This document shows positions 1 to 32,000 of a stretch of DNA of 32,000 bases, one piece after another; position 1 is the stretch's first letter, and each line of letters begins with the position of its first letter. A program made the translations under genes and the position numbers. The DNA is taken from assembly GCF_001306055.1 (NCBI RefSeq), contig NZ_LGHJ01000017.1, forward strand, positions 90,001 to 122,000. Reading direction: 5' to 3'. The notes under the pieces are model-generated. The model saw nothing but the letters and a program-made list of their open reading frames with translations, was not told the DNA's origin and searched no databases. Source of the stretch: Bellilinea caldifistulae. GTDB taxonomy: Bacteria > Chloroflexota > Anaerolineae > Anaerolineales > Anaerolineaceae.

Positions 1-1
1 G

Positions 2-82
2 ACCGCAGTCTATGTATCTCTGGTCGCTTTGATGAGCACCAGCGCGGGTTACTTATTTGGATTGCTGCTGGCCGCCAGTTAG
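2..82 (+). CDS. 3' end of an upstream CDS; hydrophobic C-terminus of a membrane protein (partial, start lies outside the window)
   Basis: Frame 2 is open from the window edge and reads TAVYVSLVALMSTSAGYLFGLLLAAS, ending at TAG 80-82. Only the TM-like composition supports it; no family assignment is possible. Confidence 0.3.
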   Translation, partial: TAVYVSLVALMSTSAGYLFGLLLAAS

Positions 83-125
83 CGCCACCACCTGAAAAAA
101 AGTGGTACACTAATGTTGAACAACC

Positions 126-151
126 GGGCAACCTCAATCTTGAGGTTGCCC
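126..151. other. Perfect inverted repeat / stem-loop (GGGCAACCTCAA-TC-TTGAGGTTGCCC) between the upstream gene and the CBS gene
   Basis: I paired the 12-nt arms base by base. No U-tract follows. The 3' arm contains GAGG. Confidence 0.4.
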
Positions 152-198
152 CCTCACCTTTGATGAGCCAGCCGCTGAAAACCGGAAAGCGAGGGGAC

Positions 199-654
199 AT
201 GCTCCAGATATCCCGATGGATGAAAAAGGAGGTCATCTCCATTCCGCTGAATTCGACTCTTCGTCAGGCGATTCAGTTATTCATTGATCATCATATTGGC
301 ACTCTGCCAGTAGTGAACGAAGATCATCATCTGGTTGGAATTTTACGCCTGCAGGATGTCATTGATATGGGAATGCCGGATTTCATCCATCTGGTCACCG
401 ATTTTGATTTTCTGCATGGGTTTGGTGCAGTTGAAAATCAGCGCCCCGACCCGCAGATTTTTGAAAAGAAGATCGAAGATCTGATTCTTGAACCCGTTTC
501 GGTTCATGAAGACTCCGGTTTATTCCGTACGGCGGCTCTTTTGCACAAACACGCCTTAAGCGACCTGCCGGTAGTGGATCACGAAGGCCGGCTGGTGGGC
601 ATCGCCTCGCATGTGGATATCGGTGTTGCCCTACTCTCCTACTGGCTCTCTTGA
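199..654 (+). CDS. CBS domain pair protein (stand-alone tandem CBS)
   Basis: The ORF is open over 160-654. Two CBS-like repeats are visible (GTLPVVNEDHHLVGILRLQDV and LSDLPVVDHEGRLVGIASHVDI). I prefer ATG 199, which has GAGG(GG) just upstream at 191-196. TTG 160 and ATG 163 lack a properly spaced SD. The start is uncertain. Confidence 0.8.
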   Translation: MLQISRWMKKEVISIPLNSTLRQAIQLFIDHHIGTLPVVNEDHHLVGILRLQDVIDMGMPDFIHLVTDFDFLHGFGAVENQRPDPQIFEKKIEDLILEPVSVHEDSGLFRTAALLHKHALSDLPVVDHEGRLVGIASHVDIGVALLSYWLS

Positions 655-665
655 GGTTTCAGCCG

Positions 666-1961
666 ATGACATTTTCGCTTTCTACCGCCGTTTCGGCTTT
701 TCTTTTTTTGGGCTGCCTTGCTTTGATTTTCAGCGAGAAACTTCATCGTACCATTGTCGCTGTGGCAGGTGCAGTTTTGATGGTCATTGCTGGGTTAATC
801 CTGGGTTTCTACAACGAAGCTCAGGCGCTTTCCTCGATTGACTTCAACACCTTGGGGTTGCTGTTCGGCATGATGCTGCTGGTTGCCATGCTGGAACCGA
901 CCGGCTTCTTCGAGTTTCTGGCTGTGTGGGTCGGAAAAATGTCCAAAGGCAAAGCCGGCTTGCTGCTTTTCCTGCTGGCGCTGGTAACCTCCCTGGTCTC
1001 GATGTTTTTGGATAACGTCACCACCGTGGTGCTGATTGCGCCGGTCACCATTTTGATCTGTGAAATTTTAGGATTCTCCCCTCAGCCCTTTTTGATTTCC
1101 GAAGCCATCCTCTCCAACATCGGCGGCATTTCCACACTGGTCGGTGACCCGCCCAACGTGCTGATTGCTTCGGCAGCAGGATTTACCTTTGTGGATTTTA
1201 TCGTTCACAGTTTCCCCCTCATCATCGTGGTGTGGTTCTCGGCTTATGCGATGCTGAGTTGGATGTTTCGCAAGGAACTCCGCCAGCCCTCTCCCAATGC
1301 GGAAGCAGTTCAATCCCTCAACCCGCAGGATGCCTACACCGATCAGCCAACCGCCCGAAAAGCCCTGATTGTGATTGGAATTGCGGTCATCTTCTTTTTT
1401 CTAGAAGAACTGCTTGAAATCCGCCCGGCAATCATTGCGCTGGCTGCTGCTTCCCTTGCTTTAATCTGGATAAGACCCAACATCAGCGATTTACTGAAAC
1501 GCATCCAGTGGGAAATTCTGCTGTTCTTTGCCGGTTTGTTTGTTATGATCGGCGGCATTCAACAAGCCGGCGTCTTGGATATTTTCACCAGCCTGATTGT
1601 CCAGCTGGTTTCACTCTCACCCGCTCTGGCCGGTTTGATCCTGTTGTGGTCGGTAGCACTACTCTCTGCAATCGTGGATAACATCCCGATCACCATCACG
1701 CTTATCCCCATCATTCAGCATTTGGTTTTACCCGGTTCAAATCCCTCTTTTTTGTGGTGGGCGCTGGTATTTGGTGCCGGCTTAGGAGGAAACGGCACAA
1801 TCATCGGTTCGACAGCCAATGTGGTTGTGGTTGGTCTTTCGGAAAAAACCCGCCTGCCAATCACCAGTCAAACATGGAACAAACGTGGCCTGCCGGTTAT
1901 GCTGCTTTCCTGCCTGGTTACTTCAATCCTGTACTGGCTGACTCTGCCGACATTTTTTTGA
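666..1961 (+). CDS. ArsB/NhaD-superfamily (citrate-transporter-like / SLC13-like) permease
   Basis: A polytopic membrane protein of about 430 aa with the family-typical DNVTTVVLIAPV and GGNGTIIGSTANVVV segments. ATG 666 has GAGG 9 nt upstream. The alternative TTG 651 overlaps the CBS stop codon. Confidence 0.8.
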   Translation: MTFSLSTAVSAFLFLGCLALIFSEKLHRTIVAVAGAVLMVIAGLILGFYNEAQALSSIDFNTLGLLFGMMLLVAMLEPTGFFEFLAVWVGKMSKGKAGLLLFLLALVTSLVSMFLDNVTTVVLIAPVTILICEILGFSPQPFLISEAILSNIGGISTLVGDPPNVLIASAAGFTFVDFIVHSFPLIIVVWFSAYAMLSWMFRKELRQPSPNAEAVQSLNPQDAYTDQPTARKALIVIGIAVIFFFLEELLEIRPAIIALAAASLALIWIRPNISDLLKRIQWEILLFFAGLFVMIGGIQQAGVLDIFTSLIVQLVSLSPALAGLILLWSVALLSAIVDNIPITITLIPIIQHLVLPGSNPSFLWWALVFGAGLGGNGTIIGSTANVVVVGLSEKTRLPITSQTWNKRGLPVMLLSCLVTSILYWLTLPTFF

Positions 1962-2009
1962 TGAATTAGGGAAAACTTTCTCAATTCGATTACAGGTATA
2001 AGATTCTCT

Positions 2010-2369
2010 CTACCCGGCAATTTTGCTAATGGCAGTTTCTCGATCCGGCACAAAGAATACCTCTCTGCCGCGATTACTTTCGCGAATGAATGCCCGTAAA
2101 CTATTGCTTTTGTATTTCTCAAATTGACCAATTACAGCCATTTTGACTCGGTAATTGGAAAACTTCAGTAAAATTTCCCCCGCAACTCCGCTCCGTAATT
2201 CAAAAAAATCCGGTGTGAAATGATGTTCCTGCAAAATGACACCATTTGCTTCGTAACCACCCACTTCCGCAATCAGATCCAGAGCGTCCTGCGGTGTTTT
2301 AATAACAACTTCGCTTGAAAGAACTTCGACAATACGTTGTTTATTCTTCTCGACGACTTTTAATTCCAT
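2010..2369 (-). CDS. DUF4180 domain-containing protein
   Basis: 119 aa. The pattern DALDLIAEV...FFELRSGVAGEILLKFSNYRVKMAVIGQF...SLRAFIRESNRGREVFFV matches my memory of the DUF4180 family. AAGGA lies 8 nt upstream of the ATG. Confidence 0.75.
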   Translation of the reverse strand: MELKVVEKNKQRIVEVLSSEVVIKTPQDALDLIAEVGGYEANGVILQEHHFTPDFFELRSGVAGEILLKFSNYRVKMAVIGQFEKYKSNSLRAFIRESNRGREVFFVPDRETAISKIAG

Positions 2370-2719
2370 TATTTTTTCCTTTTACTCCAACTCCTCAAAG
2401 TTTCCTGCTTCCAAGCCGTTTTTCAATACCAGCCTGGCGGTGAAATTCCACCACTTCAGCGAATCGCCAGTTTTGATTCAACCTACGAATGTTTCCCTTT
2501 TAGAGCCAATTTGCATACCCAAAGTAATTGCCTGCGTAAGGAAAAAGCCAACCAGAACAGCCAGCGGAACCGGCATTGGCGAGAGAAAAATCAACTGATA
2601 AGTCAAAGGTACTACCGTATCTACACTATATCACATTGATAGACTTGAAAATTGCCTTGTGATCAGCTGAATTTGAGAGATGTCTCAATAGTCTGGATTG
2701 TGTTTTATAGTAGAATCAC

Positions 2720-2754
2720 AGCGTGCCGGGGACGCCGACCCCGGCACGCTTTTT
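2720..2754 (+). terminator. Orphan rho-independent-terminator-like hairpin (12-bp GC-rich stem, 7-nt loop, T4-5 tract)
   Basis: AGCGTGCCGGGG-acgccga-CCCCGGCACGCT followed by TTTT. There is no plus-strand CDS upstream within 750 nt, because the intervening gene is on the minus strand. Confidence 0.4.
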
Positions 2755-2896
2755 AAGGAGGAGAAGAAGAGAAGTCGCCCTTTTCGATTACAATAATACA
2801 GGAAACTTTGTTCCACTGCTTGACGCAAATCCTACGCTTGACCTACGCTAACCTTACAGGCACTTAACGAAATTGGTCTGATTTGGAGAAAATTCC

Positions 2897-3916
2897 ATGA
2901 GCCAAAACCTAGCCGTCAAAACTGAAAACCTGGGACGTATCTATAAAATCCGTAACAACCGCAAAGAAAAACAGCGCGAACTGCTCGCCCTCGAAAATGT
3001 CAACCTCGAAATTCGGGAAGGGGAATTATTCGGACTGCTCGGCCCGAACGGCGCCGGTAAAACCACCCTGATCAAAATCCTGACAACCCTGCTCTCCCCC
3101 ACCAGCGGGCGGGCCTGGGTAGCCGGTCTGGACGTGACCCGACAACCGGCTGAAGTCCGAAAACGCATCAACATGGTCTCCGGCGGTGAGACTTCCGGTT
3201 ACGGCTTGCTGACCGTGCGTGAAAACCTGTGGATGTTTGCCCAGTTTTACGGCATTCCCAGCGCCGAGGCCAACCGGCGCATCAAAACACTGGCAGAGAT
3301 AGTCGGCATCGCCGACCGACTCAACACCAAATCCTCCGATCTATCCACCGGTTTACGCCAAAAGATGAACATCATCCGCGGTTTTCTGACGGATCTGGAG
3401 GTGCTCTTCCTTGACGAACCCACCCTTGGGCTCGACGTGGGCGCTTCGCGGGATGTGCGCTCGTTCATCCGCCGCTGGATGGACGAAAATCCGCACCGCA
3501 CGCTGCTGCTGACCACCCACTACATGGTCGAAGCTGAGGAACTTTGCGACCGGGTTGCCATCATCAATCAAGGACGGGTGCTGGCATGTGACACGCCGGC
3601 ACGCTTGAAGCAAAACCTGCGGCACGAGATCTTCTTTCAGGTTTGGGTGGATGCCTCCCGCCTGCTGGATGAGTATGCCTTCCTTCGCATCAACGGGGTA
3701 AAACACTTCCACCAGTCCCCGGAGGAAGACTCCCTGCGCCTGGAAATTAGTCTGGAGGAAGAAGCCGTACTCTCCGAGATCATCTATGAACTGACCGCTC
3801 AATCTGCCCGCATTCTGCGGCTGGAAAAACGCGAACCCACCCTGGAGGATGTCTTCGTTCAGCTGGTTGGGCAACGCATGGAGGAGGTAGAAAATGTCGC
3901 TGTTCCCGCCGATTGA
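2897..3916 (+). CDS. ABC transporter ATP-binding protein (ABC-2/DrrA-like exporter ATPase with a C-terminal extension)
   Basis: Walker A GPNGAGKTT, signature LSTGLRQK, Walker B LFLDEPTLGLD and H-loop TTHY. GGAG lies upstream of the ATG. Confidence 0.93.
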   Translation: MSQNLAVKTENLGRIYKIRNNRKEKQRELLALENVNLEIREGELFGLLGPNGAGKTTLIKILTTLLSPTSGRAWVAGLDVTRQPAEVRKRINMVSGGETSGYGLLTVRENLWMFAQFYGIPSAEANRRIKTLAEIVGIADRLNTKSSDLSTGLRQKMNIIRGFLTDLEVLFLDEPTLGLDVGASRDVRSFIRRWMDENPHRTLLLTTHYMVEAEELCDRVAIINQGRVLACDTPARLKQNLRHEIFFQVWVDASRLLDEYAFLRINGVKHFHQSPEEDSLRLEISLEEEAVLSEIIYELTAQSARILRLEKREPTLEDVFVQLVGQRMEEVENVAVPAD

Positions 3917-4739
3917 AAAGAAACGCAGCGGCTGGCAGCTTTTCCTGATGACCGTGGTGGGGCGCTCCTATCCGCGAGTAGTGGGTATGCAGCGGGAGCG
4001 TTCGTGGATGTTCTTCGACGTCTTTTTGCCCTTGCTCAGCGTGGCCGCCTATGTATTTGTTTACCGCGCCATCGGCGCCCCGGAAGATTATGTCGGTTTT
4101 GTGGTTGTCGGCGGTGCAATGACCGCTTTCTGGATGAATGTTTTATGGAGCATGTCCAGTCAGTTGTACTGGGAAAAGGAACAGGGCAATCTGGCGCTCT
4201 ACATCATCTCACCGGCGCCGATGATGGCTATCCTGCTCGGCATGGCAGTTGGCGGCTTATTTGCCACCCTTTTACGAGCCATTGCCATTATCGCTGTCGG
4301 CAGCTTGATTTTCAATGTAACTTACGCCGTTTCATCCTTCTGGCAGCTGATTGCCGTTTTTTCACTGAGCATGGTTGCCCTGTATGGGCTGGGAATGATG
4401 AGTGCATCCATATTCCTGCTGCTCAGCCGCGAAGCCTGGCACCTCGCCAATCTGGCAATGGAGCCGGTCTATCTGGTTTCCGGGATGTATTTTCCGGTTA
4501 AGAATCTGGGTTTTTGGGCAGCAGCGGCTGCCTCGGTCATTCCCCTCACCCTGGGGCTGGATGCCATGCGTCAGCTGGTCTTTGCCAGTGGGCCGACCCT
4601 CGGCTTTTTGAGTGTGGAAACCGAAATTGGTATTTTGGTCATCCTTTCGGTCACCTTTGTAACTGCCGCCCGTTACCTGCTGGCTTATGTAGAACGGCTT
4701 GCCGTGCGTGAAGGCCGCCTGACCGAAAACCGCCGATGA
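3894..4739 (+). CDS. ABC-2 type transporter permease (subunit 1)
   Basis: A 281-aa hydrophobic protein with about 6 TM segments. GGAGGAGG lies 6-7 nt upstream. It overlaps the 3' end of the ATPase gene by 23 nt. Confidence 0.85.
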   Translation: MSLFPPIEKKRSGWQLFLMTVVGRSYPRVVGMQRERSWMFFDVFLPLLSVAAYVFVYRAIGAPEDYVGFVVVGGAMTAFWMNVLWSMSSQLYWEKEQGNLALYIISPAPMMAILLGMAVGGLFATLLRAIAIIAVGSLIFNVTYAVSSFWQLIAVFSLSMVALYGLGMMSASIFLLLSREAWHLANLAMEPVYLVSGMYFPVKNLGFWAAAAASVIPLTLGLDAMRQLVFASGPTLGFLSVETEIGILVILSVTFVTAARYLLAYVERLAVREGRLTENRR

Positions 4740-5617
4740 AAGGTGCCCCCATGCAAAAATCCGTCCAAAAATCCGTTAATCTGCGCTCTTTCCTGACCGC
4801 CTCCTGGCTCGGCTGGCAAATCGAATCCAACTGGACCGACCCGTTTCTGTTCGCCACCTACTCCACCATCAAGCCGGTTGCCGGGGCGGCTATCCTCGTG
4901 CTGATGTACTCCATCGTCACTCAGGGTAATTTTGACTCCCCGGTTTTTGCTTACCTGTACCTTGGAAACGCTTTTTATCAGTACGTTCCGGCTGTGTTGA
5001 CCGGTGTTTCGTGGACGATTATTGACGACCGCGAACACTACCGTACCCTGAAATACATCTACACCGCCCCGGTGAACATCCCCTTTTACCTGTTTGGACG
5101 GGCAGTCGCCAAGTTCATTGTGGGCACTTTTGGCGTGGTCATTACCATCGCTGCCGGGGTGTTATTCCTCAATGTTCCATTAGACTGGTCGCGGGTGGAT
5201 TGGCCGCTTTTCCTGGTGGCTCTCTTTTTGGGTGTGCTCATGCTGGCGCTCAGCGGACTCATCTTAGCCGGCATTACCTTGATGACCGCCCGCCATTCCT
5301 ACTACATTGGGGATGTGGTCGCGGGCGGCTTGTTCCTTTTCACAGGGGCAATCTTCCCCCTCGAGGTGTTGCCGAACTGGCTGCGGCCTATTGGCTATCT
5401 GCTGCCAATCACATACTGGCTGGAATTAATCCGCCGTTCACTGGTCGGGGCAGTTGCTGAAGCCTTCCCTACCTTCACAGCCCTGAGCAATGGAGATTTA
5501 CTGCTCATCCTTGCCGCCTCTTCGCTGGTGTTTGGAATTGCCAGCATCTTCATCTTCCGTTATTGCGATCATCAAGCCCGCGAAAGAGGGTTAATTGACC
5601 AAACCACCAACTACTGA
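4736..5617 (+). CDS. ABC-2 type transporter permease (subunit 2)
   Basis: A 293-aa polytopic membrane protein. Its start forms an ATGA overlap with the previous stop codon. An alternative start is the ATG at residue 6. Confidence 0.85.
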   Translation: MKGAPMQKSVQKSVNLRSFLTASWLGWQIESNWTDPFLFATYSTIKPVAGAAILVLMYSIVTQGNFDSPVFAYLYLGNAFYQYVPAVLTGVSWTIIDDREHYRTLKYIYTAPVNIPFYLFGRAVAKFIVGTFGVVITIAAGVLFLNVPLDWSRVDWPLFLVALFLGVLMLALSGLILAGITLMTARHSYYIGDVVAGGLFLFTGAIFPLEVLPNWLRPIGYLLPITYWLELIRRSLVGAVAEAFPTFTALSNGDLLLILAASSLVFGIASIFIFRYCDHQARERGLIDQTTNY

Positions 5618-5629
5618 ACGGGGAATCGC

Positions 5630-6535
5630 TTGACCTTAAAATCCTGGCTGAAATTTCTTTATCTGGGCGTAGTGTGGGGCGCAACTTTTTTATGGATCAA
5701 AATTGGTCTGGAAGAATTAACTCCCCTCACCTTCACCGCCTTACGGTTGAGTGTGGCTCTGGTCGGCCTGCTCGTTCTCTTGTTCATCACCCGCCCGCGC
5801 TTGCCCAAACTTGCCAACGGCTGGGATTTTTTGGTGTTAGGGGTTTTCAACATTGCGTTGCCTTTTCTGCTGATCACCTGGAGCGAGCAGCATGTCACCT
5901 CCGGCATGGCAGCCATCCTCAACTCGACCGCCCCGCTTTTCACCATGCTGCTGGCGCAAATTTTTGTGCAGGATGACCACATCACCCTCCCCAAAGCCCT
6001 TGGCCTGCTGGCCGGTTTCGCTGGGGTGGTAGTGCTGGTGTCCGACGAATTAGGCACAGCCATGACCGGCGAACGGTGGGGACAACTGGGGGTGCTGGCT
6101 GCTTCTCTTTCGTATGCGGTCGCCATCATCTTTGCCCGTCGGCGCACATTTGACCTTGCCCCGGTCGTTCAAGCGCTTGGGCAGAACTTTTTTGCCAACC
6201 TGACCGTCTGGGGGCTGGCTTTTGGGCTGGAAGGCAGCTTAAGCTTGCCGCGCCTGCCCATGACCTGGCTGGCGATCCTCTGGCTGGGCATCATGGCTAC
6301 CTGCATCGGCACCGTGTTATACTATGGGTTGTTGAAAGAAGTCGGGCCAACCCGCACAACGCTGGTTACCTACCTTTTCCCGCTGGTTGGGGTGGTTTTA
6401 GGGGTCACCTTTTTACAGGAAGCACTGGACTGGCGCATCCTCTTGGGTGGTTTGTTGATCATCAGCGGCGTTGCAATCGTCAATTCACCAATTGGTTGGA
6501 GAAAAACTCCTGCGGAGGCAACTCAAAATGAATGA
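5630..6535 (+). CDS. EamA/DMT-family transporter
   Basis: About 10 TM segments arranged as two EamA-like halves, with typical WGATF...IK and ...LGGLLIISGV segments. TTG start. Confidence 0.88.
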   Translation: MTLKSWLKFLYLGVVWGATFLWIKIGLEELTPLTFTALRLSVALVGLLVLLFITRPRLPKLANGWDFLVLGVFNIALPFLLITWSEQHVTSGMAAILNSTAPLFTMLLAQIFVQDDHITLPKALGLLAGFAGVVVLVSDELGTAMTGERWGQLGVLAASLSYAVAIIFARRRTFDLAPVVQALGQNFFANLTVWGLAFGLEGSLSLPRLPMTWLAILWLGIMATCIGTVLYYGLLKEVGPTRTTLVTYLFPLVGVVLGVTFLQEALDWRILLGGLLIISGVAIVNSPIGWRKTPAEATQNE

Positions 6536-7454
6536 AACCTCGCCAACATCTTATCGGGCAGGTTACATTGCCCTGATTGGCCGTCCGAACGTTGGAAAAT
6601 CCACCTTGATGAACGCCCTGATGGGGCAGAAAATTGCAGCGGTTTCCCCCCGTCCGCAAACAACCCGGCAGCGGCAGCTGGGTATTTTGACCCTGCCGGA
6701 AGCTCAGTTGATTTTCATGGATACCCCCGGAATGCACAAACCGGTTCACAAACTGGGCGAATACATGAATCAAGTCGCCGAAGATGCGCTGAAGGATGCG
6801 GATGTAATCTTGTGGCTGGTGGATGCTTCTGTCTTGCCAACCCCTGAAGATTTGCGCATCTCGGAGCGGTTGAAATCCATCAACGGCTTACCCGCCGTTT
6901 TGCTCGGTCTGAACAAAATTGATCTGCTCAACAAAGACCTGTTGACGGAGCGCACCGACCAATACCAGGCCCTTTACTCTTTCGAACAGGTAATCCCCTT
7001 CTCCGCAACCCGCGGGGACGGGCGCGATGAACTCATGCAGGCCCTGATCAGCCGTTTACCGGTGAGTGAAGCGCTGTTCGACCCCGACCAGATCACCGAT
7101 TTGTACGAGCGGGAAATTGCTGCCGATCTCATTCGTGAGGCAGCCTTGCTGCACCTGCGCGACGAAGTTCCCCATGCCATTGCCGTGCGGATTGATGAAT
7201 ATACCGAACGCGGCGAGGAGGGGGCTTACATCCACGCCACTCTTTTCGTGGAACGCGAATCCCACAAAGGGATTGTGATTGGCAAAGGCGGCGAAATGCT
7301 CAAAAAGATTGGCAGCAGCGCCCGGCAGGAAATCGAAGCCATGAGCGGCCGGCGGGTGTTCCTGGAATTAAAAGTCAAAGTAAACCCCAACTGGCGCAAT
7401 AAACCGGATGCCCTTCGCTGGCTGGGGTATTACCGCAAGAAAGATGGGCAATGA
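6528..7454 (+). CDS. era: GTPase Era
   Basis: G1 GRPNVGKST, G3 DTPG and G4 NKID are present, with a C-terminal KH domain (VIGKGGEMLKKIG). ATG 6528 has GGAGG 9 nt upstream. The longer ORF from 6471 would overlap EamA by 65 nt and adds non-Era sequence. Confidence 0.95.
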   Translation: MNETSPTSYRAGYIALIGRPNVGKSTLMNALMGQKIAAVSPRPQTTRQRQLGILTLPEAQLIFMDTPGMHKPVHKLGEYMNQVAEDALKDADVILWLVDASVLPTPEDLRISERLKSINGLPAVLLGLNKIDLLNKDLLTERTDQYQALYSFEQVIPFSATRGDGRDELMQALISRLPVSEALFDPDQITDLYEREIAADLIREAALLHLRDEVPHAIAVRIDEYTERGEEGAYIHATLFVERESHKGIVIGKGGEMLKKIGSSARQEIEAMSGRRVFLELKVKVNPNWRNKPDALRWLGYYRKKDGQ

Positions 7455-8113
7455 ATGCTGGTTGGTTCATAGCCGCTGGTATCCTCGCCGCATCCGACTG
7501 GTCAACCGTATATTTTGAAAAATACCGCTGGCGCTGGCTGACCAAAACGGGGGCAATCCTCTGTTTGATTACTGCCTACACCCTCTCCGGCGGCTGGCAA
7601 AATTCGGTGTGGTTTGGAATGGGATTGGTCTTTTCCCTGGCAGGTGATACATTCCTGCTGCTCCCTCCCCGCTACTTCCTCGCCGGTTTGGCAGCCTTTC
7701 TCATGGCGCAGATGGCTTACATCATCGCCTTTCACCAACCCCCTGCCCCGTTGGGGATCAACCATCTGCTCAGCGCCGGAGTGTTGCTGATCATTGCGCT
7801 GTTGGCGTTCCGGCGTCTTTCATCCGCTTTAGCGTCTGAAAACCGCACCAATCGGCTGCGTTGGGCAATTCTTTTCTACATTCTGGCGATCAGCACAATG
7901 GTGTATTCTGCCCTGACCACGCTCTGGAATCCCGCCTGGCAATTACCTGCCGCATGGCTGGCGGTTGCCGGAGCAATTTCCTTCTACTTTTCGGACTGGA
8001 TGCTGGCCGATCAACGCTTCATTCGCTCCACGCGCTCCGGCCGGTTGATCATCATGGTCGCCTACCACATCGCCCAATTTCTGCTGGTGTTTGCCTTTCT
8101 GATGAGGAAATAG
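7451..8113 (+). CDS. YhhN-family (lysoplasmalogenase-like) membrane protein
   Basis: Family-like motifs GLVFSLAGDTFLL and GAISFYFSDWMLADQRF in a protein with about 7 TM segments. ATGA overlap with the era stop codon. Confidence 0.75.
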   Translation: MNAGWFIAAGILAASDWSTVYFEKYRWRWLTKTGAILCLITAYTLSGGWQNSVWFGMGLVFSLAGDTFLLLPPRYFLAGLAAFLMAQMAYIIAFHQPPAPLGINHLLSAGVLLIIALLAFRRLSSALASENRTNRLRWAILFYILAISTMVYSALTTLWNPAWQLPAAWLAVAGAISFYFSDWMLADQRFIRSTRSGRLIIMVAYHIAQFLLVFAFLMRK

Positions 8114-8116
8114 AAC

Positions 8117-9040
8117 CTACTCTTTAACCAGCGGGCGAAAACCTTCTCCCAAAGCTTCGTGCGCCTGCCCAATGACCATGAAAGCCCGCGGGTCAATTTC
8201 GCGTACCAGTTCTTTCAACGGATTGACTTCCGAACGGGTGATAACGCAATATAACACCGGCCGTTCCATGCCCGTGTAAGCACCTGTACCCGGCAGAATT
8301 GTAACACCACGTTCCAGCACGCTCATAATCGAATGGGTAACCTCATCCGGATGCTGAGTAATGATCAACGCGGTGCGGAACACACCCGAGCCTTCCGAAA
8401 CTGCCTCTGCCGCCAGACCGGACACATAAATCACCAGCAAGCCATACAGGGCTTTCTCCCACGAAAACGCAAAACCACCGGCCAGCACCACCAGTGTATC
8501 AGTAATCAGGTAGGCCTGTGAAATGGAGATGCCCAGCCGGTGATTGAGAATACGCCCCAGAATATCGCTGCCTCCGCTGGTACCCTGCCCGCGATAAACC
8601 AGGCCCAGCCCAACCCCCAGCAAAATCCCACCGTACAGACAGTCCAGCACCAGATCGCTGGTCACCCCCTCGGCCGGAATAAACCAGACCAGCCCATCCG
8701 TGAACAGGGAGAACAGTGCAATTGCCAGCGCGGTGCGCTTTGCAAAACGCGCTCCACCAAGATATTGCCAGCCGAGAATAAAGAGGGGAACATTCCCAAC
8801 GAAGACCATCAAACCAATCGGCCAGCCCGTGAAGAAATTGATGATTTGCGATGCACCACTCACCCCGCCGCTGACCAGCTGGGCCGGCACCAGAAACAGG
8901 CGCATTGAAAGCGCTTGAATGAATGCCCCAAGCGCAACCAGCAAATATTCCTGTAATGTCTTGCGGGAAAACGCCGCCGGGGTCAACAAAGCCCGCAGCA
9001 TTTGCCCCACTGAAATTTTGGGAGAACTTGAATATTGCAT
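8117..9040 (-). CDS. YitT-family membrane protein (with C-terminal DUF2179-like domain)
   Basis: An N-terminal multi-TM region with GGVSG/GGSD-type motifs, followed by a soluble C-terminal domain (ITQHPDEVTHSIMSVLERGVTIL...GQAHEALGEGF). GAGG lies 8 nt upstream. Confidence 0.82.
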   Translation of the reverse strand: MQYSSSPKISVGQMLRALLTPAAFSRKTLQEYLLVALGAFIQALSMRLFLVPAQLVSGGVSGASQIINFFTGWPIGLMVFVGNVPLFILGWQYLGGARFAKRTALAIALFSLFTDGLVWFIPAEGVTSDLVLDCLYGGILLGVGLGLVYRGQGTSGGSDILGRILNHRLGISISQAYLITDTLVVLAGGFAFSWEKALYGLLVIYVSGLAAEAVSEGSGVFRTALIITQHPDEVTHSIMSVLERGVTILPGTGAYTGMERPVLYCVITRSEVNPLKELVREIDPRAFMVIGQAHEALGEGFRPLVKE

Positions 9041-9278
9041 GGGTAAAACCTCATTCTATCTCAACCACATTTTTCAAAAGCGGGCTAATTATATGGAGTA
9101 TTGCCCTTTCTGGAAAGCGTTATCTATCCGCCACTTTCGGACATTCATCCTGATTTTGGCAAATCAGCCAAATGTGACTTTTGACACTAATCAGCCCAAT
9201 GCCCTCGATCCTATAATAATATGGAAAATTCCTTTTCACTGGTTAATGAAAGCAAGATCCTATCCTCAGGAGGAAGAA

Positions 9279-9779
9279 ATGGGAACCAAAGGACGTGAAA
9301 TCGTTGGAATGAATGTAGATGAGCTGCTCACCCTGCTGAATAAGGCTTATGCCGATGAGTGGCTGGCGTATTATCAATACTGGCTGGGCGCAAAAATTGT
9401 TCGCGGGCCGATGAAGGATGCCGTTGCAGCCGAACTCTTGCTGCATGCCGGCGAAGAACTGGCTCACGCCGATATGCTTGCCCTGCGCATAATCCAGTTG
9501 GGCGGCACGCCATTAGTCACCCCGCAAGACTGGTTCAAAGAAAGCAATTGTGGGTATGATGCCCCCACCGATCCTTTCGTCAAGAAGATTCTGGCGCAAA
9601 ACATTCACGGCGAACAATGCGCCATTGGGGTTTACACCAAACTGCTGGAAATTGTTAAGGACAAAGATCCGGTCACTTACAACATGGTACTGACGATTCT
9701 TTCTCAGGAAGTGGAACACGAAGAAGATTTACAGGCACTGGATGAGGATTTGGAAGCCCTGATGATGCGTTATCAGTAA
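9279..9779 (+). CDS. Ferritin-like (Dps-like / bacterioferritin-family) protein
   Basis: Di-iron four-helix-bundle ligand pattern (EW...Y, EELAHAD, EQ, EVEHEED). AGGAGG at 9268-9273 lies 5 nt from ATG 9279. The 360-nt upstream extension in the ORF track is antisense to yitT and to intergenic DNA. Confidence 0.85.
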   Translation: MGTKGREIVGMNVDELLTLLNKAYADEWLAYYQYWLGAKIVRGPMKDAVAAELLLHAGEELAHADMLALRIIQLGGTPLVTPQDWFKESNCGYDAPTDPFVKKILAQNIHGEQCAIGVYTKLLEIVKDKDPVTYNMVLTILSQEVEHEEDLQALDEDLEALMMRYQ

Positions 9780-9800
9780 AAAAAAGCATCCAATCCCCCC

Positions 9801-9845
9801 AAAAAAGAACTGCACACCGCTGTTGGCGATGTGCAGTTCTTTGCT
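9801..9845. terminator. Bidirectional intrinsic terminator between convergent genes
   Basis: An 11-bp perfect stem AGAACTGCACA/TGTGCAGTTCT. It is flanked by A6 on one side, giving a U6 tract for the minus-strand ABC operon, and by TTGCTTGGAGTTTT on the other. Confidence 0.6.
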
Positions 9846-9863
9846 TGGAGTTTTAACTTAACT

Positions 9864-11801
9864 TTACGAGGCGAGGGCAACCTCCGCTTCAAGCGGCTCG
9901 AACTGACTGTTGTACAGGTCGGCGTAGAAACCACTTTTCGCCATCAATTCCTCGTGAGTTCCCTGCTCGACGATGTTGCCGTCACGCATCACCAGAATGA
10001 GATCGGCATTACGGATGGTAGAAAGGCGGTGAGCAATGATGAAACTGGTGCGCCCCTGCATCAGGGTATCCATCGCCTTTTGAATCAGCAGTTCGGTGTG
10101 GGTATCTACCGAGCTGGTAGCCTCATCCAGAATCAGCATGGCCGGGTCCGCCAGAATAGCGCGTGCAATTGTCAGCAATTGTTTCTGTCCCTGCGAGATG
10201 TTGGTCACTTCCTCATTGATGACCATTTGATAACCTTCCGGCAAGGTACGCACAAAGTGATCCACGTGGGCAGCTTTAGCAGCCCGAATGACTTCTTCTT
10301 CGGTGGCATCTTCCCGCCCGTAGCGGATGTTGTCGAGGATGGTACCGTTGAACAGCCAGGTATCCTGCAACACCATGCCAAACATGCGCCGTAAATCCTC
10401 ACGACTGAAGCGGCGGATGTCCACTCCATCAATCAGGATTTCGCCTTCCTGAACATCATAAAAACGCATCAACAGTTTAACGATGGTGGTTTTACCCGCA
10501 CCGGTCGGCCCAACAATGGCAACCTTCTGACCGGGTTGAATGTGGGCCGAAAAACCGTGAATCACGGGTTTTTCAGGCAAGTAACAGAAATGCACATTGC
10601 GGAACTCAACTTCGCCGCGCACTTTTTCCAGTTTCACCGGCGAAGTGGTATCAGCCACTTCTTCCTCTTCTTCCAGAAATTCAAACACCCGTTCAGCTGC
10701 CGCCACGGTTTGTTGCAGCACATTTGAAATGTTGGCCAGTTGGGTGATTGGCTGGGTGAACGAGCGCACGTATTGGATGAAAGCCTGAATATCACCAATC
10801 GCGATGGAGCCGCGGATAACCAGCCATCCGCCGAGGATGGTCACACCGACATACCCCAGATTACCGATAAAGGACATGATCGGCATCATGATGCCGGAGA
10901 AGAACTGAGCTTTCCAGGCCGCCCCATACAGGCGGTTGTTGTATTCCGCCATCTTACGGATGCTTTTTTCTTCACCGTTGAAGGCTTTGACGACCACATG
11001 GCCGCCAAACATTTCCTCAACATGACCGTTGACATTCCCCAGAAATTCCTGTTGTTGGGTGAAGAAGCGCTGAGAATTACGCACAATGAACATTACCACT
11101 ACAAAGGAGAGCGGCACGATGAGTAGTGCCACCAGTGTCATCTGCCACGAGATGGTCAGCATCATCACCAGCACGCCGACCACCGTGACAAAGGATGTGA
11201 TGATCTGGGTCAGGCTCTGGTTGAGAGTCTGATTGACGGTATCCACATCATTGGTCAGACGGGAGAGCACCTCTCCATGGGTCGTGCCGTCGAAATAACG
11301 GAACGGCATGCGGTTAATTTTTGACATGATCTGCTTGCGCAGTTGATAAGTGACGGTGATGGCCACATCGGTCATCAGCCAGCCTTGCAGGTAACTGAGG
11401 ACAGAGGAGAACAGGTACAACCCCAAAACCGTCAACAAAATCTGGCCGATACCGGCAAAATCAATGCTGCCGGTGCCGCTCAATTGCGCCAGCAAGCCTT
11501 CAAACAACTTGGTGGTAGCCCCACCGAGGATCTTTGGGCCGAGGATAGAAAACACGGTTGATCCGGCTGCCAGCAGGATCACAATCACTATTGTGATTTT
11601 GAAAGGATCCAGATAATGCACCAGTTTACGCAGCGTGCCTTTAAAGTCTCTGGCTTTTTCCACCTTTCCCATCATCATATGTCCACCAAATGGCCCACGG
11701 CCGCCCATCGGGCCGCGTCCTGCGGCAGGCGGACGCATCGTTTCGCCTTCACCCTGTTTGGGTTTTCCGTTTCCCGGTGTCAGGTTATTGGATTGGGTCA
11801 T
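9864..11801 (-). CDS. ABC exporter, fused permease/ATPase (type I exporter half-transporter; consensus-NBD subunit)
   Basis: Six-TM domain plus NBD. Walker A GPTGAGKTT, Walker B LILDEATSSVD and H-loop IAHR are canonical. The signature is ISQGQKQ, which is non-canonical. A Gly/Pro-rich N-terminal tail is present. GGAGGAGGTGA SD. ATGA overlap with the upstream gene. Confidence 0.93.
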   Translation of the reverse strand: MTQSNNLTPGNGKPKQGEGETMRPPAAGRGPMGGRGPFGGHMMMGKVEKARDFKGTLRKLVHYLDPFKITIVIVILLAAGSTVFSILGPKILGGATTKLFEGLLAQLSGTGSIDFAGIGQILLTVLGLYLFSSVLSYLQGWLMTDVAITVTYQLRKQIMSKINRMPFRYFDGTTHGEVLSRLTNDVDTVNQTLNQSLTQIITSFVTVVGVLVMMLTISWQMTLVALLIVPLSFVVVMFIVRNSQRFFTQQQEFLGNVNGHVEEMFGGHVVVKAFNGEEKSIRKMAEYNNRLYGAAWKAQFFSGIMMPIMSFIGNLGYVGVTILGGWLVIRGSIAIGDIQAFIQYVRSFTQPITQLANISNVLQQTVAAAERVFEFLEEEEEVADTTSPVKLEKVRGEVEFRNVHFCYLPEKPVIHGFSAHIQPGQKVAIVGPTGAGKTTIVKLLMRFYDVQEGEILIDGVDIRRFSREDLRRMFGMVLQDTWLFNGTILDNIRYGREDATEEEVIRAAKAAHVDHFVRTLPEGYQMVINEEVTNISQGQKQLLTIARAILADPAMLILDEATSSVDTHTELLIQKAMDTLMQGRTSFIIAHRLSTIRNADLILVMRDGNIVEQGTHEELMAKSGFYADLYNSQFEPLEAEVALAS

Positions 11802-14044
11802 GCCATCACCTCCTCCCTCTTCAATTGCGAGAGGGCAATTTCTCGATAGACTTCACACTTTTCCAGTAATTCCTCATGGGTACCCTTGCAGATAATCTCC
11901 CCTTCATCCAGCACCAGAATTTGATCGGCATCCTTGATGGTTGCCACCCGTTGGGAAACGATAATCACAGTGCTGTCCTTCAGGCTCTGCTTCAAAGCGC
12001 GCCGCAAGCGGGCATCCGTGCGGTAATCCAGCGCTGAAAAGCTATCGTCAAAAATGTAGATGGGAGCGCGCTTCACCAGAGCTCGGGCAATGCTTAACCG
12101 CTGCTTTTGACCGCCGGAGTAATTGATGCCGCCCTGCGAAACCGGGGCTTGCAAACCTTCCGGTGCGGAAAGTACAAACTCGCTTGCCTGAGCAATTTCC
12201 AGCGCCTGTTTGAGAATTTCTTCAGCAGCCTCTTCATTGGCGTAGCGCAGATTGCTCTCAATCGTCCCGCTGAACAGATTGCTCTGCTGAGGAATGTAGC
12301 CAATTTTATCGCGCAGTTCGCTCAGACGCACCTCGCGGATATCCACGCCGTCAATCAGGATGGCGCCGTCGGTCACATCGTAAAAGCGCGGAATCAGGTT
12401 GACCACCGTAGATTTTCCCGAACCGGTTGTGCCGATGATGGCAGTGGTTTTGCCAGCTTCTGCCACAAAGTTCAAATTACACAGCACATTTTCCTCTGCA
12501 TCCGGGTAACGGAATGACACATTTTTAAATTCAATCCGCCCTCGGAATGGCTCCGGGAAGGACTTTGGCTGAGGCGGATCTACAACCGTGATGTCCGTTT
12601 CCAGCACGTCCGCAACGCGGTTTGCCGAAACATCGGCGCGCGGGAAAAGGATGAACAGGAAGGAAAGCATCATGAAAGCGAACACAATTTGCATGACATA
12701 CTGCATGAAAGCCATCATATCGCCAACCTGCATGGAAGATTGGGCAACCTGGTGCGCACCAATCCATAAAATCAGCACCGAAACACCGTTGAGGATAATC
12801 ATCATAAACGGCATGACCATCACAAACACGCGGTTGACGAACAAACTGGTGCGGGTCAAGTCAACGTTAGCCTCTTCAAAGCGTTGTTCTTCATATTTTT
12901 GACGGTTGAAAGCGCGCACGACCATCATCCCGCTTAAATTTTCACGTGCAATCAAATTCAATCGGTCCACCAGGCTCTGGATGATTTTGAATTTAGGGGT
13001 GGCAATCGCAAACACGATGCTAATCAAACCGATCAGCGCAATGACCGCCACCGCGATGATCCACCACATACCGGCACTCTTGTTGACCGCCCGGATGATG
13101 CCGCCAATCCCAATGATGGGCGCATAGAACACCATCCGAATCAGGATCATCATCACCATCTGAATCTGGGTGATGTCATTGGTCGAGCGGGTGATGAGGG
13201 AAGCAATCGAGAACTTTTCAATCTCGGCACTGGAAAAACGCATCACGCGCTCGAACAGCAAGTGGCGTAAATTGCGCGCCAGACCCGCCGCCACCCGCGA
13301 AGCCAGAAATCCGACCAGTACAATCGCGGCTGCTGAAAGAAGCGAAATGAGCAGCATTTGTCCGCCCACCCGCAGAATGTAATTGGTCTGTAATTGACCG
13401 GTGTCCATTCCAAGCGCGTCATATTCGCTTCTTACCACCCGCGCCGCTGCCTGAACCAGTGCTTTTTCTCCCCCGATTGTTTCAAATCGCTGGCTGACCG
13501 CCTGACGAATCTGATCCCGCTGAGTCTCCGGCAGGTTGGCCATTAAGGTGAACACGTCCATACCGGCTGGCAACCGGGAGAGGTCAAATGACATGCCCGG
13601 CATGAGAGTTTGAGCCTGCTGGGGGTCTTTCAAAACTTGCTCAATTCCGGAAACAATCAGCAATCCCTCCGCAACCGGCGCTTCTAATTTTTGGAGAACC
13701 GCCGAATCGGTCTCGGACAGCACATAAACCGGTTCTTCTGCCAAAAGCGGATACGTTTTTACGAGTGTTGCAAAATCGGCGTCGGTTTGATCCACCAGAC
13801 GGTAAGCGTTTAAGACCTGCTCCTTTTCGGTTGAGGTTAAGAACAGCCCAAGGTGCTGCATGGTTGTCTGGCGCATTGCTTGCGGCAGACCATTTTCCAC
13901 CCCGCCTTGTTGTATACCCACATTGACGATCCTGGAAAGGTAATCTGGTAACGCCAGATCGGCATTCGCCTGCACAAACAAAAGCAGAATCGCCAGAATC
14001 AGCGGCAGGGCAAACGGTTTTAAGTACTTGAGAATACGAAACAT
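11798..14044 (-). CDS. ABC exporter, fused permease/ATPase (degenerate-NBD subunit with a large TM1-TM2 extracytoplasmic insertion)
   Basis: Walker A GTTGSGKST and a canonical signature YSGGQKQ. Walker B is IFDDSFSALD (Asp replaces the catalytic Glu) and the H-loop is VSQR (Gln replaces His). GAGGAGG SD. Confidence 0.93.
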   Translation of the reverse strand: MFRILKYLKPFALPLILAILLLFVQANADLALPDYLSRIVNVGIQQGGVENGLPQAMRQTTMQHLGLFLTSTEKEQVLNAYRLVDQTDADFATLVKTYPLLAEEPVYVLSETDSAVLQKLEAPVAEGLLIVSGIEQVLKDPQQAQTLMPGMSFDLSRLPAGMDVFTLMANLPETQRDQIRQAVSQRFETIGGEKALVQAAARVVRSEYDALGMDTGQLQTNYILRVGGQMLLISLLSAAAIVLVGFLASRVAAGLARNLRHLLFERVMRFSSAEIEKFSIASLITRSTNDITQIQMVMMILIRMVFYAPIIGIGGIIRAVNKSAGMWWIIAVAVIALIGLISIVFAIATPKFKIIQSLVDRLNLIARENLSGMMVVRAFNRQKYEEQRFEEANVDLTRTSLFVNRVFVMVMPFMMIILNGVSVLILWIGAHQVAQSSMQVGDMMAFMQYVMQIVFAFMMLSFLFILFPRADVSANRVADVLETDITVVDPPQPKSFPEPFRGRIEFKNVSFRYPDAEENVLCNLNFVAEAGKTTAIIGTTGSGKSTVVNLIPRFYDVTDGAILIDGVDIREVRLSELRDKIGYIPQQSNLFSGTIESNLRYANEEAAEEILKQALEIAQASEFVLSAPEGLQAPVSQGGINYSGGQKQRLSIARALVKRAPIYIFDDSFSALDYRTDARLRRALKQSLKDSTVIIVSQRVATIKDADQILVLDEGEIICKGTHEELLEKCEVYREIALSQLKREEVMA

Positions 14045-14081
14045 TAATCAACCTCCTCAATAATCTGTAACGTGACGGCGG

Positions 14082-14531
14082 CTATACCGGCTCAATTTCT
14101 TTCATCCGCTCGGTCATCAATTCCAGGGCATCTATGATTTGTTCCATTTCTTCCACAGAAAGACGCTCAACCAGTTGATAAAGCCATTGCTGACGGGCAA
14201 CCGTGCTTTCCGTGAGAATTTGCCGGCCTTTTTCGGTCAAGACCAGTTGCTTGTGGCGGCGATCATTCGGATTTTCGCGGCGGGCAATCAAGCCCTGTTG
14301 CACCAGCCGATCCAGCAACTGGCTGGATGCCGCTGTAGTTACCCCCAGCTCCTCACTGATTTGCGAGATGTTGCAATCCTGATTGTAGTGAATATGGCGC
14401 AGCGCCACCATTTGAGTCATCGAAAGACCTTGTTCTTTGGTGTATTGCCAGAACGAGCGCATCGAGCGTTGCATAATCTGCCCCATGGCTCTTTCAAACA
14501 CTTCAAAATATTTTCTTCTAATTTCATCCAT
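14082..14531 (-). CDS. MarR-family transcriptional regulator
   Basis: Winged-helix core (LSMTQMVALRHI...ISQISEELGVTTAASSQLLDRLVQQGLIARRENPNDRRHKQLVLTEKG). ATG 14531 has AAGGA 9 nt upstream. The ORF-track start 14540 is a TTG abutting that SD. Confidence 0.88.
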   Translation of the reverse strand: MDEIRRKYFEVFERAMGQIMQRSMRSFWQYTKEQGLSMTQMVALRHIHYNQDCNISQISEELGVTTAASSQLLDRLVQQGLIARRENPNDRRHKQLVLTEKGRQILTESTVARQQWLYQLVERLSVEEMEQIIDALELMTERMKEIEPV

Positions 14532-14566
14532 AAAATCCAATCCTTGCTATTAGTTAAGCGATGTTG

Positions 14567-14595
14567 AATATTAACTTGTTTTTACAATTTGTCAA
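14567..14595 (-). promoter_or_regulatory. Candidate sigma70-type promoter of the marR-ABC operon, with an overlapping inverted repeat
   Basis: On the minus strand: TTGACA (14595-14590), a 16-nt spacer, then TAATAT (14573-14568). The inverted repeat AGTTAA-N13-TTAACT (14552-14557 and 14571-14576) overlaps the -10 and is a plausible MarR operator. Confidence 0.45.
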
Positions 14596-14608
14596 GGGGC
14601 AAAATTAT

Positions 14609-14640
14609 ACAGCCGCCTGACCTGATGGTCAGGCGGCTGT
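14609..14640 (-). terminator. Hairpin terminator downstream of the ChlI-like gene
   Basis: A 14-bp perfect stem ACAGCCGCCTGACC/GGTCAGGCGGCTGT with a 4-nt loop. On the minus strand it is followed by ATAATTTTG, a short U tract. Confidence 0.5.
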
Positions 14641-14661
14641 TGGATTTCATTGCAGTTTCTT

Positions 14662-15822
14662 TTAGCGCAGACCGGTATCTACGAAGTCCTTCAAAGGATT
14701 ATTCGGGTCAGCGTACTCTTTCAGGACTTCGTCATAGGTTTTCAAACCCATTGGACGACGTTGTTCCCCCTGCTGATTGGGTTTGAGTCCCAGGAACGTT
14801 TCGATCTCATCCCTCAACTGTTCAACTTGCGTGAATTGTTGTTCAAAAGGTGAATGCTTCAAGCGATGTGGCAGGGCTAATTCGGCTGCAATGGCAATAT
14901 CTTCCAGTGTAATTCTATTCCGCCCTTCAAACGCTGCCTGCGCCCGTGCAGTCTTCAATATCACCATATCCGGACGATGACCATCCACTTGAAAGTGAGC
15001 CGTCAATTGGGTGATTGCCAGCAAATCATCGCGTGAATATTGCACTTCTTGAAGCAGACGGCGCGCCTGTTGAATCTGGAACCCCAGTTCACGTTCGCGA
15101 GTCTGCCATTCGCGGCAAAATGCCTCCGGGTTTTCTTCGTATGCCAGTCGCCGTTTCATGATGGCGACCCGTTCCAATGCGCTGCGTAAGCCGCGCACCT
15201 GCACCGAAAGCCCAAAACGATCCAGTAATTGCGGGCGCAAATCGCCTTCCTCCGGATTCATGGTGCCCACCAGGATAAAGCGGGCCGGGTGGCTGAAGGA
15301 AACCCCCTCCCGTTCAATGATATTGACCCCCATCGCAGCCGAATCGAGCAAGACATCTACCACATGATCGTCCAGCAAATTGACCTCATCAATGTAGAGC
15401 AGACCGCGATTGGCCGCTGCCAATACCCCCGGCTCGAAAGCTTTTTCCCCTTTTTGGATCGCCTTTTCAATGTCCAGTGTACCAACCACCCGGTCTTCGG
15501 TTGCTGAGATGGGCAAATTCACAAACGGGGTTGGACGGGTAATCACGGAGGGTTTCACCCCATCCGTAAAACGCTGGCGGCATTCGGTACACCACTCCAT
15601 TGGCCGGTCAGGATCACATCCAAAACGACAGCCTTCAATGACTTTGAGCTCCGGCAGCAAGGCTGCCAGGGCGCGCGCCGCGGTGGATTTAGCGGTTCCA
15701 CGTTCCCCACGGATAAGAACGCCGCCAATCCGTGAATCAATGGCGTTCAAAATTAAGGCACGTTGCATGCGTTCCTGCCCGACAATAGCGGTAAAGGGGA
15801 AATTGTAGGTAAATTGCTGCAT
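14662..15822 (-). CDS. ChlI/BchI-like AAA+ ATPase (Mg-chelatase subunit I family; orphan and atypical)
   Basis: FPFTAIVGQERMQ..., Walker B LLYIDEVNLLDDH, and PARFILVGTMNPEEGDLRPQLLDRFGL, all typical of ChlI/BchI. Walker A reads GERGTAKS. A 4-Cys insert C-x3-C-x8-C-x2-C is present. Confidence 0.85.
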   Translation of the reverse strand: MQQFTYNFPFTAIVGQERMQRALILNAIDSRIGGVLIRGERGTAKSTAARALAALLPELKVIEGCRFGCDPDRPMEWCTECRQRFTDGVKPSVITRPTPFVNLPISATEDRVVGTLDIEKAIQKGEKAFEPGVLAAANRGLLYIDEVNLLDDHVVDVLLDSAAMGVNIIEREGVSFSHPARFILVGTMNPEEGDLRPQLLDRFGLSVQVRGLRSALERVAIMKRRLAYEENPEAFCREWQTRERELGFQIQQARRLLQEVQYSRDDLLAITQLTAHFQVDGHRPDMVILKTARAQAAFEGRNRITLEDIAIAAELALPHRLKHSPFEQQFTQVEQLRDEIETFLGLKPNQQGEQRRPMGLKTYDEVLKEYADPNNPLKDFVDTGLR

Positions 15823-15833
15823 GATTTTTTCTC

Positions 15834-16613
15834 TTATGCCTTCACCATCTCCAGCCGGCGTAATTTGATACTGTCTGTATCGCGGGTCTTCTGGTGACGG
15901 CAGGCGATCACTTCTGCCAGTATTGCCACTGCAATTTCCTGGGGGGTAACCCCGCCCAAATCCAGGCCGATAGGCGCATAAACCCGCTCCAGCTGGAGGG
16001 GATCAAAACCATCCGCCAGCAAATGCTCACGAATGGTACGGCACTTTGCCAGACTGCCAATCATGCCAATGTAGGGAGCAGGCGTGGTCAGAGCATAGCG
16101 CAGGGCTGCCTCATCCGAAATATGATCGGTAGTGATCAACACCACATAAGAATCTTCACCGAGTTTGACCTGTTCCAGTTCAGGGACGGTGGCCAGTCCG
16201 GCCTGCACATCCACCACCACCACTTCAAACCCGGCGGCTTCGCCCATGATTTTTAGCGGTCTTCCAATGTGTCCGCCGCCAACAATGACTAACTGGGGAG
16301 CGGGAAGAAAGGGTTGGATGAAAACCGTCACCTCCCCACCGCACAGCGTACCAATTGCATCTTCCCCTTCCTCAGCCAATTTGTAATGGAAAAGGCCAGA
16401 ATGATGCTCGGTCAATGCCTTCCTGGCATCACTTAAAATGGCCGCTTCCAATTTACCACCACCGACCGTACCGGCGGTTTTGCCATCGGGCAGAAGCACA
16501 ATTTGCGCTCCAACCTTTGCCGGCGATGCCCCGCGCACCTCGATCACCGTCGCCAGCACAGCCGGTTGGCGGTTCTCAATGGCCTGTGCAAGTTGTTGGA
16601 TGGCTTTGGACAT
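15834..16613 (-). CDS. XdhC/CoxI-family accessory protein
   Basis: An N-terminal XdhC_CoxI-like region (ATVIEVRGASPAKVGAQ...GTLCGGEVTVFIQP) followed by a Rossmann-like XdhC_C region (LVIVGGGHIGRPL). AAGGAAGTGA SD. Confidence 0.85.
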   Translation of the reverse strand: MSKAIQQLAQAIENRQPAVLATVIEVRGASPAKVGAQIVLLPDGKTAGTVGGGKLEAAILSDARKALTEHHSGLFHYKLAEEGEDAIGTLCGGEVTVFIQPFLPAPQLVIVGGGHIGRPLKIMGEAAGFEVVVVDVQAGLATVPELEQVKLGEDSYVVLITTDHISDEAALRYALTTPAPYIGMIGSLAKCRTIREHLLADGFDPLQLERVYAPIGLDLGGVTPQEIAVAILAEVIACRHQKTRDTDSIKLRRLEMVKA

Positions 16614-16628
16614 CTTTTCACTTCCTTG

Positions 16629-16880
16629 TCAGTTCGTTTTAACTGCCTCTTTCAACCAGTTCTCAATTTCGGCTTTGGAAGGAATTCTGCCGTAGGAAAC
16701 TACTTTACCCTCGATCACCAGTCCCGGCGTCGCCAGAATCGGGTATTGCATGATATCGGCATGATTGGTTACCTTTTCAAACTCGGCTTCAATTCCAAGC
16801 GTAGCCACCACTTCACGGGTTACGGCCTCAAGCCGTTTGCAGTTTGCACAACCCACACCCAAGATCTTAATGTTCAACAT
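16629..16880 (-). CDS. Thioredoxin-fold protein (redox-active disulfide protein 2-like, CxxC = CANC)
   Basis: [18 protein letters not shown]...[18 protein letters not shown] matches the small thioredoxin-like family. GAGGTGA lies 6 nt upstream of ATG 16880. The ORF-track start 16907 lacks an SD. Confidence 0.85.
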
Positions 16881-16904
16881 ATCTATCACCTCAGTTATAA
16901 AATA

Positions 16905-16918
16905 CATTCATTTGAATG
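16905..16918. promoter_or_regulatory. Palindrome CATTCA-TT-TGAATG in the divergent control region
   Basis: A perfect 6-2-6 inverted repeat immediately downstream of a minus-strand TATAAT (16930-16925), an operator-like position for the trx-xdhC-chlI operon. Confidence 0.35.
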
Positions 16919-17045
16919 AATATTATTATAATTCTAAAATCCCTCATTACCAGTGACAAGTGTAAGAGATTTTCGGGAGGGGTCTCACAGAAAAAAATCT
17001 GCAAATTGGTTTTCCTGCTTTTAATCTTTAAACTGCCATTCAGGT

Positions 17046-17051
17046 TATAAT
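17046..17051 (+). promoter_or_regulatory. Possible -10 box (TATAAT) for the microcompartment operon
   Basis: A consensus TATAAT lies 35 nt upstream of the rpiB start. I found no convincing -35 at a 16-18 nt spacing. Confidence 0.25.
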
Positions 17052-17085
17052 CTACGTAATCCAATCCACGTCCGGGTGAATCTCC

Positions 17086-17667
17086 TTGTCCCCCCTATCC
17101 GAATCGGAGTTACGAGAAATTGTCTTGCGGGTTATTCAGCAAACCACCGGCCAAACCTCAGCTGGGGCGGTCACTACTCCTGCGCCTTCTTTCAATGCCG
17201 ATCCTCCAAAAAAGGTCATAGCCCTTGGCGCTGATCACGGAGGCTTTGAGCTTAAAGAAATTTTGAAAAAAGATCTGGCCGAAGCTGGTTATTCCATTCT
17301 TGACGTTGGAACAAACAGCAAAGACGCCGTGGATTACCCGGACTTCGCTCATGCGGTTGCCAGTCAGGTTGCCAGCGGTAAAGCATGGCGTGGGGTTATC
17401 ATTGATGGCGCTGGAATCGGTTCTTGTATGGTTGCCAACAAAGTACCCGGTGTGCGGGCTGCCCTTGCCTATGACCTGTCCTCAGCAATCAACAGCCGCG
17501 AACATAATGACGCCAATGTTCTCACCCTTGGGGCAGGATTGATTGGCGTCAATTTAGCCCGACAAATTCTCAAAACCTGGCTGGAAACTGCTTTTGCGGG
17601 CGGCCGTCACAGCCGCAGGGTTGAGAAAATTACGGCCATTGAAAAAGAATACCTCAAGGGAGGTTAA
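17086..17667 (+). CDS. rpiB: RpiB/LacA/LacB-family sugar-phosphate isomerase (ribose-5-phosphate isomerase B) with an N-terminal extension of about 43 aa resembling an encapsulation peptide
   Basis: The core ALGADHGGFELKE...YPDFA...GIGSCMVANKVPGVRAAL...REHNDANVLTLGA...GGRH is typical RpiB. There is no in-frame ATG before the core, so a non-ATG start is required. TTG 17086 has GGGTGA 6 nt upstream. Confidence 0.88.
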   Translation: MSPLSESELREIVLRVIQQTTGQTSAGAVTTPAPSFNADPPKKVIALGADHGGFELKEILKKDLAEAGYSILDVGTNSKDAVDYPDFAHAVASQVASGKAWRGVIIDGAGIGSCMVANKVPGVRAALAYDLSSAINSREHNDANVLTLGAGLIGVNLARQILKTWLETAFAGGRHSRRVEKITAIEKEYLKGG

Positions 17668-17673
17668 GCCAGC

Positions 17674-18603
17674 ATGAACGCCGATCCCAAAACGATTGCT
17701 TCATTGGTCGAAATCATCACCCGAGAAGTTCTGACCAGCCTGATGCAGCGCCAGGCCTCCGCCGAACAAAATGAAAACGGTTGCAAATTTTCCTGCGCGG
17801 AGGGAATCTGTGTGCAAACCTGTTTCGATAAAGTTGGACAGGTCATTCACGCCGGGGCAGAGCGTGTCTCGAACGGGCTGGGTGGGGTGCCACAGGATCT
17901 GAAAATCGCCGGCATGATTGACCACACCCTGCTCAAGCCGGATGCCACTCAGGAGCAAATTGCTCAACTTTGCTTTGAGGCCAAACGATATGGTTTTGCT
18001 TCCGTATGCGTCAATCCTACCTGGATCGAATTATGCAGCAAACTGGTACAGGGTTCGGCGGTGAAAGTTTGCACGGTGATTGGGTTTCCACTGGGCGCCA
18101 ACACCCCCGAAGTCAAAGCATACGAAACCGCCCAGGCCATTCAACTCGGCGCTCAGGAAGTGGATATGGTCATCAACATCGGCGCGCTAAAATCCCGCGA
18201 TTTGCAACTGGTTGCTCGCGACATTCGCGGAGTAGTTAAAACCGCCCACGAAAATGGGGTGCTGGTCAAGGTCATTATTGAAACTGCTTTGCTGACCGAT
18301 GAAGAAAAAGTGATCGCGTGTTTGATTTCTAAAGAAGTCGGTGCGGATTTTGTCAAAACCTCCACCGGCTTTTCTGGAGGGGGCGCCACCGTTGACGATG
18401 TTGCCCTCATGCGACGAGTGGTTGGCTCACAGCTCGGCGTCAAAGCGTCCGGAGGGATACGCACCCACGAAGATGCCGAACAAATGATCAAGGCAGGCGC
18501 CAACCGCATTGGAGCCAGCGCCAGTGTCAAAATCATCTCTGGGGCGCAACCCACCGACTCACCAGCCAAGATACCTGAACCAGCTCTGCAAAAAAGTTAT
18601 TGA
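17674..18603 (+). CDS. deoC: Deoxyribose-phosphate aldolase (DeoC) with an N-terminal extension of about 80 aa (encapsulation-peptide-like helix plus 4-Cys motif)
   Basis: The core is [11 protein letters not shown]...ASVCVNP...[10 protein letters not shown]...VDMVINIG...DFVKTSTGF (Schiff-base Lys context)...[18 protein letters not shown] upstream of the ATG. Confidence 0.92.
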
Positions 18604-18616
18604 GGGAGAAGATGCC

Positions 18617-18910
18617 ATGCTGATCGCCAAAGTAATCGGCACGACTGTGGCAACCATCAAGGATGAAAAACTTGCCGGGCGCAAATTGCTGGTTGTTCGT
18701 CCCACTGATGAGTTTGGAAACCCCAGTGGTAAACCATTTGTAGCCATTGACACGGTAGATGCCGGCATTGGGGATCTGGTCCTGACCTGTGCCGGTTCCT
18801 CAGCCCGCCAGACCACTTTCACCAAAGATACCCCGGTTGACGCAGTCATCATGGCAATTATTGATAGTCTGGAAGTCGAGGGGCAAATAACTTTTCAAAA
18901 ATCCCCCTGA
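18617..18910 (+). CDS. BMC vertex protein (BMC-P; EutN/CcmL family), paralog 1
   Basis: MLIAKVIGTTVATIKDEKLAGRKLLVV...AIDTVDAGIGDLVL...SSAR...PVDAVIMAIIDSLEV is the classic EutN/CcmL pattern. GAGGGAGA SD. The ORF-track start 18509 lies inside deoC. Confidence 0.9.
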   Translation: MLIAKVIGTTVATIKDEKLAGRKLLVVRPTDEFGNPSGKPFVAIDTVDAGIGDLVLTCAGSSARQTTFTKDTPVDAVIMAIIDSLEVEGQITFQKSP

Positions 18911-18926
18911 TTCGCCCTAAACCATC

Positions 18927-19247
18927 ATGTTACTTGGCATTGTCAAAGGTAATGCGGTTTGCACCATAAAATACCCCGGCACCCAGGGGTTAAAATTACT
19001 GGTTGTTCAACCGGTCAATAAACACCTCCAGCCGCTGGGAGGGTTGCAAGTCGCAGCCGATACCGTTCACGCCGGTGAGGGTGACTTATGTGTGATGGTG
19101 CGTGCCCGCGAAGCCGCCTTAGCTTTGCCAGATGAGAAATTTGTCCCGGTTGATCTGGCGCTGGTTGGAATTGTGGATGAACTGGAAGTCAAAAGTGACG
19201 CATCCTTTAATCTCACCCTCCAGCGAGGTTGGAATCCCTACTCGTAA
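18927..19247 (+). CDS. BMC vertex protein (BMC-P; EutN/CcmL family), paralog 2
   Basis: MLLGIVKGNAVCTIKYPGTQGLKLLVVQP...AADTVHAGEGDLCV...VDLALVGIVDELEV. More divergent than the other two, and I saw no clear SD. Confidence 0.82.
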   Translation: MLLGIVKGNAVCTIKYPGTQGLKLLVVQPVNKHLQPLGGLQVAADTVHAGEGDLCVMVRAREAALALPDEKFVPVDLALVGIVDELEVKSDASFNLTLQRGWNPYS

Positions 19248-19256
19248 GGTCAGAAC

Positions 19257-19529
19257 ATGATTCTTGCCAAGGTTGTCGGCACGGTTGTTACCACCATCAG
19301 TCACCCCGATTACAAAAATCGGCGGCTGCTGGTTGTACAGCCGCTTGGCCTGGAAGACGAAGCCCCCGATACTGACTTCATCGCCCTCGACAACACGCAC
19401 GCCGGCATTGGGGATACCGTCCTGGTCAACCGGGAAGGGAACGGCGCCCGTCAGGTACTGCAAAACCCCAATGCCTGCGTCATCTCGGTGATTGTGGGAA
19501 TTGTTGATTCGGTCTATCTGGAAGAATAA
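19257..19529 (+). CDS. BMC vertex protein (BMC-P; EutN/CcmL family), paralog 3
   Basis: MILAKVVGTVVTTISHPDYKNRRLLVVQP...ALDNTHAGIGDTVLV...NGAR...VISVIVGIVDSV. Confidence 0.88.
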   Translation: MILAKVVGTVVTTISHPDYKNRRLLVVQPLGLEDEAPDTDFIALDNTHAGIGDTVLVNREGNGARQVLQNPNACVISVIVGIVDSVYLEE

Positions 19530-19535
19530 ACCTCG

Positions 19536-20018
19536 CTACCTTACCACCTCGCCTTTTACAACAATCATCGTTCCGGTAATCCGTTGAGATACCAGAACCC
19601 GATGCTCTTCTTCTATCAAGAAAATCCCAATGCCGGCTAATGTTCGGCAGATTTCCCCCTCCAAATGGAGAGAATCTTCATAAACCGACAACAGGCGATC
19701 GGCATCATCATCGGCCGCCAGGCGGTTGATTGAAACTGCTCCACATTCGGTGCAGGAATGAATCAACATCAATTCACCTTGCAGTAAATCACCATACTTT
19801 TTCCGCTGCCTTTTGATGGTCAGTCCAATCGGCTTCATAGCGCCTTTACAAGCGCTCAGCCGGTCACCCGCGCTGAATAAATCCACGTGACGCGACCAGA
19901 GGCAATAAGGGCAATGATTACGATTGGACACACCGCTCAGGATTGGATGAACCGAAACCCAATTTCCACAGTGCTTGCAGGTGAAATCCTGTTGGCTGGG
20001 GTAAAAGCGCTTTTTCAT
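19536..20018 (-). CDS. RNHCP domain-containing zinc-ribbon protein
   Basis: FTCKHCGNWV...SNRNHCPYCLWSRHVD...GDRLSAC...HSCTECG matches the RNHCP domain signature, with a C-terminal tail of about 60 aa. ATGA overlap with the rsgA stop codon. Confidence 0.8.
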   Translation of the reverse strand: MKKRFYPSQQDFTCKHCGNWVSVHPILSGVSNRNHCPYCLWSRHVDLFSAGDRLSACKGAMKPIGLTIKRQRKKYGDLLQGELMLIHSCTECGAVSINRLAADDDADRLLSVYEDSLHLEGEICRTLAGIGIFLIEEEHRVLVSQRITGTMIVVKGEVVR

Positions 20019-20995
20019 GCCGCACCTCGCAACCTCAGGTAACTACGATAACGCCGCGGGGAGATCCTTCCATCCATCACAGCCTTGCGCACAGCACAAC
20101 CGGGTTCTTCATCATGGACACAGCTCAACCCGAATTTGCATTTTCCGAGGAAATCCCGCATCTCCGGGAATCTGGCAGCCAGTTCATCCGCCGCAATATC
20201 CCACAGACCGAACTCCCGCATGCCGGGAGTGTCAATGACGGCACCCCCACCCTTAAGAGGTAACATTTCCAGATGAGTGGTGGTATGCCGTCCCTTCCCG
20301 GTGATCGGATTGACATCCCCTACCCTTAACCCCCCTCCGGCTGGTAATGCATTCAGCAACGATGATTTTCCAACACCTGATTTCCCGATGACCAGCGAAA
20401 GTCGTCCGGAAAGGATAGAACGCAACTCATCCAAACCTTCACCCGTCCGCACGCTTGTTAAAATCACAGGATAGCCAATGCGGCGAAAATCATCGAGGAT
20501 CGGCGTGGTTTCCTGCACCGATTGAGGATTCTGGTGTTCGATTAAGTCCACCTTGGTCATACAGATCACTGCCGATACACCGGCATCTTCGCATGCCACT
20601 AGATAGCGATCCAGTAAATTCCAGTGGGGATCGGGCTGAGCCACAGAGAAAACAGCCAGTACTTGATCTATATTTGCTGCTATGATTTGTTCATGAGGGT
20701 ATTTATCCGGCATAGAAAGCGCCGCCCGTCTGCCAAAACCGCTCCGGCGCGGCAGTAATGCCGTAATGACACCCTCATTACTGCCGATCAAGCGTACGCG
20801 GACTTCATCTCCAACTGTTATCCCCGTAAGCGAAGCATCTTTTCCCTGCTTCGCTGATTGCTTTGGTTTGTTTCTCTTCAAACCTCCAGCCAGCCGGCAC
20901 TGAATGATTCTGTAATCAATGCTCACCTCAAAAGCGCTATTCAATTTTTTGGTGATTACACCCAAAAGTTCGTTCTCGTAATGTTGATGAAACAT
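20015..20995 (-). CDS. rsgA: Ribosome small-subunit-dependent GTPase A (RsgA/YjeQ)
   Basis: An OB fold is followed by a circularly permuted GTPase (MTKVDL...GKSGVGKSSLLNAL...DTPGMREF) and a C-terminal zinc knuckle (CKFGLSCVHDEEPGCAV). ATG 20995 has AAGGA 9 nt upstream. The longer ORF to 21085 would have to encode a terminator hairpin. Confidence 0.9.
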   Translation of the reverse strand: MFHQHYENELLGVITKKLNSAFEVSIDYRIIQCRLAGGLKRNKPKQSAKQGKDASLTGITVGDEVRVRLIGSNEGVITALLPRRSGFGRRAALSMPDKYPHEQIIAANIDQVLAVFSVAQPDPHWNLLDRYLVACEDAGVSAVICMTKVDLIEHQNPQSVQETTPILDDFRRIGYPVILTSVRTGEGLDELRSILSGRLSLVIGKSGVGKSSLLNALPAGGGLRVGDVNPITGKGRHTTTHLEMLPLKGGGAVIDTPGMREFGLWDIAADELAARFPEMRDFLGKCKFGLSCVHDEEPGCAVRKAVMDGRISPRRYRSYLRLRGAA

Positions 20996-21013
20996 GGTTG
21001 AAATTCCTTTAGT

Positions 21014-21051
21014 AAAAAAACACCAGCCTCGGATCCTCCCGTGGCTGGTGT
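21014..21051 (-). terminator. Intrinsic terminator 18 nt upstream of the rsgA start codon
   Basis: On the minus strand: ACACCAGCC-(14-nt loop with extra inner pairs)-GGCTGGTGT followed by T7. The 9-bp outer stem was checked base by base. Confidence 0.6.
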
Positions 21052-21144
21052 CAATTATTTCGATTTGCTGACTTATATCAGACAAAATACGCTGGTACCT
21101 GTTGCAACCTTGCCATCCGGCAAAGCACCTTCAAGCACCCCCGG

Positions 21145-21180
21145 AAATAAAAAAGCCACGGGGATGAGCACGCCCGTGGC
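21145..21180 (-). terminator. Intrinsic terminator about 155 nt downstream of the Fe ABC ATPase gene
   Basis: On the minus strand: GCCACGGG-loop-CCCGTGGC followed by TTTTTTATTT. Confidence 0.6.
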
Positions 21181-21334
21181 CGCAGATACTCTCGTTATTC
21201 AGATAACCAGAATCAGCAGACTCTCCCGAAAGGCAGGCGCGCCCATACGGCTCGATTACAAGCAAGTACCGATCCTGCATTAAACATAAAACGCCTTTCC
21301 TTTCGTAAGAATGAATTTAGATAAACGGTTTATA

Positions 21335-22426
21335 TCAGTCTTTAGTAACTCCGTCAAGGTGACGTTCATCCCCTTTTATCGCAGCCCCATTGTGAAAACA
21401 GGCCAATTCATGACCGGCATCCGCAAAAACCCGAACCGGCTGGCCTTCGGCGAATAAGCGGTAATGCGGCTGAAATGCCTCCAGCACCAGCCCGGAATGC
21501 AGGCGGACTTTATAGACATTCATCACTCCCTTAAAAACCCGCGAAAGGATTACCCCGTTTGCGGGACCTTTCAGGTCAAATCCAACGTCGTCGGCTCGCA
21601 CCGCCAGTTCTACCTCGCTGCCCGCTGGTAATGAAACCTGTTGGGGAATGAGGCCGATTTCCGTTTCGATCCCCTGTTCTACCACCCGGCCGGGCAAGAA
21701 ATTGGCACTCCCCATAAACTCTGCTACAAAGGGATTGATCGGCTGGGAAAAAATGACTTCTGGTTGGTCTAGTTGCTGGACTACCCCCTCATTCATGATC
21801 GCCAGCCGGTCGCCCATGTACAACGCCTCTTCCTGATCATGGGTCACAAACAACGCTGTCAGGCCCATCCCTTTGAGGAGCGTTCGGACTTCCTCACGCA
21901 GTTTTAACCTCAAGTCCAGATCAAGGCTGGAAAACGGTTCATCCAGCAGCAAAACCTGCGGCCGGGGCGCCAGCGCCCGCGCCAAAGCCACCCGCTGACG
22001 TTCGCCACCGGAAAGCTCATGCGGCATTCTTTTCCCAAGGTGGTTCAAACCTACCAGTTCCAGCATCTGGTTCACCTGCCGATTGACTTGTGGATGAGGT
22101 TGTTTGCGTAACCCAAAGGCAACATTTTCATACACCGTCAGGTGCGGAAAGAGGGCATAATCTTGAAAGACCACCCCAATCCGGCGTTTTTCGGGCGGAA
22201 CGAAAATGTCTGGACTACTGAGCAGCCGGCCCTGCATCCAGATTTCACCCCGCTCCGGCCTTTCAAATCCGGCAATCAGTCGTAAGGTGGTTGTTTTTCC
22301 ACACCCGCTGGGGCCGACCACGGCGAGGATTTCCCCTTCATACACATGCAAACTGACATCTTCAACCGCCGGTTGAGTGTGATAGGCTTTTTTCAAATGG
22401 TCGCATTTAATAAGAGGTTCTTTCAT
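21335..22426 (-). CDS. ABC transporter ATP-binding protein (FbpC/PotA-like, with C-terminal TOBE-like domain)
   Basis: Walker A GPSGCGKTT, signature LSGGERQR, Walker B LLLDEPFSSLD and H-loop VTHD. ATGA overlap with the permease stop codon. Confidence 0.92.
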   Translation of the reverse strand: MKEPLIKCDHLKKAYHTQPAVEDVSLHVYEGEILAVVGPSGCGKTTTLRLIAGFERPERGEIWMQGRLLSSPDIFVPPEKRRIGVVFQDYALFPHLTVYENVAFGLRKQPHPQVNRQVNQMLELVGLNHLGKRMPHELSGGERQRVALARALAPRPQVLLLDEPFSSLDLDLRLKLREEVRTLLKGMGLTALFVTHDQEEALYMGDRLAIMNEGVVQQLDQPEVIFSQPINPFVAEFMGSANFLPGRVVEQGIETEIGLIPQQVSLPAGSEVELAVRADDVGFDLKGPANGVILSRVFKGVMNVYKVRLHSGLVLEAFQPHYRLFAEGQPVRVFADAGHELACFHNGAAIKGDERHLDGVTKD

Positions 22427-24048
22427 TGTCGTTGAGATGATCCTGAAAGGGTAGCGTGATGGTTAATCAAAAACATCGAAATGGATGAAGCGAGAATCAG
22501 GATAAGTGCCGGTGCAGCAGCCCGGGCAAAATACGCTTCCGAAACGGCTCCCCATACCTGCGTAGCCAGCGTGGAAAAACCAGTCGGCGCCAGTAATAAG
22601 GTTGCAGGCAATTCCTTCATCGTGGTCAGAAAAACCACGGCAGCAGCCGAAGCCACACCCGGCGTGATGAGCGGTAAGGTGACCCTTTGAAACACCCGTA
22701 ATGGATTTTCGCCAAGGCTGGCGGCGGCCTCTTCCAAACTCCTTTGCACCATCCGCAAGGATGACTGAATGCTTCCCATGGCTTGCGGCAGGAACAAAAT
22801 CACATAGGCAAATAGAAGCATGAAGAGGGTTTGGTACAACCCCGGCACAAAATTTGCCCCAAAGAAGACCAGTGCCAGCGCCACCACGATGCCGGGGACT
22901 GCATAGCCAATGTAACTCCATCTTTCCAAAATCTGACTGAGCCAGTTTGAACGGCGAACAGATAGAACGGAGACAGGGAAAGCGAATACCACGGTAACCA
23001 TTGCCGCCAGCCCAGCCGAGCTGACCGATCCCAGTAAAGGCCCAAGCCAGTTTGCAATACGCTCACCAGCCAGCAAGCCGCGTATCAACCAGTAAAAAAG
23101 CACACCGGTGGGGAAAATGAGTCCAAACAGCAAGATCAGAAAGACCACACCCAAAGCCGCAACCTGCCAGCCTCCCAATCGGATCACCTCCGCCGGATGG
23201 ACGGCGGTATGAGGGTTTTCGGCAGCCGAACGACGAATACGCTGCTCTGCAATTAGAAAGCCAACGGTAACCAAAATCAACACCAATGACAAAAGCGCTG
23301 CGGCTGAGCGGTCAATTGATGATTGGTACTGGAGATAAATGGCGCGGGTAAAAGTCGTAAACCGCAGAATGGAAACCGCTCCAAAATCCCGCAACACATA
23401 AAGACCCACCAGCAGACTGCTGGCCGCCAGCGCCGGCCGCAACTGAGGCAGGGTGACTCTCCAAAAAGTCTCCAGCGGAGAACAGCCCAAACTCCGCGCC
23501 GCTTCTTCCTGCGAACGGTCACCGCGGCTGAAAACCGCCCGAGCTGCCAGAAAGATATACGGGTATGTCATCAGAGTCAGCACCAGCCATGCCCCCCAAA
23601 AACCGTAAACCGAAGGCAGTCGCTCAATACCCAACCAGCCTTCCAGCAGGTTTTGAAGCAAGCCCCGCGGCGCAAAGAAGGAAACGAACAGATAGGCTCC
23701 CACATAGCTGGGAATGACCAACGGCAAGGGCAGCAAAGCCGACCAGATGCTGCGCCCAGGCAGATCAGTGCGGCTTACCAGCCAGGCCAGCAAAACCCCC
23801 AAAATCAGGGCAGCCAGCATCACCGCCAGCGCCAGCCCCACGCTTTGACCCATGATCTGCAGCGTTTGAGCCCTCAGCAGCCAGTTCCAGGCCGACCGAC
23901 CAGCGGCGCTGGCACGCACAACCAGATAAAGTAGCGGTAAACTCATGGCAAGCGCCACCAGCGCGGCGGGCAGGTACAACCATGCGCCTCGCGCTGGTGA
24001 CGAAGAGATCGTCCCAAACCACTGTGGAAAAACCCGGCTTTTCAACAT
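22423..24048 (-). CDS. Iron(III) ABC transporter permease (duplicated two-domain FbpB-like)
   Basis: 541 aa with about 12 TM segments and two EAA-like loops (EEAARSLGCSPLETFWRVTLP and EEAAASLGENPLRVFQRVTLP). Confidence 0.9.
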   Translation of the reverse strand: MLKSRVFPQWFGTISSSPARGAWLYLPAALVALAMSLPLLYLVVRASAAGRSAWNWLLRAQTLQIMGQSVGLALAVMLAALILGVLLAWLVSRTDLPGRSIWSALLPLPLVIPSYVGAYLFVSFFAPRGLLQNLLEGWLGIERLPSVYGFWGAWLVLTLMTYPYIFLAARAVFSRGDRSQEEAARSLGCSPLETFWRVTLPQLRPALAASSLLVGLYVLRDFGAVSILRFTTFTRAIYLQYQSSIDRSAAALLSLVLILVTVGFLIAEQRIRRSAAENPHTAVHPAEVIRLGGWQVAALGVVFLILLFGLIFPTGVLFYWLIRGLLAGERIANWLGPLLGSVSSAGLAAMVTVVFAFPVSVLSVRRSNWLSQILERWSYIGYAVPGIVVALALVFFGANFVPGLYQTLFMLLFAYVILFLPQAMGSIQSSLRMVQRSLEEAAASLGENPLRVFQRVTLPLITPGVASAAAVVFLTTMKELPATLLLAPTGFSTLATQVWGAVSEAYFARAAAPALILILASSISMFLINHHATLSGSSQRQ

Positions 24049-24051
24049 TCT

Positions 24052-25077
24052 TTAGGGAAGAACACCAGTCTCCCTGAGTAAATTTAACGTACCTTCAAGA
24101 TCGGCCAGCTGATCTACCGTGATACCTGCCGAATTCAAGCTCTCCAGAGGGGGCAAGTCCGCCTCAGTCTGGACACCCGCTACCAGCGGATATTCATAGG
24201 TTTGACCGGCAAAATACTGCTGAGCCACCGGGGAGAGCAGGAAATTGATGAACTTAAGGGCATTTTCCTCATTTTTACTGGTGGCAAGTCTCCCAATTCC
24301 CGAAACCATCACCAGCGAGTCCGGTCCGCCGTTGTTCATGAAGTGGTTGCGGGCTGGGAACGAATTGCCTTGCTCTCTCAAAAAGCGGTAAAGATAATAA
24401 TGATTGACAAACCCCACTTCAATCTCTCCGCTACCGACTGCTGCTACAACCGCTGTATTCCCATCATATACAACCGGCTGGTTTGCCAGAATACCCACCA
24501 GCCATTGGCGGGTCTTCTCTTCGCCCCACATCTGACGCATGGCCGTCACCATCGCCTGAAATGAAGCATTGGTAGGAGCCCAGCCGATCTTGCCTTTCCA
24601 ACGCGGCTCGGTAAAACCGAACAAATCGGCCGGTAAATCCTCCGCCTTCAGGAGCTGGGTGTTGTACACCACCACCCGTGCGCGGCCGGAAATACCGACC
24701 CACAAACCCTGAGCGGAACGGAAACGGCTTTCTACTTTGTCGAGCGTTTCATTGGGCAATTCAGCCAGCAAGCCCGCATTGGCAACTGCACCCAATCCAC
24801 CCGGATCCTGGGCATAAAACACATCTGCCGGCGAATTTTTTCCCTCTTCCAGCAGGGTAGCCGCCAGCTCGGAGGTATTCCCATACCGCACCTCCACCTT
24901 GATTCCGCTGGCCTGAGAAAACTGTTCGATGATCGGCGCAACCAGACTTTCGCTGCGCCCGGAATAAATCACCAGCCGGCCGGCATCCTGAGCTTGGGAA
25001 GAAGCCGAAAACGATGCACAACCTGCCAGAATTGCTGCCAAAAGCAGCAGAGTCAACCAATATCTGGTCTTAATCAT
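24052..25077 (-). CDS. Fe(3+) ABC transporter substrate-binding lipoprotein (FbpA/AfuA/FutA-like)
   Basis: Lipobox LAGC. LVIYSGRSE...VEVRYGNT...ADVFYAQDPG...GISGRARVVVYN is typical of ferric-binding SBPs. AAGGAG lies 7 nt upstream. Confidence 0.85.
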   Translation of the reverse strand: MIKTRYWLTLLLLAAILAGCASFSASSQAQDAGRLVIYSGRSESLVAPIIEQFSQASGIKVEVRYGNTSELAATLLEEGKNSPADVFYAQDPGGLGAVANAGLLAELPNETLDKVESRFRSAQGLWVGISGRARVVVYNTQLLKAEDLPADLFGFTEPRWKGKIGWAPTNASFQAMVTAMRQMWGEEKTRQWLVGILANQPVVYDGNTAVVAAVGSGEIEVGFVNHYYLYRFLREQGNSFPARNHFMNNGGPDSLVMVSGIGRLATSKNEENALKFINFLLSPVAQQYFAGQTYEYPLVAGVQTEADLPPLESLNSAGITVDQLADLEGTLNLLRETGVLP

Positions 25078-25121
25078 TCAATCACTCCTTGAATGGGTAA
25101 GGTTAGGGTTGGGACGGGCTA

Positions 25122-25150
25122 TATATACCCAATAAGGTGATTTTTGTCAA
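25122..25150 (-). promoter_or_regulatory. Candidate sigma70-type promoter of the Fe ABC operon
   Basis: On the minus strand: TTGACA (25150-25145), a 17-nt spacer, then TATATA (25127-25122). This is about 45 nt upstream of the SBP start codon. Confidence 0.45.
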
Positions 25151-25311
25151 TATTTTAGAAAAAATTCATATAAATTACCGGGGTAGCCCTGAAATCAACC
25201 TGTGCAAATATGCAGCAGGGAACCTGCGGCTATCCCGCAGCGTCTTGAAATATAAGAATGAAAATGACCATGAGGACGATCTGACAGACCAACCAGTGGA
25301 GGAATTGAGCC

Positions 25312-26262
25312 ATGCCAAAAAGCTGGATTCTGATAGTGATAAGTAGTTCCATTTTGCTGCTTGCTGCCTGCGCACCTGCCGCTGTACCGACTACGCCGTT
25401 GCTGCCCGCTCAGGAGCAAACCCAACCCCCTGCAACTGAACCAACTTTCCCGCCAATCCCGGAGCAGGTTACCCCCCTCCCCACCATCGGTATAATCATA
25501 GATCAGGAAGAGGCTGATATGATTTTTGAAAAAGTGCGCCCCCTGATTGCTGAACAAATCGGGGTGACACCCGAAGCGATTAAACTGATCGAGATGACAC
25601 CGGTTGAATGGCCGGACGGCTGCCTCGGTCTGGCATCTCCCGATGAGATGTGCCTTCAGGTCATCACGCCCGGTTACCGCTTATTGATCGAGGTCAACGA
25701 CAGCACGCTTGAAGTACGCACCGATCAAAAAGGTAATCAGGTGCGGGTCAATCGGGGTACGGTGCTGCCCGATGTCCGCGTATCAGAAAAGGAAGTTCCC
25801 GCTCGCTGCCAGCAGGAAGGCATGAAAACCCTTGTGGATTTTACGGATGGTTATTGCTTTGCCTACCCGGATGATTTTATCGCCGATTCCCGTGGGTTGG
25901 CAGCAGTCTACGCTCAAACCGAAAACTCCGCCAATCCAGAAGCGGTTGTCGCCCGCCTGGATGTTTTCAGCAGCCCGGCAGCACCGGACGCCACGCTACA
26001 AAAACTGGTCAGCGAGTTCCGCAAACAATTTGAAGGGCTAAATCCGCCGGTCAACCTGCGCCAGACGCAAATAACGCTGAACGGACAACCTGCCGAGGTA
26101 TTGGAACCGGTGCCCGGACGGCTGAGTTCGCGGATGGTCTTTGCCCTGCATAATGGGTTTTTCTATCAATTGATTTTCTTCCCAATTGACGAACCCAGTG
26201 TCGAATCCGATCTCAACCGGCTATACGAAGCAGTTATCTCCACCTTCACCTTCATCCCCTGA
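25312..26262 (+). CDS. Secreted lipoprotein of unknown function
   Basis: Signal peptide plus lipobox (ILLLAAC), a Pro/Thr/Gln-rich linker, then two globular segments. GGAGGA lies 8 nt upstream. I recognised no family. Confidence 0.7.
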   Translation: MPKSWILIVISSSILLLAACAPAAVPTTPLLPAQEQTQPPATEPTFPPIPEQVTPLPTIGIIIDQEEADMIFEKVRPLIAEQIGVTPEAIKLIEMTPVEWPDGCLGLASPDEMCLQVITPGYRLLIEVNDSTLEVRTDQKGNQVRVNRGTVLPDVRVSEKEVPARCQQEGMKTLVDFTDGYCFAYPDDFIADSRGLAAVYAQTENSANPEAVVARLDVFSSPAAPDATLQKLVSEFRKQFEGLNPPVNLRQTQITLNGQPAEVLEPVPGRLSSRMVFALHNGFFYQLIFFPIDEPSVESDLNRLYEAVISTFTFIP

Positions 26263-26274
26263 ATGGTGAAGCCA

Positions 26275-26308
26275 GCCTCCCGCCAAAAATGGCGGGAGGC
26301 CCTTTTTC
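26275..26308 (+). terminator. Intrinsic terminator after the lipoprotein gene
   Basis: GCCTCCCGCC-aaaaat-GGCGGGAGGC followed by CCTTTTTC. It abuts or overlaps the stop codon of the convergent pgmB. Confidence 0.6.
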
Positions 26309-26957
26309 AAAGATCAGGTACTAATTCCCTCAGCCGTTGCAGCGAAACGCCGTTCAAATCGGGCAAATGATAATCAGCCGAACTCACCCGCTCAATTGGC
26401 CCCAAGCCCAATGTGCGCATCCCGGCGGCTTTTCCGGCGGCAATGCCGGCCTCGGCATCCTCAATTACCAGACATTCTGCCGGTTCAACCCCCAAACGTT
26501 CGGCTGCCAGTAAAAATAAATCCGGAGCCGGTTTACTGCGAGCAGCAGCGTTGCCGTCCACAACCGTATCCAGCCACTCGCCAATTTGCAAACGCTCCAG
26601 TACCAGAGGGGTATTCTTGCTGGATGACACAATCGCCACTTTGTAGCCGGCCTGATGCAATTCTTTGAGCAATTCCAATGCCCCCGGCAGTAAATTTTGA
26701 GGGGTCATTTTGGATACATACTCCATATAGTAGCGGTTTTTTCGCTCCATCCACTCGTTCATTTCCTGCTCCGTCGCCGGGCGGCCATCCAGCAGAATCA
26801 ACAGCGACTCTCGACGGGAAACTCCCCTCAAGGCTTCGTTTTTTTGCCGGTCGAATGGCAAGCCCAATTCATCCGCCAGCCGCTTCCATCCCAGATAATG
26901 AAACTCGGATGTGTCGGTCAAAACCCCATCGAGATCGAATAATATTGCGCGAATCAT
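26307..26957 (-). CDS. pgmB: Beta-phosphoglucomutase (HAD superfamily)
   Basis: The DLDGVLTDT nucleophile motif, ...RGVSRRESL..., SSSKN and ...IEDAEAGI... match beta-PGM. ATGA overlap with the GH65 stop codon. Confidence 0.88.
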
Positions 26958-29146
26958 CCTTCAGCAACCCCCGTCTGCGGATTGCACAGGTCAAATTCAT
27001 AAGGCTGCCCGCGGTATCTAATCCGAAAAACCAACCGCCGCCAGTGACGGGGCAAACAGGGGTAGGTTTTCGGGCCGTCAGGCTCAAATCTGAGCCCTCC
27101 AAAGCCGAATACAATCGCCTGCCAGATACCACCCGCCGATGCCGCATGAATGCCGTCGTGGGCGTTCCCGCGCACATCCTCTAAATCCGCCAGTGCAGCG
27201 CGCATAAAGTGTTCATACGCCTCATCCGGTTTTCCTACCCGACAGGCAATGATGGCATGAATGGCCGGCCCCAATGACGAGCCAAAAGTGTGATCCGTGC
27301 GGGCGTTGTAATACTCATAATTGACCCTCAGCGTTTTTTCATCAAACAGTTCAGGCAGTAGATAGGCCAGCATGACCACATCTGGCTGCTTGAGAATGTT
27401 GGCTTCATTAGCGCCTTCAATTCCCAACAGGGATTGAATGGACTGGGTACGCGGCTCAAGGGCTTGCAAATCAATCTGCCGGCGCTGGAAATAGCCCTCA
27501 AACTGTTCAATTAAACCGTTCGACTCATCCTGCTTCCAGTAAATTTTTTCGGCCACCTCGCGCCAGCGGGTCAATTCACTTTCGTCCAGTTCCAGCGAAC
27601 GACGCAATTCGGCGGCTTTAGTCGGATAGCGTCCTTCCAACCAGTCCAACACCTTCAACGCAGTTGACAACTGCCAGCGAGCCAGTGCATTGGTGTAGGC
27701 GTTGTTATCCACATGGTCATGGTATTCATCCGGGCCGATGACATCGGTAAACTCGTAACAGCCGGTTTCACCATTCCATTCCGCCCGGCTGGCCCAAAAA
27801 CGAGCCACATCCAGAAAAATCTCCGCTCCGCGATGGGCCATGAAATCATCATCACCGGTTGCCTGCCAGTATTGCCAGATGGCATAACAAACATCCGCCG
27901 AAATATGAATTTGAATATCCCCCGTCCAGATGCGAATCAGTTTGGTTCGGTCGGTGGGATGGGGCACCCAGGTGGGTGTTACTTCTTCGCCGGTCGCAGC
28001 ACTTTCCCACGCAAACTGAGCTCCATTGAAGCCGTTTTCACGGGCTTTTTTACGTGCCCCCTCCAGGGTGTGAAAGCGGTAGGAAAGCAAATTTCGAGCA
28101 ATCTCCGGACGGGTGTAGGTAAAGAAAGGCAGCATAAAAATTTCGGTGTCCCAAAATACATGCCCGCGGTATCCATAACCAGAAAGCGCCTTTGCCCCGA
28201 TACTCACCCGCTCATCCTGACGGGGAGCGGCTGCCAGTAATTGGAACAGGCTGAATCGCACTGCAAGATGGGCACGGTCATCTCCCTCAATCACCACATC
28301 GCAGGCTTCCCACTCGCGTTGCCAGGCGCGGGCATGGCTTTCCATTAACCCACTCCATGCTCGTTTCGGGAGCGTTTCCAATGCCCGCCGGGCAGCCCCC
28401 TGCGGGTCGGTGGTTTCACGGGATGTGTAAAAAGCGGTTATTTTCTCGATCTCCACGATATCACCACTTTTCAGCTCGGTTGTAACCACCAGCGTTGGGG
28501 CATTCCGGGTATCCCAGGCAGTGTGTTCAAGATTTTCACCGCCATCAACCGTAAGGCGTGTGGCAGCCCCCAGTTCAATTCCAGAAGAACGGGTACGCAG
28601 ATGAAGCCAGGTGTTGTTGTGTTCAAGTCCCTGTCCAAGCCAGTCCCAGTGCTTGTAATTCAGGTTATCCGTATCGCCGCTCAGTGTCGCCCGTGCCTCA
28701 ACAGTCGTGTTTTCGAATGCCTTTATCGTAACCCGCTGACACAGCAGATGCGGGTTGGTCAGGCTGGCAAACCGTTCAAAGAGCAGTAGCCAGCGCGCAC
28801 CCTGCGGACTGCGCCACTCCACCCGTCGGCTCAACAAACCGTTGCGCAAATCTAACTGGCGCTGGTATGAAAGAATCTCGCCTTCGGTGAGCGAAAACCA
28901 CTCCCCGCCCAGCCGCAGGGTCAAATCCAGCCAATCCGGCGCATTGACCAGCTCGGTAAATACGATGGGAACATCATCGAAGACCCCATGAATGAAAGTG
29001 GTTCGCTCCTCGCCCGGGTAGTGCTCTTCGTGCGTGCCGCGGGTGCCAAGATAACCATTCCCAATCGTAAAAATTGTTTCCGCATGATTCTGGCTTTTGA
29101 GATCAAAGCAATTTTCGGTGATAATCCAGTTGCGTTGGTTAAGCAT
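26954..29146 (-). CDS. Glycoside hydrolase family 65 disaccharide phosphorylase (maltose/kojibiose/trehalose/nigerose phosphorylase type)
   Basis: 730 aa. N-terminal [10 protein letters not shown] and a catalytic-region [20 protein letters not shown] motif. Pairing with beta-PGM is the classic GH65 context. Confidence 0.9.
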
Positions 29147-29183
29147 AATCCAATCCCTCTACCTGCAATATTTTGTTGTGAAA

Positions 29184-30122
29184 TTAACCCTCTTTCAACC
29201 CGGTACCCGCGATACTCTGGGTGAAGTAACGCTGGAAGATAAAGAAAATAATCAAAATCGGCAGGGTGTTGAACAGGGAACCTGCCAGCACTTTCGAAAT
29301 CAGGGTGTAGTACTCGCCGCGGAACCAGTTCAAACCGATTGGCAGAGTGAAGTTTTCCGGTGTGCGCAGAATGGTCAACGGCCACATAAAACTGTTCCAT
29401 TCACCCTGAAAAGTCAACAACGCCAGCGTCAGCAGTTGCGTGGTGCTGATCGGCAGGACGATACGGAAGAAGATGCCAAACCGTCCCAACCCGTCCATCA
29501 TTGCCGCTTCTTCCAGTTCCTTTGGAATGCTCTTGTAAAACTGGGTCATCATGAAGATGCCAAAAGCCGCCACAATGCCGGGCAGAATCACCCCGCCGAG
29601 GTTGTCCATCAGCCCAAAACCGGTTGGAATGGTCAGGTCACCGATTTTCAACCCGCCGCGGATGATACCAGGCCCCACCACCAGGAAATTCGGAATCAGG
29701 GTTACCTGACCGGGAATCATCATCGAGATCAACAGCGCCGTGAACAAAAACTTCTTCAGCGGAAACTCCATGCGGGCAAAAGCGTAGCCCGCCATGGCGC
29801 AAAACAACACTCGTGCAAAGGTTACCACTAACGAAATGATGGTACTGTTCAATAGCCAGCGCGGGAATAGCGGCAAAGCGCCAATCACATCCCGAAAATT
29901 TTCCAGACTGAACGGAATCGGCCAGAACAGCGGCGGGTCATAGACATTGGCAACCGGCTTGAGGCTGAAAACGAGCGTAAAATACAACGGCGCAATGCAC
30001 AATACCGCCCAGCCAATCAAAATAAAATAAAACACCGGTGTTTTGATGCGGTCCAAAACCACAATCAGCCTATCCGAAAGGGTTGCTTTTTTAGAAACTG
30101 TTTGAGAGATAGTTGCCATCAT
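29184..30122 (-). CDS. Carbohydrate ABC transporter permease (MalG-like)
   Basis: Six TM segments and an EAA loop (ELEEAAMMDGLGRFGIFFRIVLP). There are tandem ATGs at 30122 and 30119 after GAGGTG; the second has the better spacing. Confidence 0.9.
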   Translation of the reverse strand: MMATISQTVSKKATLSDRLIVVLDRIKTPVFYFILIGWAVLCIAPLYFTLVFSLKPVANVYDPPLFWPIPFSLENFRDVIGALPLFPRWLLNSTIISLVVTFARVLFCAMAGYAFARMEFPLKKFLFTALLISMMIPGQVTLIPNFLVVGPGIIRGGLKIGDLTIPTGFGLMDNLGGVILPGIVAAFGIFMMTQFYKSIPKELEEAAMMDGLGRFGIFFRIVLPISTTQLLTLALLTFQGEWNSFMWPLTILRTPENFTLPIGLNWFRGEYYTLISKVLAGSLFNTLPILIIFFIFQRYFTQSIAGTGLKEG

Positions 30123-30132
30123 TCCACCTCAT

Positions 30133-31116
30133 TTATGCCGAACCCACACTGCCGCTGCCCTCAATAATCCGTCGTTGAATGAGCGTGAAGACCAGAATGA
30201 TCAACGCCAGGATAAAGGATAGAGCGGCTGCCTGACCCATTTTGACGGTAGTATCCCGGAAAGCCCATTTGTAAATCAAGTAGGCCACCGTCGTGGTCGA
30301 ATCCAGCGGCCCGCCCGAAGTCATCACATAAATCTGGTCGAACACCTGAAAACAACCGATCAACCCCACGGTGACCACAAAAAACACCACCGGGCGCAGC
30401 ATGGGAATGGTGATGTAACGCAGTACCTGAAACTTGTTAGCGCCGTCAATCGAAGCGGCTTCGTAAATCGCAGTCGGAATATCCTGCAAGCCAGCCAGAA
30501 AGATGAGCATCAACGTGCCACTGGTGGTGAAAACATTCAAAATCATGATGGTGTAAAAGGCATAACGCGGATCGTTCAACCAGTTGATATTCAGGTTGAA
30601 AATCTGATTTACGATCCCCAACGGGCTGAACAACCACACAAAAATCAGCGAAATGACTACTGAGGATGTGACCGACGGCAGGTAGTAAATGGTACGAAAC
30701 AACCGCCGAAAACGCAACTTTTGATCCATGGCAAACGCCAGAATCAGGCTTAGGACGGTTTGGGTTGGCACCACAATCAAAGTGTACTTGACCGTGTTGG
30801 GTAAGGCTTTCTTGATGAACAAATCATCGCACGTCAGAGGGGGCGCATCTTCAGCCCGCGGCATCAAGGCTTCAAGGCACAGCACCCGGCGGTAGCCCTC
30901 CAATCCCCACCACTCCGGCGGACGCAGCAGGTTATAGCGGGTAAAAGACAAATAAAAAGCGTAACCGATCGAGAAAACAGTAAAGGTCAAGAAAATAAAC
31001 AAATACGGCAATAAGAAAAGATAAGCGGTAAGCGCTTCACTGCGTTTTTTGCGCTTTTCGGGGTTACTCCCCCGCCGAAACAAACCCGCCGGGCGATTGG
31101 ACACCATCTCTGCCAT
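30133..31116 (-). CDS. Carbohydrate ABC transporter permease (MalF-like)
   Basis: EAA loop (YEAASIDGANKFQVLRYITIP). ATG 31116 has GGAGGA 6-7 nt upstream. The ORF-track start 31131 is a GTG that abuts that SD with no spacing. Confidence 0.88.
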   Translation of the reverse strand: MAEMVSNRPAGLFRRGSNPEKRKKRSEALTAYLFLLPYLFIFLTFTVFSIGYAFYLSFTRYNLLRPPEWWGLEGYRRVLCLEALMPRAEDAPPLTCDDLFIKKALPNTVKYTLIVVPTQTVLSLILAFAMDQKLRFRRLFRTIYYLPSVTSSVVISLIFVWLFSPLGIVNQIFNLNINWLNDPRYAFYTIMILNVFTTSGTLMLIFLAGLQDIPTAIYEAASIDGANKFQVLRYITIPMLRPVVFFVVTVGLIGCFQVFDQIYVMTSGGPLDSTTTVAYLIYKWAFRDTTVKMGQAAALSFILALIILVFTLIQRRIIEGSGSVGSA

Positions 31117-31141
31117 CTTTCCATCCTCCACGATTTCACGA

Positions 31142-31178
31142 AGAGGGTCAGCCTTGAAGCGGCTGACCCTCTTTTTTT
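31142..31178. other. Intercistronic stem-loop between the SBP and first permease genes
   Basis: A 12-bp perfect stem AGAGGGTCAGCC/GGCTGACCCTCT. The T7 tract lies on the plus (non-coding) side, so the minus-strand mRNA carries a hairpin without a U-tail. Confidence 0.4.
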
Positions 31179-31187
31179 ACAACCGCC

Positions 31188-32000
31188 TTACTTCACTTCG
31201 GCAATTTTCTGGCGGATGACCTGCGCCGCCTGCTTCAGGGCAGCATCCACCGGCTGATTTTCCAGATAGATGCGTTCGAGTGCCTTACCCATTTGTTCGT
31301 TGACATCCGAGCCGACCAGCCCCCATACGAAGGGGCGAGCCCCTTGCAGCGCACCACGAAAGATGGCGCTGGAAGCCGGATTGGTCTTCAGGTATTCGCT
31401 GTTTTGCAGCGACAGACGGGTTGGGAGGGCAAAACCACTTTCCAGCACCTTGGTCTGGGCTTTCTCACCGGTCAGGTAGTTGATCACCCGCATGGCTGCT
31501 TCCGGATTCTTGCTGTTGCGCGAGATGACATACGCCACGGTGAAGATCAGGTTGCCCTCGCCTTTGGGGCCAGCCGGCGGGGTGACCACGCCGTAATTGA
31601 TGTTGGGAAATTGCTGCTTCAGGTAGGGAATCAGCCATCCGCCTTCGTAGACCATGGCGAACTGACCCTTACCGAAGACCGTCCCCTGCCAGCCCTCACC
31701 GACATCCGCCGGAATAGCGCCACTCTGATTCTTGCGGAAATCGGTGTAGAAAGTGGCCGCCTCAATCGCCGCCGGGGAGTCGAGCAGGGTATCGCTGTAG
31801 TCATCGGTCATAATCGAACCGCCGTTTTGGAAGACAAAGATGGGGAAGCGTCCCGGATCTGCCGGTACGCCCAGCCCGTAGATGTTATTGGCAGGATCCG
31901 AAAGTGCCTCGGCAGCCGCTTTCAAATCATCCCATGTCCAATCGTCGGTTGGTTCGGCAATCCCCGCCTGAGCGAACAGGTCTTTGTTATAGAACAGACC
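31188..32000 (-). CDS. Sugar ABC transporter substrate-binding protein (family 1 SBP; partial, N-terminus lies beyond the window)
   Basis: The frame stays open to the window edge (GLFYNKDLFAQAGIAEPTDDWTWDDLKAAAE...), which is typical of an extracellular solute-binding family 1 protein. The M at 31925 in the ORF track is an internal TTG. Confidence 0.85.
   Translation of the reverse strand, partial: GLFYNKDLFAQAGIAEPTDDWTWDDLKAAAEALSDPANNIYGLGVPADPGRFPIFVFQNGGSIMTDDYSDTLLDSPAAIEAATFYTDFRKNQSGAIPADVGEGWQGTVFGKGQFAMVYEGGWLIPYLKQQFPNINYGVVTPPAGPKGEGNLIFTVAYVISRNSKNPEAAMRVINYLTGEKAQTKVLESGFALPTRLSLQNSEYLKTNPASSAIFRGALQGARPFVWGLVGSDVNEQMGKALERIYLENQPVDAALKQAAQVIRQKIAEVK

Follow-up and report, generated by a model that had tools for sequence, protein, structure and literature searches.

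A five-gene operon of vertex and cargo genes

The 32-kb stretch of Bellilinea caldifistulae DNA analysed here (the window) carries, at positions 17086-19529, an operon of five genes, all on the + strand, which encode, from 5' to 3', an RpiB-like protein, a DeoC aldolase (deoxyribose-5-phosphate aldolase, DERA) and three PF03319 vertex (BMC-P) proteins, referred to as P1, P2 and P3 (Table 1). The ORF coordinates confirm the five co-directional genes reported in a first-pass annotation of this DNA, with intergenic gaps of 6, 13, 16 and 9 nt, and the family calls made there hold as well, all matches (PF02502, PF01791 and three times PF03319) lying above the Pfam gathering cut-offs. The proposal of an SPU-like vertex-plus-cargo operon was correct and can be stated more precisely, as the module belongs to the SPU6 subtype of Anaerolineae. 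It is flanked upstream by a divergent operon (thioredoxin, XdhC and a ChlI-like AAA protein) and downstream by a convergent RNHCP-RsgA pair whose stop is 6 bp from that of P3; the ORFs and Pfam matches of these neighbours bear out the isolation of the module as first described. No GntR regulator gene adjoins the operon, whereas many complete SPU6 loci have one.

Two candidate regulatory sites lie upstream of the RpiB-like gene. The palindrome ATTCAT-N4-ATGAAT, which may act as an operator, occurs once in the 32-kb window, against a chance expectation of 0.05, and is kept in an alignment of the window with the related loci L097, L094, L106 and L010. The GGTTATAATCTAC block, about 35 nt 5' of the RpiB-like start, is a candidate for the -10 element of the operon promoter and is kept in four relatives with the same five genes (RED5; alignment A1); a consensus promoter scan missed it and called a weaker TTGAAT-17-TAAAAT at 16912-16940. 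Scanning 16500-19700 with Rfam gave no credible RNA elements, and a terminator scan between P3 and RNHCP gave no convincing site.

Table 1. Features of the operon and its upstream region (window positions).
Feature	Position	Strand	Remarks
Palindrome ATTCAT-N4-ATGAAT, candidate operator	16906..16921		Between divergent thioredoxin and RpiB-like genes
GGTTATAATCTAC block, candidate -10 element of operon promoter	17043..17055	+	TATAAT at 17046-17051
RpiB-family protein, SPU6 RPI type	17086..17667	+	193 aa, TTG start
Encapsulation-peptide (EP) helix of RpiB-like protein, aa 5-22, SESELREIVLRVIQQTTG	17098..17151	+	
Asp107 codon GAT at RpiB catalytic Cys position	17404..17406	+	Alignment to solved RpiB structures
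DERA	17674..18603	+	309 aa, N-terminal extension of ~75 aa
Amphipathic helix of DERA extension, aa 6-27	17689..17754	+	Putative encapsulation or aggregation element
C-x3-C-x4-C-x3-C motif in DERA extension, aa 37-50	17782..17823	+	Possible metal site
BMC-P1	18617..18910	+	97 aa; PF03319 106.5 bits; always next after DERA in SPU6 loci
Deletion junction, P1 stop to P2 start	18911..18926		16 nt; comparison with L010
BMC-P2	18927..19247	+	106 aa; PF03319 73.6 bits; first of the P2-P3 pair ending every SPU6 locus
BMC-P3	19257..19529	+	90 aa; PF03319 76.5 bits; last gene of operon

The encoded proteins

The RpiB-like protein matches PF02502 with 181.9 bits (gathering cut-off 24.7; domain from aa 45) and TIGR01120 with 155 bits. 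Its N-terminal EP helix hardly varies among the window, L097 and L094, although they differ at most positions of the linker behind it (aa 23-43), and the motif D/S-x-E-I/L-x-x-I-V-x-R-V that it contains is also found in complete SPU6 loci. A typical N-terminal EP has been described for SPU RPI, and an EP-bearing RpiB-type pfam02502 protein adjoining DERA, as looked for in SPU loci, is found here (6-nt gap). In the alignment, the segment VIIDGAGIGS of the window protein is paired with IVICGTGLGI of the Clostridium thermocellum structure 3he8 and with ILICGTGVGI of the Escherichia coli structure 1nn4. SPU6 RPI has little or no R5P isomerase activity, which has been ascribed to the loss of the catalytic cysteine, and forms a roughly 1:1 complex with DERA (Dwyer 2024, PMC11585597). 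With Asp in the place of the catalytic Cys, the window protein is probably a catalytically impaired, DERA-binding and EP-carrying packaging adaptor rather than an isomerase, so that, of the RpiB-family isomerase named in the first-pass annotation, the family stands and the isomerase role becomes doubtful.

DERA is the signature enzyme of SPU loci, and acetaldehyde comes from SPU and EUT substrates alike. The aldolase of the window reaches 68.5 bits against PF01791 (cut-off 23.8) and 296.6 bits against the NCBIfam deoC equivalog TIGR00126 (cut-off 117), its aa 76-292 align to solved DERAs with E = 4e-88, and its catalytic residues D164, K228 and K257 (GVKASGG being among the motifs) are equivalent to D165/K229/K258 in the characterised SPU6 DERA. 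It also has the N-terminal extension that marks the SPU signature enzyme (pfam01791). The core of the helix in this extension is kept from the clade of reduced loci described below through to complete SPU6 loci, and an SPU6 DERA turned soluble once the equivalent extension was deleted. Encapsulation-type N-termini are present on both enzymes, as had been suggested, each helix being conserved while the RPI linker varies. The C-x3-C-x4-C-x3-C motif of the extension, which may bind a metal, occurs in 15 of the 18 SPU6-type DERAs examined; section 7 of Dwyer 2024 (PMC11585597) makes no mention of it. The statement that this class had never been purified or functionally tested no longer holds, since SPU6 DERA and RPI have been purified, the activity of DERA has been measured and the DERA-RPI complex has been shown (Dwyer, Sutter and Kerfeld 2024, PMC11585597). 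In the literature, we came across no account of a native SPU organelle having been isolated or imaged.

The PF03319 matches of P1-P3 span profile positions 1-83 of 83, and all three clear the cut-off of 25 bits, failure at which had been named beforehand as fatal to the first reading. None of them reaches the NCBIfam equivalog cut-off for CcmL, EutN or CsoS4, which places them outside all of these subfamilies. Their identity to the paralogs of L010, the closest relative, is 90% (P1), 88% (P2) and 92% (P3), and they keep 93 of the 95 positions invariant in SPU6 (41 of 42, 28 of 29 and 24 of 24, respectively), the single change in P2, S60A, being clade-wide. Because these positions are invariant in SPU6 loci that do encode a shell, their retention suggests, indirectly, that P1-P3 may form pentamers capping the vertices of a BMC-H/BMC-T shell. 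The BMC-P triplet of SPU loci is complete, with P2 and P3 9 nt apart; to our knowledge, such triplets are always present in SPU, HO and ACI loci.

A reduced SPU6 locus at its original site

A Pfam scan of 28 further ORFs, that is, all the long non-overlapping ORFs of the window, found no PF00936 protein, no acylating aldehyde dehydrogenase (AldDH) and no PduL. Custom HMMs built from 198 BMC-H, 22 BMC-Tdp and 56 BMC-type AldDH sequences gave a best E of 1.7 against the 748 six-frame fragments (at least 25 aa) of the window, so that pseudogene remnants of shell or AldDH genes are absent from it as well; the lack of BMC-H/BMC-T, acylating AldDH and PduL noted at first is in this way corroborated by the Pfam scan and, for the shell proteins and AldDH, by the HMMs as well. 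An AldDH in the locus is demanded by the 2024 SPU curation (Dwyer 2024, PMC11585597), and a main locus is defined by having one or more BMC-H along with one BMC-P (Sutter 2021, PMC8217296); the module has no AldDH, and the window has no PF00936-like sequence. The BMC-Tdp and the EutQ-like gene of about 130 aa that SPU6 loci have between P1 and P2 are replaced here by 16 nt. In its shell-protein content the module is satellite-like: a satellite BMC locus is defined as having PF03319 or PF00936, never both, with or without enzymes, and goes with a main locus for the complementary shell genes elsewhere in the same genome (Axen 2014; Sutter 2021, PMC8217296), and here PF03319 is the single class of shell protein and is accompanied by two BMC-associated enzymes. 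An ordinary fragment of a full locus lying just outside the window is ruled out, both because BMC genes are absent for 17 kb upstream and 12.5 kb downstream and because the syntenic L010 shows the place of the missing genes to be between P1 and P2.

The order of complete SPU6 loci, at least 21 of them, is RPI-DERA-P1-AldDH-H-(EutJ)-Tdp-EutQ-like (~130 aa, unknown)-P2-P3. The window has the host (Chloroflexi/Anaerolineae) and the gene order RPI-DERA-P1...P2-P3 of this subtype, and the block from AldDH to the EutQ-like gene is gone. L010, which has the same flanks, still holds H, Tdp and a 128-aa EutQ-like gene between P1 and P2, with AldDH absent; the comparison of synteny recommended in the first-pass annotation thereby points to a reduced SPU6 locus at the ancestral site. 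The same five genes make up the locus in at least five further lineages (L094, L095/96, L097/98, L105 and L106), whose DERAs are 83-93% identical. The gene spacing is unchanged there, and so are the flanking genes where the contigs extend to them; the P1-P2 spacing is likewise 16 nt in L094, L095 and L097, and consecutive GenBank accessions imply the same layout in other Bellilinea MAGs. In the other contigs of the reduced clade that are long enough, about 10 kb to each side of the module are free of H, T and AldDH genes. In a neighbour-joining tree, L099, L010 and the reduced clade group together, and AldDH is absent from all three. This gives a series that runs from full loci to loci without AldDH (L010), then without AldDH and Tdp (L099, L110, L147) and finally without AldDH, H, Tdp and the unknown gene (the window), while in an independent lineage, L008, AldDH, H and Tdp were lost with RPI, DERA and P1-P3 kept. 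Judged from these comparisons, an internal deletion at the original site gave rise to the module, which is a reduced SPU6 locus.

In the reduced clade, the BMC-P genes have a dN/dS of 0.007-0.076 (P1 0.019-0.032, P2 0.015-0.076, P3 0.007-0.048), DERA one of 0.035-0.12 and RPI one of 0.08-0.09, at dS of 0.33-2.2; these values are lower than those of the neighbouring rsgA (0.10-0.18). Amino-acid divergence of the BMC-P proteins amounts to 0.29-0.64 times that of DERA in this clade, versus a median ratio of 0.88 in complete loci (78 pairs), and the five ORFs are intact in every contig examined, even where DERA identity falls to 83%. Low dN/dS, the retention of nearly all invariant residues and the conserved encapsulation helices together indicate that the module is functional and not decaying. 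Of the two alternatives first offered, a satellite or a reduced locus, both apply, in the sense of an internal-deletion derivative that is satellite-like and under strong purifying selection.

Likeness to known systems

The window resembles SPU6 (PMC8217296, PMC11585597) in host class, in gene order at both ends, in the adjacent P2-P3 of its BMC-P triplet, in a DERA with an N-terminal extension of about 70 aa and the catalytic D/K/K, and in an RPI with EP and without the catalytic Cys, its proteins being 60-92% identical to their complete SPU6 counterparts; it differs in having no AldDH, BMC-H, BMC-Tdp, EutQ-like gene of about 130 aa or adjacent GntR. The type I HO satellite (two BMC-P and an aldolase), which is taken to have arisen by fission of the type II HO main locus (Sutter 2021, PMC8217296), likewise has vertex paralogs and an aldolase set apart from shell genes by the break-up of a locus. 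Unlike it, the module belongs to another host phylum and BMC type, it stayed at the ancestral site while the shell genes left, and no main locus for it was found among the matches listed, whereas that of HO is documented in the same genome.

The "EUT module" satellites consist of EutA/B/C and EutL and accompany SPU6, SPU3 and HO BMCs (Sutter 2021, PMC8217296). Like them, the window module would be a cassette of signature enzyme and own shell component using shell and AldDH from elsewhere; it differs in that it would be their mirror image, with an SPU module as the satellite and a putative partner. The transition from SPU6 to EUT3 is said to delete RPI, DERA and two BMC-P (Sutter 2021, PMC8217296), and these are among the genes that the window keeps. 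An SPU module as satellite was not found described in the parts of the literature covered. FRAG3 (Supplementary Data 2 of Sutter 2021, PMC8217296) also has a DeoC-family aldolase next to BMC-P, a BMC-P triplet and scattered shell genes, but its hosts are Calditrichaeota and candidate phyla, its consolidated set includes two BMC-H, and it does not descend from SPU6.

A shell encoded elsewhere, or none?

We favour, with modest confidence, the reading that the module is a satellite, an "SPU module" whose shell and acylating AldDH are encoded elsewhere in the genome. The ancestor would have had a complete SPU6 locus at the same chromosomal site, from which the AldDH gene would have been lost first, a loss common to the L010 and L099 lineages, followed, in the ancestor of the Bellilinea clade, by BMC-H, BMC-Tdp and the EutQ-like gene, leaving P1 and P2 16 nt apart. 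The five genes would form one operon and signature module, with an active DERA (activity and substrate predicted from sequence) carrying a packaging extension, the RpiB-like adaptor and three vertex paralogs. Their products would still be assembled into a shell, because all five genes and the packaging helices are under strong purifying selection, and another locus would supply the hexamer/trimer shell proteins and the acylating AldDH. The RPI, for instance, is kept with its Cys-to-Asp change although packaging is its only proposed role. SPU6 loci are "occasionally split into two locations", and "EUT module" satellites occur in seven SPU6 genomes (Sutter 2021, PMC8217296). The favoured partner would be an EUT3-like locus, which also handles acetaldehyde: EUT3-type loci of related Anaerolineae (gene content as in L025) have counterparts of the lost AldDH, H, Tdp and EutQ-like genes and none of RPI, DERA, P2 and P3, which makes such a locus the most attractive candidate. 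P1 is the exception, being kept though the partner would bring its own single BMC-P. Against a satellite stand also the missing GntR neighbour, the tendency of SPU BMCs not to co-occur with other BMC types (Dwyer 2024, PMC11585597) and the failure to find a partner locus among the matches listed.

Protein searches with the L010 BMC-Tdp and BMC-H returned, among the best 120 of thousands of matches, no protein named as B. caldifistulae and none from its 3,698,317-bp scaffold, no B. caldifistulae shell protein appeared in the 20 clusters inspected by member, and the matches listed held no cluster at the 90-95% identity expected for a merely relocated ortholog. Below the L010 lineage, near-equal matches crowd within these best 120, at about 84-89% identity for Tdp and 85-90% for BMC-H. 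The missing Bellilinea partner among the best 120 of thousands is suggestive only, as an EUT3-type or divergent shell gene would escape. A genome-collection search with the L010 BMC-H showed no Bellilinea among the matches listed (at least 600), nor Levilinea or Longilinea; as the last two have known SPU6 loci, the absence of Bellilinea there is uninformative. Four leads were discarded: P0339 proved to be another reduced locus (L099), P0394 an ordinary complete SPU6 locus, P0190, labelled "Bellilinea sp.", a complete SPU6 locus with no special kinship to the window, and P0435 (EutL-H-EutQ context) has 63% GC and 85% GC3 and is not from Bellilinea. Neither Bellilinea nor its UniProt accessions were found in the covered parts of the Sutter 2021 supplements (PMC8217296), and the literature on Bellilinea with microcompartments or ethanolamine yielded nothing relevant.

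Could the module work with no shell at all? The Bellilinea clade would then have no BMC-H/BMC-T anywhere, P1-P3 and the EP-tagged complex of DERA and RpiB-like protein would act unshelled, perhaps as an aggregate or condensate of enzymes decorated with pentamers, and acetaldehyde would be left to cytosolic enzymes, a reading that we consider rather unlikely. It would account for a 32-kb window without H, T or AldDH even as fragments, for the same emptiness in roughly 10 kb around the module in the other reduced-clade contigs that are long enough, and for a stepwise loss resembling the progressive dismantling of a shell around a retained core, which L008 repeats independently. The clade is well sampled, yet the matches listed hold no Tdp cluster 89-96% identical to that of L010, and their sole BMC-H cluster 90-98% identical is P0435 (93%), excluded from Bellilinea by its GC. 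These negative searches for shell genes rest, however, on the best 120 of thousands of matches, and the vertex proteins keep 93 of the 95 residues that are invariant in shell-bearing loci and, measured against DERA, evolve more slowly than their counterparts in complete loci. The EP helices are conserved, as is the catalytically impaired adaptor, whose proposed role is packaging. We know of no shell-independent function of BMC-P. That the clade is devoid of hexamer/trimer genes and that P1-P3, EP adaptor and DERA are a selected, shell-independent assembly is a claim we hold to be slightly more doubtful still.

A redundant duplicate appears improbable; on that reading, a second and complete SPU6 locus in the genome would provide RPI, DERA, P1-P3, AldDH, H and Tdp of its own. 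Partial duplicate sets in SPU6 genomes are described in Supplementary Data 2 of Sutter 2021 (PMC8217296), and a MAG labelled Bellilinea sp. does carry a complete SPU6 locus, with GntR and in other genomic surroundings, but its P1-P3 are just 73-83% identical to those of the window, no closer than those of other Anaerolineae, no second B. caldifistulae DERA, Tdp or H was named among the matches listed, and full redundancy would hardly hold all five genes at dN/dS below 0.1 over dS from 0.4 to above 1. The deletion of half the ancestral locus might also suggest an inert remainder of a lost microcompartment heading to pseudogenisation; such a relic is extremely unlikely and effectively refuted by the selection analysis, given dN/dS of 0.007-0.12, no relaxation relative to complete loci, and ORFs intact in all contigs examined.

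Implications

SPU is among the most widespread microcompartment types, with most examples coming from uncultured genomes; the minimal form described here is present in a cultured type strain, B. caldifistulae GOMI-1. In the deletion series, the vertex paralogs travel with DERA and the adaptor, not with the shell wall or AldDH, which bears on a question of the field's own, namely what SPU-type loci need three BMC-P paralogs for. Should a partner shell exist, the module would be an "SPU module" satellite, mirroring the EUT-module satellites, and would speak for a plug-in metabolosome, with one acetaldehyde-handling core serving several substrates. If there is no partner, vertex proteins and encapsulation peptides would, to our real surprise, work independently of a shell: the function of the vertex proteins would then be tied to the signature enzyme and not to the shell, with a bearing on the BMC-P triplets of SPU, HO and ACI loci.

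Gene content and surroundings of the module

The five genes of the module are arranged exactly as the first-pass annotation had laid them out, in position, on the + strand and with intergenic gaps of 6, 13, 16 and 9 nt (in 5'->3' order). They encode an RpiB-like protein (RPI), a DeoC aldolase (DERA), which is also a deoC equivalog at 296.6 bits in NCBIfam, and three BMC-P vertex paralogs (P1, P2 and P3), an assignment that holds for all three small ORFs, since each scores above the PF03319 gathering cut-off of 25 bits. The proteins are exact matches of GAP11650-GAP11654, on the 3,698,317-bp scaffold DF967971.1 of GCA_001050215.2, and the host, Bellilinea caldifistulae strain GOMI-1, is a cultured thermophilic anaerobe of the Anaerolineae.

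Features of the module and its surroundings, in window coordinates
Feature	Position	Strand	Match or context
RpiB-family ORF (RPI)	17086-17667	+	PF02502, 181.9 bits
DeoC aldolase ORF (DERA)	17674-18603	+	PF01791, 68.5 bits
C-x3-C-x4-C-x3-C	17782-17823		DERA aa 37-50, behind the amphipathic helix in the N-terminal extension
BMC-P1 ORF	18617-18910	+	PF03319, 106.5 bits
BMC-P2 ORF	18927-19247	+	PF03319, 73.6 bits
BMC-P3 ORF	19257-19529	+	PF03319, 76.5 bits
Palindrome ATTCAT-N4-ATGAAT	16906-16921		divergent intergenic region, thioredoxin gene / RpiB-like gene
Second conserved block ACCAGTGACAAGTG	16948-16968		same intergenic region, near the palindrome
Thioredoxin_3 / XdhC-CoxI / ChlI-MoxR-like AAA+ trio	14662-16907	-	directly upstream of the module, divergent
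RNHCP	19529-20018		region counted from the P3 stop; RNHCP is convergent to P3 and has a 4-nt overlap with rsgA
316-aa ORF	25312-26262	+	no Pfam match
GH65 gene group	26307-31925	-	GH65 disaccharide phosphorylase, HAD-family hydrolase, two ABC permeases, solute-binding protein

The neighbours are unrelated to the module: the divergent thioredoxin/XdhC/ChlI-like AAA operon, two ABC exporters encoded together with a MarR gene, the RNHCP-RsgA pair, an ABC importer of the iron type and a GH65 phosphorylase operon. The divergent trio keeps its position in L010, the locus of the closest relative, and in every sufficiently long contig of the reduced clade (i.e., the lineages with the five-gene form, Bellilinea included), and the 316-aa ORF keeps its own in L010, L094 and L097. 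The GH65 group, in which the HAD-family hydrolase belongs to a type commonly annotated as beta-phosphoglucomutase, resembles a phosphorolytic uptake operon of the maltose/trehalose type and has no relation to the module. As initially noted, the RNHCP stop lies 6 bp past that of P3, and since the space between the two genes leaves no room for a terminator-like hairpin, their transcripts probably overlap.

The palindrome upstream of the RpiB-like gene occurs only once in the window (chance expectation 0.05). The reduced clade has kept both it and the second block, L010 has recognisable versions of them, no regulator gene adjoins them, and together they look like a candidate operator.

Descent from a complete SPU6 locus

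The SPU6 subtype is hosted by Chloroflexi, specifically Anaerolineae (Sutter 2021, PMC8217296), and homology, gene order and host mark the module as an SPU6 derivative. Among the relatives, gathered via the aldolase and a BMC-H, at least 21 complete SPU6 loci follow one order, RPI-DERA-P1-AldDH-H-(EutJ)-Tdp-unk-P2-P3 (where AldDH is an aldehyde dehydrogenase, H a BMC-H, Tdp a BMC-Tdp and unk a EutQ-like gene of ~130 aa), with which the module shares both ends, the middle being removed. L010, whose P1, P2, P3 and DERA are 90%, 88%, 92% and 73% identical to those of the window, has the same flanks, with thioredoxin/XdhC/AAA on one side and RNHCP/RsgA on the other; it has no AldDH, and it holds H, Tdp and a 128-aa gene between P1 and P2, precisely where the window has 16 nt. 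The missing genes have therefore been deleted in place, and the possibility raised earlier, of a full SPU locus just outside the window, is rejected. Custom HMMs (198 BMC-H, 22 BMC-Tdp and 56 BMC-type AldDH sequences) gave nothing better than E = 1.7 against the full set of 748 six-frame fragments of 25 aa or longer in the window, so that it contains no shell-wall or AldDH gene, remnants included; a first reading of the 32 kb had stated as much of BMC-H/BMC-T and acylating aldehyde dehydrogenase for ORFs of 60 aa or more.

Reduced orders are found in other relatives as well: RPI-DERA-P1-H-unk-P2-P3 in L099/L100, L110 and L147, and RPI-DERA-P1-unk-P2-P3 in L008. L099 comes from GCA_900174595.1, L008 from GCA_036846365.1 and L010 from the MAG with AB1453_06505. 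In a neighbour-joining tree of DERA and P1-P3, L099, L010 and the five-gene clade group together, all without AldDH, and L008 is placed among the complete loci, for which reason its reduction was an independent event. AldDH was likely lost first, followed by Tdp in one branch and by H, Tdp and unk in the Bellilinea branch.

Most of the JGI/ENA metagenome relatives with a DERA 56-64% identical share the order (GntR)-RPI-DERA-Tdp-H-P1-AldDH-(H)-P2-P3, presumably another SPU subtype, one whose shell genes come immediately after DERA (contigs L126, L137, L149, L152, L155-L157, L159, L164, L167-L169, L172, L175 and L178). In L099, a PfkB-family sugar kinase is encoded divergently upstream of its reduced locus (6004-6924), and in L091 the complete locus is followed downstream by an ABC transporter and a Bmp-family binding protein (17744-20630). 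Both would be consistent with SPU6 loci being supplied with (deoxy)ribose or nucleosides; no such kinase or transporter adjoins the module in the window.

Conservation and selection

Identical gene spacing, and identical flanks wherever the contig extends far enough, accompany the five-gene form in GCA_053501535.1 (DERA 89% identical to that of the window), GCA_022736035.1 and GCA_003448875.1 (93% each), and in two Logan (83%) and two JGI (89%) contigs; consecutive GenBank accessions imply further Bellilinea MAGs with this layout, and Bellilinea sp. KatS3mg047 is also among the reduced genomes. The genes are under purifying selection, with pairwise dN/dS values (Nei-Gojobori, within the reduced clade) of 0.019-0.032 for P1, 0.015-0.076 for P2, 0.007-0.048 for P3, 0.035-0.12 for DERA and 0.08-0.09 for RPI, compared with 0.10-0.18 for the neighbouring rsgA and 0.13-0.18 for RNHCP (dS was 0.33-2.2, its larger values being saturated, and dN was low in all pairs). 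The BMC-P/DERA divergence ratio is 0.29-0.64 in the reduced clade, versus a median of 0.88 (range 0.62-1.37) in 78 pairs of complete loci. Of the 95 positions that never vary among 21 complete SPU6 loci, the vertex proteins retain 93. Low dN/dS, slow BMC-P divergence and these retained positions together rule out a decaying relic.

The two cargo proteins

Residues 76-292 of DERA align to solved DERAs (E = 4e-88), and its D164, K228 and K257 correspond to D165, K229 and K258 of the SPU6 DERA characterised in 2024, whose activity has been demonstrated (Dwyer 2024, PMC11585597); the first-pass statement that the SPU class had never been functionally tested is thereby superseded. The encapsulation-peptide-like N-termini ascribed to both enzymes are borne out. 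That of DERA is an extension of ~75 aa with a conserved amphipathic helix, behind which lies the four-cysteine motif. Of the 18 SPU6-type DERAs examined, 15 have this motif, and in L013, L014 and L016 it is partly lost. This stretch, described in the 2024 study solely as two low-confidence beta strands (Dwyer 2024, PMC11585597), may bind a metal, as a Zn or Fe-S site.

In the RpiB-like protein, Asp107 occupies the catalytic-cysteine position of RpiB enzymes. The SPU6 RPI also has no catalytic cysteine, shows little or no R5P isomerase activity, binds DERA in a ~1:1 complex and bears a typical encapsulation peptide (EP); a packaging role has been proposed for it (Dwyer 2024, PMC11585597). Across the reduced clade, the EP helix, SE[S/A]ELREIVLRVIQQTT, is near-invariant and the linker that follows is freely variable, which is the pattern to be expected of a working encapsulation peptide.

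Place among known loci and proposed role

Unlike an SPU main locus, the module has neither AldDH nor BMC-H together with BMC-P, and the definitions of Axen and Sutter therefore place it among satellite or satellite-like loci; the first-pass interpretation, as an SPU-like module that is either a satellite or a reduced locus, is partly supported. The known arrangement closest to it is that of the HO type I satellite, made up of two BMC-P and an aldolase, and the supplement of the 2021 BMC catalogue devotes a single sentence to split SPU6 loci (Sutter 2021, PMC8217296). When the SPU set was curated from 280 to 206 loci, fragmentary, AldDH-less and obsolete-dataset loci were removed (Dwyer 2024, PMC11585597), and module-like loci were probably seen and set aside then, because they would have failed on AldDH. 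In the SPU/BMC literature, we found no description of an in-place SPU6 deletion series, of the clade-wide fixation and strong conservation of a reduced SPU6 module, or of a BMC-P triplet staying with DERA and RPI and not with the shell wall.

We know of no use for a packaging adaptor and three vertex proteins without a shell, and for this reason the operon would still serve one, supplying it with cargo (the DERA-adaptor complex) and vertex pentamers; a shell-less function of the module seems unlikely. Another locus would then provide the shell wall and an acylating AldDH, and it is quite improbable that this is a complete second SPU6 locus in the genome. A genome-collection scan with the L010 BMC-H had no Bellilinea among the 600 matches listed, from which known-positive genomes were likewise absent, and protein searches with the L010 Tdp and H had, among the matches listed, none from B. 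caldifistulae or scaffold DF967971.1. Also among the matches listed, there were no Tdp clusters 89%-96% identical to the L010 Tdp, and no BMC-H clusters 90%-98% identical to the L010 H besides P0435, whose 63% GC rules it out as a Bellilinea BMC-H. These gaps argue that the deleted block has not simply moved to another site; an EUT3-type or divergent shell would rank below the matches listed. The 1,055-bp contig L185 (ENA ERZ27258490), the context of P0435, is from a high-GC organism (63% GC, 85% GC3) and has the order EutL-BMC-H-EutQ, in which no AldDH separates EutL from H; its BMC-H, 93% identical to that of L010 and closer than that of any complete SPU6 locus seen, hints at BMC-H exchange between EUT-type and SPU6-type loci.

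The genes lost from the module (AldDH, H, Tdp and EutQ-like) all have counterparts in L025 and similar EUT3-type loci of Anaerolineales, and RPI, DERA, P2 and P3, which it has kept, have none there. Acetaldehyde is released by both ethanolamine lyase and DERA. The SPU6-to-EUT3 transition has been described as the loss of RPI, DERA and two BMC-P, and EUT modules act as satellites of SPU6, the converse arrangement (Sutter 2021, PMC8217296). Because of this gene complementarity, the shared acetaldehyde and the converse satellites, we lean towards the module being a satellite "SPU module" that would need a second, possibly EUT3-like, shell locus.
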